The notes under the pieces were generated by a model, which saw nothing but the letters and a program-made list of their open reading frames with translations, ran no database searches and was not told the DNA's origin. From an uncultured Nitrososphaerota archaeon (lineage in GTDB: Archaea > Thermoproteota > Nitrososphaeria > Nitrososphaerales > CADDZS01), in the NCBI GenBank assembly GCA_963799845.1, contig CAWCYI010000004.1, forward strand, positions 1 to 64,000: 64,000 bases of DNA, given 5' to 3'. This document shows positions 1 to 64,000 of this stretch, one piece after another (the first letter of the stretch is position 1; the number at the start of each line of letters is the position of its first letter). The position numbers and the translations under genes were made by a program.

Positions 1-88
1 GAACCCACGACCCCCGCCGTTTTCTTGATGCATCAGCAAAGATTGCAGCAGTCAGAGCGGTGTCCTAACCAAGCTAGACGACGAGCCC
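1..88 (-). tRNA. tRNA-Val(GAC) with ~30-nt anticodon-loop intron; 3' end truncated by window edge
   Basis: Reverse complement GGGCTCG-TC-GTCT...GGAC-A-CCGCT-CT-GAC-[intron]-AC-GGCGG-GGGTC-GTGGG-TTC; body closely resembles the tRNA-Val(CAC) at 60 kb. Confidence 0.85.
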
Positions 89-170
89 ACTTTAGAATTG
101 AAAATCATTTTCAAACTTTGTTTAAATGCTTTCTCGGATTAATGAAACTCTTCGAAAATCATCGTTAAGG

Positions 171-260
171 TGGACTGGAGGGGATTTGAACCCCTGACCT
201 CTCGCGGTCTCGGTACACAATCCTGCGAGGCGAGCGTTACTACCACTGAACTACCAGCCC
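171..260 (-). tRNA. tRNA-Ala(CGC) with short canonical (37/38) intron
   Basis: GGGCTGG acceptor pairs with CCAGTCC-A; CTCGC-CT-CGC-A-[~17 nt]-C-GCGAG anticodon arm; AGGGG-TTCAAAT-CCCCT T arm. Confidence 0.9.
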
Positions 261-671
261 TGCGACTTGAACATCGCGACCTTTCTTCTTTCCAGATAAA
301 TGATTATTCTTTGCTATTTTCCTAGCGAATGGTTAACCCAAGTGTATCTAGCGAAAACATCGGGGTCATGCTCGGAGAAATATCCTATAATCTCTCATAA
401 GATTGGACATCCGAAAAGATGACCGCTATTGTTGGAACGTGGAATTTACTCCTCCACTTCAAAGAATCGAAAGTCACGATGTCGAAATTGAGTCGCTTCA
501 CTGCAATCCGAGTAAAATTGCATAGTCCTAATTAGGTCGCAAGAAATCGCCTTGACAAATCGCCAAAGACTAGATGAACTCCTTCTCCAACTCAGGAAAT
601 ATTGAGGTTGCAGCTACGATGTTGATGGATCTAACAGTTTTTGCGTCTTCCGGAAATTGTCTTTATGTAGA

Positions 672-820
672 AGTTCCCATTGATTCATAAAGAAAAAAAT
701 TTTCTGCGTTTCTACACACGTGAGCACTTTTTGGTCGAAGAGCTACGTTCAAGGCACTGTTCAATTCGAACAGCTCAGAACGAGCTCTGTTAGCTCAGAA
801 GAGCTTGGAAAAGCTTGTTT
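672..820 (-). repeat. Dispersed AGCT-rich non-coding element, copy 1
   Basis: Reverse complement shares TGAATCAATGGGAACT (16/16) and AGCTCTTCTGAGCT[A/T]ACAGAGCT (22/23), in the same order, with 52749-52862. Confidence 0.8.
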
Positions 821-890
821 CCAGTAAAAATAATTTGGAAATGCCTCCATTTACAGCAGGATTGGGCACAATAAATCGGCTTCGACCAAA

Positions 891-1170
891 TTATTTTGTC
901 AATAGTACACTCGCAACCGTCAGAATCTTTGTTTCCTTGATTACTTTATCAAGTTCGACATATTCATCAGCGGTATGAGATACTTTGTACTGTCCCGAAC
1001 CGAAAAGGGCAGTTGGTATTCCAGCCCTAAATAAGAGGGCTGCATCAGACGTTGCATCCTTACCTGTTATCTTTGCCTGATCTTTTACATCTCTCGGAAC
1101 CCTGAAGAATCAACTTGCGGTATTTCCAGCGTTTGGATGATTTATCTCCGCCCGTTCCGGTTCGAATAGA
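891..1170 (-). pseudogene. C-terminal remnant of an M20 (ArgE/DapE-like) peptidase
   Basis: Manual translation GKDATSDAALLFRAGIPTALFGSGQYKVSHTADEYVELDKV resembles the M20 C-terminal SDA..IPT..FG.G...H..DE motif; upstream in-frame stops, no N-terminal part. Confidence 0.6.
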
Positions 1171-1172
1171 TG

Positions 1173-1934
1173 TTACTTGTGCCTTGCTTCAAAAAGTTCA
1201 TGCGCACTCGTCTCGGCTCTATTACGGAACACATCGCCCAAATTGTTAAGAAAGTACTCAAATGGACCAATCCGATACCGGATAACCTTGGGTGGCAGCA
1301 AGTATCCAGTAACTGGTTTCTGGTGCGTTCTCAGGAATTTAGACACTGCAAACGGCGCCTTGCTAGAATGAAGAACTTCAAAACCGAATGAGTCCATTCT
1401 CCAGCCGGCACTGTTTTCAAGAAATTCCTGGACGCTAGAATCATTCCCTTGCCAGGTTGAGGTTTCAAGACCGGAGTGGTGGGGATTTCGAACAACTGCC
1501 TTCAATCCCTGCGAGTTCGAGATTGCACCCCTGTTCATCTCCGCCACAGCGCCCTTCAGGGTTGATGTAAAAAGCTCGCCAAAGGCTTTGATCTCATCTG
1601 GAGTTGGAAAAATTCCCATCCTTAGTAACTCCCTTATGAATTCAGGCCACTTCAAAGGACCAAGGCTTGCCCCCACTTGAGCAAGTTCGTTCATCCTGCT
1701 ATTCTTGAAGAGATATGATGAAATCAGATCTTCTTTGGTTCGTGCAGATTCACTTGGTATTGGAGTAACTGAAGGCATAACACCAATTGAGGGGTATATG
1801 CCTTTTTCGATGTAGATGGGTGGAGCAGTTTGGTTTAGAGTCCCTCTCTTCCTTTTTTCCACCACGAGCAAATTGTCAGTCAACAAATGTACTTCCAGTG
1901 TGGGACAAAACCCCAGAGGGGTACCAGGTCCCAT
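1173..1934 (-). CDS. Hypothetical protein
   Basis: 253-aa ORF with ATG start, no recognised motif. Confidence 0.5.
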   Translation of the reverse strand: MGPGTPLGFCPTLEVHLLTDNLLVVEKRKRGTLNQTAPPIYIEKGIYPSIGVMPSVTPIPSESARTKEDLISSYLFKNSRMNELAQVGASLGPLKWPEFIRELLRMGIFPTPDEIKAFGELFTSTLKGAVAEMNRGAISNSQGLKAVVRNPHHSGLETSTWQGNDSSVQEFLENSAGWRMDSFGFEVLHSSKAPFAVSKFLRTHQKPVTGYLLPPKVIRYRIGPFEYFLNNLGDVFRNRAETSAHELFEARHK

Positions 1935-2346
1935 TTTAGTCCTAAATCGTTGGACCTTCTGGCTTTTAAATCAATTCGTTCCATACAAGAAATGCGAAAT
2001 TGTTAGGGCACGCGCTAGAAAAGCGCCGGACAATACTCAGGAACGGAAGATACATCTCGTCCCTTCAGCATTATATTTCTAGACTAAGAAAGAGTGTGAC
2101 ACTAGATATTATGGTCTCAGTACAGTACGGTCCAGAAAGGTTGAGCTGGATGAAACCTTGACATCAACTAATGACACTGCTAGACTATGATCGAAGATTA
2201 CCATCTAAAATGAAAACCCGCGCTTTCTCAGCACGGAGTCCAATTCCTCCTTCCGCGCTCGGAGCCGCATCACACGCCGAACCTCCAAGAGACTATGCAT
2301 GTTTGCGTTGCATGTACGTACTGCATCAATCGCGTAGCGACGCTCG

Positions 2347-2805
2347 TCAACTCTTCTGCTCCAAGATTGCATCGTGGATGCGATATCTTGGGGTCCAGCC
2401 ATCCTTTTCCTTCGCGAACCTGTGCAACCCTTTCTCAGTAGCTTTCCACGTGCCTGCAGGTATGCCAGGGCCAACCGGATACATTTCACCTCTAATGACG
2501 AGGTTTTTTCGACTAAACTTGATCACGCTATCAACAACCCTCCTCCTTGACTTTGTAAAAAGCGCCGAGCGATCGTCGTCGCTAAGCTCCCCAAACCATT
2601 GAGCACTCTTCAGTTCTTGAAGTACAGCCCTCGTTGGCAGTCCTACTTCTGGTGCCCTTGACAAGATAGATAATATCGGAATTTCGCAGCTAGCGCAGGC
2701 GGGCGCCCTTGCCCTTATCCGCGTAATTACTTTGACTGGTCCGGTTTGCCCGCGCTTTGAAGACCTTTGATTCTCGTTTCCTTGGATCCACTGAAGTTCC
2801 TTCAT
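2347..2805 (-). CDS. Winged-helix protein resembling the Mrr N-terminal domain
   Basis: IPILSIL...LSDDDRS...FSRKNLVIRG...GTWKATEKG pattern resembles Mrr_N. Confidence 0.6.
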   Translation of the reverse strand: MKELQWIQGNENQRSSKRGQTGPVKVITRIRARAPACASCEIPILSILSRAPEVGLPTRAVLQELKSAQWFGELSDDDRSALFTKSRRRVVDSVIKFSRKNLVIRGEMYPVGPGIPAGTWKATEKGLHRFAKEKDGWTPRYRIHDAILEQKS

Positions 2806-3438
2806 GTTTTTTCAAAGCACGCGTCGGGACTGATGGCTCCATATATCTTGTCGTCTGGAATTGCAGACGACCCAGTCTGCGGTCTGTCTTGTCACTAGGC
2901 TATTATGACTGCAGTACGATCCCTAACTTCAGACACATCTGTAATCTTGGGCGTCCCTCGTTTAGCGACCCGAAATCTTAGACTATACAAAAATATAGCT
3001 AGGTGACACGTTACTAGTGAACTCGAAAACTAGAAATTGTTTCGAACGCTTTAGATTTACGGGGCGCTAACCGTGGATCGAAACCTTGACTATTCACAAA
3101 AGTGATTTGTGTTGAAAATCGCCGAAGTAGTTTAGCCGGTGAATTTCGGATCCAGCAGGAATCCCTTGATTATATTCTTGTCGTAGCAAACAGAATCTGC
3201 GCAAAAAACGAGTGTCGACGAGCCTGACCAGATGTAAGGGGCATCATTGTAGTATTGTAGTTGCGCGGTTGTACAAAGTTGCAAGATATTCGAAACATTT
3301 GCTGTACTTTCCCATGCATCAACGCGGGAAAAATGTCAGACTCGTTTCCGAAGATTAAGTTCTTCCAAGGACCTCGTCTCTGGTAAACACAACGTTAAAA
3401 AAAGGTGCTTTGGAGTTTCGATCTGTAATCTGTCAAAA

Positions 3439-3566
3439 GGGCCGGTCAGCTCAGCATGGACTTTCCTCTAGTTGAGGAGAGGATTGTGTGCACTTAGAGC
3501 GCGTGACTGATATCCAGCATGAAAGCAGAGATCACGAGGTCGCCGGTTCAAATCCGGTCCGGCCCA
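3439..3566 (+). tRNA. tRNA-Ile(GAU) with two introns (D-loop ~3460-3493; anticodon 37/38 at 3513-3530)
   Basis: GGGCCGG/CCGGCCC-A acceptor, GCTC/GAGC D stem, CGTGA-CT-GAT-A-[18 nt]-A-TCACG, GCCGG-TTCAAAT-CCGGT. Confidence 0.9.
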
Positions 3567-3569
3567 CAC
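3555..3569 (+). repeat. attL (tRNA-Ile 3' end)
   Basis: CGGTCCGGCCCACAC, identical to 44929-44943; flanking AAT and TTTTC also match. Confidence 0.9.
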
Positions 3570-3628
3570 CTTTTCTGGTTTAAAACCTGATATAGATTTC
3601 CGGCATTTTCACATTCGACCGTCCAAAA

Positions 3629-4950
3629 TTGGCTTTCGGCCCCCACAACAGCAAGCGAAAGTACGAGTACTTGCTGAAAGACAAAGACGTGCAACGGTGG
3701 TTTGATAACGTAGCCAGAGGTTCGCTAATCACGGCGACCGTGTACCTAAGAAGGCTCGGAAGCTACTGCGAATCTCATAAGACGGATCCAAAGAGACTCT
3801 TGACGCACTCAAATTCAGAACTGAAAAAACTACTTCTCGACTTGGTTTCCGAATTGGAGAAGAAAAAGTATGCGGGATCGTACGTTGGGTCGAATGTCAA
3901 AGCTCTCAAGTCTTGGTTTTCGCATAACGACATTGAGGTCTCGGGACGAATCAGAATCAGCGGCGAAAGCGAAGCACCAACGTTACGTGAGGAAAAGAGT
4001 CCAGATCAGTCAGAATTGCACAGCGTATTCTTGGCTGCTACGCTTCAACAAAGGTCTGCCGACGTCATAATCGCTCACTGCGGTTTCCGGCTGGAAACGT
4101 TGGGCGATTTTGAAGGAGACGATGGTCTGGTCATCTCGGATTTTCCAGAAATGGAGCTGAAAAAAGACAGAGTCATTTTTAGGAAAGTCCCGACAATGGT
4201 CGTTGTTCGCCCCACCCTCTCAAAAGCCGGTCATCAATACTTTTCATTTCTCACCCCCGAAGGTTGTGAGTACGTCAAACAATACCTCGAAAGCCGAATA
4301 AGATCGGGAGAAAGCTAGGCCCCGCGTCCGCTATCATTACACCAAAGTATTCGTTCAGGGAGAACAAGTTCATAACTACTAATAATATCGGCGACTTGAT
4401 GCGGACTTCCATACGAAAGGCGGGGCTCAGGGTGCGGCCGTACGTCCTTCGTTGTTACTTTGATACTCAATCATTGATAGCTGAGAGCAAGGGATTGCTT
4501 GTGGGCGATTACAGGAAATTTTTCATGGGCCACAAAGGAAGTATTGAGGCTAGATACACCGTGAATAAACACCGACTGCCTGAGGAACTCATCGAGGATA
4601 TGAGAGAAAAGTATCAAGCTGCCGCAGAACAATTTTTGCAAACAATCGAGTCAGGCAAGAGACAGACAGATCAGCTTGCCGGTATGCGAGAACAGCTCTT
4701 GTTTTCCGTTGAATATAGCGAGCAACAGGTTCTGGCGATTAAGACAACCCATGATCTTGGAACGATGCCCCAAGATGAGTTCAATAAGATTTTGCACCAC
4801 AAGCAGACAGCTAACGTTCTGAACAACGGCAGCAGATATAGAATCGTTACTAATGCTGATTTGGAAAATACCCTGATGCAGGGTGGATTCCGTTACACTC
4901 AACCGCTAGACAATGGGGTTCGCCACCTGCTCGAAGTGGCGGATTATTGA
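3629..4950 (+). CDS. Tyrosine recombinase/integrase (split by one frameshift near 4313)
   Basis: HCGFRLETLG (catalytic R), PYVLRCYF, FFMGHKG...ARY motifs; adding one A to the run in GAGAAAGCT joins ORFs 3629-4318 and 4396-4950 through KLGPASAIITPK. Confidence 0.9.
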
Positions 4951-5094
4951 AGCCATTAGGTTTTGCCCAAAAAAAAGCCGAAAGGGCGGATGAAATGTTT
5001 CTAGGCTATCTAAAGCATAATCTTGGTGGAAAGTCAATGGCGATCATAGAATTCCGATTTTGATGGGGGACCGCCCAGGAATCCGTAAGACTGC

Positions 5095-5919
5095 CTAGCC
5101 TATAAGAAAATTGGACTCCCAATCCGTGCAATTTTCAAAATGAAGTATATGTCTCTTGGTAACGTCTTGAACAATGTTTTGAATCCACATTGCTAGGGCG
5201 TTTGCTTCCCGTTCCAGTGAATTGACTTCTTCCTCGGGAATATCGTAAGGAGATGGTTCACTTTTTTCTTCTTCTTGCACCCATAGGACAATATCTGTCG
5301 ACGAGATCCCGTTGGCCGATTCAAGACTTGCTACCTTATCTGAAAAATCTGCTAACCGATTCCAATGGTTCGGATCATCGGTTCTGAGGTGCTGCAAGAA
5401 AATATGTTCAGGACTATGTATTTTCATGTTCACAACGTCTGCGAAGAAACACCGTTGGTCGTACAGCATTTCTCGTAATTCCTCATCATAATCATTCACT
5501 CGTCCAGGGCGCTGAAAATTCAATTTCTTAGCGGTTTCGAGGATCATTTGCTCGCTGTGCTGTAATCGAGAGCTGTACTCGCCCCTCGACATGATTTTTC
5601 TTTTTGGCGCAGTCTCGTCCACCTTCCCGGGAGTCCGACTTTTCCATGTCGTTGGAAAAATTGGGAGTTTCTTATGTTCAAGTATTTTATCAGCAACCTG
5701 ATAATTTGGAGTTATGACCATTCTCTGACCCTGCTTTGTAATTGTGATCGCGTCCGCATCTTCAAGTCTGGGTAGAATTTTTGAGATTGTAATTTTGCTG
5801 TAATGTAGAGCAAATTGAAGATCGTTCATGTGCGTCTCTCTTTTTTCTTTGATCGCCCTTAGTACACGTTCGGCACGAAAATCCAGCGGTTCTGAACTAG
5901 GGGACTCGTCTTCGAGCAA
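5095..5919 (-). CDS. Winged-HTH (MarR/ArsR-like) regulator with C-terminal extension
   Basis: N-terminal LQFALHYSKITISKILPRLEDADAITITKQGQRMVI wHTH; divergent from the replication operon. Confidence 0.7.
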   Translation of the reverse strand: MLEDESPSSEPLDFRAERVLRAIKEKRETHMNDLQFALHYSKITISKILPRLEDADAITITKQGQRMVITPNYQVADKILEHKKLPIFPTTWKSRTPGKVDETAPKRKIMSRGEYSSRLQHSEQMILETAKKLNFQRPGRVNDYDEELREMLYDQRCFFADVVNMKIHSPEHIFLQHLRTDDPNHWNRLADFSDKVASLESANGISSTDIVLWVQEEEKSEPSPYDIPEEEVNSLEREANALAMWIQNIVQDVTKRHILHFENCTDWESNFLIG

Positions 5920-5924
5920 GATGG

Positions 5925-5956
5925 TCGTAACCTTCGTAACTGTCGTAACTAGTTAC
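5925..5956. promoter_or_regulatory. Putative operator: TCGTAAC x3 at 9-bp period ending in palindrome GTAACTAGTTAC
   Basis: Directly visible between divergent regulator genes. Confidence 0.55.
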
Positions 5957-6006
5957 ACCGTGGCTGGTAGTTAAATCATAACCTTTTCTTATGCCTGAGC
6001 GCGCAA

Positions 6007-6207
6007 ATGGTTGAATTTTCTGTTAAGGTCAATCCTGACCAGAGGGTTGCATATTTTCCCCGACAGCTTTGTGAAGCACTAGGATTCCGACTCCGGGCCA
6101 ATTCGCAGGGATGTGCCGTCTTGATGTACAGCGAGGACTCTAGTCGCGAGGAACTTTTGGCGAGTCTACAGCTGAATTGCGAAAGCAATCGAACTAGAGC
6201 CACCTAA
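6007..6207 (+). CDS. Small AbrB/SpoVT-like DNA-binding protein
   Basis: VKVNPDQRVAYFPRQLCEALG resembles the AbrB swapped-hairpin motif. Confidence 0.55.
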   Translation: MVEFSVKVNPDQRVAYFPRQLCEALGFRLRANSQGCAVLMYSEDSSREELLASLQLNCESNRTRAT

Positions 6208-6226
6208 AAAGAGGGAGATGTAAGAC

Positions 6227-6469
6227 TTGGGAAAAATTCCCACAGCTCGCCTGGAGAATTTCAGACGCTCGTTGCCAGAGGAGTTTCAGGTGACTCGCGA
6301 GCTCATAGCGTCGCTTCCGAGCGAAGTTGAGGAATCAGAATTCTTTGTAATCGCCGACGTTTTGCAAACTGTTTTACAGGCTGACATTCGCCGGAATCAA
6401 TCGTCATCGCACCTTTCAGCAAAGACTACTGAGGGCTTGAAAGTCTACAAACATCAGGGAGAGGTTTGA
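6227..6469 (+). CDS. Hypothetical protein
   Basis: 80-aa ORF, co-oriented in the replication operon, preceded by GAGGGAG. Confidence 0.5.
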   Translation: MGKIPTARLENFRRSLPEEFQVTRELIASLPSEVEESEFFVIADVLQTVLQADIRRNQSSSHLSAKTTEGLKVYKHQGEV

Positions 6470-6570
6470 AACAAAAAGTAACCGCGAAGGCCGCTTGAGA
6501 GCAAAAGGTTAGCCACCATCTCTCAAACGACCTGACCCACGACCCATATCGCAAAGAGAAGTGAGACAAT

Positions 6571-6921
6571 TTGATTGATCGTAAACCCGCTTATAACATT
6601 TCAGGAATTCTGGATGATTTTTTCCTCACCCCCGAAGAACGCCACGAGCTTCGGCTTCGACGCGAGGAAGAGAAAGTAGTCTCGGTTCTTCGCGAGAGCG
6701 GTGGCAAGATTAGATTCGCTGGGTTATACAGTGATGGCGATTGTAACGAGATTTTCGGCTTCTCTTGGAAGCAGACAAAAGAAATTGTTCGTCGGCTAGC
6801 TCGCAAGAAGATCGCCCGCTACACCTCTATCATGGGAAATTCAGAGCTTGACTCTTTCAGAACAATTTTCTTTCCGCCAGCATTTCGGGCTGCTCTAAGC
6901 AGACCCGAGATTTCGGAATAA
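6571..6921 (+). CDS. Putative winged-helix protein
   Basis: FGFSWKQTKEIVRRLARKKIARY wHTH-like segment. Confidence 0.5.
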   Translation: MIDRKPAYNISGILDDFFLTPEERHELRLRREEEKVVSVLRESGGKIRFAGLYSDGDCNEIFGFSWKQTKEIVRRLARKKIARYTSIMGNSELDSFRTIFFPPAFRAALSRPEISE

Positions 6922-6935
6922 AAGGGCGTGTAGAA

Positions 6936-7874
6936 GTGCTGGAAAAAACGGACGAAATTTCAGTTCAGCGAAAGTTTCAGAACGAAAAAAAGAAACTTCC
7001 GCCGCCTAAAAGATTACGAGGAAGAAGAAAACTTGTACTTGTCCTGATCTCGAAAGGGGTCTGCACGAACTTTGATCTGTATGCTTCACTGGCAAACGAC
7101 AGTCGATCCACAGTACGAACTTCAATACATGCCCTCAAGAAAGAATATGGGTTGATCGTCGATGACGGAAGCGGTGGTTTTGCACTTTCAGAGTTGGGTG
7201 GTCAGTACGCAGAGATTCTCGAAGGGGCTTCTAGGGGAAGTACCACCCTTCTCCCCCCTGACAAATCTGTCGACTCGGTAAGAGAAAGTACTGTGAAGGT
7301 TCACGCTCAGGCCAATGTCCAAAATGACAACAAAGGTACGCCAGTTGTTCGGAACTGTTCTCTTTCGTTCTTTTCCGTTTCAAAGTGTTCGGATAATCGA
7401 CTACCAGGCCAGGAAACAAAGCTTCTGGACCCCGAGCCGGGAGCTGACTCTGCTTCAAAGATCGTGAGCGAAGCCATCTCTCAAAATGTTTCGCAATCAG
7501 GGGGGAGAGGGAGTAGCTTCCAGACAAAAATTGGATCTCACAAATGGGATCGTCGACGAGTATGCACAGAGGTAGAGAAAGGACTTGCTCTTACTCAATA
7601 CAAATCTTGGCGAGAGTCGGGTCCACCCGACGGGCAAATCACAATATTCAGCAAGCTGCTAGCGGTCGTCCTCGGCGAGAAAAGCTACTACGTGGTTTTC
7701 CACAAGAACCGCGAGGCAGCGGCGAGATATTTCGATCTACCCCTCGAAGAATTCGACTTTGCGATTCTCAAATTAAAGCAGGACGGTATTGCGTACTACC
7801 GAGAGGATCGTCATGAGAGAAAGACGGCATTCTTTGTTCCTTTCATCAATGGTTTGTTAGGGCGGTTTGATTGA
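6936..7874 (+). CDS. HTH-containing protein upstream of MCM (possible initiator/loader)
   Basis: wHTH-like N-terminus (SRSTVRTSIHALKKEYGLIV..GGFALSELG) and C-terminus; overlaps the MCM start. Confidence 0.55.
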   Translation: MLEKTDEISVQRKFQNEKKKLPPPKRLRGRRKLVLVLISKGVCTNFDLYASLANDSRSTVRTSIHALKKEYGLIVDDGSGGFALSELGGQYAEILEGASRGSTTLLPPDKSVDSVRESTVKVHAQANVQNDNKGTPVVRNCSLSFFSVSKCSDNRLPGQETKLLDPEPGADSASKIVSEAISQNVSQSGGRGSSFQTKIGSHKWDRRRVCTEVEKGLALTQYKSWRESGPPDGQITIFSKLLAVVLGEKSYYVVFHKNREAAARYFDLPLEEFDFAILKLKQDGIAYYREDRHERKTAFFVPFINGLLGRFD

Positions 7875-9952
7875 GAACTTGACCGGTGCAGCAGAGATAA
7901 TGGAATGGAGTGAGTCGAAAATGAAGGAAATCTTCGTCGATTTTCTGAAATCTTTTGGAGAGCTAAAGTATCGCAAAAGGATTTCGGGCTTGACCGGAAC
8001 AGGAGGGCGCAGCATCATCGTTGAGTACCAGGACTTGGAAGAATTCAATTCCGATCTCGCTGCGGATTTGCGGCTTGATCCCGCAACGATTCTGCAATGT
8101 TTCGACGAAGCGTTGGTTGAAACGTTACAGATAGAAGATCCGAGTTACGCTGAAAAAAGGAAAAGGGAACTTCGCATCCGAATACGCGGGCTAGAGCCAA
8201 GGCCCCTGAGTAGCCTCGATCCGGAGTACCTGTTTCAGCTACTCGCCGTGTGTGGAATTGTCATGCAAGCATCGTATCAGGTGAGTCCTCTCATCACTGA
8301 AGCAGCATTTACTTGCGCAAATGGCCATGTCTCTCGCGTGCCTCAAAATTATGTAGAATCGACCAAGATCATGAGGCCGTTAAAGTGTGACACCGAAGGA
8401 TGCGGCGAGACGAGAAATTTCAAGCTAAACATGCGAAAGAGCTTTTTCACGAATTTTCAAAAACTTGGAGTACAAGAGATGCCGGAGCTAACGCCGCCGG
8501 GGCAAATAGCTTCCGTCCACGAAATCATTGCCACGGGAGATCTAGTGAACACGGTTAGACCGGGTGATCGGATTTGTGTGGTCGGCGTACTAGAGGCCAT
8601 GCGTTCGGATAATGGTCCGAGCGAATCACAATCTCTGATTCCAAAATCTACTTTGTTTGCGAACTCTCTAGAAGTCGTTGGAAAAAGACCCGAAGATGTG
8701 GAAATCTCCGCAGAAGAAGAAAAAGAGATTCGAGAATTTGCCAATCAACCCGACTTGATGGGCCGTTTGATAAGGTCCGTCTGCCCAGAAATTCGTGGCC
8801 ACGATTTACCAAAAGAAGCTGTTCTCTATCTGCTGGCTGGATCGGAATCTGTTATTCTACCCGATGGATCAACGCTTCGCGGGAACATCAGCGTCTTATT
8901 ACTCGGCGATCCTGGAGTCTCTAAGAGCCTGCTCGGAAAAGCTGTCTGGCGTCTATCCCCGCGCTCAGTGTACGTAAATGCCGCCAATACGACAAGGCCG
9001 GGGATCGCGTCTGCCGTTGTCCGAGGCGATGCGAGCGGTGTGTTCGTAGTCAAAGCGGGCGCGGTCATACTGGCGGACTTGGGAATCTTGGTCGTGGATG
9101 AAGCAAAATGGCTTCCACCGGAAGCGAAAAACGCATTGAACGAACCGATGGAACAGCAGACCGAAAGTCTGGCTATGGCCGGTTACAACTTGAATCTGAA
9201 CGCTAGGATCGGTGTTCTGTCTATCACGAATCCAACGGACGACCAGTACCGACTTGTACAAGAATTTGCGAGACAATCTGGCAGAGTTCCCAACCCCGCA
9301 CCTAACTCGATATGATGTGATAATTGTGATGCGTGATTTACAGGACAAGAACGAGGATAGGAGTCTAGCAAAACACATTCTCAAAATGAGGACAACGGGG
9401 TCCTTTCCAGATGCACCTCCGATGACACCGGATTTCTTGAAGAAACACATCTTGCTCGCGAAAAAAATCAAGCAGCCGTTCATGCCAGAGGCGGTGTGGG
9501 AAATTATCACACAAGAGTACGAAAAACTCCGACGAAAAAACGAGCCGGGCGAGATTCCATTTACGCCCAGGGTCGTGGACACTCTTGATCGTCTGACCAA
9601 GGCTCGCGCAAGAATTCTTCTTCATGAGGAAATCAGTATTGATGATGCGCGGGCAGCCATAGATTTCTACGAAAGGACGCTTCATTCATTTGAAGATCCC
9701 TATACAAAGAAAGTTGATGCAGGAATCGTTTTCGGCAAGCCGGTGAGCGAAAAGGGACTCCGCGAGGCTGCAGTGGACACTTTCAAGCGTCTATCAGGAG
9801 AGTCAAGACAACCCGTGCAAGACAGCGCGTTCTTAAACGAGATTGTGAAAATCGGCAAATTTACGCGCGAGCAAGCAGAAAAGGTATTCCAGGACTTGTG
9901 GAAGTCAGGCGTGATTTACGAGGTAAAAGCGCACTTTTTCAAAAAGATGTGA
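7867..9952 (+). CDS. mcm: Element-encoded MCM replicative helicase (one frameshift near 9250)
   Basis: MCM N-domain Zn motif, VRPGDRI, Walker A GDPGVSKS, Walker B VVDE, EPMEQQT, LTRYD, TPR...RL; ORFs 7867-9315 and 9212-9952 join on removing one C. Confidence 0.92.
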
Positions 9953-10287
9953 AAGAAAGGCGATGACCACAATTTCACAGATCGGCGAACTTTGTCTCTA
10001 CTGTACTCAGCGGATTACGGCAGCCGACTTCGCCGAAAAGTCCTCAGATCAAGAAATGTTCCACTGCTAGAGTACTTCAGCTCGCTCAATCAAGAGTGAT
10101 CGTTTAGAATTGGAAAAACTTTCGCCACAGTCAAGAAACTTGTTGCTGGCTTGTCTTGTACTTCTTTTTATTGATTCAGCAATCGCTTTTTCTCTCTACC
10201 TAGAAGCACAGAGAACGTTTGCACTGATTTTGTGGCTATTGGGCTTTTTCTAGGCGCGTACGTGTTCACCGCGACCATGAGGGAATT

Positions 10288-11173
10288 GTGAGACTCGAAA
10301 CAATGCAAACTGGCGAATACAGAAAATTCTTCATTTCTAAAATCAAGATTGGCAATAGACTTCGGAAAGATCTGGGTGATCTTAACCTTCTGATGGAAAG
10401 TATGAAGGTACTAGGTCTGTTGCAGCCGATTATTGTCGATCTAGACTACAATCTGATCGCTGGTGCGAGAAGGCTAGCCGCCGCGAGAAAGCTAGGCTGG
10501 TCGGAAATCGATTGCAAGATCATATCTTGTGGAGAAGAAGTCAATAACTGACAATCGGGGGGACGACTCGGGGGGTGGAATCTGTCGAAGACGACATGCT
10601 AAAGAAGTTGCCATTGAATCTGAGGATTGAAATCGAAGAAAATCTCCTGCGTAAAAGTTTCACTCAAACGGAGCTTGCCATGATTCAGAAAAAACTCATC
10701 GCCGAACTTTCAAAACCAGATTACAAAAATCAGGGAAAGCGAGGCGACACTTCTACAAGAAATCTAGTGGGTGCTGAAAACAGGAAGAATCACTACGAAA
10801 ACACTACCGAAAAGGTCGCTCGTCTATTCGGCGAGAGCGAGCCCACGCTTAGAGAGAGGCTGTCATTTTTCGAGCAAACCCGTGATGACTCCCGAAACCT
10901 CGATCTAATTGTGAAAAAGTCGATGGCAATAAAATTTCGATTCATAAGGGCCTCAGAGAAATAAAGAGAATGAAAAGGCAGCTTGAGGACGAGGCTTTGA
11001 TAAAACAGGTAGATGCAAAGCTGCCCCACCTGGTTCGGGTGCATTGCGGAGACTTTGTAGAGGTTTGGGAAAGGACAGTCGGCATTTCCTTACGTCTCTC
11101 TATCTCTCTCACGAAGTTAAAGCGAGCAAGCGAGAACACTCTAGTGAGCGTTCGCTTTAAAGTGAAAGAATAG
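10288..11173 (+). pseudogene. Fragmented ParB/Spo0J-like protein, possibly once fused to a DNA methyltransferase
   Basis: GLLQPIIV...LIAGARRLAA ParB motif; EENLLRKSFT in the next fragment; terminal VHCGDFVEV resembles an MTase start; several breaks. Confidence 0.7.
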
Positions 11174-11191
11174 ACTCATTTCTTATCATCA

Positions 11192-12289
11192 ATGGGAAAC
11201 TATTGGATTCTAAAAATTGGAAATAAAGAAATTTTCGATATGAAATCGAGGCTGCCCTTTAGTTTGTTAGTTGCCTTTGAAGAAGATGATCTAAGAATAA
11301 TTGAAAAGGAAACTGATCTTGAATCGGATGAGATTTTCTATCGAACATCGATAGTTAAGGCAAAAACAAGAATGCAAGCTAGAGGAATTTCACTGGCTAA
11401 GATTGAAAACGTAGTAGTGAAGCAGACTGGAATCCCAATTAAGATATTACAGGAGACGAGACAGTTTGTAGCTAGTTCTGACGAATATGCTCTAAACGAA
11501 TACTTATCCCAGAAGTACCCAGATCGTGATGAAGAAGATTTGTTTGGAATGAACTTCCTTTATGAAATGGAATACGCTGATGAAAGCCACACGGTTGGAG
11601 ATTTTCTCTATCTCTACAAGTTTCTCGTTGCTTTGAATAATGCTAGCTCAGAGGATCAGGTAATACTAGACGTCTGCGATTGGATCGGAGGAGATACCAA
11701 GTACGCGCCCAGATTGTACGGAGACTTGGAACGAGATTTTGTTCGAGAATCTCTCTATTACCGTGATATTTTCTCGTTTATCGAAGAAAAGGAAGAAACC
11801 ATTGAGAAAGTCCGTCAAAGACTTTGCATGCTTGGAGAACGGGAATTGATAGAAAAAGTCTTGGTTCCGTTGCTCGAAAGAATGGGATATCAATCCGTAA
11901 CTCCAGTTAGCTTCCACGGGCCCGGAGAACACGGGCAGGACATTAGGCCGTTTTACAAAGTAGGAGATTTCGGCAAGAGGACATACTACACAGCTCAAGC
12001 TAAAGTGGTTCAAGTCCACGGCAACACTTCTCGATCGGAGGGAAATGTTCAGCAATTGTTGAGAGAAACCACAGCGGCGATGTCCCATCCCTTTTTTGAT
12101 CCTGCCGACAACATCGAGAAAACTCCCAATATCGTCTACCTATTCTTAATTGGTGGCATTAATTCGGAAGCGAGAATTCAACTCAATAATGGATTGAAAG
12201 AATTCGATCTTCTTGATCGTGTAACAGTCCTGGATGGCAAAGAAGTTGCAAAGGAAATCATCAAGTACAACTTGAGATTGCCATCTTAG
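11192..12289 (+). CDS. Putative defence nuclease: HEPN/Toprim-associated-like N-terminal domain + Mrr-like PD-(D/E)xK domain
   Basis: C-terminal LLERMGY...HGPGEHGQDI...AQAK resembles the Mrr catalytic domain; N-terminal MGNYWILKIG...FYRTSI..AKTRM...G resembles HEPN/Toprim-NTD1. Confidence 0.7.
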   Translation: MGNYWILKIGNKEIFDMKSRLPFSLLVAFEEDDLRIIEKETDLESDEIFYRTSIVKAKTRMQARGISLAKIENVVVKQTGIPIKILQETRQFVASSDEYALNEYLSQKYPDRDEEDLFGMNFLYEMEYADESHTVGDFLYLYKFLVALNNASSEDQVILDVCDWIGGDTKYAPRLYGDLERDFVRESLYYRDIFSFIEEKEETIEKVRQRLCMLGERELIEKVLVPLLERMGYQSVTPVSFHGPGEHGQDIRPFYKVGDFGKRTYYTAQAKVVQVHGNTSRSEGNVQQLLRETTAAMSHPFFDPADNIEKTPNIVYLFLIGGINSEARIQLNNGLKEFDLLDRVTVLDGKEVAKEIIKYNLRLPS

Positions 12290-12477
12290 CATAAATTCAA
12301 GTTTCGAGAAACATGCAATTTCCTACGTTTCATACAGAGCCTAACCATCGTTGTCGAGCAACGAACCAAGGACGATATTGTGCACAACGGCGATTGGATT
12401 CTTTGGGGAAACTACCCATCAATCGACATTATCGTTGCTAATTCAAATAACAACATCAACCAAATTGTCAATAGTAG

Positions 12478-13870
12478 TTGAATGAGTTGAGACCCCTCAG
12501 CCTTCGAGAGAAGCGAGCTTGGGGATATTTTCTCTCTGCTTGGGTAAGCGCGTTCATCGCTTACTTGGTTTTCGAGTTCAAGCAGTTCGACTATCTCTTT
12601 TTCCTCATAATATTCATGATTTCGTACGTAATTGGCGACGCAGTTAGGACACTCTTAATTCCTGAAGTAAAAGGAAAGCCCGTTCCTCGATTTTCAGCTG
12701 ACAAAAGATTGCCTTGGCAATTTACATGGTTTGTTGTCGGCATTTTTGTTGGTGGTGCGCTCAGCGCGGCATTTGCGTTGAAATTTCAAAACAGCCCTTA
12801 TTTCACTTCAATCTATATCGGCCTTGGCTTCACAGTCATTCCAATCATGTTTCTTTGGTTTGACATCAAGTACCTTTGGAGGTCAGAGCCTCAAACTTTT
12901 CACGGAAAGGCCGAGCAAAGCATGAAAATAGACAAGATATCAGCGATTATCGGAGCAATAGCTCTCATCATTCTTTGTGCATTGCTCTTTTACTTTCGAT
13001 TCTTTAGCTTGAGCGACATCAGTTCTGCCCTTGCAAACTTCTTAGTATTAGCGATCCCTGCACTTCTGCTCTGGGGTTTCAGGGATAGAATTGAAAGGTC
13101 GCTTAGAGGACACGCAGATGTAATCGTTCAAGCTTCGAGCATTCGGCATTACAGGTATCCTCTCTTCAGCTTGTTCGCAAACAACGCAGCGACAGATGCC
13201 GAATAAGAGCTACTTTGAAGTCAGTCTCCAAAACAAAGGAAGCAAAGCTGCCAAGCATTGCGAATTAAAAGTGAGTCTGCGAGCAGAAGGTGAGAGTCTC
13301 GAGCGTTATGTTTCGAGAGTCTTATGCTCTGATTCGACAAGAGGGGTGAACCCAATTTCTGTTTCCATAGAAGCCTTCGAGTCCGTTGGGTTTCATCCTC
13401 TTTGCTTCGATCCTTTATCAGTTCAGGCATTCCTGCCGAACTTTTCATTGGGCGTCCCCGGCGAACTCAGTGGCCGGCTAGTCAGCGAGGGTAAGTACGA
13501 AATGTATGGACAAGCAAGTTACGATGGGGAAACAAGCGGTGAGACGTATCTTGGAAAGATCAACATACCCAACGATTTTCTGGGAGACGATTCCGCTCCT
13601 GACGACATATTGGCTTTTGTCAGCAACCAATACAAGGGCGGCTTCGTAGTCTACTTGGATTATTTGCAAAAGGGAAAAGTTCGAGCCAAGTTCATGGGTC
13701 AGGCTTCTGATGAAGATGTCAAGAAAATCATCATATTGTTAATTAAACAATTTCCCGAACTTGATAGTCAGATTGACGACAACGGAAAGCCAAGACAATG
13801 GGAATACCCTGATGCAGGAGGCGGAATCGTACTGCGGGATAACGCAAAGTCTAATACTGTCTCGGCTTGA
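12478..13870 (+). CDS. Multi-pass membrane protein plus soluble beta-rich domain (two overlapping ORFs, possibly one or two frameshifted genes)
   Basis: ORF 12478-13206 has ~6 hydrophobic segments and overlaps ORF 13196-13870. Confidence 0.5.
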
Positions 13871-14244
13871 GCCGTTTTCTTGAAGGCTCTTGAAGGCTCC
13901 CGAAGGAGAAGGTTGCCGTCGTATCAGGAGTCTTGAGGATAAGGCAGCTGCCCTTAAAGAGGCTAGACTATCTGCTGTCTCCTGTAAATTTTTATTAGGA
14001 AACTATTAGGAAACGTCGAACGGGATCAGGGATACTACAATTGTCAAATACGTTACGAAAAGAAGTTCAGCATGTGGGAATTTCAAAGATAGGAAGAAGA
14101 GGTCGGCTAAACTCCTCTCGTGCCTCTAAGGGACACAAACTGGTAATTGGTGAGCGGACTGTAAGAATGAATTCTGATGAGATAAGATTCCCGCCGATCA
14201 CGCGGGTTCCCGACGATTACAAAAGCATCATAGCCGAAGAACAG

Positions 14245-15795
14245 TCATGATGTACTAATTTCCGATGTAACCGTAGAATAGATGTCGTTCTTGTACTCGG
14301 TGTACTGAGGGCTGTTTCTCGGTAATCCTGGGACATGGAACCCAATGTAAAAAGAGGGAAATTCCTCCCAGGCTTGATTCACTGCGTTGAAATAAGGTGA
14401 AACAGCCGTGATATCGTTTGAAATATTCTCCTTTTCACTAAAAATCCAGACCTTTTCAGATTGTCTTAGGTAATGGTACGGCGTTCGTGGACTGTTTACA
14501 GTTAGAAGTCTTGCTCGATGTCTCCGTTGTCCTACAGGCACCTTTGCACTTTTTGACTGTTTCTGCTGTTTTTTGAACCAATCCCTTATTGCGTCTTTTG
14601 CTCTTTTCTCATCGGCGGCACCAAGCGCTTGTCCTGCGACGATAGTACTACCCATCTTCTCTGCGACATTCAAAATGAACCTCTGGAACTCCGTGGATCT
14701 CTTAAGAAGCGATACGGGCAAGTAACGTCTGTCAATCAGCCCTTTGAATGCATAATTTCGTCCTTCACTTTCGTTCTGTTCCATAATCTTCGACATAACA
14801 TATTCATCGGTCATTCCGCCTGACTCGAAAGCTTCCCAATGAAAATCTTTGAAATGCATCTTTTTCGACTTTATCAGGTAATCTGTGGCGGCCTCTATCA
14901 GAAGATCGGTGCCAAGCACCAAGTGATGATTGTAGACCCATTTGTACATCTTGAAACGTGCGTCTAGAGTATCTTCGATTGTCCCGAGTGCCCTCTCATG
15001 AGTTACAATCTTGTAGATCCCGCCTTCTTTTCTAATTTGCAAGTGCATTATGAGACGGTCCACATCTATTGACCCAAATACGACGCCCGTCATGTATCCA
15101 TCTCTTAGAAGGTAATCCAACCTGTCTGCGTCTAATTGTCCAGATATGATGTTGTGCAAAACATTTCGGCCACTATCTGTGCAGTTTTCATTAGCGATGC
15201 CCTCCTGATTGATTAACAAAGCTGCGACTTCCGCGGACATTCCAGAGTGTGAACTATCTATCGCTTCCTTCAACTCTCCATGAGTTATGAGTTTGTAGGA
15301 GTTATATTCATGAATGGGTAATTCATGCACGTCTTCTTTTTTGAATAGTCTCTTTGCTTCATCAACTTCAGATGGATATTTCTTTAGGGCATCACTCATA
15401 GTTTTTTCGGAGGAATGGGAAAAAGGTCCATGTCCGATGTCGTGAAGAAGTGCAGCCAATCTAATCATCTGCACAATTCTAATCTCGGTTTCAGGATCAT
15501 GGCGAAGGAAAAGTTCAGAAAAGCTACCAGAATCGAGAGATCCAAGGGCAGCATAAGCCATTTTAGATGATACCGACATGGCGCCAACGCAATGCATGAA
15601 CCTAGTCGAAACGGCACCTGGAAAAACTAGGTATCCCGCTGCCATTTGCTTGACATGATGCAACCGATTGAATACGGGTAGTTGAATAATCTCGTATTCC
15701 AGTCTAGTAAGTGGAATATAGCCGTGGATGGGATCTCGAATTATCTTGAATGTCTCTAAAGGTGGAATGGCTAACGTCCTGATCTCTGCCCACAT
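14245..15795 (-). CDS. HD-domain phosphohydrolase of the SAMHD1/dNTP triphosphohydrolase type
   Basis: IRDPIHGYI, RLHHVKQ, FPGAVSTRFMH, AALLHDIGHGPFSH, DADRLDYLLRD, MYKWVYNH motifs. Confidence 0.88.
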   Translation of the reverse strand: MWAEIRTLAIPPLETFKIIRDPIHGYIPLTRLEYEIIQLPVFNRLHHVKQMAAGYLVFPGAVSTRFMHCVGAMSVSSKMAYAALGSLDSGSFSELFLRHDPETEIRIVQMIRLAALLHDIGHGPFSHSSEKTMSDALKKYPSEVDEAKRLFKKEDVHELPIHEYNSYKLITHGELKEAIDSSHSGMSAEVAALLINQEGIANENCTDSGRNVLHNIISGQLDADRLDYLLRDGYMTGVVFGSIDVDRLIMHLQIRKEGGIYKIVTHERALGTIEDTLDARFKMYKWVYNHHLVLGTDLLIEAATDYLIKSKKMHFKDFHWEAFESGGMTDEYVMSKIMEQNESEGRNYAFKGLIDRRYLPVSLLKRSTEFQRFILNVAEKMGSTIVAGQALGAADEKRAKDAIRDWFKKQQKQSKSAKVPVGQRRHRARLLTVNSPRTPYHYLRQSEKVWIFSEKENISNDITAVSPYFNAVNQAWEEFPSFYIGFHVPGLPRNSPQYTEYKNDIYSTVTSEISTS

Positions 15796-16588
15796 TTTTC
15801 CTTTCTGCCTAAATGTTTTTGCTTGATCGCCAATGAAGAGCAGATTTTCCTTATCCTAAAACTAAAGTTCTGAGCACAAGGACAGATAAAAGGAAAATGA
15901 AAGCGGTTTGATTAGAAATTATCAATCTCTATAGATCCCACCATTCTGACATTCTGAATCAAAGCAGCCCTTCTCATTCAGTATTGAAATCGAAGACGAG
16001 TCTGTTCGAGAGCAATGTTTGCTGAGTAATAGAACCCCCTCCTTTGTTACATCCTTCTTAGTTCGTGGACTGCTCCGAGAGACTTGGCATGCTTGCGGCG
16101 TCTATCTTAATCTGTTTCCACAGATTTTCCTCTTGCCGTCGAAAAGATATGGCATCCAATACTAAACGGAGTAGATTGATTACCATCGTCATTGCGGGGC
16201 CTTCCACACAACTTGCGAGCCTGCGCCCGACAAGCACTATGGGATGGACTTTAGCAATATCCTCTCTCCACACATTGAAAGCACCTTCTTTGCGAGAACG
16301 AGTCTGCGGTATCTCCTCCCGTCACATGAAAGAATAATACTGCGCGGCCCTCATCTCGCAACCGAGAAATAGGCGCGTATCGATATTCTCGCTCGAAAAC
16401 GAAAAAAAATGAAGATTTCAGAACTGGTAAAGAGAGCTTCAACAATCCAAACCACCGCAGTGGAAGATACCACACTCGGTGGCTGAGGAAAAAAAGGAGG
16501 AGTTCCAATCACATCTCGACGAATTCAAAGAGACGACCCGACCCGCAGTTTGAGGAACTGCTCCAATAGTAAGTGACCATGAGTAACT

Positions 16589-17183
16589 TTGGGTGAGTTT
16601 GATTTACTGTCAGCTTTTTACGGTCTTGCGACAGCGGTCTATATTTTCGTAGTTGAAATAGACGTTGATTGGGCTATCAGAAAAATTTCGACTGAGGAAA
16701 AAGATCCTGGATCTAAATATGTTAGTCACGTTTCGAAGGAAAGGACCAAGCAGTTACAAGAGCTCGTTGCACTCCTGTACGGTGCGATTCCAATTTTCGT
16801 TTACGTGTTTATAGGTCAGCTCTTCGTCTACAGCGATCCCATATGGATTCCTTACGCTATGAGCTGTTCCGGCAACAATCCTTTCCCTGGTTTACGCATT
16901 CCAGCTACGAATCTTTAGATTTGATGATGACGGGAAAGCGGTAACGGGCATCCGGCCGGGCTTTGGAGAGTCGTATCCTTCCCTTATTGCATACTTATTC
17001 CTAACAACCTTCTCGTTCGCGCTACCCGTAATGGTAGGGTTGTGGGTATTCGATAACTTCACAATTCATAATCTCGATTTTCTGATTTTCGAAGTTGCAT
17101 TCCCTATGGTGACATGGTTTGCTCTTTTTAGTCTGTCAAGCTCAAGAATCTTTACGTACGATGAACCGGCCGCCAAGATTTAG
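16589..17183 (+). CDS. Membrane protein (frameshifted)
   Basis: Hydrophobic ORF 16589-16918 continues in another frame (LFLTTFSFALPVMVGLWVF...EPAAKI*) to TAG at 17183. Confidence 0.5.
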
Positions 17184-17206
17184 TAGGTGCTACCATCTTC
17201 TTGAAT

Positions 17207-17331
17207 TGCTGCCGCTGCATTTCTCTTTCATGTAAGGGGGATTGCTGATGATTTACCCACGTTTTTGCAGATCTCTGTCGAAAGTAATTATTCGAGATAC
17301 GCAAGACTTTTCGACTTCTTCATGGGTAAAT
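17207..17331 (+). promoter_or_regulatory. Structured site A: ATGTAAGGGGG core + inverted arms ATTTACCCA/TGGGTAAAT upstream of a Zn-finger gene
   Basis: Arms at 17251-17259 and 17323-17331; core aligns ungapped with 26450-26495. Confidence 0.65.
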
Positions 17332-17341
17332 AAAAATCGCA

Positions 17342-17517
17342 ATGACGTACGACTATCAGAAGTGCCCTCGCTGCGGCCGGAAAGCATGGCACGCTGACAT
17401 TGTAGAAAAGACCAGCAAGTACGCGCGATCTACCGCTATCAAAGATTCAGGCATCCAGTGGATGGTAGGACCAGGTGTAACAAGAATTGCTACGTGAGGA
17501 TCGAGGAAACAAGTTGA
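17342..17517 (+). CDS. Small CxxC...H...C Zn-finger protein, copy A (one-base frameshift; absent from ORF track)
   Basis: MTYDYQKCPRCGRKAWHADIVEKTSKY/AIYRYQRFRHPVDGRTRCNKNCYVRIEETS; aligns with 22083-22280 and 26573-26761. Confidence 0.75.
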
Positions 17518-17786
17518 TGAAAATGGCTTGCCGGGTAAAAGAAAAGTGGGTTCACAATAAAGGACTAGTCCGTTGCTTGCATTTACACAGTATGTAATCA
17601 CTGTTGGGCTGCTTTGTGTGAGATACACTATTGCGAGTGTTGCGCCTTGCCTGCGACGCGGGGCCCTGTTGATTAATGACGCGCCGATCGCGTTCAAGTA
17701 GTAGATTTTCGACGCCTTAGAAGCCGAGGCTTAAAAGAAGTCATTCTGTATGTGTAAAATAGAGAAAGTATCCAAGATCAGATATT

Positions 17787-20531
17787 TCATTCGATGACAG
17801 TGTCAGTTCTTCCCGATTCTACAATCACGGGTATCTCCGTCAGTTTTTGTACGATCTTGGAAAGCGCCAAGGTATCAGCTCTGTTCGCATCCGAAAGACG
17901 CTTTCTAGAGTCCTTGTCTTTTGGATCCGACAAAATCGAATTGCACAGGAAAAGCTTCTCGAACCCCCCAATCTCGTAAAAAGCAGTTTTCCAAGTTTCG
18001 TCTTCATAGTGTCCGAACAGTGAGTCATAGACGACTTTTAGCTGGGCGGTTTCTATTGGGGCGACGAGCTTGGTCTGGACTAAGTACAAGAGATTCAGGG
18101 TCGGCGAGGAATTCGCAAGATCCGAGCGAAGCAAAGATCTATCCGAACCACCCCAATGAACAAAAGTGTAGTCTTTCTTGTTACTGACATATTCGAGAGC
18201 TTTGTCGATCTCATCGAACCAAAACTGGTGGAATTCTCGGCTGGAGCCGTCCATGAACCCGTAAAGTACTCCCCTTCCCTCTGCATTGTATTCAGTATCA
18301 AACGCAATTATTCTGCATTGATCGGGAAGATCGAGCTCCTCGAGAAGGTATATGCGGTTCTCATCTGCGGTCAAGCGTTTGAACTTTACAAACGATTTTT
18401 GCAAATGAGAGCTTTGTAATCCAGAGGTTGGCTTGAGTCTTACAAAGACGCCGTCATTCAGATCTGCAAGAGAACATACTCCCAAATCGAACATCTTGAA
18501 AACGAGCGCCCATGGCAACCCCAGAGAGTACTTGAGATGCGCGAGATCGCCCAAGTGTTGGAAAATTCGGCTACCATGCCTTTCAAATGCTCCGACAAAA
18601 TATTCCGATTCATTTTTGCTGAGACGTGCCTCTTTTACAAGAGATTGCTGAGTGTCATCGCCATAATTCGTGAGTATATATTCCGCAAGAGAAGGCAATT
18701 TCTGAAATTCGTATTTCAGTGAACCATCGCGTTCTATGCTGATCCACGCCACGTTAGCTTGGCTGAAAGGATCGTCGTGTGAGCTTACATTCATCACGGT
18801 TGCATTATCTAGTCTCTCTGCCTTTCCACCGAGATTGTGAACGTGTCCGCAAAGTACCAGTTTGAGCCTTTTCTCGCTTTCAAGAAAATCCCTCAAAGAC
18901 TGACTGCCAATGGATTCCCGTCCGAATCGGATGGCTCTATCCAGCGATCCCTTCGGTGGAGTATGTGAGACGAGTATTAATTTCCCGCCGTGGGGCAATT
19001 TCTCTGAAACGGTCGATAGGTATGATTTCGCTTCGTCTTCGGGGTAGAGAGTTAGCCCTATGTCATTTACTCCATCTCTGAATATCGCCCCTTCCATTCC
19101 AAAGACGGAAAAGGATCCCAACCGAAGGTTTTGTAATTGCAAGTCGTAGACATGGTTTCCCCGAATCCAGGATCTCGCGCCAGAAAAGTCGTCGTTTCCA
19201 ATGACGACGCCGATACCATATTTTGATTGATTTGCTATTTCTTGAAAAATGTTGGATTCTGTTTCGCTTAGTGAGACGTGGAATCTACTGTAATCACCAT
19301 TTGTCTCAACCAGCCTTAGAGTGATTTCCATTTCGTCGAGATCATCGTCATTAGCGATCCGCCAGTAAGCAGAATCGCTCCAAAAGCCCTTATCCCCAAA
19401 GGACGAAAATTCGGCTATGACGGAATTGAGTTTTGGATCGATTAATGCGACCCTTTGCCTAGAATCATCCCAAACTGGAGGATCATATGAAACTCTAACT
19501 TTGAAATCAGGCTCAGCACAGGCTTTCAAGTTCGTTACGAAATACTCTGAATTTTCAGTATTGACTACTTGCTGTAACTTTCTCAGCAATCTAATCATCG
19601 AACTGAATCTATCCTTCGCTTCTGAAAGGTCGAATTTCTTAGGCAGTCTGAGCATGTATCCGTATGAAGGTGAGCTCGAATACCCATAGCTGCCCCGTAT
19701 CCATGCGACCGTAAGTTCTTCCGATTGGCTCATTGATTGTTGCAGTGCCTCAATCGGAGTTGGTCCGAATCTTGTAACATCATCGCCTGCGTACAGGATA
19801 AGATCGGGTTTGACCTTAGACTCCTTAATCGCTTTCAACAAAGGCCCGAATTTGTGAATCCTATAATCTGAAAACGCTAGAATATGAATGGGGAAACTAG
19901 GATTGCTGTCAAGATTTACTAAAAAGTCATTCTTCGGGAACTTTTGTTTTTGGATTATTTGTTCGCTGGAGATTTTCTTGTTGTACTCTTCCCGCTGAAA
20001 TTCTATCGCTTCTGGCGTAATGCTGCCAATGAATTCTTTGAGATAAGCCGCAAATGCAGGCAGAATTGAATATTTCCATTTTCCATTTTCTTTTTCAAGA
20101 ATGACTACGCCGTGTCCGACCAATGCTCTCTTGTTCCACCTAAGAAAATTAGAATCGAACGTCTCATGGTGAGATCCCACCAACTTGAGGTAGAGAGGAT
20201 TCCCTAGAATCTCGCCTTTTGTCTTAGGACCTTCGATAAGCATGCTCAGGAACAGGTTCACGTACCAGGGAAACGATTTCTCCGGACTTAGCAAAGGCAG
20301 CAATTCTTTTGCTGTTTTTTTCTCACAGAGTCGCGCGATAAGTTCGCGCTTGTTTCCTTTAGAAGAATAGCCCAAATCTTTACAGATTTGTCTCAGACGA
20401 ACTGAATTGACAGAGCTAGTGAGATAACGTTCTAGTTCCATCCCTTCATCAACTATTTGATTGTCAGAACTAATTTGCAACCTTCTTGGACTAAAACAAT
20501 ATCCATTTTTGATAATCCTGGATCTCGTCAT
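17787..20531 (-). CDS. Multidomain SAP-like + calcineurin-like metallophosphoesterase + RNase H-like (DEDD/RNase_H_2) protein
   Basis: LRQICKDLGYSSKGNKRELIARL (SAP-like); FSD, AGDD, GNDD, SHTPP, CGHVH; C-terminal AFDTEY...HWGGSD...NRAD. Confidence 0.75.
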   Translation of the reverse strand: MTRSRIIKNGYCFSPRRLQISSDNQIVDEGMELERYLTSSVNSVRLRQICKDLGYSSKGNKRELIARLCEKKTAKELLPLLSPEKSFPWYVNLFLSMLIEGPKTKGEILGNPLYLKLVGSHHETFDSNFLRWNKRALVGHGVVILEKENGKWKYSILPAFAAYLKEFIGSITPEAIEFQREEYNKKISSEQIIQKQKFPKNDFLVNLDSNPSFPIHILAFSDYRIHKFGPLLKAIKESKVKPDLILYAGDDVTRFGPTPIEALQQSMSQSEELTVAWIRGSYGYSSSPSYGYMLRLPKKFDLSEAKDRFSSMIRLLRKLQQVVNTENSEYFVTNLKACAEPDFKVRVSYDPPVWDDSRQRVALIDPKLNSVIAEFSSFGDKGFWSDSAYWRIANDDDLDEMEITLRLVETNGDYSRFHVSLSETESNIFQEIANQSKYGIGVVIGNDDFSGARSWIRGNHVYDLQLQNLRLGSFSVFGMEGAIFRDGVNDIGLTLYPEDEAKSYLSTVSEKLPHGGKLILVSHTPPKGSLDRAIRFGRESIGSQSLRDFLESEKRLKLVLCGHVHNLGGKAERLDNATVMNVSSHDDPFSQANVAWISIERDGSLKYEFQKLPSLAEYILTNYGDDTQQSLVKEARLSKNESEYFVGAFERHGSRIFQHLGDLAHLKYSLGLPWALVFKMFDLGVCSLADLNDGVFVRLKPTSGLQSSHLQKSFVKFKRLTADENRIYLLEELDLPDQCRIIAFDTEYNAEGRGVLYGFMDGSSREFHQFWFDEIDKALEYVSNKKDYTFVHWGGSDRSLLRSDLANSSPTLNLLYLVQTKLVAPIETAQLKVVYDSLFGHYEDETWKTAFYEIGGFEKLFLCNSILSDPKDKDSRKRLSDANRADTLALSKIVQKLTEIPVIVESGRTDTVIE

Positions 20532-20721
20532 TTACATAATTAAGCTGAGAGATTTTCCTTCCCGACACAGTGCCGGATAATACTGAGGACCCCAGATTAC
20601 AAAACAGAGAAGTACTGAATCTCGATGATCCACGCTTGATGGGAACCCTATTCGGTCCTTAATCCCAAAAATTCTTAATGTTATTCCAGCTCACATTCGA
20701 GGAATCTTAGAGGAAATCGAA

Positions 20722-21249
20722 GTGTCTGAAAAGCAAAAGAATGAAGATAAGAAACAAGGGATTGATGTATCAGACTACATTGACGTTGATGCTCAAGCTG
20801 CAACCCTCTCCTATCCCGTGCCTAACGAGATAGGTTTGTTGCCAAAAAATTTCGATTCGGCAAAGTCGAATAAAGAACTAGTTCAAACACAATCTGCGGC
20901 AACAGTTAGAAAGCTATGGAAAGCAGCCGGAATATCAGAGACGCCCGAACCGGAAAAGACTCGAATCGAGAGCCTCAATTTTATTGTATGGTTGGGTCCT
21001 ACAATAATTCTTGCGGCTGATTTTGTAAGAAATAACCCTGAGATTGTCGAGACCGCTTTAAAAATCATAATTGCCGTGGCAAAAGAGCAATTCAAAGGTA
21101 CAACAGGTGAAAATCGAGCAAAATTCGATGTTGTTGTTAAGGAAAGCAAAAACAAATACAAGAAAATTCATTACGATGGTCCTGTTGACGGAATGAAGGA
21201 TCTCCTTGACGCAGTGAAGGACCTTACTGATGGACATACAAACGGCTAA
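20722..21249 (+). CDS. Hypothetical protein, first gene of a two-gene module
   Basis: 175-aa ORF whose end overlaps the next start. Confidence 0.7.
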   Translation: MSEKQKNEDKKQGIDVSDYIDVDAQAATLSYPVPNEIGLLPKNFDSAKSNKELVQTQSAATVRKLWKAAGISETPEPEKTRIESLNFIVWLGPTIILAADFVRNNPEIVETALKIIIAVAKEQFKGTTGENRAKFDVVVKESKNKYKKIHYDGPVDGMKDLLDAVKDLTDGHTNG

Positions 21250-21931
21250 CTTCATACTTTCCCTCCGAGAATTATTCGAGAATTCTTCGCGAGTTTCCTA
21301 CATTACGAGGGATATGGGAATTTTGCAATCAATGGTTGCTAATCTTGAAGCTAAAAAGAACGATGCAAGCTCACTGAAGAAACTTAAGATCTCAAAAAAT
21401 GACGAGGATTCTTCTAATGCATTGCTTAGCATTGAAGAGCTAATCGATGCAATGGGGGCAGAGTTAAAAATGTGGATTTCTCTGAAAGAAGATCAGCCCG
21501 ATAGGGCTTGGTCCCATCTTGTCGCTGCACAATTATCTATAACAAGAGCTCTTAATGCCCATGAAGTAGCTGAACAGGCTAATGCGAAAATTTACCAAAT
21601 TAAGCTTGATCAAATAGAACGAATTATTTTCCCTCCACAATTGTTCCAAAGTATCGGGATGACTGCTGAATCTCAGATCTGTTCAATATGCGATCTCGAT
21701 TACGATGATTGTGCTCATGTAATTGGCAGACCGTACATGGGAAAATTCTGTTACGTTACGTTGATCGGTATAGAAGCTGAAGAGGTCTCTTTGGTGGATG
21801 ACCCTGCAGATAAGGACGCGAGAGTAATCTCTTACACGGAGAATGGGCAGTGGATTAATAGAATGACGCTAAGACCAGATGATTCTGTAGAAGGAACCAC
21901 TGCCGGAGACCAAAAGCAAACCGGTTCATAG
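21230..21931 (+). CDS. Protein with Zn-binding CSIC..C.H...C motif and prohead-protease-like EVSLVDDPAD motif
   Basis: SIG...CSICDLDYDDCAHVIGRPYMGKFC...EEVSLVDDPADKDA. Confidence 0.65.
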   Translation: MDIQTANFILSLRELFENSSRVSYITRDMGILQSMVANLEAKKNDASSLKKLKISKNDEDSSNALLSIEELIDAMGAELKMWISLKEDQPDRAWSHLVAAQLSITRALNAHEVAEQANAKIYQIKLDQIERIIFPPQLFQSIGMTAESQICSICDLDYDDCAHVIGRPYMGKFCYVTLIGIEAEEVSLVDDPADKDARVISYTENGQWINRMTLRPDDSVEGTTAGDQKQTGS

Positions 21932-22082
21932 AGCTGATCTTACCCACGCTCATGAGTACCAGGTACTCAATAGTCCGACCAGGTCGTAATCTCGTCTCAG
22001 AGCATATTTCTCAGTTATGCAAAAGGACATCAAAACAGGTTTGCACACAATATTTTTAGGATCTCGCAACTTTTTTCATAAG

Positions 22083-22280
22083 TTACATCGCCGCCGTTAA
22101 GAATTCATCCTCTTCGACAGGTACGTAACATCTCTTGACGTATTTCACACCGGTCTTTTGTCTTCTCCTCTTATGTCGATAAACTCTGTATCTGAAAGTT
22201 CCACTCTTGTTTCGTATGTTTTGAAAGATAGGATTAGGATTCCATGCTAGTTTATTGCATTTGGGACAAACAACGACCAA
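22083..22280 (-). CDS. Small Zn-finger protein, copy C
   Basis: CPKCNKLAW...FRYRVYRH...KRCYV. Confidence 0.75.
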   Translation of the reverse strand: MVVVCPKCNKLAWNPNPIFQNIRNKSGTFRYRVYRHKRRRQKTGVKYVKRCYVPVEEDEFLTAAM

Positions 22281-22300
22281 ATCAAACCGCTCCGAGTTTG

Positions 22301-22425
22301 TTATACCACTACAGAGATAAATTCATTCAGCCGCACGATTAGCCAATTCCGGCACAATAGCGGTATAATCGGTTTTGAGCTGGGTAATTTGGCCCTACTT
22401 TGCAGGATAGTCAATTATACCACTA
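22301..22425 (-). promoter_or_regulatory. Structured site C: three arms TTATACC(A/G)CTA upstream of a Zn-finger gene
   Basis: TTATACCACTA 22301-22311, TAGCGGTATAA 22358-22368, TTATACCACTA 22415-22425. Confidence 0.7.
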
Positions 22426-22470
22426 GCCTCTTAAATAACTAAATAAGAGACCATGGCTTGAAAATAGCAC

Positions 22471-22698
22471 ATGTCTTACCCAGATAGGGACGAAGTCTCT
22501 GAGGATTCGAGTGCTAATCGTGCCTATCGGAAGCGTCTAGAAATTTTGGAATACGAGCTACGAGATTTCTGGAAGGGAGATAGCATCGAAAAATATTCAA
22601 ATGATCTCAAAAATTTTGCTTCTTCGATTGCCTCTGACGAGTCAGGCTATACGCTGTCGATCATTTGGGGAAAGAAGCGCCCTTATTGGGTAAAGTGA
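22471..22698 (+). CDS. Hypothetical protein
   Basis: 75-aa ORF with ATG and upstream TTAAATA TATA-like box. Confidence 0.45.
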   Translation: MSYPDRDEVSEDSSANRAYRKRLEILEYELRDFWKGDSIEKYSNDLKNFASSIASDESGYTLSIIWGKKRPYWVK

Positions 22699-22743
22699 TC
22701 CCGTCAGGATACTTTTAGCGTCTGGAATTATTACGCCAGATAT

Positions 22744-23524
22744 TCAGGAATAGTTAACCCGTTTGAGCTTGAACGTCAGTTTCTTGCCCTCTAGATCAAG
22801 ACTTGACTTTTCCAGAACGAGCTCCTTGCCGTAAAGCTCTTCGAGTATTTTTGCTCCGGCGCCGTAGTAAAAGCGATTTTCCTTGTAGTTGCTGGCGTTG
22901 AGGATCGTCAACAGTCACCTCAAACCCATCTTCCACCTTTCTGAACTGAAATAATCCCCACCCGGTTGCCCTGAGCCCATCCAGGATATTCTCTACAAGA
23001 ACCTCGGTGGTGGCGTTAGGGAGAGCTAGTCGATACTGCTTCAATACCTCTCCACCATAGATTTTTCCTTCGTCGAACATTATTCCGGCTGCTCCGGAGC
23101 CAATCTCGTCCGTCAACGATTTTTCTATCCTGAGAAGCGCATCCACACGCATTAGAATTATCCTGTCCTTGTTCATTATCGCGTTCGGGAACAGGAACCT
23201 GTCAAAGAGCCTTCCCTTCATGTCAGCACATAGAACTTTCTGGACAAAAGACAAACTTCGTAGCTCCGAGACAATCGTATCCGTCGTGCAGTCTGCCTTC
23301 GACATATCACAAAATGCATTGGAAACAAAAAAACGTTCATCTGCCTGATCCGGCGAGGCAGATATAGATCTGATGTCTATGCCGTGCCTCGAGTACACCT
23401 CTGCAACCTTTATGAAAGTTCCAGGCTTATCGATTCCGTAAACCAAGAACTCGAAGATGTGTTCCCCCTTTGGTTTGGTTATCGACAGGTATCTTGTAAA
23501 ATACTGGATATCTGGTTTGAACAA
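22744..23524 (-). CDS. ACT-domain + V4R-like sensor protein (frameshift near 3' end)
   Basis: DKPGTFIKVAEVYSRHGIDI (ACT); AAGIMFDEGKIYG...GWG (V4R-like); alternative frame RFYYGAGAKILEELYG ends at TGA 22744. Confidence 0.7.
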
Positions 23525-23716
23525 CAGGAATTTCTTTCAAACAAGAGTCCGGCTGCTATTGGGTCATATAACTTAACGACGCTGTGTCAGTACGGAGAAT
23601 CCGCTCTCACTTCTTGAGTTGATTCACTTTTCCGGCAGGCTTCCCGAATTTAATTAAGAGCCCAATCATTCATTCCAAATTATCTCCCTCCAAAAATAAT
23701 TTTCCAGTCCAGGCTC

Positions 23717-24040
23717 TCAATCTAGAAACTTCGTGCGCGCTTCAGAAATCGCTTCTGAAAGAGTGATGCCATCTCTTGGATTCAGATTGAAATAGGTTTT
23801 GATTTCACGAATGACGAGTTTTTCAATGAATGAATAGCCCGCCTGCCCCAATATTTTTTGAAGATACTCCAGCAGTTCAAATGGTCGGGATTGAAGCTGA
23901 TTGGGCTGCAAGCCGTACTCCGAGACAACCTGATGGTACAACGCCAGTTTTGCAGTTTCTCCCAGCGTAGAAAGGGCCTTGTCAATGCACTGGAAAATGG
24001 TCCCATTGAAGCCTTTCTCGGACTGTGTGCCATTTCTCAA
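23717..24040 (-). CDS. Small helical protein (NitrOD5/DUF3227-like)
   Basis: IDKALSTLGE...RPFELLEYLQKILG..G..FIEKLV pattern. Confidence 0.6.
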   Translation of the reverse strand: MRNGTQSEKGFNGTIFQCIDKALSTLGETAKLALYHQVVSEYGLQPNQLQSRPFELLEYLQKILGQAGYSFIEKLVIREIKTYFNLNPRDGITLSEAISEARTKFLD

Positions 24041-24076
24041 GATTCTTCAATTCCAAAAAAACGTCTCCAGATCTTT

Positions 24077-24394
24077 TCAATCAGAATAGACTTTTTGCCT
24101 AGCTTTTCTCAAAACCTCAGAAAGTGTGCTGTCCTTTTCTTCGGGCTCTAATGCCAGATCGAACTCTGCAACTATTTCTCTCGAGATCAGTCTCTCCAGG
24201 AAATCGACCCCCGTGGGGCCGAAGAGCCTTCCCAGTACCTCTTCCAAAGCGCCGGGGTTTGTTGCGATCTCATCTTTATGGATTCCAAACTCTCGCTTTA
24301 GCATCGCATAGACGACGTTCATGACTTTGAGTCCCAGTGCCTGCTCAAGGGACTTGGAGATCTTCTCGCCGAATTCTTCATCCATTTTCTTCAA
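24077..24394 (-). CDS. Small helical protein (NitrOD5/DUF3227-like), tandem paralogue
   Basis: LEQALG...EI..NP..LEEVLGRLFG..G..FLERLI. Confidence 0.6.
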   Translation of the reverse strand: MKKMDEEFGEKISKSLEQALGLKVMNVVYAMLKREFGIHKDEIATNPGALEEVLGRLFGPTGVDFLERLISREIVAEFDLALEPEEKDSTLSEVLRKARQKVYSD

Positions 24395-24582
24395 TCAAAC
24401 ATCAATGACTCCATAGATGCTAAAGATCCCTCAATTTGTCTGAAGTTTGTCGAACGACGGGATCTGCAAAATTGTGTCAGATTACAGGCTTATAGGGACA
24501 ATGTGTCGAGTTGACAGATCTGAATTACTTTCGAACACAAACCAACACATAAATCTGAGTTAGATCATCGAAGTTATCGGGA

Positions 24583-25122
24583 ATGTCGTCAAGGAGCACT
24601 ACGAGGACGATTAGAATTGATGGCGACCTAGATCAAAAAATTGAGAAGATGGCCAAGACAGAGAGAACTTCGGTCAATTTTGTTGCAAACTCTGCGATTC
24701 GAGAATACGTCGAATGGTGCACGGTGGGACGAAAATTCGGCATAGCGTCATTTCCCCTTTTGCTCGTCGACAAACTGATCCAGAAATTCAATGAGAAAGA
24801 ATGTGAAGACCTAGGAAAATGGGCTGCACGAGAAACATTCATGCCATTCGCGGAATATCAGTTCGGAGAAATTACGTTCGAATCTTTCCTCGAAGTTTTC
24901 AGAAGATTTGGAAAATATTCGGGGCGATACAAATTTGATGACACCCAGAATGGTTCTCAGTGCATCATTTTTCTCAAGCACGGCTCGGGCCGGAGATGGT
25001 CTCACTACTACAACGGTCTCTTACAATCAATATTTGGGGAAATGAATACGGGGGCTATAAGGACGGAGTTGACAGACGATCTGCTCGTCGTAAAGATCGA
25101 TCAGGCGGTCGGAAAGAAGTGA
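24583..25122 (+). CDS. Ribbon-helix-helix regulator with C-terminal V4R/H-NOX-like domain
   Basis: TRTIRIDGDLDQKIEKMAKTERTSVNFVANSAIREY RHH; C-terminal H..G..WS.Y motif. Confidence 0.7.
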   Translation: MSSRSTTRTIRIDGDLDQKIEKMAKTERTSVNFVANSAIREYVEWCTVGRKFGIASFPLLLVDKLIQKFNEKECEDLGKWAARETFMPFAEYQFGEITFESFLEVFRRFGKYSGRYKFDDTQNGSQCIIFLKHGSGRRWSHYYNGLLQSIFGEMNTGAIRTELTDDLLVVKIDQAVGKK

Positions 25123-25685
25123 CCTCCATCTTTGCCAATCGGTGTCGCTCTGAGCAAGATGGAATCGTGAAATTCGATTAGTGGCGGTATATTTACCGGA
25201 TCGAGGGAGCATAGTGCGTTCTTCTCAGCCATGCACAAAAACGCGGGCCTCCGGGTTGTTGTATCGCTATCGATGAATTGCTCGATTGCTTTTCTATCAC
25301 CATACATGTCGTAGAATTCCACAGGGAATTGCCCTACTAATGAAACGTGGAGCCCCATCTTCTTACTCCTCTCAAGAATGTCTCTGTAAAATCTCTCGAA
25401 TGATGACAGACTCGGCGGTCTTCCAAATGCCTGGGCATTATCAACGAAAAGGAATGTTCCTTTTGTTAGGGCTTTCTTCATGGCCCGAAGATTTTTGCTA
25501 CTGTTCAACAGTCGAATGATGCGCTCTTTCTGTTGTAAGAACACAACGACGAAATCCTTTCTTTTTAGAGCGCACTCCACAAAAAGGATGGCAAGAGAAT
25601 CTCTTTCAATAAGGTCATCATAAACTACAAGAAAATGATCTCCGGGTCTCATAGACCTAACGAAGGTCGATCTTTCTTCTAGCAA
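25101..25685 (-). CDS. MEDS-domain sensory protein
   Basis: GDHFLVVYDD N-terminal motif; E....D, LC and FHD C-terminal motifs. Confidence 0.65.
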   Translation of the reverse strand: MLEERSTFVRSMRPGDHFLVVYDDLIERDSLAILFVECALKRKDFVVVFLQQKERIIRLLNSSKNLRAMKKALTKGTFLFVDNAQAFGRPPSLSSFERFYRDILERSKKMGLHVSLVGQFPVEFYDMYGDRKAIEQFIDSDTTTRRPAFLCMAEKNALCSLDPVNIPPLIEFHDSILLRATPIGKDGGHFFPTA

Positions 25686-25898
25686 TGATTGCTATCCATC
25701 AGCTGCCATTTCGGTGCTTTTTGAACTTATGGGAGTTACTTTCACCAGTAAGTCAATCTTCTACACACGATCGGGCTAAATTTGTGTGCAACGAAATGAG
25801 AATATTTCTCTAGGGCGCAGGGGGTTTCTTACGATTTTTCGGAGCCTTCTTAGTATTATCGGGATAAAGAAAAAAGTTCCTATTCCCAAAAAACACAG

Positions 25899-26291
25899 AT
25901 GTCCTGGATTGAATGTAAGAAACATCCCAGTGTGTACTACGAGTCGTCGGTCATCAAGACATGCCCAATTTGTCTCAATGGTTTTCTAAAAAATGCCCTG
26001 CTCAAATGGGCAATGGTAGACTTCGACAATCTACTCTACGAAAAATCGTTGCTGAAGTGGAGCAGACTCGCTCTTCATGCCATCAATCGAACAATAAGCG
26101 AAGAAGAAAAGATCCAATGTGATTCAGATGCCGAATCTGCGTATGTGAAAGCAACGGAGCTTCAGAAAACAATTACTGCGGAATACAAGGAACTGATAGG
26201 GTACCTTATTGAACAAGATATTTCCTTGATTTTTTCTGCCAAAGAGATGGATTCCCTGCGAAAAAGACTCGTTGAACTCTGCTCTAAATAA
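25899..26291 (+). CDS. Hypothetical protein with N-terminal CxxH...CxxC motif
   Basis: MSWIECKKH...TCPIC. Confidence 0.55.
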   Translation: MSWIECKKHPSVYYESSVIKTCPICLNGFLKNALLKWAMVDFDNLLYEKSLLKWSRLALHAINRTISEEEKIQCDSDAESAYVKATELQKTITAEYKELIGYLIEQDISLIFSAKEMDSLRKRLVELCSK

Positions 26292-26415
26292 ATCGGGATA
26301 GTTTTATTTTTCTGTGCACGCGTAGAATCTGACAAGAGCACAGGTGAAAAGACCATTCGTTACCTGTGCACTTGACAGGAGAGATCAATGAAATTGAAGA
26401 ACCATAATCACACAG

Positions 26416-26427
26416 AGCGCGCGCGCT
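26416..26427. repeat. Palindrome AGCGCGCGCGCT (copy 1 of 5)
   Basis: Exact copies also at 39441, 39509 and 42123; one-mismatch copy at 39790. Confidence 0.85.
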
Positions 26428-26440
26428 TGTACCGTGAATA

Positions 26441-26573
26441 TGTGTGTAACTGTGCGGAGAGATTTGTAAGGCATGTTAGGGGGGTTATTCGCTACTTACA
26501 CACAAGATTTTTGGAAAAGGATGAGATTGAATAATCTGAACATTCGCATCATGGAGCCGTGAGTTGTGTGTAA
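26441..26573 (+). promoter_or_regulatory. Structured site B: arms TGTGTGTAA / TTACACACAA / TTGTGTGTAA around an ATGTTAGGGGG core
   Basis: Arms at 26441-26449, 26496-26505 and 26564-26573; the last abuts the Zn-finger ATG. Confidence 0.7.
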
Positions 26574-26761
26574 TGTCAATATTGTGTGCTAAGAAGGGCT
26601 GCGGCAGATTGGCCATGTCCAAAGTCAGAGTGACTTTGCAAGGCAAGAACGGAGAAACTTGGGAATACGACAGGTTCGTTCACTACAACCGAGTAGACAA
26701 GAGAAGGAAGGGGCGGCAGGCTCCTAGAACGTACCATTATGTCAGAGTGAAGGCTTCCTAG
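26573..26761 (+). CDS. Small Zn-finger protein, copy B
   Basis: MSILCAKKGCGRLA...WEYDRFVH...YHYVRV. Confidence 0.7.
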   Translation: MSILCAKKGCGRLAMSKVRVTLQGKNGETWEYDRFVHYNRVDKRRKGRQAPRTYHYVRVKAS

Positions 26762-27414
26762 TCGCGATCTAATTCTAATGCTCGGATTACTTTTGGTGAC
26801 CGCAAACAGAAAGTTGCAGATTCTTTGGCTCATAAAGCAGCTCGATGATCCTCCGCCTCGTTGAGTCGTTCAATGTCTTGTGGAGAGATGACCAGTCTAC
26901 GTCGAAATCGCACCCATGAAACTTTACTCCCCGATTTCAAGACTCTTGATAACGACGATTATCACTCGGTTATCAAGAACGGGCAAAAAGGTTGAGCGAG
27001 TTTGAGCTCAGTTCCCATGACTAACTTCTAATTGCGGATCCTGATTCTCTGCAAAATTTGGCCGTGCGGCTCCGTACGAATCTTGAGGGCAAATTTCCCT
27101 CAAGCTTCCCCGTAGCGCAGCAGCCGAGGTATGCAGCCCCGCGGTAGTTCAGAGAAGGAGCATCGTGGCTCGAACTAGCTCGATAAGAGATCAGACCGTC
27201 ATGAAATATCTCTTCTTTGTAAGATAGTTTAATGCACCCATGGTGAAAATCATGTCAGGGTAGTTTTTCTATTTAGCGCAATCCCCGATTTCACGAATTG
27301 CAATTAATATCATCTTTGCACGTTTGCCCTGAAGAACTGTACTGGACTATAGATTGGCCAGTAAAACGGAATAGGTCCCTTCAACGAGTTCCGCGTACAG
27401 CCGGTAGAAGAGCT

Positions 27415-27774
27415 TCACTTGGAAGCTCTTGGTGAAGCTGATGTCAATTCACCAAAATTGGCCATCAGATAATTCACAATTTTTGGAACAGTTGCTTGCT
27501 TCTCGGAGTGGCTCATAGAAACACGGACTGCCCACCACGACAGCACTTTAGCGCCTCCATAATATTCATAGATTCGATAGACTCTTAGGTATTTTTCGCG
27601 TCTTGAAGTTTGGGAGATTGCTTCCAAAAGTCGATTGTAATTCTCGATTATGCGTTTGTTTGAGGCTTCAGGAAATTTTATGATTCTCGAATTTCGCTCG
27701 TCGTAAAAATATCCATAGGTTTTCGTGTGATCAAGGCCGAGATACCGAAGCCTATTTGCAAAATCAAATTTCAA
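27415..27774 (-). CDS. Hypothetical protein (possibly N-terminally truncated)
   Basis: 119-aa ORF, no motif recognised. Confidence 0.45.
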   Translation of the reverse strand: MKFDFANRLRYLGLDHTKTYGYFYDERNSRIIKFPEASNKRIIENYNRLLEAISQTSRREKYLRVYRIYEYYGGAKVLSWWAVRVSMSHSEKQATVPKIVNYLMANFGELTSASPRASK

Positions 27775-27920
27775 GTCGACGGTGACTATCAGTATCGCCT
27801 AAGCAGCAAATACTATCGTGCCGCAAAAAGACTTACTTTTGATTAATTCCCGACGCCATCCTGAGACCGGGGGGAACTTAGGCCGTGGAAGTGGTACCAC
27901 GGTCGTGTGTGCCAGACATT

Positions 27921-27943
27921 ACAGATGTAACTGTTACATCTGT
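27921..27943. repeat. Perfect 11-bp inverted repeat ACAGATGTAAC-T-GTTACATCTGT
   Basis: Seen directly, just downstream of the ATPase pair. Confidence 0.75.
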
Positions 27944-27956
27944 TACAATACTAACG

Positions 27957-29027
27957 TTAACCTGCCGATTCAACGACTTCTAAGGATATCCTCGGCAAAC
28001 CTTGGTTTATTGCTCTTTGAATAGAATTCTTAGCCTCAAGCATAGCTTTCCTGAGACGATATCCATCTGACTCATACTCTTTGAAGAGGAAAGAAATCGC
28101 TTTTGACTCAAAAACTTCTGATAGCTCCACTTTGGGATCCACTACCTTTATTCTTGTCTCAATTACTGAACTGAAACCTGCTTCATCGAGTCTTGGAATT
28201 TCAAATTGTTGATCGATATCATTTTTCCTCGCTTCACAGAAGGACTCGGAGGACTCATATTCAGGATGAGCTGCGACTATGATCGCCTTGTCGATTTTTG
28301 AAAGCGCCGGCACGATCTCCCCAAAAAATTTAGGGACAAGGTCAGATCTGTCCAGATCGTTTCGCTTTAGAAACTTGTCTGTATCGTCGATGAAGAATGT
28401 TGGTATCAATCCCATTGCTTCAATAGTTCCACACAGGTCGGATATGCAATTGACACGTTCTATGTTGTACATCTTCTGCTCAATGGATTTACTCGTAAAA
28501 GTCTCAAGATCGGAAGATACTTCGGCTTTAACACTGAAAATTGCAGGGATTATTGATAACGCTCCCTTTACGGTCCCTCCAAGTGTCTTCTTTTTTGATT
28601 CAACATAGCTCACTTTTGTGGCGATCGCATCCCTCGCTAGGGTCCTTGTTTCCTCATCTACCCCATTCAAAGAGTTCAAGCATACGTTGAGCTGAACTAA
28701 TATATTCTGTACGAAACTTTCGATGGAGGAGCATACAATGGCTGGATCCATTAACAATGGGCTCAAAATTATCGGGAACACGTTGCATCCAACTAAAAGC
28801 GTGTAATTGACAAAGGAACTCTTGCCGCAACCTCTATCGCCAATTACTATCACACACTCCCTGTTGGAGATCGCTTGCCCTAGTCTTTTTTCGATGTCAA
28901 ATTTCGTTGTCTCGCCGAATGGTTTGTATAGATACTTTATTTCTTGGATCGGAACTTCCGTATGGATAAAAGCGTTGCAACTATTGAGTATTTCGAGAAA
29001 TGATTCCTCTTTTGATACCTTGGTCAA
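27957..29027 (-). CDS. P-loop AAA+/STAND-like ATPase (second of pair)
   Basis: Walker A GDRGCGKS, Walker B FFIDDTDK. Confidence 0.8.
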   Translation of the reverse strand: MTKVSKEESFLEILNSCNAFIHTEVPIQEIKYLYKPFGETTKFDIEKRLGQAISNRECVIVIGDRGCGKSSFVNYTLLVGCNVFPIILSPLLMDPAIVCSSIESFVQNILVQLNVCLNSLNGVDEETRTLARDAIATKVSYVESKKKTLGGTVKGALSIIPAIFSVKAEVSSDLETFTSKSIEQKMYNIERVNCISDLCGTIEAMGLIPTFFIDDTDKFLKRNDLDRSDLVPKFFGEIVPALSKIDKAIIVAAHPEYESSESFCEARKNDIDQQFEIPRLDEAGFSSVIETRIKVVDPKVELSEVFESKAISFLFKEYESDGYRLRKAMLEAKNSIQRAINQGLPRISLEVVESAG

Positions 29028-29031
29028 GCTC

Positions 29032-30135
29032 TCACCTACTCTTCAAGCCGTAGAGCCGTTTTCTAGTCTTTCGATCGTAAATTGAATTAAGATATCCTTG
29101 TTTCAACATCTGTCGCAGTTTTCGTGTAATTGCCGCGCGCTTCAGTCGCGTGTAATCTTGAAGCTTTGGGTCTGATGCCGAAGATGGCCCATTTGTCTCA
29201 AGGTATCGGACTATTTCGCGCGAGGCGGGATCGAGTTTCATGACATTTTCTGAAGGGGTAACGAGCCGAGCCAAGTTTTCGTCTGAGATCTGGTGATCTA
29301 ATTGTAGCATATCGATCTTGCCCGATTCGGATTTAAGATATATTTCCCTTAACAGACTTAGAATCCTGCTTGGATTCCCTTTACTTGATTCATAAATCAA
29401 GCCGAGAGATTTTTCTGACATCTTTAGCCCCGGTAGCCGCGATTGAATCAGTTCTCTTGTCTTTTCTTTGTCAAACGTCTGGATCCTCACGACCTGGTCA
29501 AGAAAAGCTTCAGACAACCTAGTCTTATACAAGTCCTGTTCTTCTACAGTGCCTACGAATACAAATGGCGCCTTGGCCCTCCAAAAAGTCTCCCTTAATG
29601 AAACCAAGACATCACGGAATAATTCAGGTAATTTATCGGTCTCGTCGACCAAGAAAACGGGCTTCCTTGCCGACTTTTGAAACTCGCTAACCAGATCTAC
29701 AAAGGCATTAAGCGCTTCATACTCACGCTGGATAAGAACTGAGCTTGAATCTTTTACAAAATCCGGCTTCGAGGCAGAGTTTCTTGTTGACGAATTACCC
29801 AGAAGGCGACTCATGATGGTTCCCGCCTTTGATTTTGAAAGATCATCGAGTTTTCCAGAGATCGCAGAAATTAGGATAACAATGAAATCTAACGGAGTTT
29901 TTGTTTGAAGCGGAAGGTCCACAGGGATCAAGACAAATTCCTTTCGACTTCGAAAGAGATATTGTATCTTGTTCAGTAGAGTAGTCTTTCCTGACCCGTA
30001 TTCCCCCAGTATCAAGACATTCAGGTTTCCTTCTATGGCTCTTGTTATCGATTCGACTTCGACTTCTCGATCGATGAAAAGTTTCATATCAAATGACGTC
30101 GGTAGGAGAGGTGCTAAGGAGACGCGAACCGACAT
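29032..30135 (-). CDS. Archaeal AAA+/STAND-like ATPase with C-terminal wHTH (first of pair)
   Basis: FIDREVE, GEYGSGKT, FLVDETD, SKGNP, C-terminal LKRAAITRKLRQMLKQGYL wHTH. Confidence 0.85.
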   Translation of the reverse strand: MSVRVSLAPLLPTSFDMKLFIDREVEVESITRAIEGNLNVLILGEYGSGKTTLLNKIQYLFRSRKEFVLIPVDLPLQTKTPLDFIVILISAISGKLDDLSKSKAGTIMSRLLGNSSTRNSASKPDFVKDSSSVLIQREYEALNAFVDLVSEFQKSARKPVFLVDETDKLPELFRDVLVSLRETFWRAKAPFVFVGTVEEQDLYKTRLSEAFLDQVVRIQTFDKEKTRELIQSRLPGLKMSEKSLGLIYESSKGNPSRILSLLREIYLKSESGKIDMLQLDHQISDENLARLVTPSENVMKLDPASREIVRYLETNGPSSASDPKLQDYTRLKRAAITRKLRQMLKQGYLNSIYDRKTRKRLYGLKSR

Positions 30136-30187
30136 GTGTTACCTTAGTACACATGTATCTGTTAATTAAGTTATGCTGGTAACACAT
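30134..30187. promoter_or_regulatory. Inverted repeat ATGTGTTACC...GGTAACACAT bracketing a TTAATTAA TATA-like box of the ATPase operon
   Basis: 10-bp perfect arms at 30134-30143 and 30178-30187. Confidence 0.6.
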
Positions 30188-30248
30188 AGGCTGTCCCTAT
30201 CGTGGGTTCAAGTTCACTCACTAGAACGGGCTTGGCTTAGCCTGAATC

Positions 30249-31149
30249 CTAGAAGTTCCTTGTAAATTCACTTGAGTCTAGGCTGCGGATCACGAGGAAG
30301 GAAGAGAAGAGAATCATATCAGAGATTCCGGCGACTATGAAAGGAGCAAACCAACCATGTGTCGATGAGAGCAATACCAGGACAATGAAAGTCATGAAGG
30401 CGCATGAAGATAAGGCAAATACGAACGTCAATCTCATTTCATGTGCCATCGTCCTTCCTGCTACCTTGAGGAATCGAAGGCATTCAATAGCTGATCTGAA
30501 ACGGAGAATATTGAGAAAATTCTCAACTGCTCCGTTCGTGTCGAATTGCCTCAAAGTCATTTGACCGTCGAGCAGCGAAAAGGCGGTCCTAAACAAGAAG
30601 TAGGAAATCACCAGTACGAACATTCCGCCGAAAAGTAGTCCCAGCGTGGCAGAAGGAATGACGTAATTTCCGGATTCTAATGGAGTAAAAAGGAAAATCT
30701 GTGTGATGAGGAAGACACCAATTGAAAATATATAACCCGACAGCCCATTCCCGGCAAGGGCCATCTCTCGTTCCCTCGCATATCCTAAAACAAAATAGCT
30801 GACGGAGCTTTCCAACGACGCACCAGCCCAGAGGAATAGCCGGAATTGCTACAGCGTACGCTACAACCTCACCACCGCTTTTGGTTCCAATAACCAGTAA
30901 AGCGATGCCTACAAAGAAATTTACAACAAAAGCATTAGCAGACATTATTCGATAGAGATTGACCTTTGGATCCGCTGAACTATGAAACCAGCGCAGCCCC
31001 ATTGGCAAGCCAACTGTAGAGACCAGCATCGAGACAACCAAGACAAGTGTATTGAGGCCAGGATGCCAAAAGAAGAAGCCTAGTCCAATCGCCGTTGCAA
31101 TCGCCAAGCCGGCATCGAATGGCTTGTCGAAGTTCTCGTTCTCGCTCAT
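30249..31149 (-). CDS. Multi-pass membrane protein (frameshifted, two ORFs)
   Basis: Overlapping hydrophobic ORFs 30589-31149 and 30249-30815. Confidence 0.6.
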
Positions 31150-31307
31150 GGAAAAGCCCTCAGTTGAGGGTTGGCTTACCCGCTATTTAAAATCAGGTTA
31201 TATATAGAATAGGTATTTGCCGTCGATTTTGCGACGTTATTTTACTAATGGTCATGGTGATATGTCGTGCTTCGTGGACATTTTGTTTGTTTGAACCGGT
31301 TATCCCT

Positions 31308-33896
31308 TCAAAGTTGTTGTTGTTCAGAAAGCGCCATCAAGTCTGAAAATGAATCAGGCTCCAAATGAGTGAAATCGCGTTGTCCCACCTTAAGGTATTC
31401 CCATCTAGTTGCCGCCAAATCACTAGCATATTCACACCACATAGTTGCCGCGCGATCCTTGTGTGGCACATCAGGATCCTCCCGGCCTTTTGTCTCGATG
31501 AGATAATGAGTCCCATCGTCCAAAACTGCAACGAAATCAGGTTCGTAATATCGAAGATTAGCCACAGAATCAGTGTACTCTATGGTAAAGCCAAATTTCT
31601 TCGGTAGTTTTGAGAACTTGACAACATCTCTCGCCATCTGCAGAAACTTGGCAAACTCAACTTCGAAATCGTTATCACAAGGCACTTTGTTGAAAATGCA
31701 TTTCGGGGCTTCATAGGTTGGTCTAGAATAAGGAAATGCACTCGTCTCTGAAAGTTTCCGAGGCGCTGAGGCAATCTCCGGAATCTTCTGCTCAATTACA
31801 ATCTGTCTCAAAGCCTTCACAAAGGTTCGGACAACCACGTATTGGCTGACATTGGTGCTTATAGCTTTTAGAATCACGGGATCGTCTAAATCAACGCTCT
31901 CTCGAAATGCCACTTCCTGAAGGAATTGTCGAATCTTAGGAACAAGATATGCGAATTGAGTAGGAAGTTTCACGTCGTGTGCGATTTCCTTGGCATAGTA
32001 AGCGATAACCTCTCCCGATGTCTGTGCTTGCGGTAGTTTGTATAAGCGTTCAATTTCCTTCTTTAGAGTGATAAAATCATAACCATCGTAGTGAAATGTC
32101 TCTATTTCCTCAGCACTTTCTTTCTTGGGAAGTTTAGGGCATTTTAGTGAATGAACATCTATTGAAGAGATTTCTTCGGAGAGGGATTTTTTCCTAACTA
32201 AAATTGGTGTCAGCATAGGAATTTCGATATCCTGCGCAATTTTGGAGAAATCAACCTCTATCGTTACAATCTTGAGCTTGTCTTTGTCTAAGTCGAAGGT
32301 GCCAAATTTTGTGCCCTCGTCACGTTCCAGGTCTTCGACGAATTTCATGAAGGCTTTATTTCCGATAACGTCAAGTCGTTCGGAATACTCGCTTGGAAGA
32401 TCTCTGAACATTAAACGCAGTCCACGGCCGATTGTTTGCTCGGGAAGAATATTCGCTTTTGAACTATAGGGTCGTAGGCCGACCACGACGGTAACGTTCT
32501 GGACGTCCCAACCTTCCCTCAACATAAGAACACTAACAATCGCGTTTACTTTGTTGTCTGCATAGTCGACCTGTCTCGCGATTAATCTAGCAGCTTCCAA
32601 ATCACGTTTTGACACCTCGCCTTTCTTGTCGGTATGAATGATAAGCAACTTTTCATCTCCAAATTCTTCAGGATAATGACCAATGAGATACTCGCCTACA
32701 TCTTCAGCTTCATCCGTGGTGTTCATCATCACGAATAGGATAGGTTTCTTGTTTAAGGGTCTTAATTGGTCTCCGTATTCCTTCCACCTTTCAACGCCGG
32801 CTGTGAGATATGCTTTGTACTTGGTGCTCGTAACATCGGATCGAGTTTCCTGCATCCCTGATGCAACTCCCTTCAAGGGCCGTTTTACAATTCCATCCTC
32901 GATAGCCCTCTTCAAGGGATAATCGTAGATTGTCCAGCTGAACAAGGAACCGTTGGCGAATCTCGGTGTCGCGGAAAAATCCAGTTGAGCGCCGACACCT
33001 CCGTTGGCCTTTGAATTCAATTCACGAATGAAGTCGTTCCACTTAAGATCCTCATCATGGGTATGATGGGCCTCGTCATTGATGACCACCACAGAATCTT
33101 TACGATTGATAAGGCGAGGAAGAAAATCCTCCCGTTGACTCTGATTGACCTGAGGCTTGGGTCCTAAGACGTCAGTAATCGGTCTTGGCTCATTCCCATC
33201 ATCTGCTGGCGCGGTGCCGTACAACTGCTGGATATTTGCGAGATAAAGAGCTCCTTCGGACGATGTCCGCTCACCTTCTCCTCTCATGTAAGTTTCAAGA
33301 TCCCACATGTTAGCGAATTCGGGAGGAACAATTGGATCGATTCGGAAGATTCTACCGTCGGCGAAATCTAGCCTGAGTCTCTCAAATACTATTACATTTG
33401 GGGCAATTAGAAGAAATGTCTTTGAGTATCCTGGTGCATTCTCTAGAATCGCATTGAAGTATTGCCATGCAATAGCAAGTGACATCACTTTTGTCTTGCC
33501 GCTACCAGTAGCCATTTTGAAGCTGTATCTGGCGAAATCATCGTGTTGGAGCAACTGGATATACCTGGTCTCCAATGCATAACGCTCGAGCATTGCCTTC
33601 TGTCGTTTGATTTTTGCAACCTCAAACAAATATACCAAAGATTCCATTGCTTCTTTTTGCGCATGATGGTAGACGAATCCCTGCCCATCTGCAAGCCTAT
33701 GGTCAGAATGAAACCAATAATTTAGCAGTGCCTTGCTAGTTTCCGTGCACCCTGCAGGCTCTAAGTAGCCACTCTTAACCCATCTATCAACCTCCGCTTT
33801 GATTCCAGGAACGCAAGGGGCAGTTCCTAATGCGGGATTTAGGACAGTCAGTTCCCCTTGTGAATTGGCGAATTCAGTCTGCCCTTTGCGGCTCAA
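31308..33896 (-). CDS. res: Type III restriction enzyme Res subunit
   Basis: MATGSGKT, DEAHH, SATP, LREGWD, EQTIGRGLR, C-terminal YEPDF...IETKG nuclease motif. Confidence 0.92.
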   Translation of the reverse strand: MSRKGQTEFANSQGELTVLNPALGTAPCVPGIKAEVDRWVKSGYLEPAGCTETSKALLNYWFHSDHRLADGQGFVYHHAQKEAMESLVYLFEVAKIKRQKAMLERYALETRYIQLLQHDDFARYSFKMATGSGKTKVMSLAIAWQYFNAILENAPGYSKTFLLIAPNVIVFERLRLDFADGRIFRIDPIVPPEFANMWDLETYMRGEGERTSSEGALYLANIQQLYGTAPADDGNEPRPITDVLGPKPQVNQSQREDFLPRLINRKDSVVVINDEAHHTHDEDLKWNDFIRELNSKANGGVGAQLDFSATPRFANGSLFSWTIYDYPLKRAIEDGIVKRPLKGVASGMQETRSDVTSTKYKAYLTAGVERWKEYGDQLRPLNKKPILFVMMNTTDEAEDVGEYLIGHYPEEFGDEKLLIIHTDKKGEVSKRDLEAARLIARQVDYADNKVNAIVSVLMLREGWDVQNVTVVVGLRPYSSKANILPEQTIGRGLRLMFRDLPSEYSERLDVIGNKAFMKFVEDLERDEGTKFGTFDLDKDKLKIVTIEVDFSKIAQDIEIPMLTPILVRKKSLSEEISSIDVHSLKCPKLPKKESAEEIETFHYDGYDFITLKKEIERLYKLPQAQTSGEVIAYYAKEIAHDVKLPTQFAYLVPKIRQFLQEVAFRESVDLDDPVILKAISTNVSQYVVVRTFVKALRQIVIEQKIPEIASAPRKLSETSAFPYSRPTYEAPKCIFNKVPCDNDFEVEFAKFLQMARDVVKFSKLPKKFGFTIEYTDSVANLRYYEPDFVAVLDDGTHYLIETKGREDPDVPHKDRAATMWCEYASDLAATRWEYLKVGQRDFTHLEPDSFSDLMALSEQQQL

Positions 33897-33900
33897 TGAA

Positions 33901-35847
33901 TTACACCCTTACTTTGAGCATCTTCGTGGTATCATTACCTAAGATGTCAACAACCTTAACGAGAATCCGGTACTCCCCACTTTCCTCATATTCCTTGGAA
34001 AGCTCAGTTCCCAACTTCGGATGATCACGAGTTCTGTATTCTTGAACCTCGTTGTGAAAAGTATCGTTCTTGTTATCCCAATCTATCGCCCAGTAATCAA
34101 TCCATTGCGACCAGTGGGTTATCTGTTTTTGGACATCTGCGGGAACATCATCCTGTGGTATTGTGAAATCTTTTATCGTCACCGTGGACTTCAGTCCTTT
34201 GGTCTTGAGCCCTAGATCTAGGGAGGCTAATTCAAAAAAGTGAACATCTCCCTGCTCCACAGCCTTTTTATCGAGTACCTCGCGCGGAATTCTTAAGAAC
34301 CGAACATCCACGCCTGCCTGAGAAGCTTGTTGCTTCGCTAATTCATTTATTTCAAAGGCAAAATCCCATCCGAGTATGTCCAGACCATTCGTCTTTGGAG
34401 CGTCTTTTCCGCCTCCTATCATCTTCTTGAATTCTGCAACAATGCGACCCACATCCTGGGGAGAAACAGGGGAATCTACTGCCCCGACATGCAGCAATCG
34501 ATTTCCTTTCTTCCCATGGATCCAGGTGTAGCCACTCAAAGACTGGGCGTTGTAGAGTTTAAGCATGAAATCCAAGTAGGCCCTTATCCTTCGAGCCGCT
34601 TCAGTGCCGAATTCTGCTGCTTGCCAAGCCTGACGCTCATACTTACCAAGATTTTGAATTACAAACGGTTTAACTCCAGTAAGACCCAATAATCTCTTTC
34701 TGGTGGTGTGAATTGCAAATCGACCAAGATCGCATGCAATCCATTTTCTGTTCAGTTTTTCAGAGACTGAAGCTGTCGTTCCACTGCCAACAAAACAATC
34801 CATTACAAGATCTCCTTCTTTCGTGGACGACTTGATGACCCGTTCAAGCAATGCTTCGGGTTTTTGAGTGTCATAACCAAGCCGCTCATCGGCCATCATA
34901 TTGATTCTCTTTATGTCGTCCCAGGAGTCACTTACGGGCTCACCTTCCTGTTCGTCCAAATATCGCTTGAACTCTGGTTTTCCGGAGCTGGTAAGAACGA
35001 AAAACCCACGTTCCCAATAATCATCGATTGTTTCCTGGGTCCATCTCCAATGTCGGCCCGCTGGCGGGGCAAGAACTCGATCTCCAAACTTCCTTGAAGG
35101 CCCTGAACCAGCGCCTGTGGCATCTTCTTTCCAATATCTTCTCCCATCTGGCTCTTCGAACCGAAAATATCTCGCTACATATTCAGGAGAATATGGACGA
35201 AATTGAGGAGACCAGAAATAGTTAGGACCCTTTGAAAACCAGAATATTGTGTCATGGACTTGTCCAAACCTTTTTGCGTCGCTATGCGATGTACTTCGGC
35301 GCCAAATTATCTCATTACGAAAATTATCTGATCCAAAAATTTCATCCAATATCCCTCTGATGTATGAGTTCATCCTCCAATCACAGTGTACGAAAAAACT
35401 TCCATCCGGAGCAAGAAGATCATACAACAATTGCGTGGTCTCAGAAAACCAAGAGAGATAGGAATCCAAGCCCTGCCCCCAAGTATCGCGATAGGCTTTC
35501 TGCTCTATAATCGATGGCTCTTTTGTAAAGAGCTCATCGCTGTCAGGAATTTCAGTGCTGAAGGAAAAATCAGCACCTGTACCAAAAGGAGGGTCGATGT
35601 AAATTAAATTGACTTTCCCAGCAAACTCCGGTAAGAGGCTAGGTAAGACATACTTCTTATCGCCCCAAATTAGACGGTTACGCCACTCATTTGTGTCACG
35701 ACCACTGATGAATCGCTCTAAGCTCTTCTGTCGTTCTTGGCTCGATTCGTTAACAGTCTCAACGGTCTGAAGAGGAAGCTGGATTCGAACAGGCGTAACT
35801 TTCTTGTCGTTTGAATCATACTTTCCCTTCCATACTACCTCTACCAT
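33901..35847 (-). CDS. mod: Type III R-M Mod subunit (adenine-specific DNA methyltransferase)
   Basis: IYIDPPF, TQKPEALLER, DCFVGSGTT; directly upstream of res. Confidence 0.92.
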   Translation of the reverse strand: MVEVVWKGKYDSNDKKVTPVRIQLPLQTVETVNESSQERQKSLERFISGRDTNEWRNRLIWGDKKYVLPSLLPEFAGKVNLIYIDPPFGTGADFSFSTEIPDSDELFTKEPSIIEQKAYRDTWGQGLDSYLSWFSETTQLLYDLLAPDGSFFVHCDWRMNSYIRGILDEIFGSDNFRNEIIWRRSTSHSDAKRFGQVHDTIFWFSKGPNYFWSPQFRPYSPEYVARYFRFEEPDGRRYWKEDATGAGSGPSRKFGDRVLAPPAGRHWRWTQETIDDYWERGFFVLTSSGKPEFKRYLDEQEGEPVSDSWDDIKRINMMADERLGYDTQKPEALLERVIKSSTKEGDLVMDCFVGSGTTASVSEKLNRKWIACDLGRFAIHTTRKRLLGLTGVKPFVIQNLGKYERQAWQAAEFGTEAARRIRAYLDFMLKLYNAQSLSGYTWIHGKKGNRLLHVGAVDSPVSPQDVGRIVAEFKKMIGGGKDAPKTNGLDILGWDFAFEINELAKQQASQAGVDVRFLRIPREVLDKKAVEQGDVHFFELASLDLGLKTKGLKSTVTIKDFTIPQDDVPADVQKQITHWSQWIDYWAIDWDNKNDTFHNEVQEYRTRDHPKLGTELSKEYEESGEYRILVKVVDILGNDTTKMLKVRV

Positions 35848-35932
35848 ACTTGGCTACTTCCTGGATTCTTGGGCGAGGACAATCATTGAAAACAAGATGA
35901 TAAGTCTATTTTTGATACGATTAGACGAGTTT

Positions 35933-36238
35933 CTAATAAATTTGGATCGCTCGCTCTTTCGCTAGCTGTTCAGGACTCAATTGATGGTATACTTTTGCCA
36001 CCATTTGTTCAGCATCTCCCATTTGCCTGGCAACGTACTCAATGCTTCTACCGCTGTTGAGGCTTTGAGTAGCGTAAGTATGCCTGAGACAGGTGCCAAG
36101 ATTTCTTGAATCCGAGCGTCTTCTAGCTGTAATTTTGCAACGAGCGTTCAAAACTCTTGTAACTTTGTCCAAATAGGTTACCAGACTGGCCCTCCCTACT
36201 CTTTGGCAATTGTTTGGTGGCAAGGCGATTATTAGCAT
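35933..36238 (-). pseudogene. C-terminal remnant of a second tyrosine recombinase
   Basis: LRHTYATQSL..G..IEYVARQMG....VAKVY; no N-terminal domains. Confidence 0.75.
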
Positions 36239-36566
36239 CTTGCCTAAAATCGCAGCAGGCTAAGCTTTCGCTTATGAAGTAGATTGAACGAGAAAACAAA
36301 AACCAGGAACTAAGAGCTTCGCAGAACAGACAACATTGAAAGTTAATTATGGCACAGTATCAAAAAGCGCGTTCTTCGAGGTTCTAAGAAAGGTAAGCAG
36401 GGCGGGCACCTGATCCTAATTCCGCGCAACGATGCCATGATTCTGGAGAGAAACGACAAACTCGTATTGTGCAAATTAGAAAGAGGATGCTGGTTTGTAA
36501 GCGACATTAGTTTCAGAAAATATCAGAAAATGAGACACTTGTTTGCAAGAAATAATTGCTATTTAA

Positions 36567-37142
36567 TCATTCTACTTTAGGCGTCTTCAGATTCGGTACA
36601 AAATGCTTTTTCCAATTACTGTGCGCAATTATCGTTTGAAGTGTATGATTTGTGAAGAAGTTACCCTCTTTCCAAGTATAATATGCAATGAAATTAAAAC
36701 TCATAATCACGTCCTCATCTTCTCCAATTGCTGCTTCGAATTTTTTGGCAAGTCTGTATGAAACAGGATAGTACAATGTGATTGAAGTTCCAGAATTCTT
36801 CTGAATTTCCACAGGGTCAAGATGATCCATTGGGAACAGGCGATCGTTCCATTTGCCAACGCTAGGATTGATATATAGCTTCGCTCGATCAAAATTTATC
36901 TTGAATTCTGTTGGATTTTCTATGTTGATTGTAACGAGAAAATAGCTTTGTTCAAAATATGCTGTATTTGCGCCAAGGCCTCCCAAACTTACTCGAATGG
37001 CGCTGGAATTGAATTTCTGCGCTCTCTTTGCTATGTAGACTAGTATTGCGTCCCTGCATACTTCTGACCAATTTACCTCGTTGAGCTTCTCCATTTCCGC
37101 GGCGATTTCATCTTGAACGTAAACTGTCACATTCTTTGGCAT
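36567..37142 (-). CDS. RHH-like N-terminus fused to a beta-rich domain
   Basis: MPKNVTVYVQDEIAAEMEKLNEVNWSEVCRDAI is an archaeal RHH/antitoxin-like motif. Confidence 0.65.
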   Translation of the reverse strand: MPKNVTVYVQDEIAAEMEKLNEVNWSEVCRDAILVYIAKRAQKFNSSAIRVSLGGLGANTAYFEQSYFLVTINIENPTEFKINFDRAKLYINPSVGKWNDRLFPMDHLDPVEIQKNSGTSITLYYPVSYRLAKKFEAAIGEDEDVIMSFNFIAYYTWKEGNFFTNHTLQTIIAHSNWKKHFVPNLKTPKVE

Positions 37143-37398
37143 GGTGAAATGTCAGCATTCATTACTATATATACAATGTGGGTTAAGTTAGGGATTTCAT
37201 AAACCCCAAGGAAGTCTGTAACAAAGCTAAAATAGTTAAACCAATTTTTGACCCTTTTGCCACCATGGCGCAAGTAAAGAACACAGCCGATTTCGTCCTG
37301 TGCATGGCTGAGATCGGCCGCATCCTCTGTCTTGTAGGAGCCTTGGTTTACCGGCTCGCAGAAATCGTATACTATCTCCTGTCGTAAAAAAGGTAATC

Positions 37399-39163
37399 CT
37401 ACATGAATCGACTCCTTGCAAAAGGAGTCTTCCCACTTTTATTTGGATATTCACTCTCAGCCTTTTGCCAAATATCTTTTCCAGTCATTCGGTAGTTGCC
37501 CCTGCCCCACAAATGATATCTGAGAGACCTCGCAAGTTTTCTTGAGATATTAAAATTCAGAAAGGCAATTATTGCGTAGATAATTATCACTGCAACCAGT
37601 TCCCAGAGAAGTTCGCCAGTGAAATAGCCCCCTGGAATAACAATCTCAATCAACGCAACGAAATAAACTGTGAAGACCGCCAGCGCCGGAATAAAGATAA
37701 CTGTAAGTTCAAAGTCCGTAAATTGTCTGTCAGTTTTACGTGCTTGAAGGTAAACTGCTGCGACAAAAGTGAGAATCCCCGCCAGAAACTGTGCTAATCC
37801 TGACAGGAATACGTTCTCGACGGTATTGATGTTATAGAGAAAAGTGAACATCACATTCTGGTAAGAACCTGCAGGTTCTTGGATAACCCACTGCTTTTCG
37901 TTAGATCCTACTGGTATATTATGCCAATTAGAAGCGTTGCTAACCCCATTGATGAAAGTATCATCACTAGGACCCGAAATCGTAAACTTAGTTGAAACAG
38001 TCTGATTCAGAACAACATCAGGTCCAAAGCTTGGAAATATGAAAAACGATTCATTTACTGAAAAAGGGTATTCGATAATAAATGCTCCATTGACTGCAGC
38101 AGAATACGTTGCAGTCACATTGTAATCGTAAAAGTTGCCATCCAATTTTGAGTGAGGGAATGCAAGAATTTCACCACCAGGACCTGTTACCACATACTGA
38201 CCTATATCTTGGCTAAGATTTTGAACCAGACCATGTTGAGCTCAGCTCAAGATTTCCCTGTGGGTCTTCGACCCTTGAGATTGTATCATTCTCATAACTC
38301 AATGGAAGAGGAATAGCTACAGGTTCATCAGGATTGAATATTTGATTATTGCGAGAAGTAGGAATACTGAGTTCGATTGAATCGGTGATAGATCCGACTG
38401 AGATCTGTGGATATAATTCGTTAATTTGTGCGTTAATAGAAATGCCACTGACATAGACCAGCTCTGACCAGCTAAAATAATTCGTATTCGTAGTGTGAAA
38501 TGGCAAGAAGTTTACCTGTACTTCGTTCACGACTGGGTCTGTGAGATTCCAGACAATCTCATTAGATCCTGGAATCGTGGGGGTTAAAGTTGGTTCGGTG
38601 TAGTTTACAATCGTATAGTGCTGATTGAAATCGACAGTTAGCTTTTCGGGTTCAGGTGTTCTTTGCGCAAAGCCAAAAACATCCAGGAGGCCCTGTCCTG
38701 AAAGATAAGCCTGGCTGGTATTGATTGTCAACTCAAGTGTGTAATTCGAGAAAGGCGGGATTAGGACGGTCAGTAAAGGATTGGATATTCCGATATTATT
38801 TGAAGTGGCATTTGGAATAACCTTCGCAGTCCCATGGTGGCCCTGTGAATCATTGTAAGTTCCTGAGAAAATGCCTGCACTTGTGCTGAATGTTTGGTAC
38901 AAATTACCCGGTGAAAACGTGGTATCTCCGTTTACATTGTAGTTGTTTTGGCAACTGTCGAACAAGTACATCATGGCGTAAAGGCTCGTGTAAGAGTCAG
39001 ATGCATTGTTGATTGCGATCTTTTCCGAAAGGTAGCAGTCTATAACGGGTGGAGCCTGCGCACTCGAGTTAAAATGAACTGCAGTAGCGAACCACGGTAG
39101 AAGGAAGAAAATTACCATTATGGTCAGCGAGGGAATGCACTTCTTCGGGAGGACTCGATGCAA
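37399..39163 (-). CDS. Secreted/surface glycoprotein-like protein with C-terminal TM helices (two ORFs, probably one frameshifted gene)
   Basis: Signal peptide, N/S/T-rich with many N-x-S/T sequons in 38213-39163; three hydrophobic helices in 37399-38193. Confidence 0.55.
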
Positions 39164-39440
39164 TTACCCCAGGCCCTATGATAGTTATTGCAATTTCTCC
39201 TAGCCAAAACCTTTCCCATGCCTTACTCTCAGACTCCTTTCAAAAGGTGAAGGAGAACATTGAGTTGTCTGCAAGAATCATTGCTGCTGCAAGATCGAAC
39301 TCTGCCATCTTAACTCCTCTGACAGGTGAGAGAAAGATTAGCAAGGTGTTCCCGGCAATTCCCTCTGAGTTGACTGACAAGTCCGATCAGATCTACTTCA
39401 TATTGTCAAACGCAAATAGATATTGACGATTTTGGGGTGC

Positions 39441-39801
39441 AGCGCGCGCGCTGGTCAATGATGAAACTCTAGCATAAGCGTTTAACGCAGAATTTAGAAG
39501 GAATCTGAAGCGCGCGCGCTAACCGTCCCTGGTCGGTTCTCTCATCATAACGTTCAGTCAAAAACAAGACTGGGATGAAGTATTGAAAGCCATTCATTCG
39601 TTGTTCAACAATCCGTCTTTTCGGCAGAAGACGGAACATTATGTAAGATCTGAAGCTTTCAATATCGGTTCTGCGTCGGAAATGGAGTATATGAAAGAAT
39701 GAAGGAGAGCAGGAATGGTTCCGGGAATAGACAGAGCAGGAACATACTAGTTCCTCAGCTTCCCTCCTTTCGACTTTTGACACTTTAGTAGCGCGCGCGG
39801 T
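39441..39801. repeat. Cluster of three (GC)n palindromes: 39441-39452, 39509-39520, 39790-39801
   Basis: AGCGCGCGCGCT x2 and AGCGCGCGCGGT. Confidence 0.85.
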
Positions 39802-39809
39802 CGAGACGA

Positions 39810-41108
39810 ATGGAAAGGAATTCTGCCCTCAAGGAACATTATCGAAGATTCCTCGTTGATGCCCTCGAGATTTGCAGGGATGAACTTTCTAAGGGAATTG
39901 TTTTGCTAACAGAGGTGCCACCTTACTACATGTTCTCATCTGATATTCGAGTCGTATCCTCTAACCAGTTCAGGCAGAGGGTTGGTTATAGAATAAATAC
40001 GCTTCAATCGTTTAAGGACTGCATCGACTTTCTGGAGAGGAATCCGGAAACTTCGGGAAGTGTCAACATTAAGGTGTCGAGCCCACACATGTCTACTACT
40101 TATCCTACAAGCGGGTTGGTCGATGGATTGCTTTACGATTATCTTCACGTTATCTCCACTGCTGACTATTACGACAGGGTGTTCGATATCCTTTACCTGC
40201 AGCGAGAGAATTATCTTTACTCCGATTCCATCGCATCACTTCATTGACCCCCATATTCAATCTGGAAGGAAATTTCACAATCTATCGACATAGCACCTGG
40301 GCTCTGCATACGCAGGCTTTCGCAACCCGAACGTGATTGTATTGAAGATAGCTTCGGGGGCTTCATTATGGGGTCACAGTTGGCTCAATCGGAATACGGG
40401 ATTGCACACGACTCACTTATTCCAAAGGGAGCGGATATTGGAGCGTCTTCGGTCGCGGGACAGACCATTCATTTCACTCAACTAAACTTGCAAACTGCGT
40501 TAAGACTCCTCAAGCCTGGATTCGTGGGGACTCGGTTCACTGTCACCGCCTCAAAAGAGTGGTGTCCTATGCCGGGACCAGCTAAGAGCGGATTCTCTTA
40601 CGAGATGCCTTATCCAGGACCAAAGTACACGCTCGAGGAGCCCGAGGCGTTTCTCTTCAAAGATTTCTATAAACAGTTCTTGTCGTATCAAAAATCGTAC
40701 TTTCACATTGCACTTAGCAGATTCAATTTCTTTTACGATAGGATTGGACCGGAAGATAGGATAATTGATTGTATGGTTGCCTTCGAGAATCTCCTGCTTC
40801 CGGAGAGAAACGAGTTAAATTTGCGGCTGGCCCTTCGATCGGCTAACTTGATTGGAGATTCAGTTGCGGATAAACACGAGATCTTTGAATTCTTCAAATA
40901 TGCTTATGACGTTAGAAGCAAGATTGCACATGGAGAACAGATTTCAAATGAACGAACGAAATCTAAAGTATCCATGAATCTGGACCAGCTTTCTCTGAAA
41001 TTGCACAACTATCTGAGGATTGCCTTGGTCAAGTTGCTTCGAGAAAGGGATATTGGTTTTTCACTACACGATATAATCGACCGCCTAACTAATCCGTTCC
41101 CAACATAG
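39810..41108 (+). CDS. ApeA-like HEPN-domain protein (frameshifted)
   Basis: ALSRF...EDRIIDCMVAFENLL...LALR...YDVRSKIAHG (RxxxxH). Confidence 0.75.
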
Positions 41109-42122
41109 AATGCTAGGGAGCGCTCGGATGGATCATTCGCGATTGAATGACGAGAACTAATATCTTTGCTTATGCTTTGATCATCCAATCTGCTCTCTCG
41201 AAGGCAAAGAATACCGGCGTATTGTAGTCTGGGACATTGGTTACAGTACCTGTGCCATTCTTGTCGTGATACTGAAAATTGTTGATTATGACGATTTTGT
41301 AAGCGACTTTACTTTCCTCAGGATCCGGATAATACCATTTCCGATGACAAAAAACGCGGTCGACTCATTCAAGTACGCTAGTGCCTTAGTATCGGGTCTC
41401 TCTAACACGAATTGGCAATCCCAAAGGCTTGACCGCGTGGGATTTGAACCTAAAGTCGAATGCTCGGCGACCGCACTGTGTCAAATGAATTCGTGGGTTG
41501 GGGCGCACTCTAACCAATTCCACAACTTCTTGGCAGAGTTTCAACTCACTAAAGGCATGGCAATCTAATTCATAGAGAGTTACGTCACCCTCAAAGGCCG
41601 CAATCTCTTTGTCGACGAAAGAAGGCCCTGGCTTTGCCAGTATTGCTCCATTGGACGACTGTCTGACATCTCAGGGAGAACTCGCATCCCCCTGACATTT
41701 TTTGAGAAAGGGTGCAAATACGGTACCTATCGACCGATTCGGTACCTTTCAAATGCGCCATGGCCCACAAAATCGGTTCAGTACCTTATCCTTTCTACAA
41801 ATAAGACTGAAAGAAAAGGAAGTGGATTTTGTGGGTGGAAAGATCTCAAGAGAGCCATCGCCGAAAACCAATCGGTGTGCCTTGGGCTAAGGGAAATCAA
41901 TCTGCGAAAGCAGGGATCGCTGTTGATTGTGTCGCGGGACGACCTCTCATCACCTGCCATTTTTTTCAAAGGGGGCCAAAAAAATCATGGAAACCTGGAA
42001 CATATATCCACTGTGCCGAAAATACCTCACCTAGAGCAGTGCTTTCGGCGATCTGCCAGCTGCCAGACGCACGATCCTGGCAGATTCGATTTGAGTGCCT
42101 TTACATAGCGATTCGAGTCTCA

Positions 42123-42134
42123 AGCGCGCGCGCT
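42123..42134. repeat. Palindrome AGCGCGCGCGCT (copy 5)
   Basis: Exact match. Confidence 0.85.
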
Positions 42135-42578
42135 CATCCGCTGCTTACAATTTTCAGAAGTGAAGATCAGGCGCTGCATATCTTTCATCCAGCAGTTTCC
42201 CGCCGAAGGAGAGGTCAGCGTCGAGCTCGAGTTGGTAAGCCCCGCTACACCTGACAAACGATCTGATTACTGGCACCAGATCTCTTCACTTGCTTATCGA
42301 AAAATGGGGTCCTCGGACCACCGAGGGGATAAAGAAGGACCGACTCTTCCTGATGGTCGTCGACGATCCGCTTTCCAGGCTCGGACGTGATGAGATTGAG
42401 ATCGCTTTAGTCGTTCTGGATGAGTTTCCCTGCGCTTCAAGAAGTTTTATGGAAATGGAAGCAGTAGAGTTAGAGAAAGAACTGGGAATTTCAGACGGAG
42501 ACTTTAAGCCGGGATTGAGATAGGTGTAAGAACCAAAAAACGCTACAAATCAAATATTGCAAAGAACAACTGAGGCTT

Positions 42579-43334
42579 TCATTCTTCTTCCTCTTCATAA
42601 GAATCTTCGTCGACCAGGTCGTCGCCAGACTCATTGGGTGCTAGTTCGGTCTGGTCATTTTCATCGCCCGGTTTATCGTCCGCACCGACCTTCAAATCTC
42701 TCTCTACGCAATAATCCTTCTTCCTTTCAGCCAACACTTTAGAATTTACTTCTTCGAGATCGAATAAACCGATCTTCCCGAGCATCTGAAATCTCTCCAC
42801 GTCTTTTTGGGTGATCAGCACCAATCTCCCCGAAGGAAGGGGTAGAGTTCCCCTATTGACAACAACGTAGTCAAAAATTGCCTCACAAATTTTTGCTAGT
42901 ATTACTTCGGTGAGTGGCGGCTCGTTACCACTTCGAAGCTTCTCCCTGTAATTTCGCAGGGAAGGGTCGAGCTCTTTTAGGAACGGGTGCTTTTTTTCAT
43001 CTCCATATCTGATCAGCTCACGGACATTGATTAGAGCTTCGTACTTGCCATTTCCCAAGTCGTTGGTCTTGATTTCCCCCGCCATCTGAGTTAAACGAGC
43101 TCTCAGTTCTTGGGGAGATTCTTCTTTCTGTGGCACCTTGTGAGTATCAGCGTTAAGCGCGGAGCTCTCCAAGTCTTTCTTTAATAGCGACCGCACGTAA
43201 TCGCTCGGGCTTCGGAACCCCCGTTTTTGCGCCTCTCTTTGCAGGAGATTAGCCTCTGCCTCGGGCATATGGATGTAAACGCTCTTTCTTTGATTGTTCG
43301 CACTCTCGATCTTAGTTGGTGGCTGAGTTACCAT
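42579..43334 (-). CDS. CopG/RHH-domain protein with acidic tail
   Basis: SVYIHMPEAEANLLQREAQKRGFRSPSDYVRSLL. Confidence 0.7.
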   Translation of the reverse strand: MVTQPPTKIESANNQRKSVYIHMPEAEANLLQREAQKRGFRSPSDYVRSLLKKDLESSALNADTHKVPQKEESPQELRARLTQMAGEIKTNDLGNGKYEALINVRELIRYGDEKKHPFLKELDPSLRNYREKLRSGNEPPLTEVILAKICEAIFDYVVVNRGTLPLPSGRLVLITQKDVERFQMLGKIGLFDLEEVNSKVLAERKKDYCVERDLKVGADDKPGDENDQTELAPNESGDDLVDEDSYEEEEE

Positions 43335-43341
43335 TTTTTAC

Positions 43342-43641
43342 TTACGCCCTAATTTCTGGTTGCCATCGAAAAAACGGCTGATCCTTTCTTTGAAGTAGAG
43401 CTTCGTGTTCAGCGTCGACATAGTTTGCAACATAGGCTTCTTCTTCGCGTTGAATTTTCAATATCAATGCTTTCGAGATGTAGCACCGCTTTGTCGTTGT
43501 TCTCATTACGTTTTGCTTCTCATCATGGTCGAAATAGATAAACTGCCGACCAGAATTTTTTCGCTTGCAGACACGACGCTCGCCGTACTTACCGCAGCGA
43601 GGACAGAGTCTTTCGTTTTTCAGCTTTTTTTCCGTTAACAT
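43342..43641 (-). CDS. Zn-finger protein, copy D (with C-terminal extension)
   Basis: LCPRCGKYG...FIYFDH...KRCYI; start placed at ATG 43641. Confidence 0.7.
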   Translation of the reverse strand: MLTEKKLKNERLCPRCGKYGERRVCKRKNSGRQFIYFDHDEKQNVMRTTTKRCYISKALILKIQREEEAYVANYVDAEHEALLQRKDQPFFRWQPEIRA

Positions 43642-43719
43642 ATCCCCAGTCAGCACCCCCGCGCACCTCGGGAATTCTCGTAGTATTAAATAAGCCAACG
43701 GGGCATCCCCGTTCCAGTT

Positions 43720-44055
43720 GTGATCTCACCAGAGTTGTACAACGAGGATTCTCAACAAGAAATCAGGGACCTAATTACACTAACATTTGACACGCCAGAT
43801 TCAAAGTCCGAAGCCCAGCAGCAGCTTTGCGAATGGTGTCAAAAGATTCGCAGATGCGCGCGCTTCGGTCTTTGGATACATTCTATTTCTGGCGACGGGG
43901 ATCCACCAACCTATCAAATGTTGTGCGGTCTTTGTCTCACTCAACTTCGGATGAGGTTTGAGAAAGGACTTCCTGGTATGCTAAGCTCAGACCAGCTCTC
44001 TGACTTGCAATCGTGGATTGTAGAGCTATACCGCGAGGGCGCAGGAAACAAGTAG
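43720..44055 (+). CDS. Hypothetical Cys-rich protein
   Basis: CEWC...CGLC motifs. Confidence 0.45.
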   Translation: MISPELYNEDSQQEIRDLITLTFDTPDSKSEAQQQLCEWCQKIRRCARFGLWIHSISGDGDPPTYQMLCGLCLTQLRMRFEKGLPGMLSSDQLSDLQSWIVELYREGAGNK

Positions 44056-44345
44056 ACGACTGAGACTCGTTTCGTGTCAAAGACTAGCGGTCAAAAGTGA
44101 ATCTGTCCGAAAGCATCTCATTGAATATCTTCCGATTTTTGCAGATGTAAATTGGTGGGAGGTAAAATCATCTGACTTTGAAGATCTTGTTTATTCTCGA
44201 TTGAACCAGAATTACGAATCGGCCCACAATCTAAAGTTACACTGGATGCGGCCCTCGTCGATTTATCAGACCTCAAAATTTTCTTTGTGACGATCTACTT
44301 TCGCACTTGTTAGAAATGATCAATAACTGGCAATTCTGAAGGAAC

Positions 44346-44813
44346 TTACGCAGGCCTCGAACTTCTTCGGCTTCCTAATTTTGTGTTGGTTCGTCGACAG
44401 AGATTCGTTCTTGCTTGACGTGCTTTACTCGGAACTCCGCCTGGGATGGGTTTTGATTCGTCACCGATCTCAAGAACTTTGAGAATCTTCGGCATAAGAA
44501 CTGACTTGCGAATCGCTGTTTCATCATCGTAGCCGTCCATAATCTTCTTGATAGATAGTCGGAGTTTGTCTAACTGATCCTGAATTTCAAACGCTGGTCT
44601 TTTCAAGTCCTGGCGCAGTTCGACCCGCGCAATCTCCGCGCGTACCATCGATTGTTCTGTAAGCCCAAGCTCTTTTACCTCGCTATCATAAATTGGAAGA
44701 TAGAAGCTCAAAGTCTGCTTTCCTGGATATTTTCTTGATCCACGCTTTAGGAGTAAGAGCTTACGTGTTCCAATCAACGTTCTTATATCATCTTGAGTAA
44801 ACGGGCACTGCAT
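44346..44813 (-). CDS. Hypothetical protein
   Basis: 155-aa ORF adjacent to attR. Confidence 0.5.
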   Translation of the reverse strand: MQCPFTQDDIRTLIGTRKLLLLKRGSRKYPGKQTLSFYLPIYDSEVKELGLTEQSMVRAEIARVELRQDLKRPAFEIQDQLDKLRLSIKKIMDGYDDETAIRKSVLMPKILKVLEIGDESKPIPGGVPSKARQARTNLCRRTNTKLGSRRSSRPA

Positions 44814-44928
44814 ACGCAGTAATTGTTTTTACCGTGGTTAAGTTATTCTGTATCTGCAAAGCAGGCTCTTTTCCGAGACGAAATCGTTTCAAATTCCAAC
44901 TCGACTTAAACCCATTTTGGTCTGAATA

Positions 44929-44943
44929 CGGTCCGGCCCACAC
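44929..44943 (+). repeat. attR
   Basis: CGGTCCGGCCCACAC identical to the tRNA-Ile 3' end and flank. Confidence 0.9.
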
Positions 44944-45082
44944 TTTTCAATTGCGAATGATTCGCGCAGGGATTCTACCTTTCTTCAGACTTACAGATCA
45001 TACTACAGGAGTAGGGCTGGCGTTCTTAATTTTGGGAAAGACTTTTTACGTCTTTTACTCTTTTTAGTAATCTGCGGAGAAA

Positions 45083-45457
45083 ATGGCGGACCTCATCACT
45101 CCCGTTATCCTCGCATCTTTCGGTGGAGCGGTGATATTGGTCGTTCTAGGATTTTTACTTCTGAGGCAGAGATCTGGAAAGCCGAGCTTCGAAAGTCAGG
45201 ATTATTACAAGACGTACCGGAGGCCCGATAGATTCTCTCAACCCCAATATAGGCAGGGCCAATCTCCTCAGGAGCAAAAGCAGCAGAGAACAATACTGAT
45301 CGCCGTCATAGTTCTGATAGGAGCTTCCATTGCTCTGGCGATATACGAGCCGCTCTACGGGTTGTTGTTACTTTTTCTCCTGCCCATAATTGTGAGGTTC
45401 ATGCGGGCCAGATCCGAGACGAGAAGGGCACCGCACGACGAGAATCAATCTTACTAG
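45083..45457 (+). CDS. Small membrane protein
   Basis: Three hydrophobic segments. Confidence 0.7.
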   Translation: MADLITPVILASFGGAVILVVLGFLLLRQRSGKPSFESQDYYKTYRRPDRFSQPQYRQGQSPQEQKQQRTILIAVIVLIGASIALAIYEPLYGLLLLFLLPIIVRFMRARSETRRAPHDENQSY

Positions 45458-45488
45458 ATTCTAGAGAACCGTTCGCATCAGATTTCAG

Positions 45489-45890
45489 ATGGGAAATCCA
45501 AAGTTCGCGATCATCTGCGAGGAAGAATCCGGACGAGTTCTCTCCAACGAACACTCGGTAGATATTTGGGACTCTTTGCAAGATCTAATCAGAGTCCTCC
45601 TGAGAGATTCCGAGTTGGCAGATGAATCGATCCTCTATGCGTGGAAGGAACAGCACCACAGGGCTACAGCGAGAGAGCCGTATGCATGGCGGGCTGTGCT
45701 TGAGGAGATAAAAAATTCGGACCTTGGCTCAAAATGCGCCGACCTTCAAGGGAAGGAGGAATTTGTTCTGATGACAGATAAACCCACGATGCTAAAGATC
45801 GCCGGCGAAATTACGAGCAGTCTGCTTCACTCGTACTCTTCGAGACACCGGATCTCTTTCGTTCAGAGCGTGTCGAAAGTTCCGTCCTGA
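45489..45890 (+). CDS. Hypothetical protein
   Basis: 133-aa ORF. Confidence 0.6.
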   Translation: MGNPKFAIICEEESGRVLSNEHSVDIWDSLQDLIRVLLRDSELADESILYAWKEQHHRATAREPYAWRAVLEEIKNSDLGSKCADLQGKEEFVLMTDKPTMLKIAGEITSSLLHSYSSRHRISFVQSVSKVPS

Positions 45891-46558
45891 TTTGCTCGGA
45901 AGAACTTTTCGACTTCGGTGTTGAACAGCCCACACTCAACGACGCCAGGGATCATCTTGATTTCTTTCTCAAGATCCCGCGGGATAGAGATCTCCGACGG
46001 AAACTGGCAATCCAAGATAATGTTCCCCGATTCAGAATAGTATGGATATCCCTTTTCCAGTTTTCTCAAAACCGGATCTGCACCGAACTTTCTCCTTATC
46101 TCACTTGATGTCGTAAGGTACGAGAACTGGACTACTTCTACCGGAACCGATCTGTCGAGCTTCTTCACGTACTTGGACTGGTCTGCCAAGATGTAGCATC
46201 TCTTCGAGGCCGAAATCAGTATTTTTTCTTTGAGCAAGGCGCCGCCGCCACCCTTGATCATCGACCTCGTTGAAAGAGAAATCTGGTCCGCACCGTCTAC
46301 TACAACATCGATTGATTCAGGACATCGTCCAGAATCCTTTGCCAGATCAAGCCCACTATCTCGCGCCAGCATGAAGGACTGCATCGAGGAGGGCACGACT
46401 GAAATTCTGATCGATTCTGACTTTATTCGCTCACCGAGAGCCTTGGCAAATCTGGCAACCGCTGACCCGCTTCCCAACCCCAGAGTCTCGCCGGCAACAA
46501 TACTTTGGGCCGCACTCTCTGCCATCTTCTGGAACGCGGCGTCAAGACCTGAACTCAA
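45863..46558 (-). CDS. rpiA: Ribose-5-phosphate isomerase A
   Basis: GLGSGS, DGADQ, IKGGGGALLKEKI, PGVVECGLF. Confidence 0.95.
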   Translation of the reverse strand: MSSGLDAAFQKMAESAAQSIVAGETLGLGSGSAVARFAKALGERIKSESIRISVVPSSMQSFMLARDSGLDLAKDSGRCPESIDVVVDGADQISLSTRSMIKGGGGALLKEKILISASKRCYILADQSKYVKKLDRSVPVEVVQFSYLTTSSEIRRKFGADPVLRKLEKGYPYYSESGNIILDCQFPSEISIPRDLEKEIKMIPGVVECGLFNTEVEKFFRANQDGTFDTL

Positions 46559-47383
46559 GCGCTATCGACATCTAATCTTTCGAGTCTGTCAAGTGCTTCC
46601 AGTAGCTCTTTCTGAAGTTCCTCAACTTTGTCCGCAGGTTTTTTCCTTTCCTGAATCGAAACCGCCGAGGACGCCTTTGGAATTACTGGCACGTCAGATT
46701 GGTGCTCGGCCATCGGGTCGATACGCGGTGATGGCTTTTCGTTCTGAAGCATGTCGGAAATATCCGGTACTGGAGTTCCCCTCTGCGACTCGTCGATGGA
46801 CGGGAGTTGAATTACCGGGGGCGAAGGCTGCTTTTGAGTCATTTCAGCGATAAGGGGTTCAGCTGAGCTTCCTCGTACTTTCGATCCGCCTTTCAATTGC
46901 ATCTATCTTCTGCTCAACGAGCTGAACGAGCTGGTTTCGGAGAGTTTCCAAATCTCCAACTTGAATGAAGGCGTCCATCTTCGTGATTTTGTCATCGAGC
47001 GACTTTAGCTCCGCGACGTACTTCGCGCCGAGAATTTCCCTTTCTGCTTTCGTAATCTCTTTAGCAGCCTCTGCCTCGTATAGGCGAGTCAGGGCCGCCG
47101 ATACCAACTCTTTCTCTAAAATTAGAGTTCGGAGCTCCCGCTTGCTTTTTTCTAGTTCGCTTTTCGGAATTGTCCTCGACAAATTAGCGTTGGTCAAAAG
47201 AACAGAAGAAGATTCGGTAGGAGCTGGAGTGGCATCTTTCGGCTCAGTGGTAGCGGGGCTAGATTCAGTTGTAACTTCGGGCTTTTGATTTGAATTATTC
47301 CTAGAAAAATAGACGGCGATCGATCCTGCGGCTACGCCGACCGCCGCGCTGCCGGCGGCAATGATGATTTCACTTGCAGACAA
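46555..47383 (-). CDS. Membrane-anchored coiled-coil protein (frameshifted, two ORFs)
   Basis: N-terminal TM helix and coiled coil in 46859-47383; continuation in 46555-46902. Confidence 0.6.
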
Positions 47384-47410
47384 AAATGCAATTCCCTTTG
47401 GGGACAGATT

Positions 47411-47581
47411 CTAACCGCGGAACCTAGTCATCCAAGAGTACTGTCGCATTTTCGTTGAGGCGCCAAATCCGCACGATGAGCATCTCTTGTACCTCAAGTG
47501 ATAAGAGTGATGCCCGCACCGCCTGCACCTAATGTGGGTCTTTTTCCGACCCATCTTTCCCATCGAAGAAGTTCCTCTCAT
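47411..47581 (-). CDS. rpl37e: 50S ribosomal protein L37e (absent from ORF track)
   Basis: [40 protein letters not shown]. Confidence 0.95.
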
Positions 47582-47610
47582 ACTATCTCACACTAAACAG
47601 AATTCCGGCT

Positions 47611-47877
47611 TTATCCCTTCGGAGGCGGGGAAATTATAACCACATTGTCCCCTCGAACTACGATAGTCCCGAGTGAACTGGTCTTACCCTCCTCTACAAT
47701 CTCCTCAGAAGATTCAAGAAGCAAATTCATGTGTTGGTCAAACCCCTGCAGATTACCTCTGATGACCTTGCCGCCTTTAAGTTTGATCAGGACAATTTTT
47801 CCGACGCTCTCATCTAGAACTCGAACAGCCATGTCCTGAGACATTTCAATCCATCCTGATCCTGTAGAACCGCCCAT
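47611..47877 (-). CDS. Sm-like (LSm) RNA-binding protein
   Basis: VLIKLKGG..IRGNLQGFDQHMNLLL...VRGDNVVII; conserved linkage with L37e; true start probably MSQDM. Confidence 0.95.
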   Translation of the reverse strand: MGGSTGSGWIEMSQDMAVRVLDESVGKIVLIKLKGGKVIRGNLQGFDQHMNLLLESSEEIVEEGKTSSLGTIVVRGDNVVIISPPPKG

Positions 47878-47941
47878 TTCTTTTGATCAAGCTTATTAAG
47901 CATTATTTGCCGGAAGACGAATCTGCGATGACCGTTTCTTA

Positions 47942-48454
47942 ATGAGAACGTACCATATGTCGAAGAGCTCGAGGGATGAGCTTAGCGAGAGCCTCTCGAA
48001 ATTCCCTAATGTCCAGCCGATCAAGTCCAAGGACCTGAAGATCGCAGAGGGAGACGATCCAAGTATAGCGATCATCTTTGACGAGAATGAGAAGATCTAT
48101 CTGGGGAGCAGGAAAAAGAAAAAAGATGAGAAAGACTCCGGGCAGATTTTCTTTCCCCTCCTCAAGGACGCCTGGCTTCTACCAACCCGACCCGTCGTAA
48201 CTGTTGACAGCGGGGCGGTGAAATTCGTGGTCAGTGGGGCCAATATCATGAGGCCCGGAATCACTAAAATTGAGGGTGATTTCAACGCCGGCGATCTCGT
48301 CGTAGTCAAGGAGGAAAAATACGGGAAGGCGATTGCCGTCGGACTTGCAAAGGCCTCGAAGGCCGAGGTTGAATCGGCGAAAAAAGGAGTCGTGATCGAG
48401 AACCTGCACTACGCAGGAGACAAGTACTGGAGCATGCTGAAGGAAATAAGCTGA
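47942..48454 (+). CDS. PUA-domain RNA-binding protein
   Basis: VTVDSGAVKFVVSGANIMRPGI...AIAVG...HYAGD. Confidence 0.9.
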   Translation: MRTYHMSKSSRDELSESLSKFPNVQPIKSKDLKIAEGDDPSIAIIFDENEKIYLGSRKKKKDEKDSGQIFFPLLKDAWLLPTRPVVTVDSGAVKFVVSGANIMRPGITKIEGDFNAGDLVVVKEEKYGKAIAVGLAKASKAEVESAKKGVVIENLHYAGDKYWSMLKEIS

Positions 48455-48518
48455 TTTTCATATCAATAACGGTTTTAAGAGGGAAATCACTCCCTATTCC
48501 AGGCGGGGTATACTGAAC

Positions 48519-48836
48519 TTGTCAAACTCTGCGGGAGCGCACGCCTCGACAGAGACTGTACGTCCCACACCCCAGATTTTGCTGAAAGCCTTTCCTTTGA
48601 AGAATGCAGATGAGATTGCCCACATCAAGGAAGACGTGAAAAATCGCACCATCGTAATATTGAAGATAACTCCTCTTGCGCAGAAAAGCATCGAGGACCT
48701 GAAATCCACGATCGAGGAACTGACTGACTTCACGATCGCGTTCGGCGGGGATATCGCCCGTCTCGGAGAAGAGAGGATTGTAATTACTCCGCCCGGAGTA
48801 AAAATCTGGCGCGGGGAAAAATCTACCGAATCTTGA
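48519..48836 (+). CDS. sepF: Cell division protein SepF-like
   Basis: GGDIARLGEERIVITPPGVKI. Confidence 0.8.
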   Translation: MSNSAGAHASTETVRPTPQILLKAFPLKNADEIAHIKEDVKNRTIVILKITPLAQKSIEDLKSTIEELTDFTIAFGGDIARLGEERIVITPPGVKIWRGEKSTES

Positions 48837-50727
48837 TCGCTTCTTCCACGCTGGGATGAAAAACTGGAATCTTGAACATTCTGGACAGCGTGTACGCCAT
48901 CGTTTCGCACTTTCTCTTCTCTCCGTGGTTTACGAAAATCTGCTGGAGCTTGGGTCTTAATTTTTGGACGAACCTTATGATCTGATTGTAATCGCTGTGC
49001 CCTGAAAAACCCTCAATCCTATTCACCTGGCAGTTGACGTCGATGACCCTGATCTTTCCGCCCTCGCCCAACAGGCTGACCTGATGCGATCCGTCCAAGA
49101 CTCTTCTTCCCATCGTACCCTGAACCTGGTACGAAACAAAGAGCACCCGATTTTTTTCGGAGTTCGCCAGCTGTGAAAAATATTCTATTACGGGCCCGCC
49201 TTCTAGCATGCCCGATGTCGCCATGATTATCGCACCGCCCTCGCGTAGAGCTTCTTCCCTGTTGCTCGGATGTTCCACGACCGTGAAAAATTCCGAATTG
49301 AACGGGTTCGCATCCTCCTCCAGGATTTTGTATTTTAATTCACGGGAAAGGTACTCCGGATAGGCGATGTGGATCGCGGTCGCTTCCGAGATCATCCCCT
49401 CAATGAAGACAGGTGCCTCGACAAGCTTCTTTTCCCTCATGTAGTGGTCGATCACGAGCATGATTTCCTGAGCTCTACCGACGGCGGGAATCGGGATCAG
49501 TACTTTTCCTCCCTGGCGCAAAGTATCGTTGATCAGATTCGTAAAGTTTGTCTCGACTTCGTCCCTCGACGGCATGATGTCTTCTTTTGACCCGTACGTG
49601 CACTCTGTCACTAGAGTCTCGACCCTGGGATAATTCCAAAAGGCCGGCTCGAGGAGCTGTGTCTTTCCGTACTTGTAATCACCGGTGTAGACGATGTTGT
49701 GAGCGCCCTCGCCGATGTGCAAGTGAACGGTCGCCGATCCGAGGATGTGACCGGCGTTGTTGAAAACCAGCTTTACATCTGGAGCTACGTCTGTCACAAG
49801 ACCGTAAGGCACAGTAATCGTGTGCTTGATCACTTCCCTGATGTCACGCTGGCTGTAGACCTGTCGGCCTCCCTCGATCTCTCCGATCTTGACCATGTCT
49901 CCCTGAAGCAGAGTCATCAAAGGAAGCGTGGGCTCTGTGCAGTAAACCGGGCCGCTGTAGCCGTACTTGAACAGGGCGGGGAGGAAACCGGTATGATCGA
50001 GATGCGCGTGGCTGATAACGACGGCGTCGAGCTCGTCCAGTTCGATGTCGGCCCAGTCGAGCCTCGGAAAAGCGTTCCACGCATTTCTAGCGCCCGGATG
50101 GATCCCGCAGTCGAGCAGCAGCTTACTTTCAGAAGTGCTGACGATGATCGAGGATCTTCCGACTTCCTCGAACGCGCCGAGAGTGAGGATGCTGATCTCG
50201 GATTCCTGGCTGAGTCTCGGGCGGAAAATGTTCTCGCCCACGTCCTTGAAAAATCTGGTCCTCTCAGCCACGCTCTGCATCAGAGTGTTGTTGATGTTCT
50301 TGATGCTCATGCACGGAATGTGCGGGAGTTTTCTGATCCTGATCTTCCAGCCCGTCTTGTCGGTGAGCTCAATCGGGTTGAATCCCTTCTCGACTGTCAA
50401 CTGAAGAGGCTTTCTCGCCTCCATGGTCGCTTCTCCGATTGCGCCGTCGAAGAAAATGTTCTCAACTCCCGCTTCGGCGGGCACGCTCTGCATGATCAGC
50501 TTCTGGGCGTCCTGCTCTTCCTTGCGGATAGACTTGTCAGTACGGACGACAAGCCTGCGCTTTACCAAATTAACTAGATCAGAGACGATGTAGCTGTTCT
50601 GCTGGAGAAACTTTGGATTCTTGGAGTATAGGGCGATCCTCGGCCCTTCATACTCGACCCTGGTTATCTCGGCTGTTGGTGGAATATGATTGAGAATTTG
50701 CGCTATTACGTTATCCCGTTCGGTCAA
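48823..50727 (-). CDS. Beta-CASP ribonuclease aCPSF1 (KH + MBL)
   Basis: EYEGP KH region, EVGRS, HAHLDH, AGHILGS, GFSGHSD, NHGE. Confidence 0.95.
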   Translation of the reverse strand: MTERDNVIAQILNHIPPTAEITRVEYEGPRIALYSKNPKFLQQNSYIVSDLVNLVKRRLVVRTDKSIRKEEQDAQKLIMQSVPAEAGVENIFFDGAIGEATMEARKPLQLTVEKGFNPIELTDKTGWKIRIRKLPHIPCMSIKNINNTLMQSVAERTRFFKDVGENIFRPRLSQESEISILTLGAFEEVGRSSIIVSTSESKLLLDCGIHPGARNAWNAFPRLDWADIELDELDAVVISHAHLDHTGFLPALFKYGYSGPVYCTEPTLPLMTLLQGDMVKIGEIEGGRQVYSQRDIREVIKHTITVPYGLVTDVAPDVKLVFNNAGHILGSATVHLHIGEGAHNIVYTGDYKYGKTQLLEPAFWNYPRVETLVTECTYGSKEDIMPSRDEVETNFTNLINDTLRQGGKVLIPIPAVGRAQEIMLVIDHYMREKKLVEAPVFIEGMISEATAIHIAYPEYLSRELKYKILEEDANPFNSEFFTVVEHPSNREEALREGGAIIMATSGMLEGGPVIEYFSQLANSEKNRVLFVSYQVQGTMGRRVLDGSHQVSLLGEGGKIRVIDVNCQVNRIEGFSGHSDYNQIIRFVQKLRPKLQQIFVNHGEKRKCETMAYTLSRMFKIPVFHPSVEEAIKIR

Positions 50728-50729
50728 CC

Positions 50730-51464
50730 TTAATTTCTACTACCGGGTATCGCCGACAATTGTTTTTCCTTCGCCTGTTTTGAGAGCTCGCGATAACCGC
50801 TCTCCTTCGTTATGACGGCAACGTCAAACCCGTCGCCGGTTCCCGCGTTTCTCTTGATCGCGGCGATGACAGCCTGGATCGCAATGGGAACGACCTGGTC
50901 AACTTTCATGCCCTTTCGGTACTGGTCTTCGATGATACCGTAGGCGACCGGAGAGCCGCTGCCGGTTGAAACTGCGTCCTCCTTGGTTAGAGCACCGAAG
51001 AAGTCAACGCTGTAGACCACGTTCCCGTCGATCGAATCCCATCCGCCGATCAAAAAATCAGCGATGAACGGATAGTACCTGTTTTGAAAGAAGATGTTTG
51101 CCGAAATCCGTCCGAGCGATTTAACAGGAATTGGCTTTTCGTTTTCAAGCTTGTACAAATTAGCGTAATACTTTAGCGTGTCAATCATGCTCTGAGCTTC
51201 TGCGACAGTTCCCGCGATCGTGACACCGACGTGGTCGTCGATCCGGTGGACTTTTTTGCCCTGGCGGTGAGCGATGTAAAGGTAACCAGCAGTGACTCTC
51301 GTATCCGTGCACAAGACGACCCCATCAGAACACGTCAGAGCGACCGTGGTCGTTCCGTGATATTTTAGAGCGTCTACTTCCTTTCTTCGGTCAACTACTC
51401 CGTTCCTAGCATTATTTGGTGGAAACACTTTTTGGGACAAATTATCAGCTCGTTTCGACTTCAA
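50730..51464 (-). CDS. psmB: Proteasome beta subunit (catalytic type)
   Basis: HGTTTV, TGSGSPVAYG; true start may lie downstream of 51464. Confidence 0.93.
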   Translation of the reverse strand: MKSKRADNLSQKVFPPNNARNGVVDRRKEVDALKYHGTTTVALTCSDGVVLCTDTRVTAGYLYIAHRQGKKVHRIDDHVGVTIAGTVAEAQSMIDTLKYYANLYKLENEKPIPVKSLGRISANIFFQNRYYPFIADFLIGGWDSIDGNVVYSVDFFGALTKEDAVSTGSGSPVAYGIIEDQYRKGMKVDQVVPIAIQAVIAAIKRNAGTGDGFDVAVITKESGYRELSKQAKEKQLSAIPGSRN

Positions 51465-51599
51465 GAACGCGCCCGAATACTCCCAGAAACCCAGTTTGAG
51501 TACTCGGAAAAGCCGACATTTTCCAATTGCGTGTCACGTCCTTTAAATAACTTTCCGAGCCCGATACCAGAAAAGTCCGTAATTTCCCAGTGATTTAGA

Positions 51600-52652
51600 A
51601 TGCCGGCGCACGTAATGGAACTGCCCAGGATAGTCGTCGTCGGCAGTGGAGTCATCGGAAAAATCGGAGAAACGCTCCAGGATCTTGAGCTCGGCGGCAG
51701 GGCGATAATCCTGTCCGGTCCCAACGTCAGGGATATTGTTTCGGGACCTGTCAACAGCTCGCTGAAGGAAAGTGGGTTTTCCTGCAGCTGGGAATTGGTC
51801 GGGCCTTCGAGCTTCGCGGAAGTCGAACGGGTCTCCGCCCTCACCAAAAGCGAGCAGGCAAATTTCCTCATTGGAGTGGGTGGGGGCAAATCGATTGACA
51901 TTACAAAACTAGCTTCGTTCAATTCGAAGATACCTTTCGTCAGCGTGCCGACGAGCGCGTCGCACGATGGGATTTCGAGTCCGTTCGGTTCCGTAAAGGG
52001 ACTCGACCGGCCTTACTCCCTCGTCGCGAAACCCCCGATCGCGATTGTCGCAGATACCGACCTGATTTCTAGAGCTCCGCACAATCTTCTGGTGAGCGGG
52101 TGCGGCGACCTGATATCGAAAAAGACCGCGGTGAAGGACTGGGAACTGTCCCACATCAAGACGGGAGAATATTATGGCAGGTACTCCGCAAATCTCGCGC
52201 TACTTTCCGCCAACATGATCATGGAAGACGTTGATATGATCTCGGCAATCACTGAAGAGGGAATCAGCGTCGTCGTCGAGGCGCTGATAAGTTCCGGAGT
52301 TGCGGCAGGCATTGCTGGAAGCAGCCGGCCATGCAGCGGCTCGGAGCATCTCTTCAGCCACGCCATGGACATCGTCGCTCCCGGAAAGGGACTGCACGGG
52401 GAAAAATGCGGGATGGGGACGATCATGATGGCGAAGCTGCACGGTCTCGATTACGGGGAAATCAGAAAGTCGCTGAAGATCATCGGCAGTCCGGTGAAGG
52501 CGAGCGAGATTGGCGCGAGCAGCGAAGAGATCATAAAGGCCCTTGTCCTCGCGCGATCAATTCGAAGAGAAAGGTATACCATCCTGGAAGAGGCGAAATT
52601 GACCGAGGCTTCTGCCCGCAAGCTCGCTCGGGATGTCGGCGTCATCCCCTAG
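51600..52652 (+). CDS. egsA: sn-Glycerol-1-phosphate dehydrogenase
   Basis: GGGKSID, TSASHDG, SRPCSGSEH, LHGE. Confidence 0.95.
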   Translation: MPAHVMELPRIVVVGSGVIGKIGETLQDLELGGRAIILSGPNVRDIVSGPVNSSLKESGFSCSWELVGPSSFAEVERVSALTKSEQANFLIGVGGGKSIDITKLASFNSKIPFVSVPTSASHDGISSPFGSVKGLDRPYSLVAKPPIAIVADTDLISRAPHNLLVSGCGDLISKKTAVKDWELSHIKTGEYYGRYSANLALLSANMIMEDVDMISAITEEGISVVVEALISSGVAAGIAGSSRPCSGSEHLFSHAMDIVAPGKGLHGEKCGMGTIMMAKLHGLDYGEIRKSLKIIGSPVKASEIGASSEEIIKALVLARSIRRERYTILEEAKLTEASARKLARDVGVIP

Positions 52653-52748
52653 TCTAACTCGGCGTTTCGAGCTCTGATTGAGCTACAGATAATCTGCTGA
52701 GTATACACACGGTTGCAGAACTCCTCTTAGGGGGCCCCCCTCTTTGTA

Positions 52749-52862
52749 TAACAGCTTAAAACGAGCTCTTCTGAGCTTACAGAGCTTGAACGCAGCTCTC
52801 CCGTCAAAAGGCACGCGCGGTTGCGAAACGGCAGATTTTTTCTTTTTGAATCAATGGGAACT
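52749..52862 (+). repeat. Dispersed AGCT-rich non-coding element, copy 2
   Basis: Homologous to the reverse complement of 672-820; lies between convergent egsA and FKBP genes. Confidence 0.8.
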
Positions 52863-53006
52863 AGTATATGGATAACGAGAAAAATAGCAGGGTCTGCAGT
52901 GACTTTTGCACGAGTTAGAGCGATCGACTAAGTACTCATAAAGCCGATAGATCTAAGATCTCCAAATGAGATCGCCGAGCTCGAGCACACTTTGATTTCT
53001 CAGAGA

Positions 53007-53807
53007 CTAGGCTGTTTTCGTCGGTTGGGTGCTGGGTGCAGCTTCCATCTTTTCCGCCTGCGGCTCTGGAGAAGCAGCTTCTGCTGTTGCTTCGGGCTTT
53101 GCTTCCTCTTCTTTCTTCATCGCAGGATTTTCGAAGGTCTCAATGAAAGTCACTCTTGAGAGCGGTTTGATGAATTTGAAAAGGTCGGAGCTGATACCTC
53201 TCTTTATAATCTGCAATCCTTCGAGCAAAAAGTAATCATTCGGAATAGTGATCTTTACTTCTTCCTCACCTGCGGATTCAAACTTGATCTTGTCCTTTTC
53301 AACTGGGAGTCTGCGGTGAATCAGCGCCTGAATCTGGGCATCTCTCGACTCTACCTTTTCTTTGATATCGACGTTGTAAAGAAGCGTCTTTCCAGCGTAC
53401 TTGTGATTGAAATCAACGATCGCTCTTCCAGATTCCAGTGACCTTACGATGCCCATGCGGTTGTCAACTTCAACTTCCGCCCCTATGGACAGCTCCGACG
53501 CCTTTTCGCCAAACTTGCGGATCGGAATGCGAGAAACTTTATTCGGATCTCTCACGCCGAAGGCCTTGTCAGGAGTTAGTTCAACGTCGATGGTCTGGTT
53601 TGGATCTGCTTTCTCCAGCGCCTCATCCAGACCTTTCAAAACCCAACCCTCACCGACGGCAATCAGCCGGGGCTCGTAAGTCCTAGTCGGATCGGCATCG
53701 CCCGCCTTTTCGGCATCCTCCTTCCGGGTCGTGTCGATAATCTGTCCAGTGTCCTTGATCTTGGCAGTATAGTCGGCCAGTATCAGGGAGTCCTTCTCAA
53801 GGGTCAT
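53007..53807 (-). CDS. FKBP-type (SlyD-like) peptidyl-prolyl isomerase
   Basis: DTT...GLDEAL...AFG.RD...VDFNHKYAGKTL. Confidence 0.92.
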   Translation of the reverse strand: MTLEKDSLILADYTAKIKDTGQIIDTTRKEDAEKAGDADPTRTYEPRLIAVGEGWVLKGLDEALEKADPNQTIDVELTPDKAFGVRDPNKVSRIPIRKFGEKASELSIGAEVEVDNRMGIVRSLESGRAIVDFNHKYAGKTLLYNVDIKEKVESRDAQIQALIHRRLPVEKDKIKFESAGEEEVKITIPNDYFLLEGLQIIKRGISSDLFKFIKPLSRVTFIETFENPAMKKEEEAKPEATAEAASPEPQAEKMEAAPSTQPTKTA

Positions 53808-53842
53808 TTCAAAATTGATTTTTCTCGAATATCGTTAAAACT

Positions 53843-54993
53843 TTATGGGTGGCCGAGAGGTTTCAGAGTTTCCCAAACTGAAGACAGAGCCCCTGATGGA
53901 TCGCAATCAAACCCGAAAGATTTCAGCAATTGGGCTATCGAATCCACAGTAACCGTAACCATCCTTTCGTTGATCTCGCCCATGCTTCCAACTCTGAACA
54001 TGCTTCCCTTCAATTTTCCAAATCCCCCGGCGACTGTTATTCCGAACCTTTCGTCGAGCATTGCTCTAAATTTCTTGTCTTCTACTCCCGGCGGATAGTT
54101 TATTCCGATCACTGTCCGGGATCTGAATTCCTCCCTGGCGAACGCCTTAAGACCGAGTGATTCGAATGCGGAGTAAAAAGCTCGGGCGCACAGTTCGTGC
54201 CTGTGGAATCTTTTCTGGATCCCTTCTTCCAGCACCAGTTTCAGAGCTTCGTCCAGCGCAAAGAGAAGCGGCACTGCCGGCGTCGATGGAGTTTCGTCGT
54301 GCTCCGCGAACTGGAAGTATTTTGGGATGTCAAAGTACTGGTTCCGCGGCTTCATTCCTTGCATCGCCTTCTTTGCTTCCGGACTGAAGGAAACGACAGC
54401 GAGGCCAGGTGGCGCTGCGAGACATTTCTGGCTGGCGGCGATGCAAATATCTGCGCCCAACTTGTCCACCGAGAGATCTTCGCCGCCTAACACACTGATC
54501 GCGTCAACAACGAAGAGTGCACCGTGCTTCCTTGCAAGTTCTCCGAGCTCGACGAGCTTCCGCCAGGTAACTCCGGTGGAAGTCTCGTTAAAGACCACGC
54601 ACAACGCTTTGACCTTGTCGACGCTCTTCAAGGCCTTTTCTACTTCGGCGATCTGGGAGCTTCACCCAGTTCACATTGAGGCCTAAGTACATTAGCGCCT
54701 GTGTAACTGGCCGAATCTCCTAATCTCCCGGAAAACTCGCCGAAGTTAGGCACGACGACAGAATCACCCGTAGTGAAGATCGATCCTACGGCTGCATCCA
54801 CCCCAGCTGTTCCTGATCCGGACAGCACTAAGATTTCATTTGATGTCTGGAAAACTTTCTGGCAGTTGATCCTTACCTTTCGATACAAATCGTGGAACTC
54901 TTCGCCCCGATGGTTGATCATGGGGGATAGCATCGCGTTCGTGACTCGGTCCGGAACGTTTGTCGGTCCCGGTATCATGACGAGTTTTCTCAA
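53843..54993 (-). CDS. Class V PLP-dependent aminotransferase (serine-pyruvate/alanine-glyoxylate type), one frameshift near 54650
   Basis: MIPGPT, NETSTG, VDAISV, ASQKCL..PPG, FRVGSMG. Confidence 0.9.
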
Positions 54994-55026
54994 GAGGAAA
55001 CGAGAGAAAAGTTTCCAAGAGACTTT

Positions 55027-55395
55027 CTAAACTTTGCCAGAAACGAGCTGTTCTCGGACTACGTGAGAAAGATCCTCGACGAATTCTAAAGGAAGGGTGG
55101 ATTCCGCGGTGACAATCACTAGACCCGCTTCTACTGGAATCAATACGATCATGAATCTATCGTGGCTGACGACCGCATAGCGTACCTGACCAAAATAAAG
55201 CGACCAGGAGGCCATCGCTCCCTTGAAAAAAGTTAGATCTCTCACGAGCTGAGTTTCACCAGGATGATTTTCTTCCTTATTACGAAGCTCGCTGATGACC
55301 ATCCCCTGCCGATTGTCCATGTAGCCGAAGTAGCGGATGCGATTATCCAGACTGAGGACTCTGTCTTTCAAGTGAAGACACTCGGCAAGTTTCAA
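55027..55395 (-). CDS. Small roadblock/profilin-like protein (DUF6659-like)
   Basis: C..VLSLD..IRY...G..RY motif reminiscent of this Nitrososphaerota family. Confidence 0.5.
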   Translation of the reverse strand: MKLAECLHLKDRVLSLDNRIRYFGYMDNRQGMVISELRNKEENHPGETQLVRDLTFFKGAMASWSLYFGQVRYAVVSHDRFMIVLIPVEAGLVIVTAESTLPLEFVEDLSHVVREQLVSGKV

Positions 55396-55435
55396 GTGAA
55401 TGAAAAGTGGATTGAGCTAAGAGATAACTTTTGCC

Positions 55436-55945
55436 TCATTCCAGGCCATCGAATCTACCTTTTGCTATGATAGGATCGATTATTCTCACGACAGAGCTGG
55501 GTACGAGTCCCTTCCATTTGCCTCCCTCCACTATTCTCTTCCGCACTTCAGTCGCGGAGAATTTCGGCCGGTCCAAAAGCGGTGGTTCAATAGTCGGCAC
55601 GCCCTTTTCCTTGTATAATTGCAGCGTCAACCTGTCGCTTGAAAATACCACCTCGTATTTTGGAACGACTTGGTCGATGTAAGCTGTCCAGACGGCGTGC
55701 CCCGTGGCATCCGGTACAGGTATTATGAGATATCTGGATGGATCGACTTTCTCGTCATTCAATGTGTTTCGAATCATCAAAATCCTTTCTCCCGCGGTGA
55801 ACGGATTTTTCGGCTCGTGGCTCTTTTGCGAACTCCCGACCACGATGTAGAGATGCTTTACATTGCCGAGTGCGTATTTCACGGTAGACAAGTGTCCTAA
55901 ATGAAAAGGCTGAAATCGGCCGATGAAGATGCCTGTCTGTTTCAT
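55436..55945 (-). CDS. nadM: Nicotinamide-nucleotide adenylyltransferase
   Basis: FIGRFQPFHLGH, NPFTAGER, SATEVR. Confidence 0.93.
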   Translation of the reverse strand: MKQTGIFIGRFQPFHLGHLSTVKYALGNVKHLYIVVGSSQKSHEPKNPFTAGERILMIRNTLNDEKVDPSRYLIIPVPDATGHAVWTAYIDQVVPKYEVVFSSDRLTLQLYKEKGVPTIEPPLLDRPKFSATEVRKRIVEGGKWKGLVPSSVVRIIDPIIAKGRFDGLE

Positions 55946-56050
55946 TTCTGTCTTCTCATTATTGCATTATCTAACGGCGTTAGACCGTTTGAACTTGGTA
56001 TCCCGATCTCGGTTGTATTAAAAAGTGTGCCAGACATTTTTTCTTAATAA

Positions 56051-57109
56051 TTGCAGATAATCGAAATTGACGGCTCGATCGGCGAGGGCGGAGGCCAGAT
56101 TCTGAGGACATCGATAAGCCTTGCGGCGATTTTCAAAAAGCCGATCAAGATCATCAACATTAGGGCCAAGAGGAGAGATCCAGGATTGAAGCCCCAGCAC
56201 CTTCAGTCTGTCCTTGTCGCGTCGAGAATTTGTGGAGGGACAGTTCGCGGAGCAGATTTAGGCTCTACCGAGATCGAGTTCGTGCCCGGAAATGTCCGCG
56301 AAAAATATAGCGAAGTCATAGACACCGGGACAGCAGGAAGCATCTCTCTGATTGCCCAGACGATTATGCCAATTTCGATCTTTAGCAACATTGATCTCAA
56401 TGTGGAGATTCGTGGAGGAACAGAAGTCCCCAAGAGCCCTACGATCGACTATCTCGATAGGTTGGTGTTGCCAATCTACGAAAAGTTAGGCGCCGACGCT
56501 AGTCTGGAGATAAAACGCAGGGGATATTATCCAAGGGGTGGTGGCGTTGTGACCTTGAAATCGTCGAGAAAAAGAAATCCATCTCCTCTCGAGATCGACA
56601 CCAGTTTCCCGGAAAAAGTTCCTTCGAATATCCTGAGCGTTTCAAGGCATCTTCCTGAACATGTGGCTCGCAGACAAGCAGAGACCGCCGGGAATATTCT
56701 TTCACAGCATGAAAACGGAATACCGGTTATAGAAATAGATTCTTCGGGAGAATCTTTCTCTCCGGGTTCTTCGATAACAATCTACAAAAGAGGTTCATCC
56801 ACGTTTATCGGAAGCAGTTCTCTCGGAGAAAGAGGAAAAAAGGCAGAATTGGTTGGGGAAGAGGCAGCGCTGGATTTTCTGAAAGAGACCAAGTCAACTC
56901 CGAATGTTGATTCTCATCTTGCAGACATGTTGGTTACTCTGCTGAGCTGCGTCGTCGGAAAAAGCAAATTCAGAACTTCGACTCTGACTACTCACTTCAC
57001 GACTAATTGTGAAGTTGCAAAAAAACTGACGGGCTGTGAGATTCAGGTGAAAAAGTCCGAACTGTCTTGGGCCGTGGAGATCGACGGATCACCCGAAAAG
57101 CCTAATTAG
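56051..57109 (+). CDS. rtcA: RNA 3'-terminal phosphate cyclase
   Basis: [37 protein letters not shown]. Confidence 0.95.
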
Positions 57110-57155
57110 GTAACGAGGGGATTGGAGTTTTCAGTTGCTATTTTCATGGCGTTCA

Positions 57156-57767
57156 ATGAAGTCTTACATCCCAGGCGCTACTGTTGTCGGGATTACTTAC
57201 AAAGACGGTCTAGTTCTTGGAGCCGAAAGACGTGTAACTCTCGGCGGTTTTATCGTAAGCAAGACTGCAAAGAAAACATTCAAGGTTACAGATACAGTTG
57301 GTGCGGCGTGCGCTGGGATGATCGGCGACATGCAGATTCTCATCAAAGAGCTTCAATCGTATGTGAAGATCAGGGAGCTGGAGCTTAGAAGGCCTCTGCC
57401 TGCTAACTCTATCGCGAAGTTGCTGTCTGTTATGATGTTCGAGCGGAGATTTGCTCCAATGATTACTCAGGTTATGATCGGTGGGATAAATGCAAAGCCG
57501 TCGATTTGGATTCTAGATCCGCTGGGTTCTCTTATCCCTGACGATTACGCCACCGTCGGTTCCGGAGCGGAAATTGCTATTGGTCTGATCGAAAACGGAT
57601 ACTCTGAGAATCTATCGGAAGAGGACGCAAAGGATCTCGCCGTCCGCGCGATCCGTTCCGCGATCAAGAGAGATGTTTCAAGCGGTGACGGCGTAGATCT
57701 GCTCTTTGTTACAAGAGACGGCATAAGGGAAGAGTCCACTACCTTCGTCACTCCGGCATCTTCCTGA
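57156..57767 (+). CDS. psmB: Second proteasome beta subunit (lacks catalytic Thr1: PGAT)
   Basis: GATVVGI, LDPLGS, VGSGA..AIG. Confidence 0.9.
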   Translation: MKSYIPGATVVGITYKDGLVLGAERRVTLGGFIVSKTAKKTFKVTDTVGAACAGMIGDMQILIKELQSYVKIRELELRRPLPANSIAKLLSVMMFERRFAPMITQVMIGGINAKPSIWILDPLGSLIPDDYATVGSGAEIAIGLIENGYSENLSEEDAKDLAVRAIRSAIKRDVSSGDGVDLLFVTRDGIREESTTFVTPASS

Positions 57768-57820
57768 GTCGACGTAGAGAAAGGATATATTCCCAGATCT
57801 CCGATTATACATGATTTAGA

Positions 57821-58219
57821 ATGTCGTCCCTAATAACGGGAACTTCCGAGCAGCTCATTTTGACTGATTCGGCAGTCGAAAGAATCAAGTCACTGCTGCT
57901 CAAGGAAGGCAAGCCAGAGGCTGGCTTGAGACTATACATTTCTGGCGGAGGTTGCGCGGGCATGTCTTACGGTATGTCGATTGATGACTCCTTTTCCTCT
58001 GATGATGCTGTAGTTAGATCCAAAGGAGTAAAGGTCGTCGTTGACAAATTGAGCCTGATCTATCTCAGGGGTTCGAAGATTGACTACGTAGAGAATCTCC
58101 AGACTTCCGGGTTCCAAATAGACAATCCGAACGCGGCGTCTTCGTGCGGTTGCGGCCTTTCGTTCAAGGCTACGAAGGATGCGGCAACTCAGGCTAAATC
58201 ACTGACCGGCAGTAATTGA
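57821..58219 (+). CDS. HesB/IscA/ErpA-type Fe-S cluster carrier
   Basis: GGGCAGMSY, NPNA..SCGCGLSF. Confidence 0.93.
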   Translation: MSSLITGTSEQLILTDSAVERIKSLLLKEGKPEAGLRLYISGGGCAGMSYGMSIDDSFSSDDAVVRSKGVKVVVDKLSLIYLRGSKIDYVENLQTSGFQIDNPNAASSCGCGLSFKATKDAATQAKSLTGSN

Positions 58220-58277
58220 GCCGTCGGCTTCCTCTCCCGAAGGTCTAATAGAAGAATCGATTTTTGTTTTAGATTAT

Positions 58278-58712
58278 ATGCTGGATCTTTTCAAACAGTT
58301 TGATCACGTGGGAATTGCAGTCCGGAATACCAATACCGCCCTAATGTTCTATCGCGACATTTTGGGCGGTGTCGTAACTACGTACAAGGAAACTGGCACC
58401 ACAGCGGACTATATGTTTACACAGCTAGTCCTGGGAAAGCAGCGGATTGAACTGTTGGAACCTCTTGGGAATGGTGAAAGTTTCCTCACAAAATTTCTCG
58501 CAAAGTGGGGAGAGGGGCTGCACCACTTAACGTTCCAGGTTGATAATGTCGAGAAAGCATCTGATTATTTGAGAGCCAAAGGATTGAAAATCACTGACGA
58601 ATTTTACGAAGATCCACTGTGGAAGACAGCGTTCATTTCTCCGAAGAGCACTTCCGGCGTGCTAATACAGCTTTACGAAACTACTCCCGGAAGCAAGTAC
58701 GACCATTCCTAG
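58278..58712 (+). CDS. VOC-family protein, methylmalonyl-CoA epimerase-like
   Basis: DHVGIAV, IELLEP, GEGLHHL, GVLIQLYE. Confidence 0.85.
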   Translation: MLDLFKQFDHVGIAVRNTNTALMFYRDILGGVVTTYKETGTTADYMFTQLVLGKQRIELLEPLGNGESFLTKFLAKWGEGLHHLTFQVDNVEKASDYLRAKGLKITDEFYEDPLWKTAFISPKSTSGVLIQLYETTPGSKYDHS

Positions 58713-59983
58713 TTAGCTAGTTTTGTGGCAATAAGAGGGACTGCCATCTCGTCTTCACTCAATCCTCCGTGCCGTCCGGGTACTTCATCGTGTCTCGGAT
58801 CCACGTAAGAATTATCGATTGCATTGTGAAATTTTGGCAGGGCAACAAGATCTCCGATCCTCCCGTAAGTCTCTTCCTTTATTTTCCCCAGCCCAAAGTA
58901 CCCGTCAGAGAGCATCTGGGCAGAATCCTTAACTTCGAACCTTCCGGGATATTCCTTTTCGAAAAAGGCCTTGACCTTCTCCTGCGTTCCGGGTTTTACA
59001 CTGAGAATAGACGCTCTAGAATCACCGGTTGGAGGCAGTCTGAAGCTAGATAGTAGTTCAGGCTGATCGGCAACGTCCAGAATAGAATTTCTATCTACCC
59101 GAACTGCCCCGTGGTCTCCAGAAACTAGGAGGGTCGTTTTTCTCGCGATCTCCTTGTCCAACTTTGAAAAAAGCTGTTCCTCTACGATAGTGAAAATTGA
59201 ATTCAGTTCGGCCGCAAATTCCTCCGAGTCAGGGCCCCTGGCATGAGAAATTGTGTCTGGAGAGGCGTGGTAGACGAAATGGAAAGAATTTGCCTTTTTC
59301 CTTTGTAGATTTTTTCTCGTTCGGACCAACATGTCGGCGACGCTGTATTGCGCTTCAATCTCGGCCCCTCGATAGGTAATCCTGGAAAGTCCGCTATCAA
59401 TGATGTGTCTGGGAACATAAACAGTGGACGAAACCCCGTCTGTCGTGAGCCTTTCATGAATCGTGGGTGAATTGAAAAAGCTTCGAGAGTCGAGTCCCAT
59501 ATCGAAGAGCGACCGACCGCCCTGAATCGGAACGAATCTCAACATCTGACCGATAGTTCCAAGCTCCGAAAGAAACATGGAATATCCGATGACTCCGTGC
59601 TCTTGTGGAGTAAGACCCGTGTGAAGGGAGGACATTGCGGAGGAGGTAGTCGAGGGGAAGACCGAGGTTAGAGGAATATGAGCTGCGTTTGAGAAGATTC
59701 GGTCGTAAGACCTTACTCCAAAGCTCTCTCTGGCAAATTTGATTGGACCGGCGCCGAAGCCGTCCAGAAGGAGAAGAACCACGTTTTCGACTTCTTTGTA
59801 GGGGGTTAGTCTATCGTCATTGACTTGACTGCTCGATTCAGATCCAAAAATTGAAATTATTGTCTCTGGGATATTCGAAATACAGTGGCCGTCGTACTGC
59901 GGCTTTAGAAAAGCCAGGTTCTGGTCTGATGTTTCGGAGTAATTGCTGGGACGATTCAAAGTGTAATCTCTTGGTAGTTTCAA
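58709..59983 (-). CDS. Alkaline phosphatase superfamily (nucleotide pyrophosphatase/phosphodiesterase)
   Basis: LLDGFG, SVFPSTT, DTISH, GDHG, HGGLS.DEM.VP. Confidence 0.88.
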   Translation of the reverse strand: MKLPRDYTLNRPSNYSETSDQNLAFLKPQYDGHCISNIPETIISIFGSESSSQVNDDRLTPYKEVENVVLLLLDGFGAGPIKFARESFGVRSYDRIFSNAAHIPLTSVFPSTTSSAMSSLHTGLTPQEHGVIGYSMFLSELGTIGQMLRFVPIQGGRSLFDMGLDSRSFFNSPTIHERLTTDGVSSTVYVPRHIIDSGLSRITYRGAEIEAQYSVADMLVRTRKNLQRKKANSFHFVYHASPDTISHARGPDSEEFAAELNSIFTIVEEQLFSKLDKEIARKTTLLVSGDHGAVRVDRNSILDVADQPELLSSFRLPPTGDSRASILSVKPGTQEKVKAFFEKEYPGRFEVKDSAQMLSDGYFGLGKIKEETYGRIGDLVALPKFHNAIDNSYVDPRHDEVPGRHGGLSEDEMAVPLIATKLAN

Positions 59984-60016
59984 AGATGTAGAACTTTCTA
60001 TTGGTGAAAGAAAATG

Positions 60017-60113
60017 TGGGCGTGGGCGGATTTTCGTGCTCTCCTAAAGCTATTCGAACCGCCGATTCCCGCTGTGTGAGAGCGGTGTCTTAGACCAGCT
60101 GGACCACACGCCC
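60017..60113 (-). tRNA. tRNA-Val(CAC) with ~22-nt intron in the T-loop
   Basis: GGGCGTG/CACGCCC-A acceptor, CCGCT-CT-CAC-AC-AGCGG, GGCGG-TTCGAA-[intron]-T-CCGCC. Confidence 0.9.
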
Positions 60114-60187
60114 TAGTTAGTGGTCGCTTTCAAAAATTAGGGTTTTAATTGTATTGATGCATTCGCTGGGAAGCGGGCAGATTGAGT

Positions 60188-60355
60188 TTACTTCTTGACT
60201 CCGAGAGCTCGATTCTTCAGCCTCAGCGCCTGGTGTTTGCATTTTCTGCACCTGGTCGCAGATATAGAATTCTTCGCACCGCATACTAGGCAAATCTTGA
60301 AGAAAAGTCTTCTCTTCTGGGCAATCTGTTTTTTCGTTGCATCTGTAATCGGCAT
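60188..60355 (-). CDS. rpl40e: 50S ribosomal protein L40e (absent from ORF track)
   Basis: MPITDATKKQIAQKRRLFFKICLVCGAKNSISATRCRKC..LRLKNR. Confidence 0.93.
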   Translation of the reverse strand: MPITDATKKQIAQKRRLFFKICLVCGAKNSISATRCRKCKHQALRLKNRALGVKK

Positions 60356-60550
60356 TTCTTTACTACACTTCGTTAAAGATTAGTACTCTCAGGAACTCAT
60401 CCCATTTAACCTTTGACGTACAGAATGACTCGCATTTATTCCGATACCCATTTCTTGCATATATCTGGTTATTTCTGAAGTAGATGGGGTCAGTATTAGC
60501 TTTTATGGATTCAGATTTTCAACCAAATCAAAAACTGGAGATCATTCCGA

Positions 60551-61684
60551 TTGAAGATTCATGAGTATCAAGCGAGACAGCTTTTCGAAGAGAAAGGAAT
60601 ACCTCTTCCTCAAGGATTTCTGTGTAGGACTCCTCAACAGGCAAGGGAAGCTGCTGTCAATATTGGAAGGCCCGTTGTCGTCAAGGCGCAAATTCTGGTT
60701 GCCGGGAGAGGAAAGGCCGGAGGCGTAAAGCCTGCATCCACCCCCGAGGAAGCTTTCGCGGTCGCCCAAAGTATGCTTGGTTCTACGATAAAGGGAATCC
60801 AGGTCACCTCAGTTCTAGTAGTGGAAGCGGAGAAAGCGCTGAAAGAGCTGTATCTCGGTTTCACGATTGACAGAGCAATGAGGGCAGTTACGTTGATCGC
60901 GAGCTCGGAGGGAGGCGTTGATCTCGAAGAACTAGCGAAAACTGAACCAGAGAAGATTTTTCGGAAAGATATTGACCCAATCGTCGGGCTCCATCCTTTC
61001 GAGGCGAGAGAGGCTGGATACTCTATTGGAATGAGTGATAAGTCGGTAAATGATTTCGCTACGATCTGCACGAAGATTTTTGAGATTTTCAATTCTGTTG
61101 ACGCCGATCTGGCAGAGTCCAATCCCCTTGCGATCAGAACCGATGGTTCTCTCGTAGCATTGGATTCAAGGATAACTCTCGACGATAACGCACTATTCAG
61201 ACACAAGGAGTACGACCAGGTCGACGATGAACTCTCACCACTTGAGAGGGAGGCTCACGAGAACGACCTGGCATTCGTCCAACTCGATGGGGACATCGGA
61301 ATTGTAGGAAACGGAGCCGGTCTAGTTATGGCAACAATCGATGTCGTTGCTTACTTTGGTGGGAAACCAGCTAACTTTCTTGACATGGGAGGGGGTTCGA
61401 GTGCTGATAGCGTCTACCGCGCTGTAAAGATCTGTCTCGAGCAAAAGAACCTGAAGGCGCTGTTTGTAAACGTTCTCGGGGGAATAACAAAGTGCGACGA
61501 CGTAGCGAACGGTCTCGTTAGAGCCTTGAAGGAATCCCAGTTGAAGATCCCAATAACTGTCAGAATGGTCGGAACCAATGAAGAAGAGGGTAGAAAGATA
61601 CTATCCGAGAACGGAATTGCGTATCTGGATTCGATGGAGGCCGCAGCTCAGGCTGTGGTAAAGTCTGCCGGTGAGGGAAATTAG
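60551..61684 (+). CDS. sucC: Succinyl-CoA synthetase beta subunit
   Basis: [27 protein letters not shown]. Confidence 0.95.
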
Positions 61685-61699
61685 GAGTAGATTCTTGAA

Positions 61700-62578
61700 A
61701 TGACGATTTTAGTAAACAAGGACACAAAAGTACTGGTGCAAGGAGTAACCGGTAGAGAAGGTAGCTCCCATACCCTTGCGATGGTGAAGTACGGGACAAA
61801 TGTGCTGGCAGGGGTAACTCCGGGAAAATCAGGTAGCAATGTAGGTGGGGTTCCCGTGTACAACACCGTCAAACAGGCAATCGCAGAACATCCTGAGATA
61901 AATTCGAGCATCATCTTCGTTCCGGCTCCGTATAATGCGGATGCTGTTTACGAGGCGATAGATTCAGACTTGAAACTCATCGTGGACATTACCGAGCACG
62001 TTCCAGTTCACGACTCGCTGGAGTTCGTGAACTACGCAAGGGACAAAGGAGTCACCATCATTGGCCCTAACTGTCCTGGAGTAATGTCCCCTGACGAGTG
62101 CAAACTTGGAATAATGCCCGGCCAGATCTTTTCAAAGGGAAATGTGGGGATCGTCTCAAGAAGCGGAACGCTGACCTACGAGATCGCATGGGTCCTCTCC
62201 AATGCGGGTTTAGGGCAATCGACTGCGGTGGGGGTGGGTGGCGATCCTATAATTGGAATGGACACGGTGGAGATCATCGATATGTTTGAAGCCGATCATG
62301 ATACGAAGGCCCTAGTTGTAATTGGAGAAATCGGCGGAGACGCGGAAGAAAGGCTTGCGATGCAAATCAAACAGAAAGGGATGAAGAAACCAATTGTGTC
62401 TTTTATTGCAGGGCGTCAGGCACCTCCCGGAAAGAGAATGGGACATGCCGGTGCCATCGTCTCCATGGGCTCTGGCACGGCAGCCGGAAAGATCCAGGCA
62501 CTTGAGGCAGTAGGGGTCAGGGTCGCCGAGCTGCCGTCAGAAATTCCCCTGCTGGTAAGTCAGGCTATTCAGAGTTGA
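61700..62578 (+). CDS. sucD: Succinyl-CoA synthetase alpha subunit
   Basis: [26 protein letters not shown]. Confidence 0.96.
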
Positions 62579-62738
62579 GCTCGGACTTTCCGTTGTAGTT
62601 CGAATAAATGCGTTTAGGGTAAAGAAGCCAGGGCGGATCAGTTTGAATCCAAAGCAATTCCCTAGATGCTCTTGAGACATCAGGCCTCACCAAAAACAGT
62701 TTTAAGCAAAGGCGCTCAATTTCCCTAGTGCTTCAAAA

Positions 62739-63248
62739 TTGAAAACCCCGATCTGCGCTTTCGACGCGCGCATGGGAGTCCTTTGTCCCAAGTGCGATGC
62801 AAAACTGAGGTCGGGGCAGTTGACGAAAACAGACGTCGATGTCTCTATTAAATTGACGAAAACGGCTGAAAAGTCGTCCGATATAGCGAAACTGAGCCTT
62901 ACAAAGGCAGTTCAGGTGGACGGAGATTATGTTCTCGTGGTTGAACCAGGGAGTCTAGCTCCCATGAGAAGGGATCCTTCTTTCCAGAAGACGCTGGAGA
63001 AGGTTTTGGGCGGGAAGGTCTGGCTTACTGAAGCTGACACTACTGATAGAAAGGAGCTTGAGGACCTCTTCTTTCCGGTCAGGATCGCTAACGTGAATTC
63101 GGTCTGGTTGCCGGACGGCAGCAAATTAACCAAAGTAGTAATTCCGGGGAAGAAGACCGATCGGTTCCCCCACGATACTGAAATGATCACGAGAATATTG
63201 AAAGAGACCAGAGAGATGGAGCTCATGGTCGAATTCACGAATCGCTGA
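62739..63248 (+). CDS. Archaeal NusA-like KH-domain protein with N-terminal Zn-binding motif
   Basis: MKTPIC.FD...LCPKC...VWLPDGS. Confidence 0.75.
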   Translation: MKTPICAFDARMGVLCPKCDAKLRSGQLTKTDVDVSIKLTKTAEKSSDIAKLSLTKAVQVDGDYVLVVEPGSLAPMRRDPSFQKTLEKVLGGKVWLTEADTTDRKELEDLFFPVRIANVNSVWLPDGSKLTKVVIPGKKTDRFPHDTEMITRILKETREMELMVEFTNR

Positions 63249-63306
63249 TTTAGGCTGTATTTCCATCTCTCAAGAAGACTCTCAATTGCAGGGTTGATTT
63301 CGGAAA

Positions 63307-64000
63307 TTGATTCGCACGAATTATGTCAATGAGCTTCTCTCTAACATCGGGAAGAACGTCGTCATTGCAGGATGGGTCGAGAACGTCAAGGAACTTCCCA
63401 ATTTGCGCTTCGTCATAATTAGGGATCGAACGGGTCTCGCTCAAGTCACTCTGCACAAGAAAAATTCCCCGCACGAGCTTCTTTCCCTTAGTGAGAAACT
63501 GAATCTCCAAGACGTCATCGCAGTCGAAGGACTCGTGCCCGAGAAACAGATTGCGAAGATCGGTCCCGAGCTGAATCCCACTTCGATCACGGTTCTCAAT
63601 CGATCTGATACTCCGCTTCCGATCGATATTACGGGAACGGTCGAAACCCAGCTTGATCTCAGGCTGGATTGGCGTGTTCTTGACCTGCGGAATCCAAGGA
63701 ACCTGGCCATCATGAAAATTGAATCGAAATTCATGGAAGCAGCCGAGGAGTACCTGCGGAATCATGGATTCATCCAGGTCTCAACCCCGGCAATTCTTGG
63801 CGGATCAAGCGAGGGAGGATCAGAGGTTTTCAAGATCGATTACTTTGGGAACCCTGCATTCCTGAGGCAGGATCCTCAGCTTCACAGGCAGCTCGCGATA
63901 GCAGGTGGACTGGACAAAATTTACGATCTGGGCCCTAGCTGGAGAGCAGAGCTGTCGCATACCCCTCAACACCTTTGCGAACACCATACCTTTGCGGTCG
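63307..64000 (+). CDS. aspS: Aspartyl-tRNA synthetase, 5' part (runs off window)
   Basis: Manual translation from TTG 63307: ...IAGWV..V...LRFVIIRDRTG..QV...RLDWRVLDLR...SEGGSEVF...FLRQDPQL...WRAE. Confidence 0.9.
   Translation, partial: MIRTNYVNELLSNIGKNVVIAGWVENVKELPNLRFVIIRDRTGLAQVTLHKKNSPHELLSLSEKLNLQDVIAVEGLVPEKQIAKIGPELNPTSITVLNRSDTPLPIDITGTVETQLDLRLDWRVLDLRNPRNLAIMKIESKFMEAAEEYLRNHGFIQVSTPAILGGSSEGGSEVFKIDYFGNPAFLRQDPQLHRQLAIAGGLDKIYDLGPSWRAELSHTPQHLCEHHTFAV

Follow-up and report, generated by a model that had tools for sequence, protein, structure and literature searches.

A family of small zinc-ribbon proteins with putative cognate site arrays upstream of their own genes in Nitrososphaerota

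Three small zinc-finger genes, A, B and C, are found in a 64,000-nucleotide stretch (the window) of the genome of an uncultured Nitrososphaerota archaeon. Each is preceded by inverted copies of a short word, the arm, and the arm word differs from gene to gene. What do these arms do, and what is the function of the core that lies between them? A first-pass annotation proposed that each zinc finger binds its own arms and that it either autoregulates or assists a recombination or nicking reaction at the core. Here we describe the protein family and its upstream modules in this and other genomes, and the competing readings of the architecture are weighed in light of that comparison.

The protein family and its copies in the window

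By sequence, A, B and C are members of a small unannotated Nitrososphaerota family of basic zinc ribbons of about 60 aa with the pattern CxxC...H...C/H. A profile search of 1.84 billion representative proteins recovered 58 representative clusters at E <= 1e-3. In other families of the order, 3 of 28 genomes match the family profile. C5, C8 and H36 are invariant in 24 aligned sequences, and the fourth ligand is mostly C, with H in B, P0013 and P0015. The four-ligand, two-knuckle pattern is present and metal binding is predicted.

The family has no match in NCBIfam or PHROG, and the C protein of the window has none in Pfam. PF22415 (PSV ORF131-like) matches 12 of the 24 members weakly (best E 2e-4), and nothing is found at E <= 0.1 between it and the window proteins C, B and the N-terminal part of A. 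The family profile matches PDB 2x5c with E 1.4e-3. An AF2 model has four strands at moderate confidence (pLDDT 72). Foldseek returned no match to the model at E <= 0.001, and the best VIA-align score (Z 3.1) is to small beta-barrels, with no clear fold match. Relatives were not found in a viral contig collection by scans sensitive to close relatives only.

The features of the window and one related locus are as follows.

17186-17208, + strand: decayed outer site of module A, GGTGCTACCATCTTCTTGAATTG, from alignment to the canonical A-type palindromic site GGTGTTGTCCAyGATTGGACAACG
17207-17250, + strand: core of module A, AT-rich box CATTTCTC, then CATGTAAGGGGGATT (nhmmer E 1.4e-11)
17251-17259, + strand: inner arm of A, ATTTACCCA, then CGTTTTTGCAGATC
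17284-17293, + strand: TATA-like box between the arms of A, GTAATTATTC then GAGA, a putative promoter element
17323-17331, + strand: proximal arm of A, TGGGTAAAT, 10 nt upstream of the ATG
17342-17517, + strand: gene A, A-type zinc-ribbon gene with a frameshift near 17420-17428
21940-21948, + strand: lone A-type arm word, TTACCCACG
21995-22058, + strand: relic module S_win (core searches, E 4.3e-7 and E 7.9e-8)
22083-22280, - strand: gene C, open frame, intact zinc-ribbon protein of 65 aa
22301-22425, - strand: module C, three arms TTATACCRCTA
22301-22311 and 22415-22425: arms of C, TTATACCACTA
22358-22369: inverted arm of C, TAGCGGTATAAT
25781-25848, + strand: relic module S2, weak core match (E 2.4)
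26441-26449, + strand: outer arm of B, TGTGTGTAA
26450-26495, + strand: core of module B, starting GATTTGTAAGGCATGTTAGGGGGGTT (nhmmer E 4.3e-12)
26496-26505, + strand: inner arm of B, TTACACACAA, then GATTTTTGG
26564-26573, + strand: proximal arm of B, TTGTGTGTAA, overlapping the ATG at 26573
26573-26761, + strand: gene B, open frame, intact B-type zinc-ribbon protein of 62 aa
C6:1618637-1618714: third relic core, same genome, outside the window

All three genes were initially taken to encode paralogous proteins. This holds for B and C, which are open frames, but A is frameshifted. The span of gene A (176 nt) is not a multiple of 3; its N-terminal part lies in the frame of 17342 and its C-terminal part in the frame of 17398-17514, and the two halves match the A-type profile with hhalign E values of 1.8e-10 and 2.4e-13. 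The same sequence occurs in contigs from two runs of one study (short reads). Because of the frameshift, gene A is probably a pseudogene.

Arms, cores and their covariation with the proteins

The inverted repeats upstream of A, B and C are present at the positions first described, and in B and C a third arm lies 46 bp beyond the middle arm. Of 20,000 random 150-nt windows of the same genome, 1.2% contain a perfect inverted repeat of at least 9 nt whose halves are 40-80 nt apart. In a whole-genome search the A and B arm words form close pairs only at A and B, and the three genomic copies of TTATACCRCTA are all at C; arms in this genome are clustered only at their own genes. The A-type word reported to recur near 21940 does so, but it is weak by itself because the genome contains 18 copies. 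Module A was thought to lack an outer arm, which was not borne out, as the canonical A-type site is found there in decayed form. The flanks of module A align with canonical A-type modules, and the CGTTTTTGCAGATC that follows its inner arm is homologous to them, although the arm word differs.

The cores of A and B had been described as alike at about half of their positions, and the ungapped match is 24 of 46. Among 18,274 sampled 46-mers the mean is 11.5 (sd 2.9), and 24 or more matches are reached by 0.016%. The A/B core is not recognisable in the 46-bp spacer of C, where 13 of 46 positions match. Strong matches to the core number four in 4.6 Mb, and all of them are in the modules described here.

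Homologues in other genomes and metagenomes have an arm, a promoter-like core, an inverted arm and, in most cases, a third arm close to the start codon. The core consists of an AT-rich box, CATGTNAGGGGGAT and then about 10 bp. The B-type loci of three other genomes have all four parts, from the outer arm through the core and the inverted arm to the proximal arm, and their arm word is TTGTGTG(T/C)AA. Canonical A-type loci carry four to six copies of TGTTGTCC plus the same core, and their arms are short palindromes (TGTTGTCC-N5-GGACAA). Further subtypes have the arm words ACGGACAA, CATGGGCA, TGACACAA, GTGTTAAA, ATGGCTAA, TGCCCAAAC/TTTAGGCA and TTATACCRCTA. The arm word varies with the protein subtype, and at least eight words are found across the subtypes.

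Within 342 nt upstream, an exact 8-mer occurs at least three times in 23 of 55 loci, compared to 1.8% of 5000 random windows, although the loci are mutually related and the counts therefore overstate independence. The other 32 loci fall short of three exact copies, and no arms were found at the C2-type paralogue and its orthologue. The spacing between outer and inner arms, start to start, measures 53-57 bp for the B, C, A3 and E types, and for canonical A it is 63-64 bp. The proximal arm is at most about 20 nt from the start codon in the B, C3, A2, A3, L051 and L068 types. Across 1434 genes of this genome, TATA-like hexamers are most frequent near -30. Two E-type loci carry the core in inverted orientation with respect to the gene.

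The covariation of arm and protein among homologues, with the arm-core-arm-gene layout kept, makes the first half of the original proposal, that each zinc finger binds its own arms and autoregulates, probable by comparison. We regard it as reasonably likely that the family consists of sequence-specific DNA-binding proteins that repress their own promoters. Each subtype would recognise its own 8-11-bp word. Two inverted arms would flank a conserved promoter-like core, and the third would sit at or just before the start codon. With the arms occupied, the core would be clamped and the start of transcription covered, which would result in autorepression. We infer the DNA binding, the repression, the role of the core as promoter and the transcript starts. 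Architectures of this general kind, in which an autoregulator has several operators, are known. However, simple autoregulation does not account for a core that is conserved across subtypes and restricted to the modules.

The arms might instead act in RNA, either as a leader switch at the start codon or as a small RNA ending at the T-run. The inner arm would pair alternately with the outer or the proximal arm, which would hide or free the start codon. The arms are indeed complementary, and the complementarity is kept while the sequence varies between subtypes; C has one mismatch, which forms a G-U pair in the sense strand, the proximal arm of B overlaps the start codon, and a T-run follows the inner arm. 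Folds of the outer-inner arm hairpin have z-scores of -2.1 to -3.3, but inner-to-proximal folds are near shuffled sequences in four of six cases (z -0.4 to -1.5) and a common internal structure is absent. Such hairpins are impossible in subtypes that have four to six copies or whose repeats are all direct (L074 group, C3 type), and the canonical A-type arms are short palindromes, as expected for the binding sites of a dimer. The T-run aligns with a decayed second half-site. Rfam 15 gave no match at E <= 1 in positions 16500-27500 of the window and six homologous loci. A role in RNA is therefore considered improbable.

Gene-less modules and the genomic island

Three modules of this genome are without a gene, two in the window and one elsewhere. 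S_win contains ATATTTCTC (22004-22012), a decayed G-run and the inner arm TTTGCACACAA (22040-22050) followed by a T-run. No zinc-finger gene follows it, and the relic faces the 3' end of C. S2 contains the outer arm TTTGTGTGCAA (25781-25791), ATATTTCTC (25802-25810), AGGGGG (25819-25824) and a truncated inner arm, then a T-run; it is upstream of an unrelated 130-aa gene (25899-26291). Gene-less modules that precede unrelated genes, as well as a B-type module that adjoins a tRNA-3'-like fragment, are about as compatible with a mobile or recombining element as with autoregulation.

The window modules are in a strain-specific island that was not found at the DNA level in 12 related genomes. The island contains the intact units B and C, the probably dead gene A and the two relics, along with an extra frameshifted MCM, restriction-modification and other defence-type genes, and a tRNA adjoins it. 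Five modules or relics fall in a 10-kb part of the island, compared to one in the remaining genome. The units appear to arrive and decay in this island.

The second half of the original proposal treated the core as a recombination or nicking site, the zinc finger as an arm-bound accessory or directionality factor, and the genes in between as exchangeable cassettes. The clustering in the island is consistent with this, and so is the presence of B-type units in four unrelated contexts, with homology confined to the interval from the outer arm to the stop codon. In L028/L081 a 24-nt fragment resembling a tRNA 3' end, with the complete tRNA absent, stands immediately beside the outer arm, and two relics lose homology just past the inner arm. 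However, none of the 33 window ORFs scanned with Pfam has an integrase, recombinase or transposase domain. Repeats of the adjacent tRNA-Arg and its flanks are at the chance level (28 ten-mer matches versus 18 expected, 0 at modules), and no att repeats were found. There is no conserved element downstream of the genes, and the orientations of the modules are mixed. The six direct repeats of the L074 group are unfit for a crossover core. The commonest subtype has a conserved chromosomal neighbourhood, and in several genomes the canonical A-type unit has a fixed place, with a TackOD1-domain gene on one side and phosphoglycerate kinase on the other. Junctions did not appear in contigs of four runs, although contigs can miss rare forms. 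Exchangeable cassettes are thus unsupported, the units do not look like a recombination machine, and we consider this reading very unlikely.

An integron-like cassette array was rejected, as the modules do not share one strand (C is on -, the others, A, S_win, S2 and B, on +), each module is upstream of its gene and no integrase was found among the ORFs scanned.

Arrays of three to six spaced repeats resemble iterons or centromeres, and the arm arrays with their core could be maintenance sites of integrated plasmids or viruses, with the zinc ribbon as a site-specific adaptor. The sites would then serve as a replication origin or in partition. The extra MCM, the defence-type genes, the adjoining tRNA and the absence of the island from related genomes fit such an element. 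Chromosome-segregation roles are also predicted for Cren7/Sul7-related zinc-chelating proteins by Kaur et al. 2018 (PMC5906684). The zinc-finger genes, however, stand alone, with no Rep, ParA or primase gene beside any unit, and the nearest MCM, itself frameshifted, is at a distance of 8 kb. Members of the canonical A and C3 types are conserved genes of the chromosome, and the viral contigs, as far as close relatives are concerned, contain none. This makes a maintenance function unlikely.

A further idea, also unlikely, is that a nucleoprotein complex assembles on the arm-core-arm unit as a portable site, and that such units make up a class of small mobile modules of archaea that has so far gone unrecognised. 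The core would be acted on by a factor common to the modules, from the host or the element, for nicking, recombination or replication start, and the fast-changing zinc ribbon and arms would provide a private address for each module. Such a class would account for the accumulation of units and relics in one island and for the tRNA fragment next to one unit.

Relationship to known systems

The architecture was initially considered undescribed, and this stands within the literature searched and four family libraries. The autoregulation that we favour has a parallel in Ss-LrpB, an archaeal autoregulator with several spaced operators in its own control region. Both have several regularly spaced sites, putatively cognate in our family, upstream of their own gene, with one at the promoter or, here, the putative promoter, and a similar mode of cooperative binding or wrapping may be expected here by analogy. 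The folds are unrelated, as Ss-LrpB has a helix-turn-helix and a RAM domain rather than a 60-aa zinc ribbon. The sites also differ, as those of our family are single words that alternate in orientation and surround a conserved core common to the subtypes. Brz, a small CPxCG-type zinc-finger regulator of haloarchaea, is likewise a basic zinc-finger protein of about 60 aa involved in archaeal gene regulation, but we know of no cognate-site arrays at its own gene.

In the lambda-type intasome, integrase arm sites together with Xis/IHF sites surround a core. The modules resemble it in the short arm words that flank a conserved core in both orientations and in the small basic protein. They differ in that a recombinase, an att duplication and junctions were not found and in that canonical members are chromosomal and syntenic.

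To our knowledge, no sequence-specific sites have been described for ORF131 or Cren7. The PSV ORF131-like (PF22415; 2x5c) and Cren7-related zinc ribbons are small, beta-rich, zinc-chelating proteins of TACK archaea and their viruses, and our family is predicted to be of this kind as well. The sequence likeness is weak (best E 2e-4 to PF22415 and E 1.4e-3 to 2x5c), and PF22415/type-2 zinc ribbons have two CPxCG knuckles as opposed to CxxC...H...C/H. Type-2 and Cren7-related zinc ribbons are discussed by Kaur et al. 2018 (PMC5906684). A 'Zn-ribbon domain containing protein', arCOG08677, is listed 12 times as one of the top arCOGs for thaumarchaeal integrated elements in Table 1 of Krupovic et al. 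2019 (PMC6563490). It resembles our family by description, being a zinc-ribbon protein that is frequent in the integrated elements of this phylum. MCM-bearing cryptic integrated elements are reported in the same paper (PMC6563490), and the window too carries an MCM.

For annotation, the A copy is a probable pseudogene and the cargo around the modules belongs to a strain-specific island. Few transcription regulators of Nitrososphaerota are known to us, and none from uncultured soil or peat lineages. The family described here is compact, unannotated and putatively DNA-binding. Its subtypes are naturally paired with at least eight site words, and this natural variation therefore provides a system, already at hand, for testing how DNA is read by a zinc ribbon of 60 aa. 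Should the core turn out to do more than serve as a promoter, the family would point to mobile or maintenance elements of a new kind in archaea.

Zinc-ribbon genes and their arms in the window

The window covers the opening 64 kb of contig C4 in a genome of 4.6 Mb and 9 contigs (86.7% complete), called the source genome here. It holds three paralogous genes for small basic zinc-ribbon proteins (A, B and C). Short repeated words, or arms, occur upstream of each gene. An outer and an inverted inner arm flank a promoter-like core, and a proximal arm may lie near the start codon; the arm-core-arm unit is referred to as a module.

Zinc-ribbon genes and arms in the window
17342-17517 (+), gene A, 176 nt in two frames instead of one
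17251-17259, arm of A, ATTTACCCA
17323-17331, arm of A, TGGGTAAAT
26573-26761 (+), gene B, open frame of 62 aa
26441-26449, arm of B, TGTGTGTAA
26496-26505, arm of B, TTACACACAA
26564-26573, third arm of B, TTGTGTGTAA, its final A being the A of the ATG
22083-22280 (-), gene C, open frame of 65 aa
22301-22311 and 22415-22425, arms of C, TTATACCACTA
22358-22369, inverted arm of C, TAGCGGTATAAT

The first-pass annotation described three genes. B and C are open frames as described, but the protein of about 60 aa ascribed to A is interrupted by a frameshift near 17420-17428. Reading from 17342 gives the N-terminal part (MTYDYQKCPRCGRKAW...); the C-terminal part (...IYRYQRFRHPVDGRTRCNKNCYVRIEETS) is encoded in a second frame, that of 17398-17514. 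Both halves align to a profile built from A-type relatives (N-terminal half, hhalign E 1.8e-10, columns 19-40; C-terminal half, E 2.4e-13, columns 43-72), and A is therefore an A-type gene broken at this point. The frameshift is probably real rather than an assembly slip, because contigs of two public DNA runs, both from a single study that may include the source sample, span the break with zero differences (X1 record 1, 17032-17628; X3 record 17, 17376-17588). The relationship of B to C rests on profiles, with a BLASTP E of only 0.029, and a word-index homology search with C gave no match. A homodimer prediction for B (alignment A5) scored 0.01, which speaks neither for nor against a dimer.

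All arms were recovered where they had been reported. Perfect inverted repeats of at least 9 nt with a spacer of 40-80 nt occur in 1.2% of 20,000 random 150-nt windows of the source genome. The word TTATACCRCTA of C has three genome copies, every one at C; TTACACACAA has four, two of them at B; ATTTACCCA has 27, the sole close pair being at A. The A-type arm word TTACCCACG, said to recur after the cargo at 21940, is indeed present there, but the genome holds 18 copies of it.

The reported likeness of the A and B cores at about half of their positions holds: 24 of 46 positions match over the 46 nt before the inner arm in the original register, a value attained by 0.016% of 18,274 sampled 46-mers (mean 11.5, sd 2.9). 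The spacer of C has the same length of 46 bp, yet it matches the B core at only 13 of 46 positions. On the minus strand, 16300-16345 (TTCTTTCATGTGACGGGAGGAGAT) weakly resembles a core, and 24461-24483 has an arm-like TGACACAA and then TTTTGCAGATC; both are below thresholds and may be decayed modules, but they are not claimed as such.

The protein family and its arm words

The family of A, B and C is small. Among 1.84 billion representative proteins, a profile of five paralogues matched 58 clusters (E <= 1e-3), 5 of them with E <= 1e-10. In an alignment of 24 members C5, C8 and H36 are invariant. The fourth ligand varies: some members, B among them, have H where the others have C. Zero family matches were found in NCBIfam and PHROGs. 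Pfam PF22415 (PSV ORF131-like domain) weakly matches 12 of the 24 members (best E 2e-4), and the family profile matches PDB 2x5c at E 1.4e-3. Kaur et al. (2018, PMC5906684) name the ORF131 zinc ribbon as one for which structural searches return SH3-like barrels, and describe Cren7/Sul7 as derived from such zinc ribbons. The AlphaFold model predicted from the 24-sequence alignment contains four strands (pLDDT 72). Fold searches (Foldseek against PDB; VIA-align wide) were without clear match, and the top ESM Atlas score, 0.78, was too low for use.

Subtypes of the family
A type, RYRHPxDGRTKRN
B type, FVHYN...YCYVR
C/C2 type, a further distinguishable subtype
C3 type, strongly conserved with a basic tail, in every one of the 12 further genomes of the taxonomic family
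D type, three near-identical copies in the source genome
E type, PDGRRRTPRKCTV

A-type relatives in named records come from MAGs of Nitrososphaerales, Conexivisphaerales and 'Nitrososphaerota/Thaumarchaeota archaeon'. The profile also matched 3 of 28 genomes from other families of the order. Scans of viral contigs, able to detect close relatives only, found none.

Collection of homologues with a search for upstream repeats, as the first-pass annotation had proposed, recovered the arm-core-arm layout elsewhere, with an arm word that varies with subtype. B-type genes in three other genomes (G004, G011 and G001) show the full layout of outer arm, core, inverted inner arm and proximal arm. G004 has the arm word TTGTGTGTA(A), while G011 and G001 share TTGTGTGCAA; the core reads ATATTTCTC...ATG(T/A)AAGGGGGATT, diverged in G011. 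Canonical A-type genes (G008, G001, five metagenome contigs and named MAGs) have 4-6 copies of TGTTGTCC, the outermost forming the palindrome TGTTGTCC-N5-GGACAA. The core GATATTTTTTCTnGCATGTyAGGGGGATGCTTTTGT follows this palindromic copy, and the next arm follows the core. Taken between the outer and the inner arm, 13 cores give a near-gapless alignment. A TT-purine...CC theme is common to many arm words. Claims that use the loci L020, L029 and L034 lean partly on the unpublished genome G001, and other genomes bear them too.

Arm words at other homologue loci
L054, L058, L059 and L061, ACGGACAA
L051, CATGGGCA
L074 group, TGACACAA in five or six direct copies
L066, GTGTTAAA
L068, ATGGCTAA
E type (L069, L073, L106), TGCCCAAAC/TTTAGGCA
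C3 type, TTTAGGCA and inverted TGCCCTAAA abutting the ATG

At least three exact copies of an 8-mer occur in the 342 nt upstream of 23 of 55 mutually related loci, 16 near-duplicate or truncated loci having been left out beforehand, versus 1.8% of 5000 random source-genome windows. The other 32 loci fall below this mark, and the C2 type has zero arms upstream. A 9-mer search allowing one mismatch separated poorly, with at least four copies in 19 of 55 loci versus 22 of 400 random windows.

Spacing of arms, start to start
Outer to inner, B of the window, L025, L028, L029 and L054, 56 bp
Outer to inner, L058, 54 bp
Outer to inner, C, 57 bp
Outer to inner, L069, 53 bp
Outer to inner, canonical A, 63-64 bp
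Inner to proximal, all measured loci, 57-119 bp

On this spacing, the conserved unit is a core enclosed by two inverted arms about 55 bp apart. The core of module A in the window, and the stretch past its inner arm, align with the canonical A type (CGTTTTTGCAGATC versus ACATTTTTGCAGATCG of L041). The arm word of module A is ATTTACCCA where the canonical type has TGTTGTCCA, and its outer site is decayed. The window protein A diverges most between CxxC and Y.Y..RH. With its frame kept, its word new and its protein changed, module A looks like a case of co-evolution of a binding protein and its site.

An alternative reading of the layout, pairing of the arms in RNA, is unlikely: some subtypes have only direct repeats, or 4-6 copies, and the canonical A sites are palindromic. 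Fold energies are near those of shuffled sequences for four of six inner-to-proximal stretches, and zero Rfam matches were found.

Relic modules, genomic context and possible mobility

The source genome was scanned for cores with an HMM of the 13 cores and a sequence-only covariance model, each of which gave four strong matches. Two of these are modules without a zinc-ribbon gene, or relics.

Core matches in the source genome
Core of A, E 1.4e-11 (HMM) and 1.1e-11 (covariance model)
Core of B, E 4.3e-12 (HMM) and 5.6e-13 (covariance model)
21995-22058, relic, E 4.3e-7 (HMM) and 7.9e-8 (covariance model)
C6:1618637-1618714, relic, E 9.9e-14 (HMM) and 8.6e-14 (covariance model)
25781-25848, truncated fifth module, HMM E only 2.4; outer arm TTTGTGTGCAA, ATATTTCTC, AGGGGG and a shortened inner arm

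The relic at 21995-22058 consists of ATATTTCTC, a decayed G-run, the inner arm TTTGCACACAA at 22040-22050 and a T-run, and continues into the 3' end of C on the opposite strand. The relic at 25781-25848 precedes an unrelated 130-aa gene (25899-26291) and the C6 relic a membrane-protein-like ORF. Such gene-less relics before other genes fit a promoter-operator that has outlived its gene, and the B-like words at 22040 and 25781 could put the relic promoters under a B-type protein. Modules and relics number five within a 10-kb part of the window versus one in the other 4.5 Mb. A strict core pattern was found in only two places in 13 family genomes, and the covariance model (R1) recovered only its own building sequences and three weak matches.

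The window looks like a strain-specific island; its 14-30 kb part has almost nothing at the DNA level in 12 related genomes. The MCM gene at 7867-9952 is frameshifted into overlapping frames (7867-9315 and 9212-9952), and an intact, better-scoring MCM lies at C1:55256-55918. Krupovic et al. (2019, PMC6563490) describe an extra MCM as typical of integrated elements. The island also holds a HEPN/Toprim-like gene and an HD-domain gene. No integrase domain was found among the 33 window ORFs scanned.

Other features of the window and related copies
169-260 (-), tRNA-Arg (TCG), 92 nt, probably with an intron, beside the island where the contig begins
17787-20531 (-), 914-aa protein with an N-terminal SAP domain, a calcineurin-like metallophosphoesterase and, by eye, a C-terminal DTEY motif resembling RNase H-fold exonucleases
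22796-23524 (-), ACT-domain gene; region 22764-23503 has an 86% identical copy at C6:1583827-1584576
23717-24040 and 24077-24394 (-), adjacent paralogous ORFs of 105-107 aa sharing '...FIEKLVIREI...', without Pfam family, one with a 66% DNA match in G004
29032-30135, STAND/AAA ATPase with a MarR-like tail
31308-33896, type III restriction subunit with endonuclease domain
33901-35847, N6/N4 DNA methylase
659-810 and 52691-52879, short repeat (about 130 bp; dozens of copies at 80-94% identity on C1, C3, C4, C6 and C7)
41882-43615, C6:1625969-1627765 and C7:5919-7751, 1.7-kb segment (91-97% identity) with a D-type zinc-ribbon ORF (43342-43698, -) from the CPRCG motif on, a 251-aa ORF (42579-43334, -) and a 141-aa ORF without Pfam match

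The genes at 29032-35847 are a defence-type block. The 130-bp repeat looks like a miniature transposable-element family, and the triplicated 1.7-kb segment may be a mobile unit. Distances from the C6 copy of the ACT-domain gene are about 35 kb to the C6 relic and about 43 kb to a D-type copy, so C6 may hold a second island of related content. The tRNA-Arg and its flanks have no repeats beyond chance and no att-like copy.

The first-pass annotation had raised recombination at the cores, with the cargo as exchangeable cassettes. Only four observations speak for it: the clustering of modules in the island, relics that break just past the inner arm, a tRNA-like fragment beside one B-type module, and the varied contexts of the B type, whose units occupy four different neighbourhoods. 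The DNA likeness of the window to G004 is limited to the module and its gene, and nothing is conserved downstream of the zinc-ribbon genes. In G011 a 24-nt stretch like a tRNA T-arm/acceptor 3' end lies immediately next to a B-type module's outer arm (L081, G011:C3 3530-3553); ARAGORN found no whole tRNA there, and this 96%-complete genome has no second copy. Against cassette exchange, recombinase and att repeats are missing and module orientations are mixed. The proposed search for junctions at the cores revealed no joints in the contigs of four DNA runs (one study), where covered; the loose contig ends at 22910-22914, 26666 and 26761 trace to related sequences with different surroundings. 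These four are the public runs that match the stretch, none of RNA among them. The canonical A type stands in chromosomal synteny, between a TackOD1-domain gene and phosphoglycerate kinase in several genomes and contigs, and is therefore a stable chromosomal gene. C3-type genes adjoin a DEAD-box helicase gene. For the island copies an iteron or partition role is unlikely but conceivable; no Rep or ParA gene is adjacent.

Other candidates were rejected. Small ORFs downstream of the core (e.g. MLLS...) and a frame through the core (HVRG) have unconserved lengths and frames, with a stop before the motif in L020. A C/D box suggested by TGATGA in A is missing in the other modules. Origin recognition boxes combine a dyad with a G-string, and the core was ruled out as such a box on spacing.

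A proposed model of autoregulation

The geometry of the modules suggests that the zinc ribbons would be sequence-specific DNA binders acting on their own promoters, with two inverted sites bracketing the promoter-like core. An AT-rich box lies about 20 nt before GGGGAT, a position that would place the transcript start near the inner arm. Many subtypes have a third site at the start codon. Because TATA-like hexamers peak near -30 from start codons in the source genome, many of its mRNAs are probably short-leadered or leaderless. The box that lies between the inner and proximal arms (B, GAATAATC; A, GTAATTATTC; C, AATTTATC) would set a start at the proximal arm or shortly before it. When occupied, the sites would block initiation. 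The A, B and E subtypes, with their differing arm words, share a conserved core that is confined to modules; two E-type loci have it in the opposite orientation to the gene. It may be the target of a common factor, the basal transcription machinery being the simplest candidate.

The first-pass annotation knew of no described system with this architecture, and the literature searched likewise held no description of the zinc-ribbon family or of the arm-core-arm layout. Table 1 of Krupovic et al. (2019, PMC6563490) gives a 'Zn-ribbon domain containing protein' (arCOG08677) as one of the most frequent genes in integrated elements of thaumarchaea; it may belong to the family of A, B and C. As a small autoregulator with several operators, the predicted system would be of a known kind. 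Its family is unannotated, subtypes and arm words pair in rich variety, and the core is specific to the modules.
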